A DNA stretch of 46,582 nt from Deltaproteobacteria bacterium TL4. Its GTDB lineage: Bacteria > SAR324 > NAC60-12. Below the pieces are notes generated by a model, which was not told the DNA's origin, ran no database searches, and saw nothing but the letters and a program-made list of their open reading frames with translations. Shown piece after piece: positions 1 to 46,582 of this stretch. How positions within the stretch are numbered: position 1 is the stretch's first letter; each line of letters starts with the position of its first letter. Made by a program: the position numbers and the translations under genes. The stretch covers positions 1 through 46,582 of the forward strand of contig JBBCAX010000135.1 in the NCBI GenBank assembly GCA_051382335.1. The letters are read 5' to 3'.

Positions 1-135
1 TTCCAGAATTTCCAGAATGTGGATCTCCTCTTTCAAAAGCTCACTCAGAAAGCCTTCCAGAATGCTGAAATTCGCTTTGCTTCTTAAAAGGCGTTTCATG
101 GCCCAATCAAAAGTAATCAGCCTTCTTTTTGCCAT
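1..135 (-). CDS. 5' end (partial, runs off window) of Rpn/PD-(D/E)XK nuclease family protein, paralog of 14498..15508
   Basis: ATG at 135; reads MAKRRLITFDWAMKRLLRSKANFSILEGFLSELLK; near-identical to 15374..15508. Confidence 0.85.
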   Translation of the reverse strand, partial: MAKRRLITFDWAMKRLLRSKANFSILEGFLSELLKEEIHILEILE

Positions 136-353
136 CAGGTCTCCTCCAGGTTAAGGGATTGCTACTAAAGAATCTCAAACGCGTCAATGCTGTTATTCGC
201 TTAAGAATATCTCCTTTTCAGCCTGGGAGCAAGACGCATTTTGGAGTTCTGACAGGTCCTGCGAAACGATGCCTTGAGGTCTGAGAAAGAGGATGCGGTA
301 AGGGAGAACCTAAATACTCTGATCATCATAAAGTGCCTGTCCCCATCTCCCTT
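1..353. repeat. Direct repeat copy 1 (Rpn 5' end plus upstream region), matches 15374..15708
   Basis: High nucleotide identity by eye; this copy has an extra ~18 nt (tactctgatcatcataaa) near 314-331. Confidence 0.9.
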
Positions 354-360
354 CTACCTT

Positions 361-392
361 GGTGCGCTCGCTGCGCTTAAGCGGCACCCTCC
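361..392 (-). repeat. GTAG-family REP-like element (32 nt), isolated copy
   Basis: ggtgcgctcgctgcgcttaagcggcaccctcc; same unit as 16909, 16944, 17451 and the 24458-24670 array. Confidence 0.85.
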
Positions 393-398
393 TAATGC

Positions 399-608
399 CT
401 ATGGAACGGATTCTCCAAATACATCTCGAAAAAACTCGGTTTTATCCAGAGAGGCTTGCCAATGCTGATGCCTTTTTACGGACTCCATCCGGTTTTGGGC
501 CGACAAAGAGAGAAACCGTGTTGTCTCAATAGGTCCTAATTTTTGGATTAATAATTCAATAGCCTGCTGCATCAACGATTCTTCTGATAATAATCTGGCG
601 GGTTTCAT
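399..608 (-). CDS. Small protein, putative partner (antitoxin-like) of the adjacent PIN protein
   Basis: ATG at 608 overlaps the PIN stop (ATGA); ~69 aa MKPARLLSEESLMQQAIELLIQKLGPIETTRFL resembles small proteins found next to PIN domains. Confidence 0.55.
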   Translation of the reverse strand: MKPARLLSEESLMQQAIELLIQKLGPIETTRFLSLSAQNRMESVKRHQHWQASLDKTEFFRDVFGESVP

Positions 609-1111
609 TGTAACTCCTGACTCACACAAAATTCCAGGGGATTCATTGCCGGTATATGGATAGGCAATCGACGGCATTTCTTTATCAACTTATCATCACA
701 GCTTATAAAGACATCCGCCATTAATTCTGCATAGGCGATATGTGCGGCATCCGCACTACCCAATTTTTTTGAGAATAATTCTTCTGCTCGTGTTCTCCCT
801 AACCTGACATCACATACAGGTTGACTTCCATAGTTTTGCAGAAGTTGTATGACTTCAATTCGTTCCTGAGATTCCTTTATCTGTTCCAACTCCAGAAAGT
901 GAACAGTCGACGTCATCATGGAATAGTTTCCATGAACAATATGCTGAAGTATCAAATACCAAGCATCCGTTTCCATGAGGAAAGAATCTCCTCGCCCTTT
1001 ATCCTTGGCAAACTGCTCCAAGGGGAGGCTGTCCAACCCTTTCAAAAGACGGCTGAATTCAAGAGTGAGAATTTTTATTTTCATAGACTCAAAAATTATA
1101 CGTTCATGCAT
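605..1111 (-). CDS. PIN-domain (VapC-like) protein; N-terminus atypical, start uncertain
   Basis: C-terminal PIN motifs LGSADAAHIAYAE...DVFISCDDKL...NPLEF; canonical N-terminal D-containing strand not evident. Confidence 0.6.
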   Translation of the reverse strand: MHERIIFESMKIKILTLEFSRLLKGLDSLPLEQFAKDKGRGDSFLMETDAWYLILQHIVHGNYSMMTSTVHFLELEQIKESQERIEVIQLLQNYGSQPVCDVRLGRTRAEELFSKKLGSADAAHIAYAELMADVFISCDDKLIKKCRRLPIHIPAMNPLEFCVSQELQ

Positions 1112-1248
1112 AGCCGCGCCTGACTATGCATACAAATTTAATTCTCATTGCTTAATAAAGAACGAGGATTCCAAGGCCATTCATCGCCTCCAGAAACGAA
1201 AATGTTGAATTTTCCTCATTGGTATTTTCCTCAACCTGCCATGTTTCC

Positions 1249-2838
1249 CTAACGAAGGGGAACCCTAAAAAAAGGCTGAGCAGGCATGAGTCTTGACGTT
1301 TCTGCGGGATCTTGAAAAACGCTGCTGGTGGAGCGAGGATCGAGGATGAGCGGCACCAACCGTCCGGCGGGTTGGTTGAGATCAATCCATAAGTCTCCAG
1401 GGACAAGCGAGATTTTCATTGTTTCTTCTTCAATTGACACGTTAACTTCAGTTTTCATGATCCCCGAATGGGGAGGGGTTATTTCAAGCTTCTTAATACG
1501 TTGCCGGATCCCTTGTACCTCTTTGGGCTGCGAAAGCTGTTTAAATTGAATCTGGTGATGAGTCAGCAGTTCCGCAACGAATTGATGCTGTGCGGTCACA
1601 GCGTAGGCAAGCGGAATTTGAATTTTTTCTTCAGAAACAATACGCCCCTGATAATTGAAAACTTTATTGATGAGTTTCCCTGTCTCCGTGCTCCTGAGTG
1701 ATATCTCAATTTTCTGTTGTGCCGGATGAACCGCGTAATAGGAAACCAGGTTCACGGAGGAATCTTCTTTGGGAGATCTCCAATAATTTTTTGTTCTTTG
1801 GAGCTTTTCAAGGAGGTCCTTTCGAACGGAGCGAAGTTGTTCAAGAAAAGTAATGACACTGAGCCACTGTTTATCGGCACGAACTTTTATGTTACGCGGC
1901 GTGGGATAAACGCCAGGAGGATCCAAACGATTTTCGACCGTCATTGAAAAAGTCCCCCAAAACCCCGCATAATTTCTTAAATTGCGGAGTGAGAGCCCCC
2001 CATGTTTAATCGATTGATTGATATCCGTTATTTCGCCAAGATAGTGGCTGGCAGAAAGCCCACGATCCTTAGCGGCTTTGAGTAGAGCCGGTAAAAAAAC
2101 GTTTAACCCAAAATCACGAAGATCGGAATCAATATTCGGATGATTCGCAATCTCGAACTGTGTTTCAAAATCAGTCAGAAAGCCCTGCGCTCCAAGTGAT
2201 TTTTTTTTGAGCAGCGCGGATTCATGGACATCGAGTAGCACGTGGGGATCGAATTTTTTCAAAGTGGCAACCATTGCCTGGCTTTCCGGTTGAGACAACC
2301 GGACATAATCGGTACTCAGATTGATCTCCTTGGCATTGACCCGTTTTTTCAAATCAAAGCCATCAGGATTAGAAACCGGAATCACGATCAGATTCAGCTC
2401 ATTCAAATAAGCATGGGATTCATCCGCCAAAATTGTTCGCGCTATTCGCTGCAAGGCTTCGGCCCCTGAAGGTTCGGTTCCATGCTGAGACCCCGTTAAC
2501 ATGACCGATAACATGCCTTCCGCGGTTCGATGGTCTCTCAGAAACAAAGGATCTTTGGAAATCAGCAACGCCCTAAGGGGACGCTTACCCGCCGATTCGC
2601 CCAGAGATATTATTTGAGCATGCGCATATTTTTGAGCCAATTTCTGAAGAAAGTTTATCACTTGGCCAGTCTTCGGCATTTTCTGGTAGTTACTGGCTTC
2701 AAGGGGAGTTTGTAACGCATCCGCGGCCAGAGCTGACGGTACCGTCCTGACTATCAAGAAAAACAAAGCAAAAGCAAGCATCATTAAATTTCCGCGACGT
2801 GGGTTATGGGGGCCGAAACAACGATTTTTATCCATCAT
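1249..2838 (-). CDS. Secreted M14-family zinc carboxypeptidase
   Basis: GSQHGTEPSG (HxxE), NPDG, RVNA..INL and LLDVHE motifs; hydrophobic N-terminal signal-like segment. Confidence 0.8.
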   Translation of the reverse strand: MMDKNRCFGPHNPRRGNLMMLAFALFFLIVRTVPSALAADALQTPLEASNYQKMPKTGQVINFLQKLAQKYAHAQIISLGESAGKRPLRALLISKDPLFLRDHRTAEGMLSVMLTGSQHGTEPSGAEALQRIARTILADESHAYLNELNLIVIPVSNPDGFDLKKRVNAKEINLSTDYVRLSQPESQAMVATLKKFDPHVLLDVHESALLKKKSLGAQGFLTDFETQFEIANHPNIDSDLRDFGLNVFLPALLKAAKDRGLSASHYLGEITDINQSIKHGGLSLRNLRNYAGFWGTFSMTVENRLDPPGVYPTPRNIKVRADKQWLSVITFLEQLRSVRKDLLEKLQRTKNYWRSPKEDSSVNLVSYYAVHPAQQKIEISLRSTETGKLINKVFNYQGRIVSEEKIQIPLAYAVTAQHQFVAELLTHHQIQFKQLSQPKEVQGIRQRIKKLEITPPHSGIMKTEVNVSIEEETMKISLVPGDLWIDLNQPAGRLVPLILDPRSTSSVFQDPAETSRLMPAQPFFRVPLR

Positions 2839-3088
2839 GATGATCTATTCGAAAAAGGTTCAGGGTTCCAAGCATCAAGTCTCTTCCGTTAAAGCTTGTT
2901 GGCATTTTTTTGTGCAGCTTAGCGTTGGATCTGATGAAAGTCAAATTTTGAAAAGCAGAGAGACTCAATAGACATCATCCCCGAGAAAAAGACTTTCCAG
3001 CAGGCTTAATATGGGTTAAACTCAGTAAACAGGCATCGCCTTTGCAGACACTCTTTGAAGCAAAAGAGAAGGTAATCCACAAAACGTG

Positions 3089-3190
3089 TATAGATGTCCA
3101 GAAAAGTTTTGTCTCAGGGGAGAGGGCGTCCCGTCCTCCGGTGAGGGCAAGAGGCCCTCGCTCCCAGGACAAAACTTTCCTTGAGCACTA
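3089..3190. mobile_element. MITE family A (~100 nt, palindromic core gagggcgtcccg...ggcaagatgccctc), copy 1
   Basis: Nested inverted repeats agttttgtc...gacaaaact; near-identical to 9096, 13814, 17285, 26967. Confidence 0.85.
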
Positions 3191-3212
3191 GACCTATAAA
3201 CAAAAATGACTT

Positions 3213-4160
3213 ATGGAAGAAGAAAACTGGAAAGATCAATCGATAATCTTAGCTGAACTGCCGACTCAGCATTATAAATTGCTCGAAAAGCTTAGAGGAC
3301 TTCCTGTTGACCAACAGAAACACATAGAGACCATTATTGACGGGTTGGGTGCGGGAAAAAGTAAACAACAAAGAAAAGCAGCAAAAAATACCGTCATGAC
3401 CATTCTGAATATAACCCCTGGGGACTTGTCTTTTCTGAAGCAAATGAAGCAACTCCCTAAAGCAGAGCAGGAAGATTTACTTCAATTGGTTCAAGATCAA
3501 CTCAAACCCGATCTTGAAGTAGATACCTTGTCAACGTTGGCAACCTCACCTTTCTCAAAAGACTTACCCCAACCAGCGACGAATCCAGATCCGACGCCTT
3601 CAGCGGTTGAATCAAAGCCCCCTGAAAAAAAATTCCTTGCGGAATTGACTCCTGAAGAAATTGAAGCGCCCTCAACGTCTTCCTTGGTGGAGTTTGATAA
3701 CCTTGAGGTTATAAGTTCAGAAGAGCTCGTTGAAGTCGAACCTCCAGAATTATCCCAGAAAGACCCGCATTTGGATGAAAGCAAGTCCGATGAAGATGTC
3801 CTCCCGGATAATGATGCTAGCAGGCCTCAGGAAGCAGTACAGGAAGAAATAACCGTTGAAGAAAGTTTCCAAGAGCAGGAATCCGGGGTTGAGCTATCAG
3901 CTTCCAAAATTCGCATTTCTGTATTGGGAACAGGTTTAGTCATCAGTTCAGAACCCTTCATACCGAATCTGGATATAATTCTGGAAAAGCATTTGGGTTT
4001 TGCCTTCCGATCTGTTTTTGGATTACTGAAATCTGTCGATAAAAAAGCGGCGCTGAAGCTGGAAAAATCAAGCTTAGCCACTATTATTGAAAAGGGTATT
4101 CTTGATAAGGGCAGGCGATACCAGGTTGAATATGATGAAACTTCGTTAAAAAAAATTTGA
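3213..4160 (+). CDS. Hypothetical protein with acidic low-complexity central region
   Basis: 315-aa ORF, E/D/P/S-rich middle; stop overlaps next gene. Confidence 0.7.
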   Translation: MEEENWKDQSIILAELPTQHYKLLEKLRGLPVDQQKHIETIIDGLGAGKSKQQRKAAKNTVMTILNITPGDLSFLKQMKQLPKAEQEDLLQLVQDQLKPDLEVDTLSTLATSPFSKDLPQPATNPDPTPSAVESKPPEKKFLAELTPEEIEAPSTSSLVEFDNLEVISSEELVEVEPPELSQKDPHLDESKSDEDVLPDNDASRPQEAVQEEITVEESFQEQESGVELSASKIRISVLGTGLVISSEPFIPNLDIILEKHLGFAFRSVFGLLKSVDKKAALKLEKSSLATIIEKGILDKGRRYQVEYDETSLKKI

Positions 4161-5029
4161 ATCCCTTAAGCGTCAAACCGACTCAGACTACGGTCATGTC
4201 TATGGAATTATGTTTTAACGGAACCTTCTATCCCGACGATCAAGCGGTGTTTTGTGGAAATGATCGCGGACTGCTCATGGGCGATGGTTTGTTTGAAACT
4301 TTAAGAATCTGCCAGCAAAGCCCGATCCAGACAGAGGAACATTGGTTGCGCTTTAGAAATTCAGCAGAGGTCTTGAAAATAGACCTCTGGTTTTCTTTCA
4401 AGACACTGAACGGTTGGATTCAGGAACTCCTTCGGAAGAATCAGATTCAGGAGGGATATCTACGATGGACACTGACCCGTGGAATACGCCAAATCGGAGG
4501 ACTGAACCTCAGTTCCCAGGGCAAAGCCAATCTTGTAGTGGAGGCACGGCCCATTTCCATTCAACCCTCCCAATGGAAACTCTCATTAGCGACGACCAGG
4601 CGTTCATCAACTTCAAAAATAACTTCGCACAAAACCTTGAACTATTTAGAAAATCTAATCAGCTTGGATGAGGCTCAACAACGCGGCTTCGATGAAGCCT
4701 TGTTTTGTGTTGAAAAGGAACAAGTTCAAGAAGGAACTCGAAGTAATGTATTTATGATCAAGAACGAGGAACTCTGGACTCCCCCCTTAGCACTTGCCGT
4801 CCTCCCCGGTATAACACGTCAAACCCTCCTTAACGCGTATCAACGTTCAGGAACTGTTCACGAAAAACCTTTTTCCTGGGAAGCCCTCCAAGGGGCGGAT
4901 GAAGTCTTCATGACAAACTCCTTGTGGGGAATTATTCCGGTCTCCTGCTTTGAAACACAGGCCTATCACGCTCACCCGGTGACCCACAAACTGATGGAGC
5001 AATATCAACTGAAGCTGCTGAAACCGTGA
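4157..5029 (+). CDS. Class IV PLP aminotransferase (PabC/IlvE/D-amino acid aminotransferase-like)
   Basis: DRGLLMGDGLFETLR, HKTLNYL, EGTRSNVF, LPGITR, ADEVFMTNS motifs. Confidence 0.85.
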   Translation: MNPLSVKPTQTTVMSMELCFNGTFYPDDQAVFCGNDRGLLMGDGLFETLRICQQSPIQTEEHWLRFRNSAEVLKIDLWFSFKTLNGWIQELLRKNQIQEGYLRWTLTRGIRQIGGLNLSSQGKANLVVEARPISIQPSQWKLSLATTRRSSTSKITSHKTLNYLENLISLDEAQQRGFDEALFCVEKEQVQEGTRSNVFMIKNEELWTPPLALAVLPGITRQTLLNAYQRSGTVHEKPFSWEALQGADEVFMTNSLWGIIPVSCFETQAYHAHPVTHKLMEQYQLKLLKP

Positions 5030-5036
5030 GTCAATT

Positions 5037-7700
5037 TTAGGGTTGCAGTTCAAGTGGGATGGTAAAACAAAAAGTAGTGCCTTTGCCAAGTTCACTTAAA
5101 AGTTCGATGGTCCCCCCCACCTTTGAAATCGCCTTCTGTACCGCGTCCAAGCCAACGCCTCGTCCTGAGACCTCGGTCACCGCTTTGGCCGTACTGAACC
5201 CTGATAAAAACAGGAGTTTCCATGGCTTATCTTCTGAGAGACAGGACTCAACCATTTTCTGATCCAAGGCAGGATGATTTTTTGCTTTCTGAATCAATTT
5301 CTGAAAATCAATACCTTGTCCATCGTCAGAAATTTCCAGGATCAAATTCTCTTTCTTTTCCTTTATATCCACAGTGATTCTTCCCCATTCCTCTTTGCCA
5401 GCTTCTAAACGCTGTGCCAAAGCTTCGATTCCATGATCGACACAGTTTCTCACAATATGAATCAAAACGGCTTCCAACTGCTGAAACAGTTCCTTGGAAA
5501 TGAGGACATTGTCTCCTGTGAGCTTGAACTTGACGTCTTTTTTCAACAGTTGTCCTAAACGTTTAATTTCTTGAGGCCACTGATGAACCAACCTTCTTGC
5601 GGGAACTTTTTCAATTTTGATAATAAAATTTTGAACCTCTGCCATGAGCCCTTTTTGAAGTAACGCCTTCAACTCCTTGAATTCGTCCTGGCTGAAAACA
5701 ACCCCCAGCAATCGTCGGCGTTGGTTTTCGTCAATATTGTCCATCATCGCCAGGGCAAAGTGATAGTGTTCCTCAAGTTTTCTCTTTTTCATTTGGAACT
5801 GTTTTGGGTCGAAACCGTCGGGGTGAGTTCTATTATTCAATTTTCGAAGTTCATCTTCTAAAAGATGGGTTGTAAGTTTAATGTCCTCTAATAAAAACAA
5901 ACCACTGATGCCCTTTAGAGTATGAAGTTCCCGCATCAATTCCACCGTCATTTCCTTCAAATTTCCGGGAGAAGTGATGGTACCGCAGGTTTGAACAAAA
6001 GTGTCCAGAGACACCAGTGTATCTCGAGCAAGTTGCAATAGTTGCAAGAAGGAATCGGGATCATCATATATTTTTTGGACGATAGCTTTTTCAATTTCAA
6101 GTGCTGTTCTTTCACGGACAAGTTCTTTTTCTTTCGTGATATCCTTGATGCCAATATCAACAGCGATCAGTTTTTGACTCGGATTTTTGCAGGGGTAATA
6201 GGAAAGGCCATATTCGTGCCGCAGTCCATTGTGAGCAAGCAGTGCCTCTTTCGGCAGAGCTTCTGCCAAATCCTCAAAATCCATGAAAGACTCTTCAAAT
6301 AAAACAGGGTAGATCTGACGCCATCCATTCTGAATTTCCGGATTTTCAGGAAAGAGCAGCAATTCTAAAGGTTTGCCTGTTAACGTTCGTGTTCCTAAAT
6401 ACTCAATACATTTGGTAGAATATTCGTTACTGATGCAACCTAACGGGTCCAATTTTGCCAGACCATACAGGGAATGCTGGTAAAGTTCGCTCAAGCGTAG
6501 GCTGGTTTCATTGAAGCGATTCGTCATATCTCGAAAGACATATTGCCACAATTTGGGTAAGCGGTTCACAACCTCCATAAAGGGCTTTCTCGCGATTTTC
6601 AAGATGAGACTGGAAACAGAAGTACGAACCGTTGCGGAAGCATTGGCTTCGCCTCGTAAACACGACATCTCTCCTATCGATTCACCTGTTTTTCTGTGAG
6701 CCACCAGCTCCTCATTGACCAGGATTTCAACTTCTCCGTTTTCTATAAAAAAGACACCTTCCGCTTCCTGATTTTGTATCAAAAGGAGGGTATCCGGAGC
6801 GACTTTCATTTCTTCCATTTTTTCAGTCATCGCAATTAAGTCGAACGCGTTGATTTCCTGAAACAAAGGAATTTTCTTCAAAAGTTGTACCCATTTATTG
6901 CGTTTATTAATGATTTCCGGATCACACTCCTGGTTCATTTTTATGAATTGCGAGAGATTGGCGCCATACGAACTGGTAATCCGAAGCAGCGTTTCTTTGA
7001 GCTCGTCATCAAGATAATTCTTCCCTGAAACAAACTTGAACAAAATATCTTCCAACGCGCTTTGAATTTCGACAGGTAAGGCATGCCATTGGGTCACGGT
7101 TTTTTGAAGTCTTTTTAATTCAGACTTCATTTCAGTATTAGCTGTTTCCAGGTTTTGTGTGTATTCTTTTAATTTTTCTTCCGCCAACTTCTGTTGAGTC
7201 ACATCAATAATAAAACTGTCAATTTGAAGAAGGGTTCCTTGGTTTGAATAAATCCCCCGTCCCCGTTCCATAACCCATTTAATTTGTCTATTGGCCAGTT
7301 TGATACGATAGATTTCCTGAAAGAGCTTTTTCTGCTCCAAAGCGTTTTGGATATTGTCAAAAACTCTCTGGTAATCATGAGGAAGTATCATTTGCTGATA
7401 GCTTCGTCGCGGCGATTCAGACAATTCGGCAACAGAGTACCCTGTTAAACTGTTGGCGCCTTCGCTAATAAAAATGGCAGTTTGTTCCGGATCATTTCGC
7501 CGACGATAAATCATTCCCGGCAAATTATTCATCAAGTTGAAAAGCATCTGTCGATTTTCTTCGTGTGCGATTTCAACCTGCTCCCGTACACAGACTTCTG
7601 CCTGAAGATTCCGGTTAATGCTTTGAAGCTCATGCTTCCTGTTTTCGAGTAAGGCTTCCAATGCTTTTATTTTTTCTTTCAATGAGAGTATTTCACTCAT
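5037..7700 (-). CDS. CheA-like histidine kinase: PAS/PAC, cNMP-binding, Hpt and HATPase domains; no CheW domain
   Basis: NNLPGMIYR/KWVMERG (PAS); GESIGEMS..ASATVR (cNMP); RELHTLKG (Hpt); HIVRNCVDHGIE, DDGQG, SGRGVGLD (CheA HATPase). Confidence 0.85.
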   Translation of the reverse strand: MSEILSLKEKIKALEALLENRKHELQSINRNLQAEVCVREQVEIAHEENRQMLFNLMNNLPGMIYRRRNDPEQTAIFISEGANSLTGYSVAELSESPRRSYQQMILPHDYQRVFDNIQNALEQKKLFQEIYRIKLANRQIKWVMERGRGIYSNQGTLLQIDSFIIDVTQQKLAEEKLKEYTQNLETANTEMKSELKRLQKTVTQWHALPVEIQSALEDILFKFVSGKNYLDDELKETLLRITSSYGANLSQFIKMNQECDPEIINKRNKWVQLLKKIPLFQEINAFDLIAMTEKMEEMKVAPDTLLLIQNQEAEGVFFIENGEVEILVNEELVAHRKTGESIGEMSCLRGEANASATVRTSVSSLILKIARKPFMEVVNRLPKLWQYVFRDMTNRFNETSLRLSELYQHSLYGLAKLDPLGCISNEYSTKCIEYLGTRTLTGKPLELLLFPENPEIQNGWRQIYPVLFEESFMDFEDLAEALPKEALLAHNGLRHEYGLSYYPCKNPSQKLIAVDIGIKDITKEKELVRERTALEIEKAIVQKIYDDPDSFLQLLQLARDTLVSLDTFVQTCGTITSPGNLKEMTVELMRELHTLKGISGLFLLEDIKLTTHLLEDELRKLNNRTHPDGFDPKQFQMKKRKLEEHYHFALAMMDNIDENQRRRLLGVVFSQDEFKELKALLQKGLMAEVQNFIIKIEKVPARRLVHQWPQEIKRLGQLLKKDVKFKLTGDNVLISKELFQQLEAVLIHIVRNCVDHGIEALAQRLEAGKEEWGRITVDIKEKKENLILEISDDGQGIDFQKLIQKAKNHPALDQKMVESCLSEDKPWKLLFLSGFSTAKAVTEVSGRGVGLDAVQKAISKVGGTIELLSELGKGTTFCFTIPLELQP

Positions 7701-7742
7701 TTTTCCTCATGAGATTTGAGCTTTAGCAATCAACCAAAGGCT

Positions 7743-9029
7743 TCACGACCCCACTTTACGTAAGGTAAGAACCCATGCTTGGATCTTGTTATGGTCCGAA
7801 TAAACCCCCCTGACATGATAAGAGATTAGCTCTTGAATTCCCTGTTGAGAGATCAGGAGGCAAGTGTTCCAGGAAGCGTTTTCGTTGTTTTCCTCCGCCA
7901 TTTTGAGCGGACTGGGCAAAAATTCGCCTGTGGTCTCAGAAATCAAAGTGAGCACCTCAAAAAGCTGTCGCCCTAACGCCTTCTCACGAATCCAGCCGGT
8001 AAGCGTTTCCGCGGCAGCATTCATCACTTGAATGTTTTTGTGTTCATCGGTGGTGATGAGGCCCTCTTCCATGGCTTGAAAGGTGGCTTGAAAATAAGAA
8101 TTTTCTTTTGTGAGCACTTCATTGCGATACTGAAGTCTCTTTTGATGCTGTTGTGACGTTTCTCGTAATTCCTCAAGCATCTGGTTCTTGGTTTCAAAAA
8201 GTTGAGCATGATGGGTGGTCAGGGTGAGTTTATCAGTTAATATCAACGCAAAAATCCGATACAAGATGTTTTGCAATTGTTCCGCGTCAATGTCCGTATA
8301 GCGACCAATATCTTTGGCGTGAAGGCTAAAAAGCTGTACCGGAGTTTCCGCAATCACAGTCGCGGCACAAGGTTTTGAGCTAATCACACTCATCTCTCCA
8401 ATAATATCGCCTTTTCGTCGAAGTTGTAAAATCAAGCCTCCTTTTGCATAAACCCCCACTTTGCCCTCCAGCAGGAAAAATACGCGTGAATTGGCTTGTC
8501 CTTCTTCCAAGAGGACGGAACCTTTGGCGAGACGAAAAATATTCGAAAGAGGAATGAGTCCTTTGATCAGATTTTCAGGCAGGTGTCCAAAAACACGGGA
8601 ATTTTTCAGGTGTTCCCAAATTTCTTGATTTTCTTTATAGATAAGCCTGGATTCAAATATTTTAGTGATTTTATCCACTAAAGTTATTTCATCAAATGTT
8701 TTTATCACGTAATTATTGATACCGGCTCTGACCGCATCCACGATCAGCTCAACGTTTTCATCGGCAGTTACCATCATCACGGGAAGCATTTTATGTTTAG
8801 GATGGTTTCGGATCCAGCGTGTCAACTCCAAACCTGACATTTTAGGCATATCCCAGTCAGCCATGACTAAATCAATTTTTTGCTGCTCCAACACCTCAAG
8901 CGCTTCTTCGCCATTGGAAGCCTCACAGAGCTGGGAAAATCCTCGATTTCGCAGCATTTTCCATACGACTTTCCGAGTCCCCGCATGATCGTCCACGAGC
9001 AAAATCCGCCTGTTTTTATATTCCGACAT
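7743..9029 (-). CDS. Response regulator: REC, cNMP-binding and PAS domains
   Basis: ILLVDD..MADWDMPKMSG..NYVIK (CheY-like); GDIIGEMS..CAATVIA (cNMP); EGLITTD..MNAAAETLTGW (PAS). Confidence 0.85.
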   Translation of the reverse strand: MSEYKNRRILLVDDHAGTRKVVWKMLRNRGFSQLCEASNGEEALEVLEQQKIDLVMADWDMPKMSGLELTRWIRNHPKHKMLPVMMVTADENVELIVDAVRAGINNYVIKTFDEITLVDKITKIFESRLIYKENQEIWEHLKNSRVFGHLPENLIKGLIPLSNIFRLAKGSVLLEEGQANSRVFFLLEGKVGVYAKGGLILQLRRKGDIIGEMSVISSKPCAATVIAETPVQLFSLHAKDIGRYTDIDAEQLQNILYRIFALILTDKLTLTTHHAQLFETKNQMLEELRETSQQHQKRLQYRNEVLTKENSYFQATFQAMEEGLITTDEHKNIQVMNAAAETLTGWIREKALGRQLFEVLTLISETTGEFLPSPLKMAEENNENASWNTCLLISQQGIQELISYHVRGVYSDHNKIQAWVLTLRKVGS

Positions 9030-9095
9030 CAGACTTCCTTGATATAATAGTGAGGGTTATCCAGTACTTTCCCTTTTTACAAGAGGGATTTTCTA

Positions 9096-9196
9096 TATAG
9101 ATGTCCAGAAAAGTTTTGTCTCGGGGGGAGGGCGTCCCGCCCTCCGGTGAGGGCAAGATGCCCTCGCTCCCAGGACAAAACTTTTCTTGAGCACTA
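9096..9196. mobile_element. MITE family A, copy 2; its terminus contains the TAG stop of the 7TMR-DISM gene
   Basis: Same arms and core as 3089..3190; cta at 9194-9196. Confidence 0.85.
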
Positions 9197-12100
9197 GACG
9201 TAAAAATAATGGAAAGAGGTGGTTTGGGTTGTTTTCGGTTTATCATGATCAATGTTAATGATGGCAATAACTTCAGTTCGAACTTTAGGTTTAACGTTAA
9301 ACACCACAAGATCTGAAGTTTCAATGATTTGAAATAAGCCTCGTCCAGCGCCCCCCTTATTGATTTGAAGTGAGCCGGCTTTGCCTTCATAACAACTTTT
9401 AAGATAACTCAAAATGGTTTTTCGATCAAAGGCTCCGAAAGGATCTTCGACAGAAACAGCCACCAAAAGTCCATCACAAGCATAACGGAATTTTCCTTGC
9501 TCCTGAGGTTTTAAATGAATCTCCGTAGTTCTGGACAGGTGATTGTAAAGCGGGGTTCCTTTCGCGTCGACAGGGGCATCATAGATGGCGTTCATGAGTA
9601 ACTCTTCAGCAATCATCGCGCATTTAGTTACAATAGATCGACGAACTCCCATTTGCGTGAAATAATTTTCCATTTCTTCAGTCCATTCGTGCCGAGTCGC
9701 GCTACGATTCACCGTATGTTGTCGAACTTCAACACCCCAGCTTAAATATTTTTCCAGGCCAAAAAGGTCATTAGAAACCAATTTACTGACGGTGGTAAAA
9801 ATATTCTTTAGCGTGAACGCCCGGTCTTCATCATTACGAGACACAATGTTAGAGAGGAAAGGGTACTCCTCAAGAATGGGAAGATAGACAGGCGCATTCT
9901 CAGAAGTCATGAACATCGTTTTGATCTCAGGATTGATCGCAATGGCGTCTCTGGCCAAGGTGATCAACTCAGCATTGGTACAGATGATGTCATACTTTTG
10001 TGTCTTCAGGTATTGACGACCTTCTTCTAAACTTGAGGCAATATCCAGTTCCATGCCGGTGCCACCCAAAGCCATTTTCGCAATCAATTGCTGCTTCCGG
10101 TTTGTTTCGGTCAGGAGTATGCGCTTGCTCTGCATCGCTTGTTCAGACAGGTATAAGGATTGAAAAGGTCTCAGGCTTTCTTCAATATCATAGTAGGTTC
10201 GAACCGCTTTACGCGTGTGATCGCCCAAATTTGTGTCAGGATTATTTAGAATGTATTCCAGGTGTTCTTTTAATATAGGAAAGTCGGTTTCATGCAAGGA
10301 ATGTAAGCGTTTTAATAACTGATCTTTGGTGCTGTCCAAGTCCTGGAGTTTACTATGACTGGCTTGCAGTTCAATCAGTTGCTGTTCCAGGGATTCTCTT
10401 GATTGTTTCAGTTCCTGACTGGTTTTTCTCAAGTTTTGGCTGACCAGTTCCTGAGCTTCCAAGGCATTTTGTAATTCCTTGGTCCGACGTCGGACCTTAT
10501 CCTCCAAGCCCAAGGTAACACTGATATTTTCAAGAGTAATCGAAAGAAATTGCACTAACATATCGACAGATTCACGGTGATCCGCAGTCACTGACGAGAT
10601 TTCAATACCTTTCAATTCAAGGGCTCCTAATAAGGTATCATGACGCCAGGCGACGATGCCCAGGAGGTCCCTGTTAAAATGAGAACCGGTTGTTCTTTGC
10701 TGTTGGGTTAGTTGTTTCGCAAACTCCGGCATTTCTTCAGAAAAGGTGTGGAACAAATCCTTGACGCTTTTTAAATAGAGGAGGGGTTCTCCCTTGGCGG
10801 AATGGATGATGGGGAGTTGAAATTGAGCATAGCCACCGCTTCCATCGGATAAGGTTTCATGAAAGGAAATGTACAATTCTGCTGAATTTTTGATAGGAAG
10901 CACCTTGATAATCGCTTCCGCAACATGCGTCATCGTATGAAACATATCATAAGAGGCTGCAACTTCTTGCGTACTTTTCTGAAGACGCGAAAGATTTTCA
11001 ATGGCTTGTTTATGGATTTCCAACACTTCCGCCTGGGCCTTTACTTTTTCTAAACGCAGCACATTGATGCGATCCGCCAAACCTAAAGACAGCAAGATGA
11101 CTTCTATGATAGAACCGATTTGAAGGCCATTACTGCTGAGGATATTAGGAGTAATGAGACCCAGGGTTTTTAAAATATAAAAAATCACGCCTATAAACAA
11201 ACTGATGAAGGCTAAAACAAAATACTTTGCGGGACCATAGCCTTGTCTCCAACTTAGGATCCCGGAAATGAACAAGCAGCAGGTTAAGACAAAGGCATTC
11301 ACCGCATTCAGGGTGGCAACCCCTGTAAACCCCAGAGGTATGCCAAAGGCCAGCACACCAAAAGGGATGAAGATCCCAAAAGTCATCACTTTATGCAGGT
11401 TAGGCGTATAACGATGGGTTAATAAAAAATGTTGAGCAAAAAGCAAAGCCCAACCAAGGAGAACAGGAATACAACAAAGGTTAAACCATTTGGCAAAAAA
11501 GGGGTAGTCCGGCCAGAAGAGTTGATAGGCAAGTCCATTTTGAGATAGAGTGAAGAGGCCAAACGTAGAAATATACAGCACATAAAAAAGATAACTTTTA
11601 TGCCCGGTTGCGGTATAAATGAAAAAATTGTAAAGCACCATGCTCAAGAGGATTCCATAGTACAAACCCAAACCCGCGTATTCCAGAGCTTTATATTCGT
11701 TAAATTTTTCCTGGGACCACAGAATCAGCGGTATTTGAAGCGTTTCCTCACTTTCAAATCTCAGATAATAGGTTAACTCTGAGTTGGTATCTATCGAAAG
11801 CGGAAACAGAAAAGTTCGATGAACCAGCGGTCTGGTGTAAAAAGGGTAGGCCATTCCTACGCGGTTTAATTGCTGAACTTGTGCCCCTTTTTGAACGTAG
11901 AGTTCAATATACTCAATGAGCGGCCAATCAATTTGAAGTATCCATTGGGTCCTCGAGGTATGGGTGTTGTCAACTGTGAATTTAATCCAGTAGACTGAGG
12001 TTGTGAAACCGAAACTGGGCACACCTCCTTCATTTGCGATAAACGGCGAACCGCCTTCTGGCGAGGTCACCATCGCGATATTCAATTCTCCTTTGGGATC

Positions 12101-12325
12101 TTCAAGAACCTCCAAGTGCGAGTCTAAACGGTATTGCCCCTGTTCGTTACTCAATACCAGGGAAGGTGCGGCCTGAAGCCAACTGGAAGATGACGAAACG
12201 AGATAAACAAACACCCCCCATGAAAACAGGACCCGGAATAAAAATCGGGAACATAGCTTTACGCCTGAGGCCTGTTCTTTTCGGAAGGGATTTCTGATGG
12301 AAGAAGGCATATTGTATGATGTCAT
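9194..12325 (-). CDS. 7TMR-DISM membrane sensor with coiled coil, degenerate REC-like and C-terminal ATPase-like domains
   Basis: 7TMR-DISMED2 (FGFTTSVYWIKF, YYLRFES) and 7TM-DISM (GLYYGILLSMVLYNFFIY, LSLGLADRI); C-terminal ELLMNAIYDAP, DPFG, GAGRGL. Confidence 0.75.
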   Translation of the reverse strand: MTSYNMPSSIRNPFRKEQASGVKLCSRFLFRVLFSWGVFVYLVSSSSSWLQAAPSLVLSNEQGQYRLDSHLEVLEDPKGELNIAMVTSPEGGSPFIANEGGVPSFGFTTSVYWIKFTVDNTHTSRTQWILQIDWPLIEYIELYVQKGAQVQQLNRVGMAYPFYTRPLVHRTFLFPLSIDTNSELTYYLRFESEETLQIPLILWSQEKFNEYKALEYAGLGLYYGILLSMVLYNFFIYTATGHKSYLFYVLYISTFGLFTLSQNGLAYQLFWPDYPFFAKWFNLCCIPVLLGWALLFAQHFLLTHRYTPNLHKVMTFGIFIPFGVLAFGIPLGFTGVATLNAVNAFVLTCCLFISGILSWRQGYGPAKYFVLAFISLFIGVIFYILKTLGLITPNILSSNGLQIGSIIEVILLSLGLADRINVLRLEKVKAQAEVLEIHKQAIENLSRLQKSTQEVAASYDMFHTMTHVAEAIIKVLPIKNSAELYISFHETLSDGSGGYAQFQLPIIHSAKGEPLLYLKSVKDLFHTFSEEMPEFAKQLTQQQRTTGSHFNRDLLGIVAWRHDTLLGALELKGIEISSVTADHRESVDMLVQFLSITLENISVTLGLEDKVRRRTKELQNALEAQELVSQNLRKTSQELKQSRESLEQQLIELQASHSKLQDLDSTKDQLLKRLHSLHETDFPILKEHLEYILNNPDTNLGDHTRKAVRTYYDIEESLRPFQSLYLSEQAMQSKRILLTETNRKQQLIAKMALGGTGMELDIASSLEEGRQYLKTQKYDIICTNAELITLARDAIAINPEIKTMFMTSENAPVYLPILEEYPFLSNIVSRNDEDRAFTLKNIFTTVSKLVSNDLFGLEKYLSWGVEVRQHTVNRSATRHEWTEEMENYFTQMGVRRSIVTKCAMIAEELLMNAIYDAPVDAKGTPLYNHLSRTTEIHLKPQEQGKFRYACDGLLVAVSVEDPFGAFDRKTILSYLKSCYEGKAGSLQINKGGAGRGLFQIIETSDLVVFNVKPKVRTEVIAIINIDHDKPKTTQTTSFHYFYV

Positions 12326-12491
12326 GCGGCTATTTTAGATTGAAATGAGATTAATATTCCTAATTGCATGTAACACTTTCAGACAGACACGACAAGAGTT
12401 GATTCACCTTTATAGCAAATATATTTTTTTGGAACACGGTTCAAATTTAATGGACACTTGAAGGGACGCGTCGAGGTTCCCTGTGTTTTGC

Positions 12492-13493
12492 TTACGGGCG
12501 CAGATACAACTCAGCAAGTTCGTTATAAGCGTCCTTGAGATAGCTTACGAACACTTCAATCTGGGGCAACATGGCTTGACAGGAGGTTATGGTAATTGTC
12601 ATTTTCCCACTATAACTGAAAGCGCAAATCACAGCCCCCATGCCATCATAAATGGAAGAACCAAAATAGATTGACTTTAACTCGCAACCCAGAGCGTATA
12701 ACGGCTTTCGTGGGCCAGGAATATTGGTAGTGGATAAATTAAAGACTGCGGGCAAGTTCAATTCGTGTCTTTGTTGAAAAACGGGAATACCCGTTTCTCC
12801 AAGGAAGGGAGGGAGGATCTGTAACGCGGTCAAGGCCAGTTCAGGAGGAGCCATATTGTAAAGTTCTTTGGCTGAAGTGGTATACTCATGCATTTTTTTC
12901 AAACGTTGTGTAGGATCCTTTTCGGTTGTGGCAAGCTGAACAAAAACTTGAGTGACACGATTTCCCATTTCATAGTTTTCGTGATCTTTTCTGATTGAAA
13001 TCGGAAGAGAGGCCACCAACGGAATAACTGGTAACTCTTGTTTTTCCGCTAAATACCGGTGTAACGCTGCAGAACACAAGGTTAAATAGACATCATTGAT
13101 CGTTATTTTGGGATCAACCGCTTTGCCGATGGCGCGAATTTTAGCCAAAGGCAACTCAACCCCATCCCAAACTCTTGGGAGAGAAACCTGATCGTTAAAA
13201 CAGGTTTTGGGCGCTTGGGGGCTGGTGGGTAAAGACTGAAAGCCTTTTTTATAGATGTGAGTAATGTAATTTTTTGCGTTTTTTGCCAAGTAGGTCAACA
13301 ACTGCCCTAACTGGTTTGGAATATTGGCTGAATTTTTTAAAACTTGATGGAACAGTTCTTCCTGGTTAGGGGCAGGTTTGGGAATCCAGTGGTCTTCAGG
13401 TAAAGGCGAGGGTTCTCGATTCGGTTCAAGAATGATATCCAGAAATTGTGCGCCGGATAAGCCATCCATCACCACGTGATGCACTTTAATCAA
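12492..13493 (-). pseudogene. 5'-truncated wax ester synthase/diacylglycerol acyltransferase (WS/DGAT)
   Basis: Begins directly at the catalytic HHVVMDG motif, normally >100 aa from the N-terminus; has TINDV, GNRV, FNLSTTNIPGP; upstream sequence is an Rpn fragment. Confidence 0.75.
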
Positions 13494-13813
13494 TGCCTTC
13501 GTTTACTTCCATTTGAGTCAGTAAGGATGGCTTGGCTTATTTGACCGTGAAACGCGGTTCGCAGCAGCAGTTGCGCTATTTTGCTTTGGTCTCCCCTTTA
13601 AAATCTCCTAAGCCGTATCCTGACTGATCCATCAAAAAGTGAGTAAAGCGAGGGATAAAAACGTCATTCAAGCCCTCATCTTCTACCAAGTCCAAGAACT
13701 CTGTGGAATGATTCCACGTTGACTTTCCTTGATAAAAAACCACGGGGATAATCGCTTTAAGCCTTTGTTGGTCCGGTGTTTCTTTGAACGAGTTATCCCA
13801 AATCCGGCACAGG

Positions 13814-13918
13814 TATAGTGCTCAAGATAAGTTTTGTCCTGGGAGCGAGGGCGTCCCGCCCTCCGGTGAGGGCAAGATGCCCTCGCTCCCAGGGAAAAAA
13901 CTTTCCTGGACAGCTATA
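13814..13918. mobile_element. MITE family A, copy 3, with TA target-site duplication
   Basis: Removing it restores cacaggtacttgag, colinear with the intact paralog (cacatatatttgag). Confidence 0.9.
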
Positions 13919-13924
13919 CTTGAG

Positions 13925-14047
13925 GGGGTTGGGTCTAACTTCGGCCAGGGGTAGCCTCGGGTTTCGTCCCGAGGAACAATGTGCGCAGTATCCCCTGGGA
14001 CGAAACCCAGGGCTACCGTCAAAATGGCCGAACTTAGAGGCAACCCC
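13925..14047. mobile_element. MITE family B (GGGGTTG...CAACCCC termini, internal GTAG-type palindrome) with 8-bp target-site duplication
   Basis: tacttgag at 13917-13924 and 14048-14055; nested inverted repeats ggtagcc..gggtttcgtccc / gggacgaaaccc..ggctacc. Confidence 0.85.
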
Positions 14048-14158
14048 TACTTGAGCAAACGGAACCGCAGCCATTTCTCAGGAGAGGACTGATGCTCAAA
14101 CAGCAAATAGGGGTATGGATTTTGTCTTGAGTCGCTTTTTTCATGGGAAGGTCTCGTG

Positions 14159-14352
14159 TATAGACGTTCATTTAAATAAATTCAGAAAACTCATCCTGTC
14201 GCGAGATCCGTTTAAACAACGCTGTTTCAGGAGTGCCAAAGCTTGCTTTGGCCAGAAAGGCGAAGGCCTTGCTTTGGCTTTGGCCAAAGCAAGCTTTGGC
14301 ACTCCACAGTCTGGGTTAGACTCAAAGGAATTTATTTAAATGAACATCTATA
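14159..14352. mobile_element. MITE family C with 25-bp terminal inverted repeats and TA duplication
   Basis: tatagacgttcatttaaataaattc / gaatttatttaaatgaacatctata (1 mismatch); internal palindrome ggagtgccaaagcttgctttggcca...tggccaaagcaagctttggcactcc; absent from paralogous site near 16798. Confidence 0.85.
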
Positions 14353-14497
14353 GTTTCGATTTGGGATACATCGTCAACGTACCTAAACACCAAAAACCAA
14401 ACAAGGCAAATATTCCTTAAACAGGAACATTGAAGGAGAAGAGGCTAATTCAACTTTCTGGAGTGTTCTCGTAATAAAATACAGAAAAGCTCAACGA

Positions 14498-15508
14498 CTA
14501 CAATAGTTGCTGTTTTAGTTGTTCAAGCATCGACTCTAATTCCTCCATTGTTTTCGCCATCAACGCTTCTTTTGAGTTCTGAGTTTGCTTAAGCACTAAT
14601 TGAAAAGCTCTAACCTGTCCAATCAAGTCACCTTTCTCCAGTCCTTCTTCTCGTCCTTCTTCTCGTCCTTCTTCTCGTCCTTCTTCTCGTCCTTTTTGCA
14701 GTCCTTTTTGCAGTCCTTTTTGCAGTCCTTTTTGCAGTCCTTCTTCTCTGCCTTCTTTTCTGCCTTCAAGCTTTCCCATGCCATAAGACGATTCCACCAT
14801 ACTTGCCTGATAATGCAAATCATCAACATAAGACTCATAAGTGGCTCTTTCCTCCTCAGGAAGTTTCATAATATCCAATTTGTCTTTTGCTTCTTTGAGT
14901 CCCTTGGCCTGAAATTCCGTTTTGATTTCCTCGTGTTTCAAAAAATAAATCCATTCGTCCAGGGGATCTTTAGCGTGATCATCAAACTGATTCACTTTGA
15001 TCAAATAATATTCAGGATAAATCTCATAAATCTTTTGTTTATGATAAAGTTCCTTTTGACTCTCACTTAATTGAAGCTCATCGCTTTTATGAATTCCCTT
15101 AAATGTCGTGGTTCCCCTATAGACATAATCGGCTCCCTGTCCCAGATCAAAATAAAGGATATTGATCGAAATCACCTTCATGATAGTGGAATAAGGTTCG
15201 GACTCATGAATATGTTCGGTGACGATTCTGGAGGTTCCATATAAGATTCTTTGGAGATAATCCTGTTCTCTTTCGTACTGAACTTCAATGAGAATAATAT
15301 CGCCACGGGAATCTCGAACTTTCAGATCAATTCTGTTAAATTTATCCTTGTCGTGTTTCTTCTCTCCCTCACTTTCCAGAATTTCCAGAATCAGGATCTC
15401 CTCTTTCAAAAGCTCACTCAGAAAGCCTTCCAAAATACTGAAATTCGCTTTGCTTCTTAAAAGGCGTTTCATGGCCCAATCAAAAGTAATCAGCCTTCTT
15501 TTTGCCAT
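14498..15508 (-). CDS. Rpn-family PD-(D/E)XK nuclease/putative transposase (PDDEXK_2-like)
   Basis: FDWAMKRLL, RIDLKV..ILIEVQ, LDEWIYFLK; C-terminal GREEG/GLQKG repeats. Confidence 0.85.
   Translation of the reverse strand: MAKRRLITFDWAMKRLLRSKANFSILEGFLSELLKEEILILEILESEGEKKHDKDKFNRIDLKVRDSRGDIILIEVQYEREQDYLQRILYGTSRIVTEHIHESEPYSTIMKVISINILYFDLGQGADYVYRGTTTFKGIHKSDELQLSESQKELYHKQKIYEIYPEYYLIKVNQFDDHAKDPLDEWIYFLKHEEIKTEFQAKGLKEAKDKLDIMKLPEEERATYESYVDDLHYQASMVESSYGMGKLEGRKEGREEGLQKGLQKGLQKGLQKGREEGREEGREEGREEGLEKGDLIGQVRAFQLVLKQTQNSKEALMAKTMEELESMLEQLKQQLL
14641..14762. repeat. 12-nt coding tandem repeats (GREE and GLQK units)
   Basis: tcgtccttcttc and cagtcctttttg units in tandem. Confidence 0.9.
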
Positions 15509-15708
15509 CAGGTCTCCTACAGGTTAAGGGATTGCTCCTAAAGAATCTCAAACGCGTCAATGCTGCTATTCGCTTAAGAATATCTCCTTTTCAGCCTGGG
15601 AGCAAGACGTATTTTGGTGCTCTGACAGGTCATGCGAAACGATTCCTTGAGGTCTGAGAAAGAGGATGCTTGAAGGGAGAACCTAAAGTGCCTGTCCCCA
15701 TCTCCCTT
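15374..15708. repeat. Direct repeat copy 2 (matches 1..353)
   Basis: Alignment by eye with the window start. Confidence 0.9.
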
Positions 15709-15728
15709 CGTCACTCTTCTTGTACTCG

Positions 15729-16784
15729 TTACAAAAGTTGTTGTTTCAGTTGCTCCAGCATGGACACTAAATCTTCCATTGTTTTTGCCATCAACGCTTC
15801 TTTTGAATTCTGGGCTTGTTTCAGTATTAATTGAAAGGCTCTGACTTGTCCTATTAAATCACCTTTCTCCAAGCCTTCCTGACGTCCTTCCTGACGTCCT
15901 TCCTGACGTCCTTCCTGACGTCCTTTTTGCAGTCCTTTTTGCAGTCCTTTTTGCAGTCCTTCCTGACGTCCTTTTTGCAGTCCTCGTTGTTCCCCTTCTA
16001 TTCGTAGTTGTTCCGCGGCATTCATGATTTTTTCTCCTAATTTTTGTGAGTGCGCTTCTTGCGCGATCGTTTGTTGGACTTCTTGAACCGAAACACCTTC
16101 AATGTTCATTAAGTATATCATGAAAAATATTTCATAATCAATGCCTTCATTTGCTTCCATTTGAGTCAGTAAACGCGCAAAGCGGCTGAGTGCCTTTTTT
16201 ATCTGACCGTGAAATGACGTTCGGAGTAACAGTTGCGCGATTTGGGCTTTAGTCTCCCCTTTAAAATCTGCTAATCCAGATCTTGATTGATCAATCAAAA
16301 AGTGAGCGAATCGCGGAATGAAAACAGCATTCAAGCCATCCTGCTCTACTAAATCCAGGAACTCTGTAGAAGGGGTCCAGACGGACTTCCCCTGATAAAA
16401 AACCGTTGGGATAATGGCTTTTAGCTTTTGTTGATCGGGATGCTCCTTAAACGAGTTATCCCAAATCCGGCACATATATTTGAGTAAACGGAATCTGACC
16501 CATTTATCAGGAGAGGACTGGTGCTCAAACAGCAAATAAACAAGCACTTCCCGTTGGGTGTTTTGGAGCTCAACCTGAAACAACAAATCCGATTCACTGG
16601 CTTGGTATTCCTCATCAATGAAGGCCTTTTCAATCAATCTCAAGGAACTCCAGTCGAGTTTTTCCACCAACTCCGAGGGCAGATAACTCTGAAGAAAACT
16701 CGCGGCTTCCTTGGTATCAGAAAAGACCGTTTTGAAAAGCTTGTCGTGTGGGTTATGAATTGTGTCTTGAGTGGATTTTTTCAT
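15729..16784 (-). CDS. Rpn-family recombination-promoting nuclease (YhgA/Transposase_31-like)
   Basis: HNPHDKLFK, SDLLF, YLLFEHQS, RLLKYM, IIPTVFYQG..W; ATG at 16784 preferred over the track's 16853. Confidence 0.88.
   Translation of the reverse strand: MKKSTQDTIHNPHDKLFKTVFSDTKEAASFLQSYLPSELVEKLDWSSLRLIEKAFIDEEYQASESDLLFQVELQNTQREVLVYLLFEHQSSPDKWVRFRLLKYMCRIWDNSFKEHPDQQKLKAIIPTVFYQGKSVWTPSTEFLDLVEQDGLNAVFIPRFAHFLIDQSRSGLADFKGETKAQIAQLLLRTSFHGQIKKALSRFARLLTQMEANEGIDYEIFFMIYLMNIEGVSVQEVQQTIAQEAHSQKLGEKIMNAAEQLRIEGEQRGLQKGRQEGLQKGLQKGLQKGRQEGRQEGRQEGRQEGLEKGDLIGQVRAFQLILKQAQNSKEALMAKTMEDLVSMLEQLKQQLL
15873..15983. repeat. 12-nt coding tandem repeats (GRQE and GLQK units)
   Basis: ccttcctgacgt and cctttttgcagt units. 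Confidence 0.9.
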
Positions 16785-16908
16785 GAGAAAGTCTCGTCTG
16801 GTTTCGATATCAGGATACCTCAGCAACGTACCTAAACACCACATACCAAACAAGGCAAATATTCCTTAAATAAGGACATTAAAGGAGACGATGTCCTCGT
16901 ATTCCCAA

Positions 16909-16975
16909 GTAGGGTGCCGCTTAAGCGCAGCGAGCGCACCACCGTAGGGTGGCGCTTAAGCGCAGCGAGCGCACC
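16909..16975 (+). repeat. Two tandem GTAG-family REPs
   Basis: gtagggtg(c/g)cgcttaagcgcagcgagcgcacc at 16909-16940 and 16944-16975. Confidence 0.88.
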
Positions 16976-17121
16976 AAAACCTGATTTTATTCGTACCCTC
17001 TTGAAACTCGTTTAAGCCGGGACACCTGATGGTAGGCCGGAACTACGTGTTCGGCAAACTCAACGCTCAGAAAAGCGGGGCCTGTAATCCCCGCCTACCA
17101 ATGTTCCGTTTTAAGGGGGTA

Positions 17122-17424
17122 GCCGTCCAAACACAATGCAAATGATCCGGTAACAACACCCAGGCATTGATCTCAAAAGGATAATTTTCTCTTGTTTTCA
17201 CAATCATAGACCGTAACATCTCCCGAAAAATCGGTTCCGTTAAGAACGGTCTCCGTTGATATGTCACCACGGTAAAAAAGTAGGTATAATGCTCAAGATA
17301 AGTTTTGTCCTGGGAGCGCAGGCGTCCCGCCCGCTTTTGCGGGCAAGATGCCCGCGCTCCCAGGGAAAAAATTTTCCTGGACAGCTATACTTCCCGTTTG
17401 TTTCCATCGACGATAATTCGACAT
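17122..17424 (-). pseudogene. rayT: REP-associated tyrosine transposase (RAYT/TnpA-REP) remnant, MITE-interrupted and 3'-truncated
   Basis: Excising 17285-17389 (keeping one TA) gives MSNYRRWKQTGSTYFFTVVTYQRRPFL...FEINAWVLLPDHLHCVWT with the HUH motif; GGAGAG RBS upstream; flanked by REPs in opposite orientation. Confidence 0.85.
17285..17389. mobile_element. MITE family A, copy 4, inserted at TA in the RAYT gene
   Basis: Same arms as 13814..13918; core variant; removal restores the RAYT reading frame. Confidence 0.9.
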
Positions 17425-17450
17425 ATTTTTGCTCTCCCCAAAGATTTGGC

Positions 17451-17481
17451 GGTGCGCTCGCTGCGCTTAAGCACACCCTAC
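17451..17481 (-). repeat. GTAG-family REP between RAYT and the DGR
   Basis: ggtgcgctcgctgcgcttaagcacaccctac. Confidence 0.85.
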
Positions 17482-17535
17482 TGATGGCGGGAACCTTTAA
17501 AAAATAATCAAAAATCAAATAATCCAATACCCAAG

Positions 17536-17676
17536 TCACTGTCCACCTCGGACGCAACGGACATAGTACGTATTAGTCTTATTGCTGCTGTCCACGTAAC
17601 CATTGTAGAAGTACACGTACCACGCATAGCTCGTAAGGTTAGCGTCGGCAGTGGACGACCAATAGTACGACGACTC
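17536..17676 (-). repeat. DGR variable repeat VR1
   Basis: 141-nt match to TR 19483..19623 with 15 mismatches, all at TR adenines (coding strand). Confidence 0.97.
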
Positions 17677-17973
17677 TGTATTGGGAAAATAAGTTGTATT
17701 GATCGCTGGGCTGTAAGTAGAAGTATCCACAATAGATTCAAGTTCACGGTAATGCGGCAGTCGCCAGTCAGTTTTTCCTCCCAAATTCAAGGCTTCACAG
17801 TAATTCAAGGCCGCTTCCCAGGTGCGGGTAACCCCATCATCTTGTTTTTGCCACACTAAATGAGTATTGTTATCTCTGACAGTTTCATTGCCGTTATCCG
17901 TGTATCCCGCATAAACGGGAGTCGTCATTCCCAGCACCAGCATTCCTGTGATCATAATATTTCTGAGTTTCAT
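17536..17973 (-). CDS. DGR target 1: secreted single-domain DUF1566 (Lcl C-terminal, C-type-lectin-like) protein
   Basis: Signal peptide MKLRNIMITGMLVLGMTTPVYA; YTDNG..LVWQK..WEAALNYC..DWRLP..EL..YWSST..YVRCVR; AAGGA RBS before ATG 17973 (track starts at 17988). Confidence 0.9.
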   Translation of the reverse strand: MKLRNIMITGMLVLGMTTPVYAGYTDNGNETVRDNNTHLVWQKQDDGVTRTWEAALNYCEALNLGGKTDWRLPHYRELESIVDTSTYSPAINTTYFPNTESSYYWSSTADANLTSYAWYVYFYNGYVDSSNKTNTYYVRCVRGGQ

Positions 17974-17984
17974 AATTTTTTCCT

Positions 17985-19511
17985 TCATTTAGGTTTATCC
18001 ATAAAAACCATTTCTGTGATCACCCGTTTTTTTAAACCCGGACGATAATATCCTTCTTCTCCCACCACCAACCAGGATAAATTCAGGCTCAACGCCCGTT
18101 GTTTGTATAAACGCAAAAGCTTCAGAGGAAAGCCACATCTCCCTATTTTCCTCACCTTGCAGATTTCCAATTTCAATCCAAACAGTTTTGATACCCTCTC
18201 CGCTTCCTCCTCATAAAACTCACAAAATTTACCTACCTGGAAAAAGATCAGGTAGGAGGAAAAACGTTGTTTAAACCAGCGATACTGGGATAACAGGTTC
18301 AGAGGAACATAGGCAGGTTCGTACAGGGGGATTAATTTTTTGTCATCCCCTACCCGAAAAATCCATCCTAACCAAGAATATTGTTCCCACAAGGATTGAA
18401 TCAGATTCCAGGAATCCGCCTGCTGGAAATGCCCCAGGTACGAAGCCAGCATTTGTCGGAGTTCATTCCTCTGTTCCTGTTTCAGACAGAGATGCAGGTA
18501 TTTCTGCTTCCCTATCCCCTTTTGCTGGATCATTTTCCTTTTTGTCTCCACCACCTTCACATGAAAGTTTTCGACCACTCGGTGTCGTACCAATTTGTAT
18601 TGAGGACGCACGATGTATCCCAAAAAATCGGATCCTTCGCTCACTCGTTTCAGGATTACCCCTGGCTTGATCTGCAATTCCAAACGCTTTAACAGAAACT
18701 CTTCAATGACTTCTTGCCAGTGTAATAATTCTTCACGGTCTTCACTCAGCAGAATAAAATCATCCATATATCGCAGATAAAAACGGCATTTCAACTGATG
18801 TTTTACAAATTGATCAAGTTCATTGAGATACACATTGGCAAAAAACTGGGAGGTTAAGTTTCCAATGGGTAACCCCTTGTTGATTCCCGACTGAAACAAA
18901 GTTTTATGAGGAGGAATCTTTTCCAGTAATCCAGGAACCCCTTTGTAAAAATAATCGCGAGTGCAGTCATGAAAAAGAATCCGCGCTGTCAAGCCCAGTA
19001 ACAAAGGGTCTTCCAACTTTCCTTGAATCAGTTCAAACAATATTCCACGATCAACGCTCATAAAAAATCCTCGAATATCCAGTTGCAGGAACCATCCTGG
19101 AATCCGATTTCCACGGGAAACCCTAGCCATAAAGGACTGAAGACGCTCAACGGCCGCATGGGTTCCCTTGTTTTTACGGCAAGCATAGGAATCAAAAATA
19201 AACTTCGGTTCCCAGATTGCTTCCAGGCGCGGCACCAACAGATGATGCACCACACGGTCACGAAAGTTAGCGGCAAAGACCTCCCTAAGTTTGGGATCAG
19301 TGACTACAAAACACAGAGATCGGGATGGCTCATAAAAGCCTTGTTCAAGGGATTCCTCCAATTGAAACAGATTTCCAAAAAGATCTGCTTCAAATCTTAG
19401 GGTATTGATGGTTCCACGTTTACGTTTGCGGCATGAATAATACGCTTCATACAGCGAACGAAACGAAAATAAACCATCCAAATCACTTTCCACCTCGGAC
19501 GCAACGGACAT
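17985..19511 (-). CDS. DGR reverse transcriptase with C-terminal MutS-domain-I-like extension
   Basis: KLREVFAANFRDRVVHH, SYACRKNKGTHAA, LQLDIRGFF, GLPIGNLTSQFFANVYL, YLRYMDDF, DFLGY; C-terminal LIFFQVGKFCEFYEEEAERVSKLFGL..CGFP; exact start uncertain (overlaps TR). Confidence 0.95.
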   Translation of the reverse strand: MSVASEVESDLDGLFSFRSLYEAYYSCRKRKRGTINTLRFEADLFGNLFQLEESLEQGFYEPSRSLCFVVTDPKLREVFAANFRDRVVHHLLVPRLEAIWEPKFIFDSYACRKNKGTHAAVERLQSFMARVSRGNRIPGWFLQLDIRGFFMSVDRGILFELIQGKLEDPLLLGLTARILFHDCTRDYFYKGVPGLLEKIPPHKTLFQSGINKGLPIGNLTSQFFANVYLNELDQFVKHQLKCRFYLRYMDDFILLSEDREELLHWQEVIEEFLLKRLELQIKPGVILKRVSEGSDFLGYIVRPQYKLVRHRVVENFHVKVVETKRKMIQQKGIGKQKYLHLCLKQEQRNELRQMLASYLGHFQQADSWNLIQSLWEQYSWLGWIFRVGDDKKLIPLYEPAYVPLNLLSQYRWFKQRFSSYLIFFQVGKFCEFYEEEAERVSKLFGLKLEICKVRKIGRCGFPLKLLRLYKQRALSLNLSWLVVGEEGYYRPGLKKRVITEMVFMDKPK

Positions 19512-19623
19512 AGTTCGTATTAGTCTTATTGTTGTTGTTCACGTTACCATTGTTGAAGTTCACGTTCCACGCATTGCTCGTATTGTTAGCGTTGGTAGTG
19601 GACGACCAATAGTTCGACGACTC
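19483..19623 (-). ncRNA. DGR template repeat (TR)
   Basis: Between avd and RT; in VR frame reads ESSNYWSSTTNANNTSNAWNVNFNNGNVNNNNKTNTNYVRCVRGGK* with 16 AAC/AAT codons. Confidence 0.96.
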
Positions 19624-19627
19624 ATTT

Positions 19628-19724
19628 CGTCCATTCACTTGTTCGGGCTTTCGCCCCACCTTCTTCCGATCCCGAAAGTACGAAAAAATGTATGATTATC
19701 CCCTAAATCAGGGGGGAATGGACG
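19628..19724 (-). ncRNA. Putative structured 5' leader of the DGR TR-RNA
   Basis: 9-bp closing pair cgtccattc(19628-36)/gaatggacg(19716-24) enclosing GGGC-GAAA-GCCC (19645-56) and cccct/agggg (19700-14) hairpins. Confidence 0.55.
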
Positions 19725-19754
19725 CACAGTGATCTTAAGCACGCTCATCAGCCA

Positions 19755-20126
19755 TCAAGTGACTGGTGATTCCGGCTTTTTCCCTTTTTGGCTTTTCAGC
19801 CATCCCTCACTCTGCTTACAAATATCGGTTATCAGGTGAGCGGCCTGTTGAAATTGAGCAAAGCTCTTAAACGCCTTGATCTCCTTGCCAATCAGCAAAG
19901 TGGTCTTCATGGCTTCACTTTGGTTTCTTAATTCAGTCAAGCTGGCATATTTATCCTGTTCCGAATTTGCCTTGATGACACTAGTCACCAATTGACGTGA
20001 AAGTTCACGCATATCCTGACCAATGGAGTATTTATGATAGCGAGCGAAATCCCTGACCATGTTTTCAATCAAAACAGCCAATTCCATGGTTTTTTTATAA
20101 ATCGGTAAATTTTCGTAATAAGCCAT
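19755..20126 (-). CDS. avd: DGR accessory variability determinant (Avd-like four-helix bundle)
   Basis: 123 aa, basic; LPIYKK..F.RYHKYSIG..R pattern and terminal GW; position upstream of TR-RT. Confidence 0.85.
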   Translation of the reverse strand: MAYYENLPIYKKTMELAVLIENMVRDFARYHKYSIGQDMRELSRQLVTSVIKANSEQDKYASLTELRNQSEAMKTTLLIGKEIKAFKSFAQFQQAAHLITDICKQSEGWLKSQKGKKPESPVT

Positions 20127-20128
20127 AT

Positions 20129-20443
20129 TTATTTGACAAGCCTGATGATTTCAGTAATGTCGCGTTCCTTGTCAGCAGCTTGTAAAGCAATTGCCACGGA
20201 GTGCCCGCCACGCAGCAGTTTACCCACATAGGCATCCAAACCTGACAGAGGAAAACCTCCAATCACTATGGGTAATTGAATCGTACCTGCCATATTTAGT
20301 TTTAGTCCCGTAATCGCGGAAACGCTATGTGCGTCTTCGCCTATGACTTGCATAAAGACTCCTACCTGCATCAATAAGATACAGTCTTGAACACTTTCCT
20401 TGAGTTCCTGATAACGTTTTGCTAATTTTTCAGAAAATACCAT
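20129..20443 (-). CDS. Standalone MutS domain I-like (MSL-type) DGR accessory protein
   Basis: DCILLMQVGVFMQVIGEDAHSVSAITGLKL..GGFPLSGLDAYVGKLLRGGHSVAIALQ matches the MutS N-terminal pattern; GAAGGAGG RBS before ATG 20443. Confidence 0.8.
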   Translation of the reverse strand: MVFSEKLAKRYQELKESVQDCILLMQVGVFMQVIGEDAHSVSAITGLKLNMAGTIQLPIVIGGFPLSGLDAYVGKLLRGGHSVAIALQAADKERDITEIIRLVK

Positions 20444-20455
20444 TATTCCTCCTTC

Positions 20456-20486
20456 AAAAAAAAAATCGTCCGCCCCAAGGGCTGAC
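20456..20486 (-). terminator. Hairpin plus U-tract downstream of VR2 (intrinsic terminator and/or DGR target-recognition hairpin)
   Basis: Coding strand GTCAGCCC-TTG-GGGCGGAC (1 mismatch), then GA and T10. Confidence 0.55.
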
Positions 20487-20513
20487 AAATAATCAAATAA
20501 TCAAATACCCAAG

Positions 20514-20653
20514 TCACTGTCCACCTCGGACGCAACGGACATAGTACGTACTAGTCTTATTGCTGTAGTTCACGCGACCATAGCCGAAGTACACGTACCA
20601 CGCATAGCTCGTATCGTTAGCGTAGGTAGTGGACGACCAATAGTACGACGACT
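20514..20653 (-). repeat. DGR variable repeat VR2
   Basis: 140-nt match to TR with 16 mismatches, all at TR adenines. Confidence 0.97.
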
Positions 20654-23600
20654 TTGTATTGAGAAAATAAGTTGTATTGATCGCTGGATTATACCTTCCA
20701 ACATTTACAATGCTTATGAGTTGACGACGATTGGGCAACGTCCAATCGGTGTAGCCTCCCAAGGACAGATTATCACAATATGTTCCGGCGGCTGACCAGG
20801 TATAAGTACTGTTGTTATCTTCTTTTTGCCACATCAGCCCTGTTACATTATCCGTGATGGTGCTGTTGCCATTGTCAGTGTAAGAAGGGGTGTTTTGCGT
20901 ATAATCGTGGTCTTCTCCAAAAGTCGTGGTATAGGAAGTTGTTTGTCCGGTATCTGGTATCGCCTGATAATCGTTGATACCGACACTGGCGGCACTGGAA
21001 CTTTCTCCCCAATTATTCATGCTGAACGCCAGCAGAGAGGTAGCCAGGGAGGGCAAAACCGTATTACTGGAGAAGGTGTAAGTATAAGTGGCACTGCCAT
21101 TGGCTGTAATTTGGGTGATGGCAGTTTCGCTTTGTTTGGTCGTGCTGCTGCTGCCCCAATAAAGCGTGTAATGGGAGATATTTGACTCATCACTGGCTTT
21201 GCTGATCGTCACATCGCCTCCGACTCTTCCCCAGCGGCCATCGGTATCTGTAAAAGCCACACTGGTTGCTGTAACTGTGGGGGCAGCATCATTATCAGCG
21301 TTGGTCACACTCACCAAACTTGCGGCAAGCGAGCCATAACCGCTGGTATCACTTGTGCTGGAAAGACTCACCGAAATAGTGTAGGTGATATTGCCATCCT
21401 GTACCGCGTCATCCACGCCTGTGACGATCACCGTCTGATTGGTGTTCCAGTCTGAAGCGGTATAGGTGAGACTGGCGGGCGAAACCGTGCCTTCCGCTGT
21501 TTTGCTCGAAACCACGCTCAACACAACATTGGCCGTGGGTTGGCTATTAAGTTTGACAGTAAAAGTAGCAGTTCCACCAGCTTCAGTCGTGTTGCCGCTG
21601 ATGGCGCTGATGACGAAACCTGGTGAATCATTATCTGTATTGGTGACGGCAACATCATCAGGATTCAACGAGGCATAACCGCTGGTGTCCAGGGTATTGC
21701 CAGTATTGAGGGTGAGTTGAACCGTGTAGCTTTGATTGCCATCGGCAATGTCGTCGTTTACGCCTGTGACTGTGATGGTTTGGTTAGCGTTCCAGTTGGT
21801 GGAGGAGAAAGTTATGCTGGATGGCGAGACAGTTCCTTCGGTCACATCCGATGTGACCACGTCAATCACGACATTGGCTGTGGGTTCACTAGTCAGTTTC
21901 ACTGTGAAAGTGGCCGTTCCTCCCGCTTCGCTTGTGTTGCCGCTGATGACGCTGATGATAAAGCCTGCGGATTCTCCCAGATCGGTATTGGTGACGGCAA
22001 CATCGTCAGGATTGAGTGCTGAATAACCGCTGATATCGGTTGTGGCTTTGGTATTGATGGTGAGTTGGATAGTAAAACTTTGGTTGCCATCGGCAATGTC
22101 GTCATTGACGCCTGTGACTGTGATGGTTTGGTTAGCATTCCAGTTGGTGGAAGTGAAGGTCAGAGATGCTGTTGAAACGGTTCCTTCAGTGGTATCAGAC
22201 GTTGCCACGTCAATTACGACATTGCCCGTAGGTTCGTACATAAGTTTGACAGTAAATGACGCGCTCGAACCATCTTCCGCTGTGTTTCCACTGATGGCGC
22301 TAATAGTGAACCCGGGGTGGTCGTCGTCAATGTTGGTCACAGAGACAGTAGAGGGGGGCAACAAGGCATAACCACTATTATCCAGAGTGCCGACCGTGTT
22401 GAGGGTGAGTTGGATGGTGTAGCTTTGGTTGCCATCAATGACATCATCATTAACTCCGGTTACGGTAACCGTCTGATTGGCATTCCAGTTATCTGAGGTA
22501 AAGATCAGGGAGGAGGGAGAAACGGAGCCTTCAGAAGGATCAGTGCTAACGATAGCCACCACAACATCGCCTGTAGGCTCGGTATTGATTTTAATGGTAA
22601 AGGTGGCGGTTCCGCCTTTTTCGGTGGTCAGGCCGCTGAGCGCGCTGATTCTGAAGCCTGGAAGTTCGTTGTCCTCGTTGATCACGGTAACACTTTCAAG
22701 ACTTAACTGATGGTAGCCGGGATCCTGACTCGTGGTGTTTCCAAAAAGGATCGAAACCCTTTGATTGCCGTCCTCTTCCGAATCGTCGATGCCAGTGAGG
22801 GTGACGGTTTGAGGAGCGTTCCAATTCAGCGGAGTGAAGGTCAGGGTTTGCGGAAAGACTGTGACTTCCGTCGTATCACCGCTGGAAAGGGAAAGGGTAA
22901 CTTCCGCGGTAGGCGCGACATTCAAGCGCACCGTGAAGGTCGCGGTTTCTCCAAATTCATTGGTATTGCCACTGACCGCGCTCACGGTGATCCCGGGTGT
23001 TTCATTATCAATGTTTTCAACCTGGACATCCTCAGGATCCATACCCTTGTAAACGGTATCCTCACTAACCGCGGCGGACAGGACGATGTGATAACGCTGA
23101 TTGCCGTCCGCGGCGGCGTCATCCACACCTTGAACCGTCGCTGTTTGCGGGGTTTCCCAATTGTCAGGAGTGAAACGGAGTTCCTTTTGGAGGATGACAC
23201 CTTCAGCGGCGTTATCACTGGCTAAAGGCACAATTACATCCGCAGTCGGCTGGCTGTGAATCTGAACCGTGAAGGAGGCGGTTTGACCGGATTCTGAGGT
23301 TTTTCCGCTGATAGGGCCAACCGTAAACCCAGGTGAATCGTCATCCACATTGACGACTTTGACATCGTCAGGATTGAGCGTTTGATAATCAGCGTCTTTG
23401 GTAACGACTGTTCCCAGAATCACAGCGTAGCGTTTTTCTCCATCCGCGACGGAGTCATCAACACCAGTGACCATGACGATTTGTTGGGTGCTCCAGTTTT
23501 CCGCGGTGAAGGTCAATTGGGAAGTGGAAACCGTGCCCTCGGTCACCTTGCTGCTGGAAACCGGGAGGACAACGTCATGAGTTGGGATTTGTTTGAGTTT

Positions 23601-23786
23601 GACCGTAAACGTGGCATAAGTTCCGGTTTCCGAGGTTTTGTTGCTGATTGGACTGATGTCAAAGCCCAACGCTCCTGGAATGGGCGTGGGTTCCTGATCA
23701 AAATACTCGTCCTGTAAGCAGGAAGGGATGACTCCCAGCATGAAGAGGAGGAGGAAAAAGAGGTTTGTGAATTGTTGGTTTTTCAT
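20514..23786 (-). CDS. DGR target 2: putative surface lipoprotein with seven Calx-beta-like repeats, a beta-sandwich linker and a C-terminal DUF1566 domain
   Basis: Signal/lipobox-like LLLFMLGVIPS-C; 7x GF.IS.ISG.T.E.G.TATFTVKL..NW...QT.TVTGV.D..DGNQ; IPDTGQ..YTDNG..LMWQK..YWSST..YVRCVRGGQ. Confidence 0.9.
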   Translation of the reverse strand: MKNQQFTNLFFLLLFMLGVIPSCLQDEYFDQEPTPIPGALGFDISPISNKTSETGTYATFTVKLKQIPTHDVVLPVSSSKVTEGTVSTSQLTFTAENWSTQQIVMVTGVDDSVADGEKRYAVILGTVVTKDADYQTLNPDDVKVVNVDDDSPGFTVGPISGKTSESGQTASFTVQIHSQPTADVIVPLASDNAAEGVILQKELRFTPDNWETPQTATVQGVDDAAADGNQRYHIVLSAAVSEDTVYKGMDPEDVQVENIDNETPGITVSAVSGNTNEFGETATFTVRLNVAPTAEVTLSLSSGDTTEVTVFPQTLTFTPLNWNAPQTVTLTGIDDSEEDGNQRVSILFGNTTSQDPGYHQLSLESVTVINEDNELPGFRISALSGLTTEKGGTATFTIKINTEPTGDVVVAIVSTDPSEGSVSPSSLIFTSDNWNANQTVTVTGVNDDVIDGNQSYTIQLTLNTVGTLDNSGYALLPPSTVSVTNIDDDHPGFTISAISGNTAEDGSSASFTVKLMYEPTGNVVIDVATSDTTEGTVSTASLTFTSTNWNANQTITVTGVNDDIADGNQSFTIQLTINTKATTDISGYSALNPDDVAVTNTDLGESAGFIISVISGNTSEAGGTATFTVKLTSEPTANVVIDVVTSDVTEGTVSPSSITFSSTNWNANQTITVTGVNDDIADGNQSYTVQLTLNTGNTLDTSGYASLNPDDVAVTNTDNDSPGFVISAISGNTTEAGGTATFTVKLNSQPTANVVLSVVSSKTAEGTVSPASLTYTASDWNTNQTVIVTGVDDAVQDGNITYTISVSLSSTSDTSGYGSLAASLVSVTNADNDAAPTVTATSVAFTDTDGRWGRVGGDVTISKASDESNISHYTLYWGSSSTTKQSETAITQITANGSATYTYTFSSNTVLPSLATSLLAFSMNNWGESSSAASVGINDYQAIPDTGQTTSYTTTFGEDHDYTQNTPSYTDNGNSTITDNVTGLMWQKEDNNSTYTWSAAGTYCDNLSLGGYTDWTLPNRRQLISIVNVGRYNPAINTTYFLNTKSSYYWSSTTYANDTSYAWYVYFGYGRVNYSNKTSTYYVRCVRGGQ

Positions 23787-23899
23787 GGTTTCACCTATTT
23801 TGGAACTTGGTTTGACAACATTTTTTTTTAACGCAAAGACGCAAAGGGAACGAAGGGACGCGGAGAGTAACGTCGAACAAGCGTTTCTTCATGGATTTA

Positions 23900-24162
23900 T
23901 ACTTGACACAAGGAAATCCCCATCATGAGAAAATGTTGGTCAAAGGAAAAAGCCTGAGTAATCTCATACCTTTCGCAAACAGCAAAGCTGACACAATCTG
24001 TAAACGACAGCACCGCGTGATTGTCTCATCAACCACATAGTCTGTTGTGAGAAACCGTACTTGTTGTTTTTTCAAATTGGAGTAGATGCGAATAGCTTCA
24101 TGATGGTACTGGTCAGAGGAATCTATTAATGCTATCCACGCCCCTGTATCAACAAAGATCAT
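23900..24162 (-). pseudogene. vapC: VapC PIN toxin with internal deletion and frameshift
   Basis: N-terminal MIFVDTGAWIAL..DQYH..TTDYVVDETITR in one frame; C-terminal LSFTDCVSFAVC..AFSFDQHF..GF in another, immediately adjacent. Confidence 0.8.
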
Positions 24163-24386
24163 TTTGGGTTTTTCCCGCTATAGAGAATGGTGTCATGATT
24201 GATGGACGCATTTGTTTGACCTGTTTCACAGATTCCAATTAATTGGTCAAGGGCTACATATTCGTCTGTTTGCTCAGGTTCAACGATTTTAACATCCAAG
24301 AGAACTTTTTCCTTTGTAATTTCTTTGAACATCTCATTCATTGGAATCAAAAATCCATTAGCTTGCTTTATGGCCTCAACTTTCAT
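24159..24386 (-). CDS. Putative VapB-type antitoxin
   Basis: 75 aa, ATGA overlap with vapC; C-terminal LIG...ASINHDTILY typical of such partners; AAGGAG RBS. Confidence 0.7.
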   Translation of the reverse strand: MKVEAIKQANGFLIPMNEMFKEITKEKVLLDVKIVEPEQTDEYVALDQLIGICETGQTNASINHDTILYSGKNPK

Positions 24387-24457
24387 TTTTTCTCCTTATT
24401 TAGAATGATTCTTTCCTCAGGGAACAAGGAAATTCAAAAATTCCATCGGGTTTTAGT

Positions 24458-24670
24458 GGTGCGCTCGCTGCGCTTAAGCGGCACCCTACTTTTGGTGCGC
24501 TCGCTGCGCTTAAGCGGCACCCTACTTTTGGTGCGCTCGCTGCGCTTAAGCGGCACTCTACTTGGTGCGCTCGCTGCGCTTAAGCGGCACCCTACGGCGG
24601 TGCGCTCGCTGCGCTTAAGCGGCACCCTACCTTTTTATGGTGCGCTCGCTGCGCTTAAGTGGCACCCTCC
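24458..24670 (-). repeat. Tandem array of six 32-nt GTAG-family REPs
   Basis: Units start at 24458, 24494, 24530, 24564, 24599, 24639; spacers 4, 4, 2, 3, 8 nt. Confidence 0.92.
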
Positions 24671-26857
24671 TTACCATTTTTTGTTAAAGGAGAGTTGGAC
24701 TTTGCCTTGGGGGTGAACATCCCAGTGCCAGGAAATGGCGGAGGATGAAGGGGGTTCGGGTTCATCCCAATAAAGCCAGCCGGTCAAGGCGGCGAGTCCG
24801 AGGGTTAGACCTAAATATCCCTGTGTTTGTTCCTTCATTGTGGCAATTTCAGCCATTTTCTCATCTTCTTGCGTTCGATAGGCTTGAGCGTCATGGAGCG
24901 TTTTCGCGGTCTTGATCTTGTCACTGAGTTGTTGTCTCTCGGTGTTCGCGTTTTCCACCGCGGTGACTGTGGCATAAAGCAAACCGGTTGAGATCAGCGT
25001 TACCCCCAACGAACTTCGCCACTTCCATTTCCAGCTTTGGCGGGCTTGGTAATAGTCGGTGAGTTCCAAGTGAATTTCCTGAGAGAAGGTTTCTCCCGGT
25101 TTCAAAACAAGGGCTTGCTTTTGTTCCACATATTTATGGCTGGAGTGGGTGACGTAGAGTTCATAGGTGCCTGACTCCACCTCCAAAGCAAAAATTCCCC
25201 GATCAGGAGAGTTATCAGTTTTGTTCCAGGATTCCTTACCGATGAGATTGACCACAAAATGACCATCTTCGTCCTCAACTAAAGCATCCCGAATTATTGT
25301 AAGTTTCAATGAAGAGGGTCTCAGTTCCATTTTGATGTCAATGAGCGTTTGCTGGTTTGGCAGGATTTCAAAAGATTTTTCAACAGGAACGTACTCCTGA
25401 TGAGTCACTTTGAGGGTGTAAGGGCCGATGGGAAGTTGCTTTTCCTCAACAGGTAAGAATAAGGTTTGAGTCGCGGGGACGTAAGTTCCTCCTGTTAAGG
25501 TAATGACCGATCCTTGAGGACAGCCTCGCAGGGTCAAGCGTCCTTGAATGGGAGCCAAACGGGGAGCTAACGAAACATCCTCAGTGGCAACCTGAAGCTG
25601 TTTTTGGAAAACCTCAAACCCTTCTTTTTCTATTTGAATCTGATGAGGACCTTTGGTGGTTTGCAGCGTGAGTGGAGTGTTTCCCACGACTTGTTGATCG
25701 ACCATGATTTTTGCGCCACCAGGTGTGCTGCCGATGATCAGTTCCGGGATTTTGACCAGGGTCACCTTGTATTTCGTTGTTTTTCCTCCCTGCACCGTTA
25801 GGGTTTTTTCGAGTGTTTCATATTTGGTTTTTTGAATTTTTAATTGATGTGTTCCTTCAGTCACTTGAAGCTTAACCGGGGTTTCTCCTTTGGCAATTCC
25901 CTCCAGAAAGACATGCGCCTGAGCGGGGAGAGTCGTAATTTCCAGGGTTCCAAACCGCTTCAGTTTAGCCTCCAGAAGCGTGTTTTTTATTTGAGGATCG
26001 ACTTCAAGGTTTTGGGTGAAAGGGGCATAGCCTGTTAACCGGATTTCTACCAGATGCCGCCCCGAGGTCAGCTTGAGATCCACCGGAGCTTTTCCAACCG
26101 GTTTTTGATCGACTGAAACTTCAGCGTTATAGGGAGTACTTGTGATTAAGACATTGTAAAGCAACGGAGCAAGCGTCAAATCCAGACGCGTCAACTCGGA
26201 AGAGGTGAGCTTGAAAGTTTGAGTGATACCGAGATTTTCATGACGGAGATCGAGTGTGTGTTCTCCGTAAGGGATGGCTTTTAACAAGGCGGGTGTTTTT
26301 TGTTCCAGCACAATCCCATCCAGGGTAATTTCCGCTTCCGGCGGGGTGGAGGTGAGGAACACTTGTCCTGTCTCCTCAGACGTTGGTTGAGGGGCGTTCT
26401 CGCCTATAACTTTCGCCACCAACTCGGAAATTTTTCCGTTGAGTTGGAAGGTATTGCATTTTTGGCAGTAGTAGGTTTTTACATTCTTGTCTTCCAGACC
26501 GATGCGGGTGACGGTCAATTGGGTATCGTCGCCTTCCCGAATGATCTGCAAACGGAACAAATTTTCCACTTGCAGGATTTCCTGAACCCGTCGAATACAT
26601 TGATCTTCAGTACATTCCTCCGCGTCCAGGGTTTTAAAGGCTTCATCCTGGGCTTGCTCAAATTGTTTTTCGGAAACCAGATTAAACTGGTCGGCCAAAC
26701 GCTCCTGAAACGTATTGAATAAAATGCCTTGCTGCCCCGCGGAAATATCGCCCACCACCGCTAAGGGAAAGAGGGCCGCTTGTTCTTTTTGAGCATAAAC
26801 CGGGTGGGCCAACAGGCTGGATACAAGCACTAAACTGAAATATTTTAAGACGTTCAT
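24671..26857 (-). CDS. Exported multi-PEGA-domain protein with C-terminal hydrophobic segments
   Basis: Signal peptide; repeated STPPEAEITLDG/STPYNAEVSVD/TLPAQAHVFLEG/STPGGAKIMVD..G.TP..L..G.H..GY/F. Confidence 0.85.
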   Translation of the reverse strand: MNVLKYFSLVLVSSLLAHPVYAQKEQAALFPLAVVGDISAGQQGILFNTFQERLADQFNLVSEKQFEQAQDEAFKTLDAEECTEDQCIRRVQEILQVENLFRLQIIREGDDTQLTVTRIGLEDKNVKTYYCQKCNTFQLNGKISELVAKVIGENAPQPTSEETGQVFLTSTPPEAEITLDGIVLEQKTPALLKAIPYGEHTLDLRHENLGITQTFKLTSSELTRLDLTLAPLLYNVLITSTPYNAEVSVDQKPVGKAPVDLKLTSGRHLVEIRLTGYAPFTQNLEVDPQIKNTLLEAKLKRFGTLEITTLPAQAHVFLEGIAKGETPVKLQVTEGTHQLKIQKTKYETLEKTLTVQGGKTTKYKVTLVKIPELIIGSTPGGAKIMVDQQVVGNTPLTLQTTKGPHQIQIEKEGFEVFQKQLQVATEDVSLAPRLAPIQGRLTLRGCPQGSVITLTGGTYVPATQTLFLPVEEKQLPIGPYTLKVTHQEYVPVEKSFEILPNQQTLIDIKMELRPSSLKLTIIRDALVEDEDGHFVVNLIGKESWNKTDNSPDRGIFALEVESGTYELYVTHSSHKYVEQKQALVLKPGETFSQEIHLELTDYYQARQSWKWKWRSSLGVTLISTGLLYATVTAVENANTERQQLSDKIKTAKTLHDAQAYRTQEDEKMAEIATMKEQTQGYLGLTLGLAALTGWLYWDEPEPPSSSAISWHWDVHPQGKVQLSFNKKW

Positions 26858-26966
26858 AGTTCCCCACTAAATTAGCTTGATTGGATGGCATTCGGTTTTT
26901 TCGAGATTGGATGGGAGTTGGTTTTCTGTACAAGTTTCTATTGAACAAATCAAGATTTGTTCGATA

Positions 26967-27070
26967 TATAGATGTTCAGAAAAGTTTTGTCCTGGGAGTG
27001 AGGGCGTCCCGCCCTCCGGTGAGGGCAAGATGCCCTCACTCCCAGGACAAAACTTTCCTTGAGCACTATA
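26967..27070. mobile_element. MITE family A, copy 5
   Basis: Near-identical to 3089 and 9096 copies. Confidence 0.88.
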
Positions 27071-27172
27071 TAGATGTTCAGAAATTAAATTGCGGTAGAG
27101 CAGGCATCCCTGCCTGCACAAACAGGCACGGATGCCTATTCTACCGTGAAATTATTTAAATGCATGTCTGTA
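27069..27172. mobile_element. MITE-like element with family A/C-like termini and GTAG palindromic core
   Basis: tatagatgttca... / ...atttaaatgcatgtctgta; core gtagagcaggcatcc...ggatgcctattctac. Confidence 0.65.
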
Positions 27173-27204
27173 GCACATTTTTTTGAGGGATTAAAGCCTA
27201 AAAC

Positions 27205-27327
27205 GGCTATAGTCATCGTTTCGCCAAAAGGCAGCGATCTTTGAAATCCGGCTTCGACTCCGCTCAGCCTCCGAGTGCGTTCCCTGAGCGAAGTCGAAGG
27301 GACATTGGCGAAACGATGACTATAGCC
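27205..27327. mobile_element. MITE-like element with perfect 23-bp inverted ends and cttcgac..gctcag/ctgagc..gtcgaag core
   Basis: ggctatagtcatcgtttcgccaa / ttggcgaaacgatgactatagcc. Confidence 0.8.
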
Positions 27328-27522
27328 CATAAAACCATAAATTCACCATCCTTGCCAGCAGCATAAATGGCCACATGGAGTTGACACTTTGAGGGTGTGC
27401 GAGCCTCATCTTCACAGCAAACTGCGGGGTATTCTTGGACTTTTTAAATAAAAAGGAATGAGAATTAAATAACTTCCCCATTTGCTCTGGCCCTTCATTT
27501 TACCGGGATTTCACGATGGAGT

Positions 27523-27589
27523 AGGAGTGCAAAAGCTTGCTTTTGCCCAACGCAGGTCCTTTCTGGCAAAAGCAAGCTTTTGCACTCCA
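27523..27589. repeat. Palindrome matching the core of MITE family C
   Basis: ggagtgcaaaagcttgcttttgcc...ggcaaaagcaagcttttgcactcc, cf. 14230-14305. Confidence 0.75.
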
Positions 27590-27675
27590 TTCCTTGTCGA
27601 TCGCAGACACCTAAACAAAAAAACGGCCATGTGTCTCCAGAGGGAAGTTATTTAATTCTCATTCCAAAGCAGATT

Positions 27676-28806
27676 TTAGTAATATTGACGGTACAATGAG
27701 GCAAACTTTTTGAAGTGGCGATGGGTTCGTTCAAAGAAATATTTATAGGAAGCGCAAAAATGATTATGTCCCTGGTCCTGTGGATCATGGAGGCGATCTT
27801 TAATACAGCCGCCATAACATAAACGTAGCCATTGACATTGCTGACATTCCCTCGCGTAAGCGGCTTTTTGCGCACCAAAAGCCAGGTGGGCTGGAGACTG
27901 GAAGGCTTCTTTTAACGAAATTTCATGTAAATTTCCCAGTTTTGTATTTTCTGAGACAAGAAAATCACAAGAATATAAATCCCCATTATGCTCAACCACT
28001 AAATAATCGTTGCAAACCTTGTGCATGGTGCAATGATCAGGAAGCCTGCCAATATAGGCGGCAAGCAGAGAGTCAAAAAATCGAATGGAGGTTTTTTGTT
28101 TCAGTTTTTTAAAATCAAAGTCCTTAATCCAGCAATTCATCAGAGCACAGAGGAATTGAGCATAGTCTTGAGCTGGGACTGAATAGGAGGCGGCAATCCC
28201 TGTATTGTGAAGATCACGCTCCACCACAGGACTGAATTGCATAAACCAGAATCCATGATCCGCAAAAAATTCATAGATTGCCTTTGGATATTTCACTGAA
28301 TAATCCGTAACACTCGCTAAAACATTCACGGGGACTCCACTTTTAAGTAGCAACTGAGCGTTATTAAAGACAGCTTGAAACGTCCCCTGGCCTTTATGAT
28401 CTTTGCGGTAATGATCATGAATATGCTGAGGCCCGTCCAAGGAAATGCCAACCAGAAAGTTTTCTTGACGCAGAAAGAGAGTCCAGGCTTCATTCAATAA
28501 AATTCCGTTGGTTTGCAAAGCATTTTCGTAGGATCTGTTTTGGGCATAATGCTTCTGCAACTGGATCACGTTTTTGAAAAAATCCAGGCCAAGTATGGTG
28601 GGTTCTCCGCCCTGCCAGATAAAGGTCGGCGAACTGGTGCAATCAAACATCCCTTTGATCAATTTTTCCAGAGTGGACTCCTGCATACGGTGTGTTGAAG
28701 GAGCCCCCTCATACAGACGATGCTTATCCAGGTAAAAACAGTAATCACACTGAATGTTACAAAAGGAACCAATCGGTTTGATTAAAACACTTCGCAACTC
28801 AGGCAT
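27676..28806 (-). CDS. Anaerobic sulfatase-maturating enzyme (radical SAM/SPASM)
   Basis: IKPIGSFCNIQCDYCFY, WQGGEPT, LQTNG, GISLDGP, VEHNGDLYSCD, CQQC..LCYGGC..NHFC. Confidence 0.88.
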   Translation of the reverse strand: MPELRSVLIKPIGSFCNIQCDYCFYLDKHRLYEGAPSTHRMQESTLEKLIKGMFDCTSSPTFIWQGGEPTILGLDFFKNVIQLQKHYAQNRSYENALQTNGILLNEAWTLFLRQENFLVGISLDGPQHIHDHYRKDHKGQGTFQAVFNNAQLLLKSGVPVNVLASVTDYSVKYPKAIYEFFADHGFWFMQFSPVVERDLHNTGIAASYSVPAQDYAQFLCALMNCWIKDFDFKKLKQKTSIRFFDSLLAAYIGRLPDHCTMHKVCNDYLVVEHNGDLYSCDFLVSENTKLGNLHEISLKEAFQSPAHLAFGAQKAAYARECQQCQWLRLCYGGCIKDRLHDPQDQGHNHFCASYKYFFERTHRHFKKFASLYRQYY

Positions 28807-28829
28807 GATCCGACTTTCCTTCAAGAAAA

Positions 28830-29315
28830 TTATTTTTTAAAGACAAAAACCACTTCAAATTTTTGCTTTAGCTTTGCGTGATAATAAGTTCCTATCAGGA
28901 GATTTCGTTGCGGTTCGTAATCGAGAGTATATGAAGACCCTTGATAGTCAACATCCTGAAATTTGATGAATACTTTTTCCCTGGAAGATTCTTGAAAAAT
29001 TTTTGCTTCGGCAATGTGGATTGAGCGCGGATTGTAATAGGCCGTTTCTAAGTGACCCTCTGGATGAACCTTTTTAATCTCTAAAACATAGCGTCCATCT
29101 GTACGGAACCATCGACCGACAAGTTTTTCCTTATCAATTGCTGCGGGGTATGTGACAGGCGGTTGGGCAGGGGGAGCTTTTCTTCTTACAACCTCCTCCA
29201 CGGTTTTTTTTGAAGGGGTTGAGACCGTTTTCAACTTGGAAAAATTCAGGACAATCGCACCCACCGTCATGATCAAGGCAACACCGAGTACAATCCCTAT
29301 AAGCGGATGTTTCAT
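28830..29315 (-). CDS. Hypothetical membrane-anchored protein
   Basis: N-terminal hydrophobic helix; LVGRWFRTDGRY..AYYNP..Y.GSSYTL; GGAG RBS before ATG 29315. Confidence 0.7.
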   Translation of the reverse strand: MKHPLIGIVLGVALIMTVGAIVLNFSKLKTVSTPSKKTVEEVVRRKAPPAQPPVTYPAAIDKEKLVGRWFRTDGRYVLEIKKVHPEGHLETAYYNPRSIHIAEAKIFQESSREKVFIKFQDVDYQGSSYTLDYEPQRNLLIGTYYHAKLKQKFEVVFVFKK

Positions 29316-29692
29316 TACAATAAATTCTCCATCATGAAAGCCGTAAGCTTCATTCGTTTCATTGCCAGGAACAAAAGGGTGCCAATTTAGCAAACCCTTC
29401 ACCTTTCAACAAGATAAAAAGTTTTATCAAAGTTGATCTTTTTTTTTATTCGCCAGCGAAATTACAAAAAGTGTCCGACTAACGGAATAAGTCTGTTTTT
29501 AGGAGTAGAATGAACTTGATTCCCTATTAAAGACAAGTAATATTCCTTGAGTTAAAAAAAACTTCCTAAAACTTCTTAAGTTGATGGCATGAATTTTGTT
29601 AAAATTAGTGACCTGTCGGTTTAATGTTCTAAAAGCACAAAGTCCTTCAGCCTTATTTTTCGACAATATTTGCAAAAATTAAGAGAAAACGA

Positions 29693-30289
29693 ATGTTATC
29701 TTCACAAAGTCATCAGGGCAGAGTGCTGGTGAATTCTTTACCCAAAAGTGGAACACCTCTCTTAACTAAGACGATTGACATTCTGGGGTATAGCGATCCC
29801 CGTGCCGTTGTGGCCTCCCTGATCCCCTTCATTTTGGAGGCCTGGAAAACGGGAATGGGGTCACATTTCCTGGAAGCTGATTTTAAAACAATGTCTCCCC
29901 TTCAGCGCTTGAACTTTATTTTAGAAGGGGGATATGCACCCAACGCAAAAGTTGAAACAAAAAGCTTTGCGGAGGTTTACCGTTCTATGTTAGCCTGGCG
30001 CAATCAACCCAACAGTTTGTTCATGCATTTTGAAGATCTGGTTAGCGAGCAAGGGGGAGGGAGCCTTGATAAACAAAGAGTTGTTGTAGAAAACATCGCG
30101 TCCTTTTTAAGGATTCCCTTTAATACTGAGCTTGAAAACAGATTGAAGGAGGTTTATGACCCTTCATCGCGAACGTTTAGAACTGGAAAAATTGATGGCT
30201 GGAAAACAGCAATGGATTCAGAAAGTATCGATCTCCTGAATAAATCGTGTGAAGCGCTTTGTAACGAAGCTGAAACCCCAATAACCTAA
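29693..30289 (+). CDS. Sulfotransferase-domain protein, apparently internally deleted
   Basis: VNSLPKSGT (PAPS loop) followed ~12 aa later by DPRAVVAS; FEDL; TFRTGKIDGWK. Confidence 0.7.
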   Translation: MLSSQSHQGRVLVNSLPKSGTPLLTKTIDILGYSDPRAVVASLIPFILEAWKTGMGSHFLEADFKTMSPLQRLNFILEGGYAPNAKVETKSFAEVYRSMLAWRNQPNSLFMHFEDLVSEQGGGSLDKQRVVVENIASFLRIPFNTELENRLKEVYDPSSRTFRTGKIDGWKTAMDSESIDLLNKSCEALCNEAETPIT

Positions 30290-30304
30290 AGGAAAAACAG
30301 GAAA

Positions 30305-30568
30305 ATGATTGAAAATATAATTGACCAACTGAAACAAATTATTGCGAATGATTTGGATGTAAACCTTAAACGAGAAGAAATTGATGAAGATGTTTCTTTG
30401 TTTGAAGAAGGACTGGGGCTGGATTCCGTGGTGATTATGGAATTTATCAGCTTAATCGAAGCTCACTTTGATTTCCAGTTTTCTGATAACGAATTAAACA
30501 TGGAACCCTTCAAAAACCTTAGGATCCTTGCTGACTTTATTTCCACCAAAATCACAAAACAACCGTAG
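30305..30568 (+). CDS. Acyl/aryl carrier protein
   Basis: 87 aa acidic; GLGLDSV phosphopantetheine motif. Confidence 0.9.
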   Translation: MIENIIDQLKQIIANDLDVNLKREEIDEDVSLFEEGLGLDSVVIMEFISLIEAHFDFQFSDNELNMEPFKNLRILADFISTKITKQP

Positions 30569-30581
30569 GAAGGCTTTTGCT

Positions 30582-31898
30582 ATGAACAAAGAAAAACTCC
30601 AGCTACAAACGGCCAGAAAAGGGTTTATCACTAATTTGGAGTCATCTCGCAGAGGGTTTGTTACGAACTATCCCAATTTTCAACATTGGAAAAAGGTGGA
30701 AGCGGATAAAATATTGACAGGCAAGCCACTCAATATTTATGTGCATCTGCCTTTTTGCGCCCAGCAGTGCTCTTATTGTTATTATCGAACGGTCACAGGA
30801 AGCCGAAAATCCGAAATGGAACAATATGTCAACGCCCTTTGTAAGGAAATTGAGCTGGCTTCGCGACGTTTTAATTTAAAAGAAAGACAGGTGATTTCGG
30901 TTTATTTTGGTGGAGGAACACCGACGCTGATGAGTGGGGAGTTTTTGATTCAAATCATTGAAACGCTTCATAACCATTTAAACATCGTTGACACCTATGA
31001 GTTTACCGTTGAAGGGGAACCGGTCACCCTGACACAAAATAAAGCGGAGGTCCTGAAAAAAATGGGGGTCACCCGTATCAGTCTTGGAGTTCAATCCCTT
31101 TGTGATGAGGTTATTAAATTGTCCAATCGGAAGGACACCGCAAACAAAGTATTGAATGCTATCGAGATTGCCAAAAGTACCAACGCGGTGCTTAATATCG
31201 ATCTGATGAGTGGGTTGGCTGGTGAAACCCTGGAAACGTGGGCGCACACTATCAAACAGGCTCTGAGTCTGGATATTGAAAGCATCACCGTCTATAAAAC
31301 GGAACTCTATGCCAATACGCAATATTACAAGGATGTTCGCAACGACAAGCTGGAGTTACCCTCCGATGAGCAAGAGCTCGAATTTATGCGCTATGCGCTG
31401 GAACAATTTGAGCAGGCACACTATTTACCGTGGTGTTTTTTTACCTTTACCCAAAAAGGACGCTATGAACATGTCCATGCGCCCAGTATTTGGAGGGGCG
31501 ATGATTATTTCCCCTTTGGCGCGTCTGCGTTTGGTCGTCTGGGGAATTGGTTATTTCAAAATACCAACGAGTTGGAAACCTATGTCTCGCTTGTGGAAGC
31601 GGGTGAAATTCCGATCCAGCGAGGACACCAGTTGACAAGTTTAGATGAAATGGTACGGGATGTGGTATTGGAAATGAAGTTGCTCCGTCTGGATTTGAAA
31701 AAGTTTCTTCAAAAATATGGTTTCAAGTTGGAATCCTTGTGTGGTTCCGCCATCAAGCAACTGGAGTCAGACGGTTTTATCTCCTTTTCCGAAGAGGCCA
31801 TTCAACTGACAGCTAAAGGCATTCTGCATGGAGATTATGTGGGTAAAAGCATTGGCAAGTCTTTGATAGCGATAGCGGATCAATCGCAGACTATCTGA
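30582..31898 (+). CDS. HemN-like (class C) radical SAM enzyme
   Basis: YVHLPFCAQQCSYC, YFGGGTPT, RISLGVQS, NIDLMSGL; C-terminal LTAKG. Confidence 0.88.
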   Translation: MNKEKLQLQTARKGFITNLESSRRGFVTNYPNFQHWKKVEADKILTGKPLNIYVHLPFCAQQCSYCYYRTVTGSRKSEMEQYVNALCKEIELASRRFNLKERQVISVYFGGGTPTLMSGEFLIQIIETLHNHLNIVDTYEFTVEGEPVTLTQNKAEVLKKMGVTRISLGVQSLCDEVIKLSNRKDTANKVLNAIEIAKSTNAVLNIDLMSGLAGETLETWAHTIKQALSLDIESITVYKTELYANTQYYKDVRNDKLELPSDEQELEFMRYALEQFEQAHYLPWCFFTFTQKGRYEHVHAPSIWRGDDYFPFGASAFGRLGNWLFQNTNELETYVSLVEAGEIPIQRGHQLTSLDEMVRDVVLEMKLLRLDLKKFLQKYGFKLESLCGSAIKQLESDGFISFSEEAIQLTAKGILHGDYVGKSIGKSLIAIADQSQTI

Positions 31899-31920
31899 AA
31901 TTATTGGCGACACAAATCCT

Positions 31921-32583
31921 ATGTTAATATCGTACACTCACAAATTTATTTTCTTTCATGTAGCCAAAGTTGCGGGGTTAAGCATCAAAGAAGCATTGAA
32001 AGATTATGCTCAGGAGCCTGAAAAATTTAAAGTCCGACGCCCCGCGAGAATCATAAATGGCAAACCGAACCCGCTCTATGAAATGTGGGATGCTTTTATG
32101 ACTCACGTCAAAGCCAAGGAGGCGCAAAAGGAATTGCCTGAGGCGATCTTTAATCAATTTTATAAATTTGCTTTTGTCAGAAATCCTTGGGACTGGCAAG
32201 TCTCTATGTATCACTTTATCATTAAAGAAACAAACCATATCAACCATGAACTCGTTAAGTCCATGGCAGGTTTTGGAGACTACTTGAAGTGGATTGTCAG
32301 TACTCCCAAAAATCCATATGCCAAAGGAGCCACCCCCTTTCAAAAAGATATGTTGATTGATCAGGAGGGGAAAATCATTGTTGACTTTATTGGACGATAT
32401 GAATCTTTGACTCAAGATTTTCAAAAAGTTTGCCAAAAACTCCAGCTTAACTCAGCTCTGCCTTTCATTAACCAGTCAGCACATAGAGACTACAAGCTGT
32501 ATTACAATGATGAAACGAAAAAGATGGTAGAGGAATATTTCAAAGAAGATATTGAACTGTTTGGTTACACCTTTGATAGCTAG
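31921..32583 (+). CDS. Sulfotransferase family 2 protein
   Basis: FIFFHVAKVAGLSI, FAFVRNPWDWQVSMY, DFIGRYESL, EDIELFGY. Confidence 0.85.
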   Translation: MLISYTHKFIFFHVAKVAGLSIKEALKDYAQEPEKFKVRRPARIINGKPNPLYEMWDAFMTHVKAKEAQKELPEAIFNQFYKFAFVRNPWDWQVSMYHFIIKETNHINHELVKSMAGFGDYLKWIVSTPKNPYAKGATPFQKDMLIDQEGKIIVDFIGRYESLTQDFQKVCQKLQLNSALPFINQSAHRDYKLYYNDETKKMVEEYFKEDIELFGYTFDS

Positions 32584-32762
32584 TTTCCGCTGAATTTCTC
32601 TAAATGAGAGCCTTTTTAGTATGTTGAGTGTCTTTAATTCCCCCTTAGTGCTCCTCTTTCTAAAGAGGGGCAGAGGAGGATTTCACGAAGCCTCACAGCG
32701 AAAGACGGATCGCTACTGGTTTATTCAACATTGAAAAAAGTATAAAATATAAGGGATCCTTC

Positions 32763-33335
32763 ATGCCGATAAAAGAAACTCTAAACACGATAGACAGCTA
32801 TTTACATAAATCGTTGGAAAACAGCCAAATTAATCTAGATAAGTTAAGCCCTTTTCAAAGAATTTTATTGATCGCTGATGGGACCTTAACCCACATATTG
32901 GAAGCGTTTTTGAATGAAGTCATTGTTGTTGTTAAATTATCTGAGGAAATCGTCATAACCACAACCAGTCTTTTGCCTTTAGAAATCAAAGAAGGCACTG
33001 CAATCATGAAAAGGAAGATCCTGCTTCAAGGAAAATCAAGCGGTCGTCATTGGCTTTATGCGGAATCCACCATTGTTCTTGAGCGAGTCGGCGAAACGTT
33101 TAAAGAAAAACTGATCAACTCTCATGCCCCCATTGGGAAGCTTTGGAAAGAATATAGAACAGAAACGTTTAAAGAAATCATTACTTATGATCGAGAAGAT
33201 GCCGGGGATTTTTCCGATTATTTTGAGATCAAGAGCAAAGACAAACTGCTCTCTCGTACTTATCGCGTTTTTTCGAATCATCAACCTGTTATGATGATTA
33301 CAGAAAAATTTCCGGAAAACGCTTTTATCCTGTGA
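32763..33335 (+). CDS. Chorismate pyruvate-lyase-like (UbiC/DUF98 family) protein
   Basis: RILLIADGTLTHILEA, R.ILL.G..LYAES, PIGKL, SRTY..PVMMITEKFP. Confidence 0.8.
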   Translation: MPIKETLNTIDSYLHKSLENSQINLDKLSPFQRILLIADGTLTHILEAFLNEVIVVVKLSEEIVITTTSLLPLEIKEGTAIMKRKILLQGKSSGRHWLYAESTIVLERVGETFKEKLINSHAPIGKLWKEYRTETFKEIITYDREDAGDFSDYFEIKSKDKLLSRTYRVFSNHQPVMMITEKFPENAFIL

Positions 33336-34747
33336 ATGGTTACAAAATGAAATTCATCAGTCAGTTTTTAAACGACAAAAATTCACAGTCCAATGTGATC
33401 ACAGATGGTGAGCGTCAATGCGCTTATCAGGATATGCCCGGCATCTTTAACAAAATTCAAAACTTTTTAAACGAAAGAACTATTAGCACTAAGGATTGTC
33501 TCGTTTTTGAATGTGAAAATTCTGTACCTGACGCGTTAGTCCTCTTGTTCCTGCTGGAGAACGGCTACAGTTTTCTGTTACTCTCCAAAGCTTCCAAAGA
33601 ACCATTGATCCCAAAATTCTGCCAATATCGGATTAGAACGGAGCAGGTTAATGATCATGCGGATACTTTTAAGCCTGAGCGCTTTTTGCGCGTTTTTAAA
33701 AATGATGACAACAGCGGGCCAGCTCATGCGGGAGCAAAGCTATATCTGCGGACTTCAGGGAGTACGGGTTCACCTAAAATGGCGGTACATGCCCACACCA
33801 GGTTGCAAGAAAACGTACTCAATTGTGTACGCAGATTGGGGCTTGACAGTGATGATCGAATCGCGATCCCGGTGCCACTTTTTCACATGTATGGTTTGGG
33901 GGCCGCTTTTTTGCCAGCAGTAGCCGTTAACGCGTCCATTGACTTACAAAAAGGGGCGAATATTCTTCGCTATCTGCAACGGGAAAAAGAATTTAATCCC
34001 AATGTTGTTTTCATGACTCCCATTTTTTGCGAAACTTTAGTGAAAGGACGCAAAGCTCCACGAGCCTACAAACTAACCGTAACCGCGGGGGACCGGTTTA
34101 GAGCAAATACCTTTAGCCAATATGAAGCCCTTTGCGGCTGTTTGGTCCAATTGTATGGTAGTACCGAAATGGGGGCAATCGCGGCAGCCAGCTCGGATAC
34201 CCCCTTCGAAATTCGAGCGCAAACAGCAGGCAAAGCAATGCAAAATGTACAAATGCGTATGGAAAAAGTAGACACGTCCAAAGATATTGGTGAACTTTGG
34301 TGTCAGCATCAATCCGGCTTTGAAGGCTACGTCGATGAAAAGGGAACACCCATTCACTTAGGACAAGATTTTCAGGAAGGTTGGTTCCGTACTAAGGATT
34401 TTGGTCGAATTTGGCCGGAACAGCATATAGAAGTTTTGGGGCGATGTGATCATAGTGTTAACCGGGATGGGTTGCTAGTTTTTTTTGCTGATGTGGAAAA
34501 AGCTCTTGAAACCCTTGCAGGAATAGATTCCGCAGTAGTGGTTTCCAAAGGAGAAAGTCAACGGGGGAAAAATCTTGTCGTCTATTGTGTTACCACCAAA
34601 GGCCGTGAGGTGACTGAAAAAGATATCCGAACCGCATGTTTTGATCTTTTGTCAAGGAATGCCATTCCCGATCAAATCATGCTGGTAGAATCCTTACCGC
34701 TGCTGGCAAATGGGAAGGTGGATAGGCAAAAGCTTATTAATTCTTGA
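33332..34747 (+). CDS. AMP-dependent acyl/aryl-CoA or -ACP ligase (adenylation enzyme); start may be 33347
   Basis: TSGSTGSPK, PLFHMYG, YGSTEMG, WFRTKDFG, PLLANGKVDR. Confidence 0.88.
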   Translation: MNGYKMKFISQFLNDKNSQSNVITDGERQCAYQDMPGIFNKIQNFLNERTISTKDCLVFECENSVPDALVLLFLLENGYSFLLLSKASKEPLIPKFCQYRIRTEQVNDHADTFKPERFLRVFKNDDNSGPAHAGAKLYLRTSGSTGSPKMAVHAHTRLQENVLNCVRRLGLDSDDRIAIPVPLFHMYGLGAAFLPAVAVNASIDLQKGANILRYLQREKEFNPNVVFMTPIFCETLVKGRKAPRAYKLTVTAGDRFRANTFSQYEALCGCLVQLYGSTEMGAIAAASSDTPFEIRAQTAGKAMQNVQMRMEKVDTSKDIGELWCQHQSGFEGYVDEKGTPIHLGQDFQEGWFRTKDFGRIWPEQHIEVLGRCDHSVNRDGLLVFFADVEKALETLAGIDSAVVVSKGESQRGKNLVVYCVTTKGREVTEKDIRTACFDLLSRNAIPDQIMLVESLPLLANGKVDRQKLINS

Positions 34748-34831
34748 ATTAACTATTTTTTAGAATTTGAAAATCATGGAGGGTTCCTTTTTGACTATTG
34801 ATCCTGAAGACGTCCCACCGATAGGAATGTT

Positions 34832-36931
34832 TTAAAGCTTGGCCACTCTATTTTCTATGGCTTCCACATCAGCTAAAATCATGGATATTTCCCGTTCATG
34901 CTTCCGCCATTTGTCAGGCGAAGGTGTTGACAGAGTCATTGGGGAAACAGGTAGCGATTGGGAGACCACCTTTTCAATCCGTTGATCCCAAGGAAACTGT
35001 GCAAACTGACTAATTTCACGAAGGGTTTCCTTGGGGTTTTGAATTAAATCAGCATAACGTATCAGGCGCCAGGAGGCTTTAGGCAGCGCATGGAGATCCT
35101 CTAAAATATAAGAATTAGCGGCATTCCATTGATACGCCGCGATTTCCACGAGTGAACGGTTTTGCAGGGATGACCATCCTGGTGGTAAAAGAAAGCTCCA
35201 TTCCTTATAAGGCCACCCCGGTAAATTTTGATAAGCAATAAAACGTCGTGACCGCCAGCATTCCACCATGCTGCTGATATTTTCCCTGGGATCCCGATAA
35301 AGATAGATAAAGAGGGCCTCCGGAAATACGGTTTTCAGAAAAGGAATACGCAACGCGTTTTTAGGGGTTTTTTCCAAAAACCGGATCTGGTGAGGTCGTT
35401 GTTTGATGGGAAGATCCAGATATGCGTAACCATCTCGATCCTGTAATTCCTGGACAAATCGCTTCTGAAGAGCCTTGGAAATATGAAGAGGCGCGTCCAC
35501 TTCACTCAGACGATTTGAACTAAAATCGTGAGCTGAAGGATGAAGGGATGCAAGGCCTTCCATAAGTTCGTGACTTTCCTCGCCTATCGTCCATAAATTC
35601 GGAAAATGAGATAAGGTATTAAATAAAAGAGTACTCCCGGCTCTGGGCGGGGATACAATAAATAGTGGCCGATCAAAGTGAGGCTCGTGAAAATTTTCCG
35701 TTAGAAGTCCCAAGGTCATTAACGTTTGGGTTACCTCCGTTAATTCGCTTTGGGTAATTTCTGATTTTGAAGCATAGCGAGGCCATATTTCAGCCAGGGT
35801 CGAGGATGAACGAAATGATTCTAAAAGGGGAATCCATTTAGATTGCTCTTGTAAACGCTGAAACCCTGCTTGCTTTTCTGCATGATTTACCAGTTGATAA
35901 TGAGCATCCCAATGAACTTTTTGTTTGGCTTTTAACCTTTTTTTTGTGAGTAACTGCCTGCTAAGCCGTTTCGGTTCCGGTGGAGACATTGATAACATTG
36001 AACTGATCACCTTCATGGCATATCGGCCCTTTCCTTCGGGAGAGAGCCTTTTTTTCACTTTGGGAACAATTTGCTCATTAAAGTCCAGAATGAGATCTTG
36101 GTAAGCTAATTCTCCGGAAGGATGATGTCCAAATTGGGAAAACGCTTTTTTCCACCGACCTCTAAAGTCTTCAATCGTCCGAACCAGGCTTAAAAACTCA
36201 GGTTGAGGCCTTTGAGATTTTTCTGCTTCGGAAAGAATATTAGCCGTCAAGTCCCTGATCTCTTGAGGGGTTAAGACTTCAAAGCAATAAGGCTCAAAAA
36301 CAAGGGGACTCCGATTATTGGGAGCAAAAGGAAACTCTTGAACCTGGAGATTATGTGGACAGTCCGCAGAGGCGTAAGGTTGTTCGGTTTGAAGCCACAT
36401 TTTTTCAAAAGCCGATGATCCTTTTATTTCAATAATAAGATGAATACAGTCCTCGTCGGACCCATTTATCATCCAGTGCTTCAGGGTCTGATCAAAAGTC
36501 CAGGTATCCCCAGAGACCATGTGGATGCTTTTATCATTACAAAATAATTTGACTGCGGGATTCGTCACAATCGGAACATAGAGAGACACCCGTCGAAACC
36601 AATGGTAATTGTGATCTATTTGGACGGGGCTCTCCTTCCCTGCCTTAAGTCGGGTGATACGGCAACGAGAAACAGGGCTATTGAAGGTGCTTAATACCTG
36701 CGAAAAGTAAGGACAATGTCCGAGAAGGTCTGTCGGCTTGGTTTGACCCGAAAGAGCAAAATCATGATTGAGGAGTCCCCCAACGGATACCATTATGAGG
36801 GAGGTGTCACCGGCAGTTGAGGGAAAATGGGAACTCCAGTGAGTCTCGCTAATTTGGGATAACTCTTGCTTTAGTTGTGCCGAATCAAAGCGAAAGGGAA
36901 GATGATAAAATTCCGTATTTAGTTTCATCAT
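34832..36931 (-). CDS. Aspartyl/asparaginyl beta-hydroxylase-like (Fe/2OG) domain fused to a sulfotransferase domain
   Basis: N-terminal RCRITRL..VPIVTNP..WTFD..H..CIHLIIE; C-terminal FIVSPPRAGSTLLF, LEKTPKN, YRDPRENISS. Confidence 0.8.
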   Translation of the reverse strand: MMKLNTEFYHLPFRFDSAQLKQELSQISETHWSSHFPSTAGDTSLIMVSVGGLLNHDFALSGQTKPTDLLGHCPYFSQVLSTFNSPVSRCRITRLKAGKESPVQIDHNYHWFRRVSLYVPIVTNPAVKLFCNDKSIHMVSGDTWTFDQTLKHWMINGSDEDCIHLIIEIKGSSAFEKMWLQTEQPYASADCPHNLQVQEFPFAPNNRSPLVFEPYCFEVLTPQEIRDLTANILSEAEKSQRPQPEFLSLVRTIEDFRGRWKKAFSQFGHHPSGELAYQDLILDFNEQIVPKVKKRLSPEGKGRYAMKVISSMLSMSPPEPKRLSRQLLTKKRLKAKQKVHWDAHYQLVNHAEKQAGFQRLQEQSKWIPLLESFRSSSTLAEIWPRYASKSEITQSELTEVTQTLMTLGLLTENFHEPHFDRPLFIVSPPRAGSTLLFNTLSHFPNLWTIGEESHELMEGLASLHPSAHDFSSNRLSEVDAPLHISKALQKRFVQELQDRDGYAYLDLPIKQRPHQIRFLEKTPKNALRIPFLKTVFPEALFIYLYRDPRENISSMVECWRSRRFIAYQNLPGWPYKEWSFLLPPGWSSLQNRSLVEIAAYQWNAANSYILEDLHALPKASWRLIRYADLIQNPKETLREISQFAQFPWDQRIEKVVSQSLPVSPMTLSTPSPDKWRKHEREISMILADVEAIENRVAKL

Positions 36932-37167
36932 TCAATAGCCAAATCTTTAATGAACTTTTCTGGGTTAAACGTTAATTTATAATTTTAAAATGTATTGTAC
37001 ATGCGGTTTATCTTAGGTAAAAATCAAGCTGATTCCTCGAATCATCCATGGTTAAGGGGAATAAGTATAAAAGGACAGACACCGGTTTTGGTTTATTGCT
37101 GGAAGGGGATTTTGGAATCAGCGTTTATGTAGGGGGTGATTCAAAACTCGAGCTAATGAACGCAATG

Positions 37168-37980
37168 TTAACCGCGTTCTCTTGGGGTGATGGTTAATTT
37201 TTGCAGGCAAAGTTGATGTTGGGTATTAAACAAGGCCTTAAACGAAAGCAAGACGACCCCAACTACGCCAAGTGCCGAGGCCGAAGCAATCATAAAAACA
37301 ATCACAATCTGATAATAAACCGCATCTAAAGGATTTACGCCTGCCAAGATTTGTCCTGTCATCATACCGGGAAGACTCACGACGCCCATAACTACCATGG
37401 AATTGATGAGGGGGATCATCCCTGTTCGGGCTGCTTCTTTAATGCTATCATGCGCCGCCTCTCTCCTGGTGGCTCCGAGTGCCAAAAGCGCTTCAATTTG
37501 ATTTTGGCGACTCGCTAAATCTTCCATAAAACGATCCATTGCCAGGGAAATGCCGTTTAAGGTATTTCCTAATACCATCCCCAGCATGGGAATGATGTAT
37601 TGTGGGCTAAACCAGGGGTCAATTTGAAGGATGAATTGTGTTGAAATTCCTGTAATCAAAAAAGACCCGGCGAGGACACAGACCAAACTATGCCAATAAA
37701 TCGAACGGAAGCGTCTTCGAGTACGGTTGACCGCACTGACACTGGCAATACCTGCCATGAATAAGCAAAGCCCCAGAATCATCCAGATATTTTCAAGGGT
37801 AAAGACCCAGTGCAGTACATACCCCACCAAAAGGAGTTGGGAAACCATTCGAACAGAGGCAAAAAATAGTGTTTTTTCCAGTTTGAGCTTCAGCAAGAAC
37901 GAAATGGCGATATTGATCAAGATTAACAGAGCGGACGCTCCCAGTTGCCAGTTTGAAATGACGAGATAATTAATTTCCAT
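37168..37980 (-). CDS. FetB/YbbM-like ABC transporter permease
   Basis: RMVSQLLLVGYVL, PQYIIP..GMVLGN, LALGAT, GVVSLPGMMTGQILAG. Confidence 0.88.
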   Translation of the reverse strand: MEINYLVISNWQLGASALLILINIAISFLLKLKLEKTLFFASVRMVSQLLLVGYVLHWVFTLENIWMILGLCLFMAGIASVSAVNRTRRRFRSIYWHSLVCVLAGSFLITGISTQFILQIDPWFSPQYIIPMLGMVLGNTLNGISLAMDRFMEDLASRQNQIEALLALGATRREAAHDSIKEAARTGMIPLINSMVVMGVVSLPGMMTGQILAGVNPLDAVYYQIVIVFMIASASALGVVGVVLLSFKALFNTQHQLCLQKLTITPRERG

Positions 37981-38629
37981 ATTGACCTATCTCAAGGCGT
38001 TGTTCAGTCATTCGCTTCAGTTGTGAAGACTGATGGCTCGTCCATACATACGCACGGTTAGGAGCTTCAGAGAGCCAGCGTGTGACAAACAGTTCCAGGT
38101 GTTTTTCCGCTTTTTCATCCAGGGAGGCGGTAGGTTCGTCAAAAAGTAAGATTTGAGGATCTAACTGGAACGCTCGTAAAAACGCGACAATCTGTTTTTC
38201 TCCTCCTGAGAGTTGATGCTGAGCCCGGGTTAAAAAGTTTTCAGTTTTCCCGAAAAGCGTGAGATACTCCAGGATCTGTTCCCGATTGTACGATTTACGT
38301 TTATGAAGCCTAAATTGAAATACCCTTTTTAAGTTAGACTCAACACTTCCTTCCAGTAATCCTGGTTGTTGGGAGAGATAGATCACTTTTGATCGATATT
38401 GAGGCATATTCCATTTTTCAAGGGGTTTTCCACGAAAAAGAATCTGTCCTTCCTGCGTTTCATCCAGGCCTGCCAGCGCTCTTAACAGCAAGCTTTTGCC
38501 ACTTCCCGAAGGACCCGAGATCGCCAGTTTGTCGCCGCTATGAATTTCAAAATTGAGGGCTTTCCAAATCCAGTGCGAAGGGAGCTGTTTCCCAAGATTG
38601 ACGACTTCCAAGAGGGTTCTTTTATTCAT
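37970..38629 (-). CDS. FetA/YbbL-like ABC ATP-binding protein
   Basis: GPSGSGKS, LSGGEKQ, LLFDEPTASLD. Confidence 0.88.
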   Translation of the reverse strand: MNKRTLLEVVNLGKQLPSHWIWKALNFEIHSGDKLAISGPSGSGKSLLLRALAGLDETQEGQILFRGKPLEKWNMPQYRSKVIYLSQQPGLLEGSVESNLKRVFQFRLHKRKSYNREQILEYLTLFGKTENFLTRAQHQLSGGEKQIVAFLRAFQLDPQILLFDEPTASLDEKAEKHLELFVTRWLSEAPNRAYVWTSHQSSQLKRMTEQRLEIGQYGN

Positions 38630-38744
38630 GGCATTCAGGATCGCATAATTTTTGTTGGTAGCAGAAAACAAGATAATCGATTGGGCGGGACGTTATTAAA
38701 TTCTGTACGTTGAGCGGGACGGGGCCAGCCCCCCTCCATGAGGT

Positions 38745-39656
38745 TCATACTAACACGCTTCTTTGAAGCAGGTCGTCCATCACTAAAATCAATTCATCGA
38801 CACCTGGTTTGGATGTTTGAGCATCCGCGCCGACTTCTTGACACTTGTGGATCGTGCTTTCGTTGATCAATGAGGAAAACATCACGACAGGGAGTTTTTG
38901 ATAGACCGGATGATTTTTTATTAACTTAACCAGATGGAGTCCATCCATTTGAGGCATTTCAATATCTGTGACCAATAAATTAATTTCATCATAAAGAGTC
39001 TCCGCCGTTAATTGATTTAGCGCGTCCCAAGCCTCAGCACCGTTATTAAACCAACGTTGTTTTAAGAAGCCTGCGGATTCCAGACCGGCAGAGACCACTT
39101 TTTGAATAATTTTTGAATCTTCAGCAAACCATAGCCATTTCTCAGCCCGTTTCACTTCCGTATTAGGCGCCAGTTCAACAATTTGATCCGCATGTTCAAA
39201 TGAGGGCGTGATTTCTTCCATGATTTTTTCAAAATCAATCAGTTGAATCAAATCTTTCTCTCGTCCAGGCTCCATAATGACGCCTATAACTTGCTGATTA
39301 TTAAAGGTGCAAGGTGGGGGAATGATATTGCTCCAGGACAAGCGGATGATCTTGACAACTTTTTCCACAAGAAAACCAACAACGCGTCTGTTAAAATGCA
39401 TGACAATCACTTGCCCTTTAGACTGATCCATCGGAGGCGCTTCCATGACTTTAGGCAAATCAATGATGGGCATTACTTTTCCGCGAAGATTAAAAAACCC
39501 TAAAATAATCGGGGAGGTTTGCGGGATTTTACGGTACTTCGGAAGGGTCCTCACTTCCTCAACCTTGGTTACGTTAACACCGTATCTCACACCATGAATG
39601 TAGAACTCAACAATTTCCAGCTCATTGGTCCCGGATTCTAGCAGGATGTTGCCCAT
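38745..39656 (-). CDS. cheV: Chemotaxis protein CheV (CheW + REC)
   Basis: ILLESGTNELEIVEF..YGVNVTKV..NLRG; AEDS..LVTDIEMPQMDG..FSSL. Confidence 0.9.
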   Translation of the reverse strand: MGNILLESGTNELEIVEFYIHGVRYGVNVTKVEEVRTLPKYRKIPQTSPIILGFFNLRGKVMPIIDLPKVMEAPPMDQSKGQVIVMHFNRRVVGFLVEKVVKIIRLSWSNIIPPPCTFNNQQVIGVIMEPGREKDLIQLIDFEKIMEEITPSFEHADQIVELAPNTEVKRAEKWLWFAEDSKIIQKVVSAGLESAGFLKQRWFNNGAEAWDALNQLTAETLYDEINLLVTDIEMPQMDGLHLVKLIKNHPVYQKLPVVMFSSLINESTIHKCQEVGADAQTSKPGVDELILVMDDLLQRSVLV

Positions 39657-39953
39657 GATTCCTTTAGATAATTGTACAATAATAAGATTGGAACTCGGAA
39701 GTGTTAGCGAAACACCACCTGTCAAAACACCTCTTTATGGTATCCTCTTCAAATTTACTGGTAAACTTCCAAAAATTTTCGTCCCAAATGGTAGGGAGAG
39801 CGTCCCGCTCTCCAACAAGGGCGAGACGCCCTTGCTACTACCAGGAAATATAGAGAGGATACTCTTTATGCGTCTACCAAAAGCTATAGCAAATTTTATC
39901 CCAAGTAGAAAAGACATTTTCAAAACATTACTAGCAAGTTATGGACAACCTGT

Positions 39954-41051
39954 TCAAACCAACGCAAAAAAGAGCGAAATCACCACACAAAGGATCCCCA
40001 ATAGCAGAATCCATCGATGGTATCTTTTAAATGTTTGACTTGGCGGTAAAAGGTGCTCTAGCTCCCAACCTTGCGCTCCTTGACTCCAGGCAATCGTTTT
40101 TTGTGCCAGCAATTCAATATAATATTCGTGAGACTCTATTGCGGAAACGCGATAGGGCTGCAAGCCGACACTCCGCGAAAGTTCAAAGTAGGTAGTATCA
40201 ATTTCATATTGTGTTTCCAAATGATCATTGACGAAACTCAACCCAACAAACAGGAGCGAACGAATTCCCTGTTCAGGAAGTTCCGAAATGAGTTCATTCG
40301 TATAGGGCTTCAACCATTCCGCAGGGCCAACCTTACTTTGAAAAGAAAGTTTTATTTTCCATTGCGGAAACTGTTGGCGGAGCTCTTCGGTAGTCAGCAG
40401 CAATTCTGTAAGGTAAGGATCCCCCTGTTGGATATAGCTCTTTGGAACACCATGGGCCGAACACAAAATCAGTGTTTCCTCCGGTCGTAGTTTGTGTGTC
40501 TGAAGCGACCGGTTGATTTGATCACTCAAGGCTGAGATATAAAGCGGATGATTGGGATAAGAACGTAACGCGTGAATAGAACCTTCATAGCTCAGGCTTT
40601 GAAGGGTTGAGACTATTTGCTCCACGGAAGAACCTGTGGTTGTCCAGGAAAAATGGGGATACAGCGGAATAAGATACAGGGCGTCATGTCCCTCTTTCAA
40701 CAGGAGTTGTGCCACTTGTTCCGCCTGTCCTCTGAGGTAGCGGTGTATGACATAGAGGGGCAAGTTGACACCCTTTCGACGCAGTGTCTTCTCCAGTTGT
40801 AAACGCTGCAACTCTGTTGACTCAACAATCGGGGATTTGCCTCCAATCGCTGCATATTGTTTTTGAACTTCTGGCGCTCGCTTCGTCGCAAGCTTGCGGG
40901 CAAGCAGATTCTGGAAGGCCTGAGGAAAAGGAAGTTGAATCACATGCGGGTCTCGAAGAATTTCAAACAAAAAAGAGGAAACTTCGTTCAACGAGCGGGG
41001 ACCACCAAAATTTAACAAGATGACGGCTTTTGATTTAGGAGATAGTGACAT
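39954..41051 (-). CDS. hemH: Ferrochelatase with C-terminal transmembrane helix
   Basis: LLNFGGP, YAAIGGKSP, PLYPHFS..TTGS, SAHGVP, GDPY, FQSKVGP..WLKP, FVNDHLET. Confidence 0.9.
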   Translation of the reverse strand: MSLSPKSKAVILLNFGGPRSLNEVSSFLFEILRDPHVIQLPFPQAFQNLLARKLATKRAPEVQKQYAAIGGKSPIVESTELQRLQLEKTLRRKGVNLPLYVIHRYLRGQAEQVAQLLLKEGHDALYLIPLYPHFSWTTTGSSVEQIVSTLQSLSYEGSIHALRSYPNHPLYISALSDQINRSLQTHKLRPEETLILCSAHGVPKSYIQQGDPYLTELLLTTEELRQQFPQWKIKLSFQSKVGPAEWLKPYTNELISELPEQGIRSLLFVGLSFVNDHLETQYEIDTTYFELSRSVGLQPYRVSAIESHEYYIELLAQKTIAWSQGAQGWELEHLLPPSQTFKRYHRWILLLGILCVVISLFFALV

Positions 41052-41343
41052 TTTAAGTTTTATTTTATTGGAAATAATAATGATAGTTTGTTATAAGTGA
41101 AGGACACTGCCAATGGCAACAAAACCGCTTTTTCTGACCACAGAAAAACATCCTATCTTCGCAGAAGTGACGGGGGCGTTGTGACCGGAAAAAGTGAGAT
41201 ATTCACCCGTTTATGTCTAGAAGCAAACGCTCATCCCTTTCAAGGTTCGATCATGATTGAAGGGAAATATCAAGTTGAGTGAAGAATATTAATGAAAATT
41301 GACGATAAACGTCCTCTAACCTTTTAATAACGACAGGAACTGA

Positions 41344-41736
41344 ATGGCAAAGTTGCTTTACGTTGATCATGATATGAAACGTGTGATTCAAGTCCAACAA
41401 AAATTAGCCGGATTCATCAATGTTGAAATTGCGTTGAATGGATGGGAAGGTTTAGCCGCCGCAATGCTCTATAGCCCTGATTTGGTGTTGGTCAATTTGA
41501 TGACAACGGTTATGGATGGCTTGGAAATGATCCGCTTGTTACGAACGGAACCTGACAAACAAAATCTGCCTGTTATTGGTTTCACCTATCCTCATCATCT
41601 GGAATTGGAAAAAATCGCAACTCAGAAGGGATGCTCCACCATTATAAAATTTCCTTTTAGTGAGGACCTGAAAAAAATAATAACTCAAAACTTGCCTCTT
41701 CCCCAAACAGAAAAAACGGTTCAGATTTCAAATTAG
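41344..41736 (+). CDS. Single-domain atypical receiver protein
   Basis: LLYVD..ALNGWEG..PDLVLVNL..MDGLE; Asn at the expected phospho-Asp position. Confidence 0.75.
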   Translation: MAKLLYVDHDMKRVIQVQQKLAGFINVEIALNGWEGLAAAMLYSPDLVLVNLMTTVMDGLEMIRLLRTEPDKQNLPVIGFTYPHHLELEKIATQKGCSTIIKFPFSEDLKKIITQNLPLPQTEKTVQISN

Positions 41737-41826
41737 CCGCTGTCGCTAAATCAGGTGTGAGGTGTTAACTCTAAAGCCGGAATTGAAAGTGATTGTCTGA
41801 ACCGCAGGACGTAAGGTTAGTTTCCG

Positions 41827-42408
41827 CTATGCGTCCGGGTAGTGATAATCCTGGTGATCAACTTCGATGCGTTTGATCAGGTTGGTGATATCTCTGGCCA
41901 AGGCAAGATGTTCTTCTTCAGAAATCGGAAACCTTGTTGCGAGCTCGTCCTTTATTTTTCCGCGCCACTGCTTTTGTTGCAGCTCCATCCTCCTGAACGC
42001 CTCATTGATTAACTTATCCACCAACTGACTGTTCCAGTTTAAGTAATTATCAACTCTTCCATAAACCTTTACATCAATTTGATGTTCAATGAAATCAATG
42101 CCTTTGAAGGGAAGATCCAAGGCAGGCTTCAGGGAAGCGAGTGATTTGGAAAAAGGAGCATGTTTGGTCAAACCATCAAAGGTTCGATCCGCCACCCCCT
42201 TCCAGTGCGTCAAGATCTCTTTACGCTGATGCCTGTGGTGGGACCGTTTTGCATCCAGTCGGTTAAAGCGCTGGTATTGCCATACAACCATCTGCCGGAT
42301 ATAGTCGGACGCTACCTGCAGTGCGTCGTTCTGCAGGCGGTAGACTTCATCCAGACTGGTTTCAACCTGGTATCGGATTTGTTGTTTGACGTGAGGTTCA
42401 TACGTCAT
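41827..42408 (-). CDS. Hypothetical protein
   Basis: 193-aa ORF with GGAG RBS, directly downstream of ileS. Confidence 0.7.
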   Translation of the reverse strand: MTYEPHVKQQIRYQVETSLDEVYRLQNDALQVASDYIRQMVVWQYQRFNRLDAKRSHHRHQRKEILTHWKGVADRTFDGLTKHAPFSKSLASLKPALDLPFKGIDFIEHQIDVKVYGRVDNYLNWNSQLVDKLINEAFRRMELQQKQWRGKIKDELATRFPISEEEHLALARDITNLIKRIEVDHQDYHYPDA

Positions 42409-42429
42409 TATACAAGCCCTCCAAACGGG

Positions 42430-45400
42430 TTAGACTTTTTCAACAAGGATGGTACAGGTTTCTCCATTCACATCCCATTCGGTTCCATCCGCAAGCTCAA
42501 CGTGAGCGTCCAAACTGGCGGTAAGCGTCTCGACTCTAACAAATTCACTGAATAGTGTCAATGCAAGATGTAATGGCTTTGACGTTTTGTAGCGAATATT
42601 TATACGATCATCAACCTCTAATTGTTGAGTTTTTCTCATATTCTGCACTTTGTTGACAAATTCTCTCGCAAAGCCTTCCTGGATCAAGTCTTCCGTCAAA
42701 GTGGTGTCTAACGCGACAGTCAGATGATTATCGGTCTCAACCAACAGGCCTTCTTTTTGTTGCCGTTGAATCAAAACATCAGCTAAAGTCAGGGTCAGGA
42801 TTTCCCCATCTATTTGAAGCTCAATCGTTTCTCCTTGCTGTATGCGCCGAATGGTTTTCAAATCAAATTGAGTCACTTGTTGTGCCACCTGTCTCATCTT
42901 TCCACCAAGTCGGGGTCCCAGTACCTTGAAATTTGGTTTTGCGCTCAGGAGGACGAGTTCTTCTTCATTTCCTGTGATTTGGACCTCTTTAATATTCAAT
43001 TCGTCGGTAATCAAACCAGCAAGTTCTAAGAGAATATTTTGAACACTGCTATCCTTGGTGATTAAATAAACACGAGGTAACGGTTGCCGTATTTTTAATT
43101 GGTGTTTGTTTCTCAACGCCCGCCCCATATTGACAGCGGAAAGAATTAAATCCATTTCTTTTTCTAACTGAAAATCACGGAATTTTTCTTCATACTCAGG
43201 AAATGAAGCCAAATGAACACTTTCAGGAGCATCCTCCGGGCGCAAGCGTTGATAGATCGCTTCAGCAATGAAGGGAATAAAGGGCGCGATCACTTGGGAC
43301 AACCCCATCAGAACCTGATATAAGGTCGCATAAGCTTCGTTTTTATCACTTCCCTGCTCCGATTTCCAAAACCTTCTCCGACTTCTTCGAATATACCAAT
43401 TTGTGAGTAACTCAATAAATCCAACAAAGGGGGATACCGACTTATTCAACTCATAGACATCCATGTGTGTTCGGACTTCCTGAATCAATCCGTGCAGTCT
43501 GGATAAGATCCACCGATCCAGGGGGTTGTTTAGCGTAATCTCAAGATTTGTGGCTGTCGGTTCCCAGTGATCTAAAAGGGCATAGGTATTGAGAAAGGAC
43601 AAGGCGTTCCAAAGAGGCAACAGCAGGGACCGTGTGGTTTCAATCAAACCCCGCTCTGAAAATTTCAAGTCATCCGCACGAACCGCAACAGAATTTAGCA
43701 TGTATAAGCGAATCGCATCAGCGCCATACTGATCCAACATTTCATTGGGATCAGGATAGTTCTTTAAGCGTTTGCTCATCTTTTTCCCGTCTTCAGCCAA
43801 GACCAGTCCGTTGACGATGACATTATGAAAGGCGGGTTTGTTAAACAAAGCGGTACTGATGACTATCAGCGTATAAAACCATCCCCGTGTCTGATCCAAG
43901 CCCTCACAGATAAAATCCGCAGGAAAGTTTGATTCAAAGGCTTCCTTGTCACTGAAGGGATAATGTTGTTGGGCATAAGGCATGGAACCTGACTCAAACC
44001 AGCAATCCAACACTTCAGGGACGCGCCTGTAGATCTTTCCCTTCCGTTCAATGACCAAATCATCCACAAAGTGTTTATGAAGGTCCTCCAGTTTTTGTCC
44101 AACGGCTTCTTCCAGGTCGGAGACGCTTCCAAAACAAAGGATCTCTCCCTCCTCACTTTTCCAAATAGGCAGAGGCGTTCCCCAAAAACGATTGCGACTG
44201 ATGGCCCAATCTCTGGCATTTTCCAACCATTTTCCAAAGCGTCCATCGCGGATGTGTTGAGGAACCCAATGAATTTGTTGATTGTTAGCAACCATTTCGT
44301 CTTTAATCGCTTCCACATTCACAAACCATGTGGAAATGGCTTTATAAATTAAAGGCGTATCGGTTCTCCAGCAAAAAGGGTAGCTGTGTTGAATCGTTTC
44401 CTGTTTGAATAATTGGCCTTCTTCTTTGAGTCGTCTAATGATCAGTTTGTCCGCGTCTTTAATATTTTCACCAGCAATAAACCCCATATACTCTTTAAAC
44501 CGCCCCTCTGAATCAACGGGGTCAAACACAGGAATCTCCGCTTTTTGACAAATCCTTAAATCGTCTTCTCCAAAAGCAGGTGCCTGGTGAACAATCCCTG
44601 TCCCGCTTTCATCACTGACATACTCGTCCACAAGAATTTTGAAAGCCTTGGTGAGATCAACTCTGCCTTGCGCAAAATCAAACAAGGGAACATAAGTCCG
44701 GCCTCGCAAGGCCATTCCCTTGAATTCTGCTAAAAGCTCATAGTTCCCTTCTTCAAAATAATCACCAACACGACTTTTCCCCAAATAATATAAGGTTCCT
44801 TCCTGTTTATCCCGAATTTTTACATAAGCGACGTCGGGTCCGGTACACAAGGCGAGGTTAGAAGGCAAAGTCCAGGGGGTGGTGGTCCAGGCCAAAAAAT
44901 AAGCATTTTCCTCATCTTTTGCTTTAAACTTAAGCGTGACGGAAGGATCCTGGATGTCTTTATAATTGAGATTTGCTTCAAAGTTGGAGACAGGCGTCGA
45001 AACTCTCCAAGAGTAAGGCAGGACTTTAAAGCCTTCGTAAATCCAGCCTTTTTTCCATAATTGCGCAAAAACCCACCAAACCGATTCCATAAAGGAGCGA
45101 TCCATGGTTTTGTAATCATTATCAAAATCGACCCAGCGTCCCATGCGCTCCACGGTGTTACGCCATTCACTGGTATAACGTAAGACAATGCTTCTGCATT
45201 CTTCATTATATTGAGGGATTCCAAAGGCTTCAATATCAGGACGTCCTTGAAGTTCCAATTTCTGTTCGACCTCATATTCAACAGGTAAACCATGACAATC
45301 CCAACCAAATCGGCGTTCCACCCTGAACCCTCTCATCGTTTTGTATCGGGGAATGACATCCTTGATGGTTCCCGCCAATAAATGCCCATAATGCGGGAGT

Positions 45401-45552
45401 CCCGTCGCGAAGGGCGGCCCGTCATAAAAAACAAATTGTTTGGATCGCGGACGTTGATCAATGGATTTTTGAAAGGTTTGGTGCTCTTTCCAAAAACTCA
45501 AGACTTCTTTCTCCAATTCGGGAAACTGGATTTTATTGGATACCTCTTTCAT
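42430..45552 (-). CDS. ileS: Isoleucyl-tRNA synthetase (type 2)
   Basis: FYDGPPFATGLPHYGH, GWDCHGLP, WTTTPWTLPSN, DWAISRNRFWGTP, KMSKR. Confidence 0.96.
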   Translation of the reverse strand: MKEVSNKIQFPELEKEVLSFWKEHQTFQKSIDQRPRSKQFVFYDGPPFATGLPHYGHLLAGTIKDVIPRYKTMRGFRVERRFGWDCHGLPVEYEVEQKLELQGRPDIEAFGIPQYNEECRSIVLRYTSEWRNTVERMGRWVDFDNDYKTMDRSFMESVWWVFAQLWKKGWIYEGFKVLPYSWRVSTPVSNFEANLNYKDIQDPSVTLKFKAKDEENAYFLAWTTTPWTLPSNLALCTGPDVAYVKIRDKQEGTLYYLGKSRVGDYFEEGNYELLAEFKGMALRGRTYVPLFDFAQGRVDLTKAFKILVDEYVSDESGTGIVHQAPAFGEDDLRICQKAEIPVFDPVDSEGRFKEYMGFIAGENIKDADKLIIRRLKEEGQLFKQETIQHSYPFCWRTDTPLIYKAISTWFVNVEAIKDEMVANNQQIHWVPQHIRDGRFGKWLENARDWAISRNRFWGTPLPIWKSEEGEILCFGSVSDLEEAVGQKLEDLHKHFVDDLVIERKGKIYRRVPEVLDCWFESGSMPYAQQHYPFSDKEAFESNFPADFICEGLDQTRGWFYTLIVISTALFNKPAFHNVIVNGLVLAEDGKKMSKRLKNYPDPNEMLDQYGADAIRLYMLNSVAVRADDLKFSERGLIETTRSLLLPLWNALSFLNTYALLDHWEPTATNLEITLNNPLDRWILSRLHGLIQEVRTHMDVYELNKSVSPFVGFIELLTNWYIRRSRRRFWKSEQGSDKNEAYATLYQVLMGLSQVIAPFIPFIAEAIYQRLRPEDAPESVHLASFPEYEEKFRDFQLEKEMDLILSAVNMGRALRNKHQLKIRQPLPRVYLITKDSSVQNILLELAGLITDELNIKEVQITGNEEELVLLSAKPNFKVLGPRLGGKMRQVAQQVTQFDLKTIRRIQQGETIELQIDGEILTLTLADVLIQRQQKEGLLVETDNHLTVALDTTLTEDLIQEGFAREFVNKVQNMRKTQQLEVDDRINIRYKTSKPLHLALTLFSEFVRVETLTASLDAHVELADGTEWDVNGETCTILVEKV

Positions 45553-45684
45553 TCCAGGGTACTCCTTTTCTTACAAATTAGGCCTTATATTCATAAAAAC
45601 GATGGTTGAGGGGGATCTTTAAGAGCTGGAAAATATAACAGACACCAAACGGGTTTACAAGTTTTTTGGAAATGTAAAAGCGCA

Positions 45685-46582
45685 TTAAAAGGAAGCCTTC
45701 GTCACAACTTCAGCGATCCCTGCGACAGCATTGGGATATTTGAATTGAAAGCCAAGGACTTTGAGACGTTGATTGGAAAGAACGGTATCAACCTGAATGG
45801 AATCTGTAATAACGCTGCCCAAATACAAGGTTGCCATAAACACAGGAATTTTACTGATTTTGAAAGAAACCCCCAGGGCTTGGGCCGTAATTTCTACCAA
45901 CCGATCCATCTCTAAAGGACAATCATCAACCAGAAAATAGCGGGAACCGATTTCACCATGGTCACAAAGGAAAGTAATCGCACGAGCACAATCCTGGAGG
46001 TGTATCGGCGAAGCCCAACGGTTAGGCCCCCTAAGTCTCACAAAGGTTTTTCCTCGAAGTAAGGGCTTGAGCATATAACCACGAAACCAGGAACCATTCC
46101 CATAAACCCATCCTGGAAAGGCAGTCACAATGGGGAGACCTCCCGCAATATATTTCTTTTCCAAAAGTTCAATCGCCGGTGCTAAATAAGGTCCCCAGCC
46201 ATGAGGATTGGGAGAAACCTCTTCCTGACAGATTTGGGTGCCAAGATCTCCATAGTAACTGGTACCTCCTACATAGATAACTCTTCGAGTGTGTGTCGGA
46301 TCCAGGGGTGCAAGGAGATTTTTGTCCATAATGATGCGTTGATCTCTGTAATTCTCCGCTCTTTTACGGGTAACTCGCCCTTGTCCATAAGTCAGGGGCT
46401 GTGCCAGATGAATCACCCAATCCGCTTTTGCCGCCTCTTTTTGCCAGGAACCCGGGATCATTAAATCACCAATAACAGGAAACGCTCCAAGGGCTTCCAC
46501 GAGGGTCGCGCTTTTTCCGGAACGTACCAAAGCCAATACTTCATGTCCTTCTTCAACCAGACTACGAAGCACTTCTTTACCA
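45685..46582 (-). CDS. NAD-dependent epimerase/dehydratase (extended SDR), 5' end outside the window
   Basis: GHEVLALVRS..GDL..VIHLA..PGWVYG..IHLQDCARA. Confidence 0.8.
   Translation of the reverse strand, partial: GKEVLRSLVEEGHEVLALVRSGKSATLVEALGAFPVIGDLMIPGSWQKEAAKADWVIHLAQPLTYGQGRVTRKRAENYRDQRIIMDKNLLAPLDPTHTRRVIYVGGTSYYGDLGTQICQEEVSPNPHGWGPYLAPAIELLEKKYIAGGLPIVTAFPGWVYGNGSWFRGYMLKPLLRGKTFVRLRGPNRWASPIHLQDCARAITFLCDHGEIGSRYFLVDDCPLEMDRLVEITAQALGVSFKISKIPVFMATLYLGSVITDSIQVDTVLSNQRLKVLGFQFKYPNAVAGIAEVVTKASF

Follow-up and report, generated by a model that had tools for sequence, protein, structure and literature searches.

A chromosomal diversity-generating retroelement in a SAR324-like bacterium: one template fitting seven Lcl_C targets, each followed by an 8-nt repeat

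The window, the whole 46,582-nt stretch of contig C135 (JBBCAX010000135.1), comes from a single consensus assembly of 445 contigs and contains a diversity-generating retroelement (DGR) cassette with the order target-MSL-avd-TR-RT-target. All frames of the cassette are open and co-oriented on the minus strand. The features are the following:

20514-23786, minus strand: target 2, an open frame of 1090 aa with Pfam Lcl_C and Calx-beta domains
20514-20653, minus strand: VR2, delimited by ungapped comparison with TR
20487-20510, minus strand: 8-nt tandem array directly 3' of VR2, with units like GATTATTT
20468-20486, minus strand: GC-rich DNA hairpin and then a T run, beyond the VR2 array (z -4.4)
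20129-20488, minus strand: MSL (MutS-like) accessory gene between target 2 and avd (MutS_I, E 4e-13)
19755-20126, minus strand: avd, 123 aa, Pfam bAvd
19483-19623, minus strand: TR, 141 nt with 48 adenines, rich in AAC/AAT, between avd and RT
19493-19512, minus strand: putative IMH*/IMH, the GC-rich 3' end common to TR and the VRs
17985-19511, minus strand: DGR reverse transcriptase (RT), 508 aa, RVT_1, YMDD at residues 248-251
18084-18293, minus strand: MutS domain I fused to the RT C-terminus, with G427-x-F429-x-E431 kept
17536-17988, minus strand: target 1, 150 aa, with a signal peptide predicted by eye and Lcl_C
17536-17676, minus strand: VR1, delimited by ungapped comparison with TR
17502-17532, minus strand: 8-nt tandem array directly 3' of VR1, found by repeat analysis

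The cassette is flanked by metabolic, signalling and Rpn-type transposase genes. Scans of 13 window proteins against PHROGs and of 34 against Pfam brought up no phage structural genes, and none of the phage records matched to the RT reaches 80% coverage. A prophage-borne DGR was rejected, since the flanks are without phage genes, and integration at a tRNA site is unsupported, the window containing no tRNA genes that could be found. The chromosomal setting proposed in the initial annotation, with phage genes absent nearby, is upheld by both scans. Its open, co-oriented RT (YMDD), Avd and two targets are likewise borne out by the frames and domain matches; the parts list is correct as far as it was given, with the MSL gene and the MutS-I tail of the RT overlooked.

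Among PDB entries, the RT is closest to 8ub7 (E 1e-40; the next RT, 2e-15). A quick version of the tree (81 rows, without bootstrap) placed it with BPP-1 Brt and with loci bearing TR and VR, and this DGR group stands apart from group II intron-like RTs with an SH-aLRT of 100. The clade of the RT, which the initial annotation had singled out for a check, is that of Bordetella Brt and not one outside the DGRs. The scores against the NCBIfam group II intron, retron and DRT families are far under the cut-offs (e.g., 107 against 300 for TIGR04416), and an RT of any of these types was rejected by these scores and the tree. The Avd protein matches Pfam bAvd (E 8e-13, 49.3 bits, cut-off 40); its match to NCBIfam NF033474 has an E-value of 1.4e-9 but only 38 bits, below the cut-off of 80. 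The RT search of 40 related genomes revealed a DGR-like RT in one of them (40% identity) and weak or no matches in the others. A literature search for SAR324 and DGR found nothing.

Aligned without gaps on the minus strand, which is the coding one, TR and VR1 differ at 15 sites, each of them a TR adenine (8 changed to T, 5 to G and 2 to C in VR1), and TR and VR2 differ at 16, again all TR adenines; the first non-A difference of VR2 lies at 20654, one base beyond it. Within the 125-nt core, a hypergeometric test gives such confinement a chance of 4e-8 in VR1 and 1e-8 in VR2. The 42 core adenines always occupy codon position 1 or 2, and position 3 has none. This agrees with the 31 of 31 mismatches at TR adenines reported earlier and confirms the DGR described there, with TR between avd and RT and VRs at the 3' ends of two genes. 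The stretch 19493-19512 is common to TR and the VRs, and the sequences diverge downstream of it; this GC-rich 3' end probably acts as IMH*/IMH. At 19511, inside the 3' end of TR, the RT frame has its first ATG.

The scan of the whole genome with TR, a search that the initial annotation had suggested, gave seven VRs, namely the two local ones and five more on four other contigs (two on C34, and one each on C187, C172 and C53). At the 83 non-A sites, the seven differ from TR by 0, 0, 0, 0, 0, 0 and 1, with 13-22 differences at TR adenines. The likeness of the C172 VR to TR stops inside the GC-rich 19493-19512 stretch. The next-best VR in the genome has nine non-A differences, and twelve further Lcl_C ends carry 9-29 of them, which indicates that frozen VRs exist in this genome. 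Compared pairwise, the 180 nt upstream of the seven VRs share 44-71% identity in all but one of the 21 pairs (82% in C187/C53), and the VRs agree with each other at 82-83 of the 83 non-A sites. Such divergent upstream DNA next to near-identical non-A sites fits conversion tracts, not gene copies. Since TR fits seven VRs at all but one non-A position, it likely rewrites all seven. The earlier view of one TR diversifying two flanking genes is right for both local targets and too narrow in its reach.

About two dozen Lcl_C domains are encoded in the genome, and the likeness of TR and VRs might be ascribed to ordinary paralogy or gene conversion among these genes, with no adenine-directed mutagenesis. 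The confinement of mismatches to TR adenines in the seven VRs (P 2e-7 to 3e-13) refutes this explanation, the probability of which is negligible. Besides, TR lies between avd and RT and is not part of any Lcl_C gene, and identity with TR falls off abruptly 5' of the VR tract. It seems, with a probability of roughly 0.85 as judged from the sequence, that the locus is an intact chromosomal DGR, the template of which likely rewrites the C-terminal lectin-like tip of seven genes by adenine-mutagenic reverse transcription. According to established DGR biology, RT and Avd would make a cDNA of the TR RNA, misincorporating opposite A, and this cDNA would replace the VR from the GC-rich IMH upstream.

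Two of the five remote VRs flank a sister cassette on C34, which has the same gene order as the C135 cassette and about 65% nucleotide identity to it (65.9% identity in the RT core). The sister cassette has lost its TR through a deletion that begins at avd codon 71 and ends near RT codon 72, and its two targets would be served in trans. TR-to-TR gene conversion before this deletion would equally account for the C34 match. It is also conceivable that the DGR acts on its two flanking genes only, and that the remote VRs were written by other near-identical TR copies, such as that of C34 before the deletion, and are now frozen. The former TR position of C34 and the frozen VRs among the twelve Lcl_C ends are in line with this, gene conversion can make the TR copies of a genome alike, and in an assembly fragmented into 445 contigs an unassembled second TR copy could serve the remote VRs. 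However, no second TR of the C135 class was found in the assembly, and the C187, C172 and C53 contigs have no match to RT, avd or MSL. Moreover, among 1450 DGR pairs whose RTs are 55-69.9% identical, not one has TRs separated by at most one non-A difference (minimum 4), and an action restricted to the flanking genes is improbable. Several frames make up the C53 target upstream of its VR, and either a pseudogene or an assembly error may lie behind this.

Another question concerns timing. With the same anatomy as in the preferred reading, the element could be intact and silent now, the VRs recording recent past activity; the sister cassette and several FGE-class RTs of the genome are broken, which speaks for this. 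Nevertheless, the frames of RT, Avd, MSL and the two local targets are all open, and six of the seven VRs are without non-A drift from TR, which points to recent homing. Present silence is rather unlikely.

The model of target 1 (pLDDT 96) has a predicted C-type-lectin fold. The best hit of the fold search was the C-terminal domain of Legionella Lcl (8q4e; E 4e-5, TM 0.68), and the model also resembles C-type lectins. A sequence search against PDB gave no match at E up to 1, so the link of target 1 to the known lectin fold is drawn from the fold search. Target 2 comprises a lipoprotein signal predicted by eye, about seven Calx-beta-like repeats of ~115 aa, six of which were found by motif search, and a C-terminal Lcl_C (DUF1566) domain; the Pfam E-values are 2e-36 for Lcl_C and 9e-16 for Calx-beta. 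The target products are predicted to be secreted or lipid-anchored binding proteins with differing stalks and one common diversified tip.

Two proteins of the cassette contain MutS-like modules, and no match to an HRDC domain was found among the cassette proteins. The MSL frame (20129-20488), where the first in-frame ATG is at about 20443, matches domain I of Taq MutS with an E-value of 3e-9 and has F-x-Q at the Phe-X-Glu site of MutS, Gln replacing Glu. The RT tail aligns with G-D-F-Y-E of Taq MutS and retains the Phe-X-Glu motif; across 120 RT homologues, G427 is kept in 120, F/Y429 in 116 and E431 in 118. None of the 80 viral loci kept for comparison has a MutS-I tail on its RT. The genome also encodes a full-length mutS-like gene on another contig (C78). 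A knockout of host mutS in Bacteroides increased VR mutagenesis 5-10-fold (10.1101/2024.11.15.621889), the Bordetella DGR was reported not to require MutS (PMC5758913), and MutS was without effect in one E. coli assay (PMC12875486). One possible role of the MutS-I domains of RT and MSL is to keep host MutS away from the mismatched cDNA/VR duplex by binding it themselves. The Bacteroides result favours this shielding proposal; the Gln of MSL in place of the MutS Glu, and the Bordetella and E. coli reports, count against it.

An 8-nt-period repeat (8-mer pair) is present directly 3' of all seven TR-matched VRs and absent 3' of TR. Literature searches found no published description of an 8-nt repeat 3' of VRs. 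Beyond this genome, the repeat is significant 3' of 40 of 144 related VRs, against 1 of the 144 TRs and 8 among 250 long-ORF ends that served as controls. The 8-mer also occurs after old VRs no longer matching TR (e.g., on C60, C140 and C358). In the FGE class of the same genome, 5 of 8 VRs carry an 8-mer unlike this one, compared with 0 of 7 TRs. The array following each VR may be part of the signal that marks the recipient, although its presence after old VRs and its significance after no more than 40 of the 144 related VRs speak against this. A bolder and still tentative suggestion is that the T-rich array 3' of the IMH is a widespread, apparently undescribed target-recognition element, which would tell VR from TR, perhaps by giving the Avd ring a place to land, and would account for homing in the many DGRs that lack a GC hairpin. 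Here it would let one TR run seven dispersed tips, with RT-fused and free MutS-I protecting the mismatched intermediate.

The array might instead be an RNA element, a terminator region or the leader of the following gene, often avd, and not a homing signal; this is possible, if somewhat doubtful. The array is T-rich, in several targets a hairpin and a T run then follow, and avd comes directly after the VR in 129 of 234 related VRs. However, the repeat is about equally frequent where avd is elsewhere (29/101) and where it follows (36/129), none of the seven arrays of this genome is directly followed by avd, control ORF ends seldom carry the repeat, and FGE-class VRs bear an 8-mer of their own. 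Loci without detected avd account for only 4 of the 234 VRs, and the repeat is significant in none of these four, a sample too small to bear on Avd dependence. As for the hairpins, none of 200 shuffles folds as well as that of VR2, and the folds after the other six VRs have z from -1.9 to 0.8, one stretch (C34:57617) being cut inside a possible hairpin. With significance after one VR of seven, neither a conserved hairpin nor its absence is claimed. A GC-rich hairpin or inverted repeat downstream of the IMH was recorded in 34% of DGRs (PMC5758913), so it is not a universal DGR feature. The integration step of DGRs has been described as unknown (PMC12875486). Short repeats flanking genes of Avd-related four-helix-bundle proteins were not confirmed in a literature search or in PMC3531188, and no argument is built on them.

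The element belongs to the chromosomal DGRs; its host is SAR324-like, its targets are of the Lcl_C (CLec2) type, and it includes MSL. It resembles the CLec2/DUF1566 category 'd' DGRs, exemplified by Legionella, in its Lcl_C target, C-terminal VR and avd-TR-RT core (PMC5758913). The cassette has the MSL-bearing 'Architecture D' of Wu et al. (PMC5758913), in which avd is accompanied by a small MutS-like gene and HRDC is absent. Multi-target, remote-target and MSL-bearing DGRs were catalogued in the same survey, which also reports a C-terminal MutS_I extension, as in this RT, for three RTs; published accounts already cover MSL, MutS-I tails of RTs, remote targets and diversification in trans. Unlike the MSL-bearing DGRs described in the main text of the survey, which lists the three RTs and their architectures in its supplements, this cassette combines a stand-alone MSL with an RT-fused MutS-I. 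Two local targets were recorded in 50 and non-adjacent targets in 45 of the 372 DGRs surveyed, with maxima of seven non-adjacent (Treponema) and eight tandem targets (PMC5758913). The seven TR-matched targets found here, two local and five non-adjacent, belong to the high end of this range.

The Bordetella phage BPP-1 DGR (mtd-avd-TR-brt; its target recognition is treated in PMC3240598) has a similar avd-TR-RT order, A-only mutagenesis, AAC-rich TR, GC-rich IMH and C-type-lectin target. In contrast to BPP-1, the present DGR is chromosomal and multi-target, and its RT is 180 aa longer, with MutS-I, and 32.5% identical. Its TR overlaps the first ATG of the RT, so that TR and the RT frame are not separated by a spacer, and the 8-nt array sits between the IMH and any hairpin. 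As in Thiohalocapsa PB-PSB1 (10.1101/2023.09.22.558884), there are several DGR classes per genome with one complete locus per class, and degenerate loci where VRs match a remote TR at every non-A site, which were read there as trans-diversified. The PB-PSB1 targets are described as conflict-system sensors and their diversity was seen in reads, whereas here the predicted surface proteins that serve as targets carry Lcl_C tips on Calx-beta-like or other stalks and are known from one consensus of a SAR324-like host.

As a DGR this is an ordinary example, though an unusually rich one: a single template has seven candidate targets, a sister cassette is decaying, and the same genome holds another class of DGR. 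The mismatch-reading Phe-X-Glu motif, kept in the RT tail across homologues, bears on the role of MutS-like DGR modules. The less ordinary feature is the 8-nt array, a testable candidate for a targeting signal. Seven natural targets with unrelated upstream DNA have in common the TR tract, the IMH and this array, and may thus inform how a VR is recognised and distinguished from TR.

The cassette occupies the minus strand of the window in the order target 2, MutS_I-domain ORF, avd, template repeat (TR), reverse transcriptase (RT) and target 1:

23786-20514, minus strand, target 2, 1090 aa, open frame
20488-20129, minus strand, MutS_I-domain ORF (small MutS-like accessory gene, MSL), between target 2 and avd
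20126-19755, minus strand, avd, between the MSL and the TR
19623-19483, minus strand, TR, between avd and the RT
19511-17985, minus strand, RT, 508 aa
17988-17536, minus strand, target 1, 150 aa, last of the cassette

The coordinates and mismatch counts of the initial annotation are correct: in an ungapped comparison the variable repeats of target 1 (VR1) and target 2 (VR2) differ from the TR at 15 and 16 positions, and the restriction to TR adenines, on which that annotation made its reading depend, holds for 31 of 31. The chance of adenine-only mismatches in the 125-nt core is 4e-8 for VR1 and 1e-8 for VR2. All 42 adenines of the TR core lie at codon positions 1 or 2, and 25 codons are alterable by adenine substitution. 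The best solved-structure match of the RT is 8ub7 (E 1e-40), which we take to be the Bordetella enzyme, consistent with the 328-aa Brt of the Bordetella phage BPP-1 locus. In a quick maximum-likelihood tree, built without bootstrap from 81 RTs (selected loci plus ten database proteins), the RT falls with BPP-1 Brt and with loci that bear a TR/VR pair, separated from the group II intron-like RTs at SH-aLRT 100, so that the placement in the clade of diversity-generating retroelements (DGRs), likewise set as a test, is borne out; the RT on contig C34 is its sister (SH-aLRT 97). Every testable defining feature was found, and the cassette is almost certainly a real, intact DGR (probability about 0.97).

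The first ATG of the RT frame lies inside the TR 3' end (19493-19512). In close RT homologues the frame opens with similar TR-derived residues, and in more distant ones the TR is read in the VR frame directly into the RT; this ATG may therefore not be the true start codon. At 19645-19660, about 20 nt 5' of the TR, a short GC stem closed by a GAAA loop is visible by eye; this hairpin could mark a boundary of the TR RNA or of the cDNA.

Both targets end in an Lcl_C (DUF1566) domain. The predicted structure of target 1 (pLDDT 96) is closest to the C-terminal domain of Legionella Lcl (E 4e-5, TM 0.68), with C-type lectins next; a signal peptide in target 1 and a lipobox in target 2 are predicted, both by eye. 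The surrounding genes serve metabolism and signalling or encode Rpn-type transposases, and none of 13 window proteins scanned against PHROGs gave a phage structural match, in agreement with the earlier remark that no phage genes lie nearby. Just downstream of the cassette (13583-16853) is a tandem series of transposase-like Rpn/PD-(D/E)XK genes whose coding sequence contains 12-nt repeats, with a decayed copy at 1-300. Two REP-like palindromic repeat families occur in the window (24449-24672, 16905-16979, 17445-17472 and 352-394; 3089, 9095, 13814, 17285 and 26967), their exact cores having 13 and 48 copies genome-wide. The host is SAR324-like, as placed by best RecA matches only: the nearest named homologues share 73-75% identity, and most of them carry the SAR324 cluster label.

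When the TR core was compared without gaps along all 445 contigs of the assembly (6.59 Mb), 20 VR-like sites in addition to the TR came within 30 non-A differences of it. Seven differ by 0-1 (C135:17673 and C135:20651 in the window; C34:57617, C34:60176, C187:713, C172:10231 and C53:13203 on other contigs), and the other 13 by 9-29. The proposal that one TR diversifies two flanking genes stands in that both adjoin and match it, but its reach is wider: the suggested search for remote VRs returned five on other contigs with 0-1 non-A differences. In 20 of the 21 pairwise comparisons the DNA upstream of the seven VRs agrees at 44-71% of positions, and in the remaining one at 82%, whereas within the VRs 82-83 of the 83 non-A positions are the same; the matching tract begins sharply at the TR 5' end and, in the C172 VR, ends inside the GC-rich end (putative IMH). 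Remote targets with a C-terminal Lcl_C have 144, 1248, 849 and 356 aa, and the C53 target gene is broken across several frames. Judging from the sequences, the window TR very probably wrote all seven VRs.

Two groups of older Lcl_C VRs (C103:28382, C326:2642 and C140:21107; C60:43204 and C358:1566) have non-A differences from the TR common within each group, as if written by earlier templates now absent from the assembly. The ~115-aa repeats of the target 2 stalk recur in a large gene family (contigs C116, C53, C289, C37, C222, C391, C291, C41 and others).

The sister cassette on C34 has the same order, target-MSL-avd-RT-target, and its MSL, avd and RT share about 64-66% nucleotide identity with those of the window. 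Its TR is gone, lost with a deletion that begins at avd codon 71 and ends near RT codon 72, and both its VRs are identical to the window TR at 83 of 83 non-A sites. The RTs are 65.9% identical. As a check on simple inheritance of a common TR, TRs were compared between related DGR loci: among 1450 pairs, not independent of one another, whose RTs are 55-69.9% identical, none lay within one non-A difference (minimum 4, medians 17-23.5). The C34 VRs must therefore either be served in trans or stem from conversion between TRs that preceded the deletion. The same situation has been published for Thiohalocapsa (10.1101/2023.09.22.558884). At C115:598-1575 two Lcl_C targets, the small one with a stop inside its VR, flank a weak RT C-terminus remnant (E 0.005); this may be a third cassette in a more advanced state of collapse. 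A gene encoding six Lcl_C domains in 1843 aa (L216:1809-7337; C34:50805-56336) lies downstream of the C34 cassette, followed by an orphan Lcl_C fragment.

The earlier parts list of RT, Avd and targets was right as far as it went but missed two MutS domain I units, the MSL ORF and the RT C-terminal tail. Aligned to Taq MutS, the tail reads G-K-F-C-E against G-D-F-Y-E, the mismatch-reading Phe-X-Glu motif; in the best 120 RT homologues G427 is conserved in 120, F/Y at 429 in 116 and E431 in 118. The MSL has F-M-Q at this site. A MutS_I match also occurs in a 908-aa frame on C78 of the same genome. By a strict test, 14 of 213 RT loci examined have tailed RTs, none of them among the 80 viral loci; no separate MSL was found beside the 14 in the examined locus DNA, several loci being short. 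Locus L058, whose MSL is 67% identical to that of the window and whose RT match extends to residue 450, may be a further case with both. Among the 372 DGRs of Wu et al. (PMC5758913), 16 have an MSL and three an RT extension resembling MutS_I. VR mutagenesis in Bacteroides is 5-10-fold higher without mutS (10.1101/2024.11.15.621889), and the 18-nt insertion reporter used in an E. coli reconstitution did not respond to MutS (PMC12875486). The MutS-I domains might shield the heteroduplex from mismatch repair, a tentative idea given rather less than even odds.

The genome holds a second DGR class, with FGE-sulfatase (CLec1) targets, comprising seven TR-like copies and eight VR-like sites. At C153:3430-6110 (L220) the order is target (PEGA + FGE-sulfatase), HRDC-like ORF, avd, RT, TR, and the VR differs from its own TR at 21 adenines and no other base. 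Further sites lie on C387, C156, C58, C207, C208 and C133; the C156 TR fits VRs on C166, C54, C69 and C60, and the C207 TR those on C302 and C394. Several RTs are fragments. A C116 gene region with the target 2 stalk repeats ends in a VR-like site of this class, which suggests tip swapping between DGR classes.

Directly 3' of the stop, all seven targets carry 2-3 exact G[AG]TTATT[TG] units embedded in a more extended series of less exact 8-nt units, whereas the TR has none. Pairs of the unit number 18 genome-wide against about 3 expected, 13 after Lcl_C VR-type ends and 5 elsewhere. A different 8-mer, CTTTTACC, follows 5 of 8 VR-like and 0 of 7 TR-like sites of the FGE class (by eye). In related loci (239 TR/VR pairs from 149 loci; 234 after removal of short, N-containing and duplicate flanks; 144 scored, one per locus), periodicity at z > 3 over mononucleotide shuffles was seen downstream of 40 VRs and 1 TR (of 144 each) and, among controls, downstream of 8 of 250 ends of other long ORFs, the loci being related to one another. 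Of the 40, 33 had a period of 8; most VRs (104/144) fell below the threshold, as did the BPP-1 VR flank. Half of the tailed-RT loci (5 of 10) have a GATTATTT-like version, as do 5 of the 134 remaining loci and 1 of the 250 controls. The repeat rate is similar with avd directly after the VR (36/129) or not (29/101). Among the seven, a hairpin after the VR is significant for VR2 only; one REP-like copy lies about 30 nt past the VR1 array, where other targets carry a putative hairpin. Keyword searches of the main text of open papers, and term look-up in the main texts of PMC5758913 ('direct repeat' 0), PMC3240598, PMC4372165, PMC8144416 and PMC11661182, gave no mention of the array. The array may correspond, under another description, to the distal portion of the IMH that sets the direction (the 21-bp element of BPP-1); a general targeting role for the 8-mer is less likely than not.

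The accessory set, the remote targets and the use in trans are all already known, each with precedent, and therefore the cassette falls within the known kind of DGR.

Follow-up and report, generated by a model that had tools for sequence, protein, structure and literature searches.

The DGR on contig JBBCAX010000135.1 of Deltaproteobacteria bacterium TL4 (the whole stretch analysed, 46,582 nucleotides, is referred to as the window) raises the question why a single template repeat (TR) should serve two target genes of very different size, one encoding a stalked protein of 1090 residues and the other hardly more than a signal peptide and a DUF1566 domain. A sequence-only reading of the DNA had proposed that the same variable head is produced in two formats, a tethered adhesin and a soluble decoy or scavenger. 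The present analysis leads to a different answer, held with moderate confidence on the basis of sequence comparison and structure prediction: the small target would be the second chain of a heterodimeric head composed of two domain subtypes, A and B, with both chains diversified.

Organization of the locus

The locus comprises a complete DGR with large target, MSL, Avd, TR, reverse transcriptase (RT) and small target (Table 1). The TR is situated directly upstream of the RT gene, the start of which overlaps the TR 3' end, and the start of target 1 overlaps the RT stop. The assignment as DGR is based on the YxDD RT beside a TR, the adenine-confined mismatches, the Avd gene and the position of the VR at the 3' end of a CLec-fold domain; the DUF1566 VR domain and the presence of MSL together with Avd correspond to category d with MSL of Wu et al. 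2018 (PMC5758913). The Avd gene was also matched by the NCBIfam Avd model, with 38.2 bits below that model's cut-off of 80. A scan for promoters and terminators at the locus yielded chance-level results.

Table 1. Positions of the DGR components and protein domains in the window.
Feature	Position	Strand	Remarks
Target 2, 1090 aa	20514..23786	-	leader, seven Calx-beta-like repeats, eighth module, arm, A-type Lcl_C head with VR2
Leader ending in Cys23 (VIPS-C), predicted lipoprotein signal	23718..23786	-	non-canonical Pro at -2
Seven Calx-beta-like repeats, residues ~41-833, Thr/Ser/Asp-rich stalk	21288..23666	-	
Eighth module, ~107 aa, residues ~836-942	20961..21281	-	recurs in other surface proteins of the genome
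A-type arm, residues 943-968 (26 aa)	20883..20960	-	
A-type Lcl_C/DUF1566 domain, C-type lectin fold	20517..20882	-	Lcl_C E 1.9e-36
VR2 (target 2)	20514..20654	-	15/15 mismatches at TR adenines
Imperfect GC-rich hairpin after TTTGATTAT-repeat tract, downstream of VR2	20467..20487	-	possible homing element
MSL accessory gene (MutS domain I)	20129..20488	-	PF01624 E 3.7e-13
Avd accessory gene	19755..20126	-	PF22296 49.3 bits (cut-off 40)
TR, 16 AAY codons	19483..19623	-	sole TR-like copy of its family in the assembly
DGR reverse transcriptase, YMDD, C-terminal MutS_I domain	17985..19511	-	RVT_1 E 3.4e-17
Target 1, 145-150 aa, signal peptide and B-type Lcl_C	17536..17988	-	Lcl_C E 4.9e-40
VR1 (target 1)	17536..17676	-	14/14 mismatches at TR adenines

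Template repeat and variable regions

Within TR positions 2-130, to which the mismatch counts of Table 1 refer, the restriction of the mismatches to adenines has a hypergeometric P of 6e-8 for VR1 and 2e-8 for VR2, and the two VRs deviate from each other at 10 of 45 residues; the VR peptides quoted in the sequence-only reading, which regards both VRs as derived from one TR, were correct. The same TR matches five further VRs in the genome, including that of a TR-less sister cassette (C34), which shows an apparent deletion at its Avd/RT junction, and likely serves these as well. The idea that C34 has an intact TR of its own was rejected, since only one low-adenine-mismatch copy was found in the assembly. 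The remaining RTs encoded in the genome (C153, C133, C208) adjoin TRs of another type. The TR-matching targets C187, C53 and C172 lack the arm described below, and no B gene was present within the short sequence downstream of them on their contigs. With respect to IMH/IMH* elements, a TTTGATTAT-type tract follows all seven VRs and differs in the TR; a hairpin is present after VR2, the small target of C34, C187 and C53, none being clear after VR1. Judged from its AAY codons, the TR could generate 15^16, about 7e18, sequences per chain, and pairing of A and B would multiply the diversity of both chains.

Architecture of the two target proteins

The lipobox-like signal ascribed to target 2 is plausible, but its sequence is non-canonical. 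The genome contains 28 ORFs of the stalk family, and 11 of them show a cysteine at position 20-26 that follows a hydrophobic stretch, the remaining ones being fragments or having Cys-less leaders. The seven Calx-beta-like repeats, of approximately 113-115 residues each, were confirmed by the Pfam Calx-beta model (58.4 bits, cut-off 27), as was the terminal DUF1566 domain by the Lcl_C profile; there was no collagen family match that would indicate a stalk of collagen-like repeats. For the eighth module, every match in the atlas search remained below 0.9 and no family name was found. The arm between this module and the head carries the motif PDTGQ…GEDxDY, in which P, D, T, G, Q, G, D and Y are each conserved in 76-82 of 84 fused relatives; both module and arm had been overlooked in the sequence-only reading. 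As a whole, target 2 looks like a stalked adhesin.

Target 1 comprises 150 residues from the first ATG and 145 from the second (position 17973, with AAGGA upstream); its hydrophobic leader ends in V-Y-A and is followed by the Lcl_C domain with no anchor, in agreement with the earlier description as signal peptide plus DUF1566 of about 145 residues. A phmmer search of target 1 against the PDB retrieved nothing, and the profile search Lcl only. A near-invariant cysteine pair likely forms a disulfide; given this pair and the leaders, both targets look exported.

Two subtypes of the Lcl_C domain

The heads of the two targets are not the same domain as had been supposed: outside the VR, 29 of the 76 core residues are not shared between them, and the conserved 26-residue arm is restricted to target 2, the B type following the signal peptide directly. 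The "same head" interpretation was rejected on these differences; the heads represent two Lcl_C/DUF1566 subtypes, A and B. HMMs built from the core only, i.e. leaving out arm and VR, typed the first domains of held-out fusions correctly in 51 of 51 cases and the second domains in 49 of 51. These models placed target 2 clearly on the A side (+17.4 bits) and assigned 81 of 85 small homologues to B; target 1 was weakly B (-2.0 bits; C34 small target: +0.4), carrying the B-diagnostic residues Glu-58, Leu-61 and Glu-65 and lacking the B-typical Asn at position 79. In a quick tree (77 columns, branches mostly unstarred), target 1 was placed in a group of 40 rows of which 39 are B, whereas the group containing target 2 comprises 29 A; the tree involved six label changes versus about 30 when labels were shuffled. 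A fused protein and a split pair from one relative genome appeared in this tree as sisters, for the A half as well as for the B half.

Fused and split A/B pairs in relatives

The best 120 hits to the target 2 head included 107 A-B fusions (typed by the arm rule), nine BB, one AA and three three-domain proteins, with a median gap of 7 residues between the domain matches; since bit-score ranking favors two-domain proteins, this proportion describes the best hits and is no population frequency, only the A-then-B order being informative. Within the fusions, hypervariability is located at the same AAY-equivalent positions in either half (3.4 bits versus 1.3-1.5 elsewhere). A-B tandems also occur in the TL4 genome itself, where a C34 protein carries three of them and C38 one.

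A corresponding order was observed for separate genes. Among 160 RT-homologue loci, 19 contained same-strand targets flanking the RT on both sides (hosts include Nitrospinota, Desulfobacterota, Campylobacterota and Proteobacteria); in 15 of the 19 the downstream target consisted of signal peptide and armless domain, and among these the upstream target was armed in all 12 loci where its start lies on the contig; the four misfits were two loci with armed downstream targets and two without signal peptides. Core scores were in the wrong order in two of the 11 scored pairs (L031, L129). An armed A gene followed by a signal-peptide B gene was found in 12 of 14 regions of relatives that had been chosen only for two adjacent hits, with all core scores concordant; eleven adjacent A-then-B pairs lack an intact RT, and three retain RT or MSL remnants between the genes.

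Since relatives often fuse the A and B domain types, the small target is likely a partner chain and not a free decoy. The alternative that it is a secreted or periplasmic protein acting on its own, as decoy, scavenger or soluble bridge, and merely transcribed together with the tethered adhesin without being bound to it, is considered unlikely. The anchorless signal peptide and weakly B-like core of target 1 would suit such a role, as would the existence of lone B-type genes (C358 and C405 in the TL4 genome; all six regions of relatives picked as lone small hits, with scores of -4 to +2.5) and the finding that about half of the DUF1566-class targets surveyed by Wu et al. (2018; PMC5758913) are short single domains. 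It is, however, at odds with the ordered A-B fusion among the best hits and with the persistence of A-then-B pairs where the retroelement core is gone. A decoy should moreover copy the binding surface of the adhesin, yet the VRs of the two targets deviate as described above. Nor is "small and soluble" a conserved feature, because the B chain carries an extension of 358-991 residues in four of 15 related DGR loci and A is the small chain in L015; the idea that small size is the point was rejected on account of these long B chains.

Structural models

The C-type lectin fold supposed for the head was reproduced by AlphaFold2 for the VR-bearing domain (pLDDT 90.4), with Lcl, TvpA and Mtd as structural matches. 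For a natural A-B fusion (pLDDT 93.6, pTM 0.89), A and B are predicted to pack rigidly as a 1:1 unit, in a model that includes the covalent linker between them; the arm blocks scored 77 and 83 in the fusion versus 58 and 74 in the lone A head. No solved chain close to the A-B arrangement was retrieved by the structure search (closest two-domain matches: rmsd 6-7 Å), which is no evidence of novelty.

The subtype residues are position-specific and the arm is confined to A, which implies that the A-B interface is asymmetric. Together with the rigid 1:1 packing of the modeled fusion, this makes it rather improbable that the two domains work together in another form than a stable 1:1 heterodimer, either as mixed or homo-oligomers resembling the Lcl trimers or as two independent sites adding avidity on one ligand, even if the Lcl C-terminal domain, closest among the solved structures, is a homotrimer (PMC11162425) and armed-armed pairs (L027) and three-domain proteins (L244) do occur. 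That the small target merely arose as a by-product when targets were duplicated, or serves as a spare cassette for fusion and gene conversion, in either case without a function linked to target 2, is very improbable: degenerate copies of Lcl_C are numerous in the genome, some of them interrupted by internal stops, and target number is reported to change quickly among DGRs (Wu et al. 2018, PMC5758913), but 67 of 120 near-length homologues retain an intact frame and signal peptide, and B position and subtype are fixed across phyla.

A proposed two-chain receptor

According to the preferred reading as an A+B heterodimer, one DGR template would rewrite the VRs of two different exported C-type-lectin domains; these would bind non-covalently after export and form a head at the tip of the predicted lipid-anchored stalk, displayed on the cell surface, with cells, phage or particles as plausible ligands. 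The reason for the split may be that two genes provide each half with its own 3'-terminal VR and homing signal. A further-reaching generalization, to be regarded as tentative, is that of a widespread bacterial two-chain variable receptor, in which paired CLec subtypes, each independently rewritten from one template, would form, with both variable faces, a composite binding site on a surface stalk. If true, the arrangement would parallel in function the pairing of heavy and light chains: the mixing of A and B chains within a genome would add combinatorial diversity, and matured pairs would later become fixed when the retroelement core is lost or the genes fuse.

Comparison with known systems

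The DGR class, the combination of long and short targets and the activity in trans are already published. Wu et al. (2018; PMC5758913) described category d (CLec2, DUF1566) with MSL gene and RT-MutS_I fusion, and this category has in common with the TL4 locus the DUF1566 VR domain, Avd and MSL, the RT with MutS_I extension, and the presence of two targets, of non-adjacent targets and of short and Ig-stalked targets; their account, as consulted here, describes neither A/B subtypes nor the arm, nor a pairing or fusion of the two targets. For the DGRs of Thiohalocapsa PB-PSB1 and clade 5A, Dore et al. (2024; PMC10907252) describe targets that are for the most part cytoplasmic sensors and are accompanied by MoxR ATPases and effector domains; these DGRs share with the present locus a short CLec-only and a long target. 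Unlike these systems as characterized there, both TL4 targets bear predicted export signals, and no MoxR ATPase or effector families were present among the 34 window proteins scanned, neighbors on both sides included.

With regard to single proteins, Legionella LdtA, an example of the DUF1566 class in Wu et al. (2018; PMC5758913), and Treponema TvpA (structure 2y3c matching the head with Z 8.8) are bacterial lipoproteins with a C-terminal diversified CLec domain, an architecture predicted for target 2 as well; TL4 has in addition the seven-repeat stalk and the target of a second subtype, LdtA and TvpA being portrayed in the accounts consulted without a partner chain. The best structural match is the C-terminal domain of Legionella Lcl (PF07603, 8q4e; Z 13.8, rmsd 2.4 Å, 112 aligned residues). 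Like target 2, Lcl is a stalk-plus-head adhesin, but it is described as a homotrimer with collagen stalk that binds glycosaminoglycans (Rehman et al. 2024, PMC11162425), and the arm of target 2 (25-26 residues) has no counterpart in the Lcl alignment (model range 25-147). The DGR-diversified type V pilus tip adhesins of Bacteroides likewise place a diversified CLec tip on a multi-protein surface structure; according to the account consulted, anchor and stalk are separate pilins carrying one variable tip protein, in contrast to the two variable chains proposed here (PMC11601372).

In the literature consulted, the variable proteins of DGRs figure as single chains or homo-oligomers, and short second targets are left unexplained; no description of paired DUF1566 subtypes or heterodimeric DGR targets was found among the titles and abstract openings of the openly accessible papers searched. 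If A and B do not pair, the TL4 locus is an unremarkable representative of a DGR class already published. If they do, the common two-target layout would gain a mechanical explanation, prokaryotes a combinatorial layer of receptor diversity, and the many small "signal peptide + DUF1566" genes of uncultured bacteria a role.

Organization of the DGR cassette

Target 2, MSL, Avd, TR, RT and target 1 follow one another on the minus strand; as they are separated by short gaps or overlaps, the sequence suggests that the cassette from target 2 to target 1 forms one operon. Both targets end in an Lcl_C head (DUF1566, equated with pfam07603 in PMC11162425): target 2 comprises a leader to Cys23, seven repeats, one extra module, a 26-residue arm and the head, target 1 a leader and the head. 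Over TR positions 2-130 (44 of 129 being adenines), VR1 of target 1 and VR2 of target 2 differed from TR at 14 and 15 positions, respectively, all of them adenines (14/14, P 6e-8; 15/15, P 2e-8). The coordinates, lengths and peptides of the sequence-only reading were correct; its description of both targets as carrying the same head was not, the cores (heads without arm and VR) being identical at 47 of 76 residues.

Features of the window
Feature	Position	Strand	Content
Target 2	20514-23786	-	Pfam Lcl_C (PF07603) head
MSL	20129-20488	-	Pfam MutS_I
Avd	19755-20126	-	Pfam bAvd
TR	19483-19623	-	
RT	17985-19511	-	Pfam RVT_1 + MutS_I
Target 1	17536-17988	-	Pfam Lcl_C (PF07603) head
PEGA-repeat protein	24671-26857	-	C-terminal hydrophobic hairpin; terminal strand ending in Trp
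REP/MITE-like repeats, first set	352-394, 16905-16979, 17445-17472, 24449-24672		
REP/MITE-like repeats, second set	3089-3207, 9095-9213, 13814-13932, 17285-17403, 26967-27085		
Transposase-family genes	14498-16853		Adjoining PD-(D/E)XK + YhgA-like genes, 12-nt repeat tails
Transposase-family near-copies	1-300 (95%), ~13487-14157		
Gene cluster	27676-36931		Radical SAM, sulfotransferase, chorismate-lyase-like, AMP-binding, hydroxylase-sulfotransferase
Signalling operon	5037-12325	-	7TM-DISM sensor, REC-cNMP-PAS protein, PAS-cNMP-Hpt-HATPase kinase

Two subtypes of the Lcl_C head

Among 160 loci collected with an RT alignment, 76 contained a non-TR Lcl_C domain, and in 19 same-strand targets flanked the RT on both sides. 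The downstream target consisted of a signal peptide directly followed by the domain (type B) in 15 of these 19 (two leaders judged by eye), and the upstream target carried a 'TGQ...G[QE]D/DDG' arm (type A) in all 12 cases with the start on the contig; of the remaining four loci, two had armed downstream targets and two lacked leaders. The B chain possessed a C-terminal extension (358-991 residues) in loci L015, L031, L042 and L129; in L015, A was a 229-aa secreted protein. A search with the target-2 head, limited to proteins of 30-598 aa, gave 2,960 matches, the best 120 of which comprised 107 A-B fusions, 9 BB, 1 AA and 3 three-domain proteins (median gap between domain matches, 7 residues); since bit-score ranking favours tandems, only the A-then-B order is informative in this set.

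Subtype HMMs built on the cores, with arm and VR left out, correctly classed 51/51 and 49/51 held-out fusion domains. They assigned target 2 to A (+17.4 bits) and target 1 to B by only -2.0 bits; 81 of 85 small homologues scored as B, and of the 11 RT-flanking pairs with scores, 9 had the more A-like target upstream. Of the four residues most diagnostic of B, target 1 carried three. In a quickly built, weakly supported tree of 90 cores over 77 columns, which covered the split pairs and 26 of the 102 fusions, target 1 grouped with B and target 2 with A; labels changed 6 times, versus ~30 after shuffling, and a fused protein and a split pair of one relative genome were sisters in both halves.

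PF07603 matches occurred in 31 of 88 genomes of the phylum, from which 20 regions were examined (14 picked for two adjacent matches, six for a lone small match). An armed A gene (+3.4 to +21.7) was followed by a signal-peptide B gene (-7.6 to -18.7) in 12 of the 14; one of the others was cut at a contig end and one held two leaderless domains, while the six lone small genes scored -4 to +2.5. As only one of the 12 was a full DGR in the window's layout and 11 lacked an intact RT, three of these with RT or MSL remnants between the A and B genes, the pair appears to outlive the mutagenic core.

Structural models

The predicted fold of the target-2 head (pLDDT 90.4, pTM 0.80; arm least certain, blocks 58, 74) best matched the Lcl C-terminal domain (Z 13.8, rmsd 2.4 Å, 112 aligned), further matches being Bd2740, InvE, TvpA (8.8) and Mtd (8.1). 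AAY positions alternate on the C-terminal strands and occupy the connecting loops, which would be consistent with a single face. A natural A-B fusion of a relative was modeled with pLDDT 93.6 and pTM 0.89 (arm blocks 77, 83); because so high a pTM for two equal domains denotes a fixed mutual orientation, the model implies such predicted packing of the A and B halves. The higher-scoring arm in the fusion is only suggestive, as the models differ in their first sequence. Both fusion halves were hypervariable at AAY-equivalent columns, where Glu, Lys, Gln, Met and Trp, which lie beyond the coding reach of AAY-derived codons, made up 5.6% versus 13-18% at variable core columns.

Further variable regions in the genome

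In an ungapped scan of the assembly (6.59 Mb, 445 contigs, rated 100% complete), one TR of this family was found together with seven VRs matching it with 0-1 non-adenine mismatches of 85 (two each on the window contig, C135, and on contig C34, one each on C187, C53 and C172); 13 more copies had 11-27 such mismatches each. Two close homologues bear the label SAR324 cluster bacterium, a hint at affiliation only. C34 harbors a sister cassette (57480-63785) of the same gene order with an RT ~55% identical, in which Avd is joined out of frame, after residue ~71, to RT at residue ~72; this removes the 3' end of Avd, the 5' end of RT and with them the TR, although the junction may be an assembly error. 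Both C34 VRs equal the window TR at all 85 non-adenine sites, and third codon positions of the C135 and C34 targets are identical at 39/39 non-adenine VR sites but at no more than 17-24 of 39-47 core positions. This pattern is in keeping with trans-homing that starts from the C135 TR; such homing has been described in Thiohalocapsa (PMC10907252).

Directly downstream of the sister cassette, a ~1,843-aa protein (50805-56336) combines a lipoprotein-like leader with three fused tandems of Lcl_C, each preceded by an Ig-like module. The genome is unusually DGR-rich: TR-like sequences of another, FGE-like type number at least seven (on C153, C133, C156, C58, C207, C387 and C208), and C153 also carries a VR whose 22 mismatches are all at adenines. 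A target 2 paralogue (C116, 7353-13661) has a similar leader and stalk (16 repeats) and an FGE-like head; heads appear to have been swapped on a common stalk.

Neighboring genes

Upstream of target 2, beyond a PIN-type gene pair and a repeat cluster, lies a PEGA-repeat protein whose look-alikes in the atlas include CsgG/PEGA/DUF5683 clusters. Homologues precede surface proteins with C-terminal Lcl_C or FGE-like heads on C116, C135, C140, C172, C186 and C53 (there in pieces), and contig ends hold two further copies; the protein is a candidate for a dedicated display or export partner. Of two palindromic REP/MITE-like repeat families, one forms tandem clusters and the other is a ~100-nt hairpin; both have one copy just downstream of target 1. 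The sulfotransferase-containing cluster possibly directs biosynthesis of a sulfated compound.

Proposed mechanism

In DGRs, the TR RNA is copied by RT and Avd with adenine-specific errors, and the resulting cDNA takes the place of the VR; here, each of the two VRs would be replaced in this way. Target 2 would be lipidated and displayed on its stalk, whereas target 1 would leave the cytoplasm by the Sec route and be retained by the A head, probably via the arm. Division into two genes would provide each half with a 3'-terminal VR, the usual position owing to cis-acting elements (PMC8144416). That target 1 is an exported chain held by the A head of stalked target 2 is proposed with moderate confidence; against it stand the weak core score of target 1, lone B genes on contigs C358 and C405 of this genome, and three TR-matching targets that are armless with no B in view. 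We regard the soluble decoy suggested by the sequence-only reading as unlikely and a looser cooperation of A and B as somewhat less likely still. That the small target is a by-product seems very improbable.

Comparison with known systems

A search of the open-access literature, without supplements, turned up neither the A/B subtypes nor their pairing. The element itself falls into category d of Wu et al. (PMC5758913), with MSL and RT-MutS_I. Long-plus-short targets and action in trans already appear in PMC10907252, and membrane-anchored adhesin-like targets in PMC8144416; since class, target arrangement, trans action and anchored targets are published, the observation of a head in two formats is known in outline.

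Follow-up and report, generated by a model that had tools for sequence, protein, structure and literature searches.

Among the 372 DGRs surveyed by Wu et al. (PMC5758913), 16 carry a MutS-like gene (MSL), and three related RTs have a MutS_I domain in a C-terminal extension. Table S1 of that work gives all 16 MSL rows and all three RT-MutS_I rows; no row has both, and the RTs of the 16 MSL rows are tail-less. In the accessible text of PMC8632793 and PMC10053308, MSL is mentioned solely as a known accessory gene, and neither MSL nor MutS occurs in PMC6602519 and PMC11661182. The functions of the MutS residues concerned are summarized in the available part of a review (PMC3848065): F36A abolishes specific binding of MutS and E38Q abolishes mismatch discrimination, the protein has reader and non-reader subunits, bends DNA through its clamp, and signals repair through its ATPase. 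Mismatch repair affects at least some DGRs. In Bacteroides, host MutS can erase most DGR events, and deletion of mutS raised the mutagenesis of an Msl-less DGR 5–10 fold (10.1101/2024.11.15.621889). Of the five elements, the accessible part of this preprint assigns Msl to three, and it contains no test of the protein; the two highly active DGRs lack Msl and the three low-activity ones have it, which the authors attribute to transcription. The Bordetella DGR did not require mutS, and most DGR RTs function with Avd and without such a tail, according to the sections available of PMC5758913. In the accessible part of PMC12875486, annealing of the cDNA at the lagging strand is supported, and the process by which mutagenized cDNA is installed in the VR and escapes mismatch repair is called "still mysterious". 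In one engineered system in E. coli, a dominant-negative MutL serves to suppress repair (10.64898/2026.07.21.739853, available part). No double form and no functional test of Msl or of the RT tail was found in the DGR literature searched, subscription papers and bioRxiv supplements lying outside its coverage.

Here we describe a cassette that has both modules. It lies in a window of 46,582 nt, by which we mean the whole stretch analyzed (contig JBBCAX010000135.1 of Deltaproteobacteria bacterium TL4, assembly GCA_051382335.1). All its parts are on the minus strand and, as given by the open reading frames and Pfam, run in the order target–msl–avd–TR–RT–target (Table 1).

Table 1. Features of the DGR cassette, with positions counted from the first nucleotide of the window
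Feature	Position	Strand	Description
Target gene 1	20514..23786	-	1090 aa; Calx-beta repeats E 8.9e-16 and C-terminal Lcl_C E 1.9e-36 (Pfam)
VR1 core	20521..20653	-	Against TR: 15 A-position and 0 non-A differences over 133 nt
msl, standalone MutS domain I gene	20129..20443	-	104 aa from ATG 20443; F-M-Q at 20348-20356; pI 6.7
avd	19755..20126	-	123 aa; starts 2 nt past msl stop
TR core	19490..19622	-	AAC-rich; VR similarity continues to about 19468
DGR reverse transcriptase	17985..19511	-	508 aa from ATG 19511; RVT_1 E 3.4e-17; YMDD at 18759-18770
RT C-terminal MutS domain I tail	17988..18314	-	Residues about 400-508; F-C-E at 18219-18227; pI 9.8
Target gene 2	17536..17988	-	150 aa; single Lcl_C domain, Pfam E 4.9e-40
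VR2 core	17543..17675	-	Against TR: 14 A-position and 0 non-A differences

The element shows the features expected of a DGR: an RT with YMDD, TR/VR changes at adenines only, VRs at the 3′ end of CLec-type targets, and an avd gene. The TR core of 133 nt has 44 A, and the probability of finding the differences of Table 1 by chance is about 1e-8 for each VR. The variable domain of the first target is a C-terminal Lcl_C (DUF1566/CLec2-type), and the ATG of the second target overlaps the stop of the RT. Avd exceeds the Pfam cut-off for bAvd (49.3 bits, cut-off 40) and stays under that of NCBIfam DivGenRetAVD (38.2 bits, cut-off 80). Judged on its sequence, the element is a real, intact-looking DGR. 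Promoter and terminator scans were at chance level (6 vs 9.0 and 7 vs 7.0, respectively).

A first-pass annotation, made from the letters of the window, had quoted the sequences of both modules and taken them for MutS domain I. Both are found on the minus strand, and both are indeed MutS domain I. PF01624 matches MSL with 50.7 bits (E = 2.4e-13) and residues 407–475 of the RT with 34.7 bits (E = 2.3e-8), in each case above the cut-off of 20.6. AlphaFold2 models of the single modules are MutS-like, with a pLDDT of 93.8 for MSL and 89.3 for the tail; among the top listed Foldseek matches, the TMq is 0.86 to Taq and E. coli MutS for the former and about 0.7 to MutS-family structures for the latter. 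The modules thus have the fold of the E. coli and T. aquaticus proteins (1E3M, 1EWQ) and the same Phe-X-Glu register, at 27–34% identity. No other MutS domain matched, and NCBIfam MutS models gave 25–53 bits against cut-offs of 480–642. Because connector, lever, clamp, and ATPase domains are absent, neither module could run mismatch repair. The annotation had also noted FCE in the RT copy and FMQ in the standalone one, and this difference is confirmed: the Phe-X-Glu finger is retained in the tail and lost in MSL. The F-M-Q of MSL aligns on F36-Y37-E38 of E. coli MutS in the HMMER alignment, and the best PDB sequence match of MSL is 1WBD, the MutS E38Q mutant, whose finger it matches.

The MutS_I domain follows the RT thumb directly and in frame, within a single open reading frame. 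The RT ends in this tail and has 508 aa from the first ATG, as annotated, with a true start that is uncertain by about 10 residues: the ATG at 19511 sits within the 3′ end of the TR, and the in-frame alternatives GTG 19493 or TTG 19481 give a protein of about 500 aa. An artefactual fusion by frameshift or read-through is ruled out by its recurrence, an RT core or thumb being upstream of the domain in 88 of the 150 best matches to the tail profile. The msl gene has a ribosome-binding-like AAGGAGG directly upstream of its ATG (20448–20454) and adjoins avd, not the RT. Of 17 loci measured (18 were tried), 16 have the msl stop between -17 and +17 nt from the start of avd, a spacing that points to Avd as the putative partner of MSL. 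Longer relatives of MSL gave no MSL-Avd or MSL-RT fusion in a search covering lengths of 253–2000 only, which would miss a fusion as short as about 230 aa; the 13 matches among 7996 scored candidates comprised 9 MutS proteins and 4 chimeras that seem to be due to chance. A scan of viral_contigs with the MSL profile confirmed none of 8 pattern matches.

The closest described systems resemble one half of this cassette each. The RT-MutS_I DGRs of Wu et al. (NAR 46:11, PMC5758913; Table S1 rows 18, 27, and 28) also have DUF1566/CLec2 targets and a long RT, of about 500 aa and with MutS_I at its end, and two of the three have the order TG-AVD-TR-RT-TG, but no MSL gene is given in their rows, whereas here msl stands between the first target and avd. 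The MSL DGRs ("Architecture D" of Wu et al.) and Bacteroides Msl share with the window a MutS-domain-I protein that is small and neutral and accompanies avd; the order is TG-MSL-AVD-TR-RT in 6 of Wu's 16 rows, and Phe is kept and Glu lost, as here. The MSL of the window agrees with the description of this gene, being a small standalone MutS-domain-I homolog in a cassette with avd and without HRDC. It differs in its length, just under the 112–283 aa of the published proteins (which also have a neutral pI), in the distinct MQVG[VA]FMQ signature of its family, and in ending with domain I, whereas the Bacteroidetes MSLs in Wu's alignment add a C-terminal extension. The annotation's statement that MutS-like accessory genes occur in some DGRs accords with this survey. 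Its remark that the double architecture was not known to be characterized stands for the literature searched, but it had left unmentioned that the RT-MutS_I fusion was already published. Each part is already known; what is new against the literature searched is their combination, together with the comparative set.

The contrast between the two fingers extends to their families. A HMMER search of 1.84 billion proteins with a tail profile gave 261 matches at E ≤ 1e-10 and 2575 at E ≤ 1e-3, the larger set possibly containing MutS domains of unrelated origin; a word-index search with the tail gave only 2 proteins among 103 candidates. An aromatic-x-Glu motif is present in 133 of the 149 proteins scored among the 150 best profile matches (110/118 of the A/B-like and 23/31 of the C-like proteins, in the subclades defined below), counts that are biased upward because the profile already favors E. 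The first finger residue is F in 86, Y in 50, W in 7, and H in 6 of the 153 rows of these matches, overturning a reading of the first 18 tails by which the Phe was not conserved. In the MSL family, F is found in 52/53 and Q in 50/53 sequences, the F-x-Q being equivalent to MutS E38Q. In Wu's alignment, with the register read by eye, every one of the 14 sequences covered, out of the 16 published MSLs, has retained F and none has E. On these counts, the F-x-E versus F-x-Q split is a conserved family-level trait. The families also differ in charge (median pI 10.3 for 18 tails and 6.7 for 32 MSLs) and in rate: mean identity between subclades A and C is 61% for MSL, 52% for the RT core, and 19% for the tail. 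Tails are basic and fast-evolving; MSLs are neutral and match the RT core in conservation. In a tree of 44 domains, which carries a long-branch warning for subclade C, MSLs (99/96) and tails (98/94) form separate branches, neither of them with host MutS. These separate branches and an identity of 27% rule out that either module is a fragment of the host mutS or a recent duplication of the other.

An MSL profile search of species-representative genomes gave 36 loci, all of which have MSL by construction. An RT core is present in 14 of them, and 11 of these RTs share one clade with that of the window (10 show a tail, 1 is cut by a contig end); the other three are unrelated and tail-less, two being on the opposite strand. 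Six further loci have tail remnants without an RT core. The metagenome loci retrieved with the RT as query allow a fairer estimate of co-occurrence: 12 of 80 are within the tail clade, of which 1 has MSL, 5 do not (the tail being visible in 4), and the remaining 6 are of insufficient length to decide. Altogether, MSL, RT core, and tail occur together in 11 loci of other genomes, all of one RT clade. Adenine-specific TR/VR pairs are found in eight of these, and every part is intact in seven (L012, L020, L025, L027, L030, L031, and L047), from Verrucomicrobiota, Planctomycetota, Chloroflexota, Magnetococcales, and Lambdaproteobacteria according to record titles and lineages. By these locus counts, the double form is common in one RT clade.

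A quick tree of 84 RT cores places all tail-bearing RTs in this clade (SH-aLRT 99), within which three subclades can be distinguished: A, including the window, with tail and MSL; B, with a tail and without MSL; and C, with a degenerate tail and MSL. Subclade C is the largest MSL-bearing subclade, and its tail has drifted under Pfam detection. When 20 tails were scanned for Pfam MutS_I, 8 passed, 1 was just under the cut-off, and 11 had no match, the latter being all 10 of subclade C and that of L047. Conserved columns of Q, G, E, and R still allow the Pfam-negative tails to be aligned, and we infer that these tails, too, have a MutS fold; in subclade C the finger is often W-x-E or C-x-E. In subclade B, the sister cassettes L048, L051, L052, and L056 have the tail, and the interval from target to avd contains no MSL. 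MSL also stands beside tail-less RTs, at L070 and L071.

The reading that we put first, while holding it somewhat short of probable, is that the two modules do separate jobs on the RT-Avd-RNA complex during installation of the mutagenized cDNA, holding the cDNA:VR heteroduplex and shielding it from host repair. The shielding is plausible because deletion of mutS in Bacteroides raised DGR mutagenesis and because this host has MutS and MutL. By this reading, RT-Avd would make adenine-mutagenized cDNA as in other DGRs, and the cDNA would anneal to the VR, probably where the lagging strand has a gap; the resulting heteroduplex would contain about 15 mismatches. The basic tail, tethered to the RT, would then put its aromatic-x-Glu finger into the mismatches, with the RT tether standing in for the missing clamp. 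As it has no ATPase, the tail would be unable to start repair and would only hold the duplex and cover it against host MutS. MSL, made in step with Avd, neutral, and having a Phe without the Glu as in the nondiscriminating E38Q MutS, would be blind to mismatches and act on Avd/RT as a subunit for docking or as an adaptor, rather than complete a MutS-like dimer. In some lineages, either module can be lost.

This division of labor is consistent with the two folds, the separate families, their opposite motifs and charges, the coupling of msl to avd, and the lagging-strand model as given in the accessible part of PMC12875486. Other observations count against it. The modules are isolated domains I without the clamp that bends DNA in MutS, according to the section available of PMC3848065. 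None of the 10 subclade C tails, often with W-x-E or C-x-E, is detected by Pfam, so that the reading of mismatches may have eroded in this subclade. The accessible text of 10.1101/2024.11.15.621889 has highly active Bacteroides DGRs without Msl, and that of PMC5758913 has a Bordetella DGR without need of mutS; nor did the longer MSL relatives, at lengths of 253–2000, include a fusion with Avd.

The distribution of the modules also fits a redundancy, in which tail and MSL are one function encoded twice and the double cassettes are those where neither has yet been lost. Subclade B, with a Pfam-detectable tail, has no MSL in the 4/4 cassettes that show both the tail and the target–avd gap; subclade C retains MSL while its tail degenerates; and MSL is found beside tail-less RTs elsewhere (L070 and L071, and Table S1 of PMC5758913). 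However, this pattern amounts to about one event per subclade, and the degenerate tails remain in frame, with invariant Q27, G45, and R114 and a near-invariant E103 across several phyla. The two families are unlike in charge and motif, and subclade A retains both modules at only 62% RT core identity. We regard such a hand-over as unlikely.

Tail and MSL could instead bind each other and constitute a MutS-like unit that is asymmetric, one subunit reading mismatches and the other not, and here the split of the fingers parallels the subunits of MutS (PMC3848065, available part). Moreover, a tail is visible in 10 of the 11 MSL loci with an RT of the tail clade, the remaining one being cut by the contig end, tail remnants are kept in 6/36 MSL loci that lack the RT core, and one database protein (P0135) joins MSL in frame to a tail-like domain. 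Yet the MSL-tail joins resemble internal deletions, and that of L034 is out of frame. A fast tail and a near-constant MSL are not what one would expect of a shared interface. MutS itself dimerizes in its structures via ATPase/HTH and clamp, not domain I. The asymmetric unit that the annotation had suggested is not supported as an obligate one, as each module occurs without the other, msl adjoins avd, and clamp and ATPase are absent; we consider such a unit improbable.

We give a similarly low standing to a role of the tail in reverse transcription itself, where it would grip the mismatched RNA:cDNA hybrid or a structured template RNA and aid processivity, MSL being an unrelated accessory. A strongly basic domain fused straight after the thumb would suit such a role, as would the RNA:cDNA mismatches that occur at template adenines. 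Against this, most DGR RTs work with Avd and without such a tail (PMC5758913, accessible text), and the Phe-X-Glu contact was defined on DNA duplexes; no evidence for it was found on RNA hybrids. It is very unlikely that MSL is a regulator that damps the DGR or disturbs host repair by protein contact and not by DNA binding: its neutral charge and high conservation, and its presence in the low-activity Bacteroides elements, would agree with this, but the Phe finger is retained in all MSL families seen, and the low activity followed transcript levels in the part of the preprint available (10.1101/2024.11.15.621889).

This lineage may even have built, from two captured MutS fingers, its own device for cDNA installation and repair evasion, which we hold to be doubtful. 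Here a mismatch reader tethered to the RT and a cap coupled to Avd and blind to mismatches would jointly hold the heavily mismatched cDNA:VR heteroduplex and keep host MutS off it. One template could then change two targets nearby and as many as five at a distance in a host that remains repair-proficient. Such a device would supply the integration step with a factor encoded by the element itself, and would offer a portable part to raise DGR or retron editing without disabling repair. The value of the element lies in making both the function of Msl and tail and the integration step testable in one construct. The copy of the window has both modules intact and a canonical F-x-E, and would serve for single and double mutants; the clade supplies a natural set of cassettes with tail and MSL, with a tail only, with a degenerate tail and MSL, and with MSL only.

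The rest of the genome provides some context. It encodes a full-length-type MutS (domains I–IV checked) and MutL. A further DGR, the third of the genome, is on contig C153 and has HRDC and avd, with no MutS_I match. Among 60 relatives of the host, the MSL family was found in only 1, a distribution in keeping with a patchy, mobile element. Contig C34 carries a paralogous double cassette, of the same RT clade as that of the window, which is broken: its avd has lost the 3′ portion, the TR is absent, and the RT lacks roughly its first 55 codons. The TR of the window matches five remote VRs, with changes mostly at adenine positions (A/non-A differences of 13/1 and 17/1 on C34, 16/2 on C53, 19/0 on C187, and 23/4 on C172), so that the cassette probably serves them in trans.

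The template repeat (TR) of the window cassette is matched by five remote variable repeats (VRs) on other contigs of the host genome, two on contig C34 and one each on C53, C187, and C172. Because the changes fall mostly at adenine positions, this sequence pattern suggests that the cassette may diversify all five in trans. Further Lcl_C ends, more diverged, are numerous across other host contigs.

The host genome also carries a second cassette with both MutS_I domains, on C34, whose RT shares 66% identity with the window RT in the core and 48% in the tail. There, avd codon ~72 abuts RT codon ~55 and the TR is gone, through either deletion or an assembly artefact. A third DGR-like cassette, on C153, is unrelated to that of the window; it consists of an FGE-sulfatase target, HRDC, avd, a 341-aa RT, and an AAC-rich TR-like stretch, and the MutS_I domain is absent from it.

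At six loci (L015, L016, L026, L034, L037, and L042) and in three proteins (P0135, P0189, and P0096), the RT core has been lost and the RT tail is joined to msl or to the start of avd. These joins look like recurrent internal deletions; in P0135, MSL and tail are fused in frame. An orphan 32-codon tail fragment (81% identity to RT tail residues 457–488) lies on host contig C123, flanked by unrelated genes.

P0195, a protein of 1329 aa, combines a DarA_C domain with three isolated MutS_I domains, two of them having F-Y-E, showing that clamp-less copies of domain I are in use outside DGRs.

Palindromic REP-like repeat families occupy the flanks of the window DGR region. Two neighbouring genes, presumably Rpn/PD-(D/E)XK transposase-like from their appearance, have in common a 12-nt tandem repeat tail coding for GLQK/GREE units. 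Small genes of foreign look lie within or adjoin the cassettes of L018, L024, L048, and L057; by eye, we liken these to REP-associated tyrosine transposases, a GIY-YIG protein, and a four-helix-bundle protein.

Locations of cassettes, fragments, repeats, and neighbouring genes
Feature	Location	Remark
Second double-MutS_I cassette	L006:7481-13786 (G000 C34)	
Third DGR-like cassette	L008:1116-6344 (G000 C153)	
Orphan tail fragment	L007:5222-5317 (G000 C123:28221-28316)	
REP-like repeats	window 13811-13921, 16905-16979, 17282-17392, 24449-24672, 26964-27074	24449-24672: array of six copies, unit ~36 nt
Neighbouring genes	window 14498-15508, 15729-16853	
Short remnant	window 17067-17270	transposase-like by eye
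Foreign-looking genes	L018:1836-2426, L024:8406-8861, L048:4166-4462, L057:5208-5573
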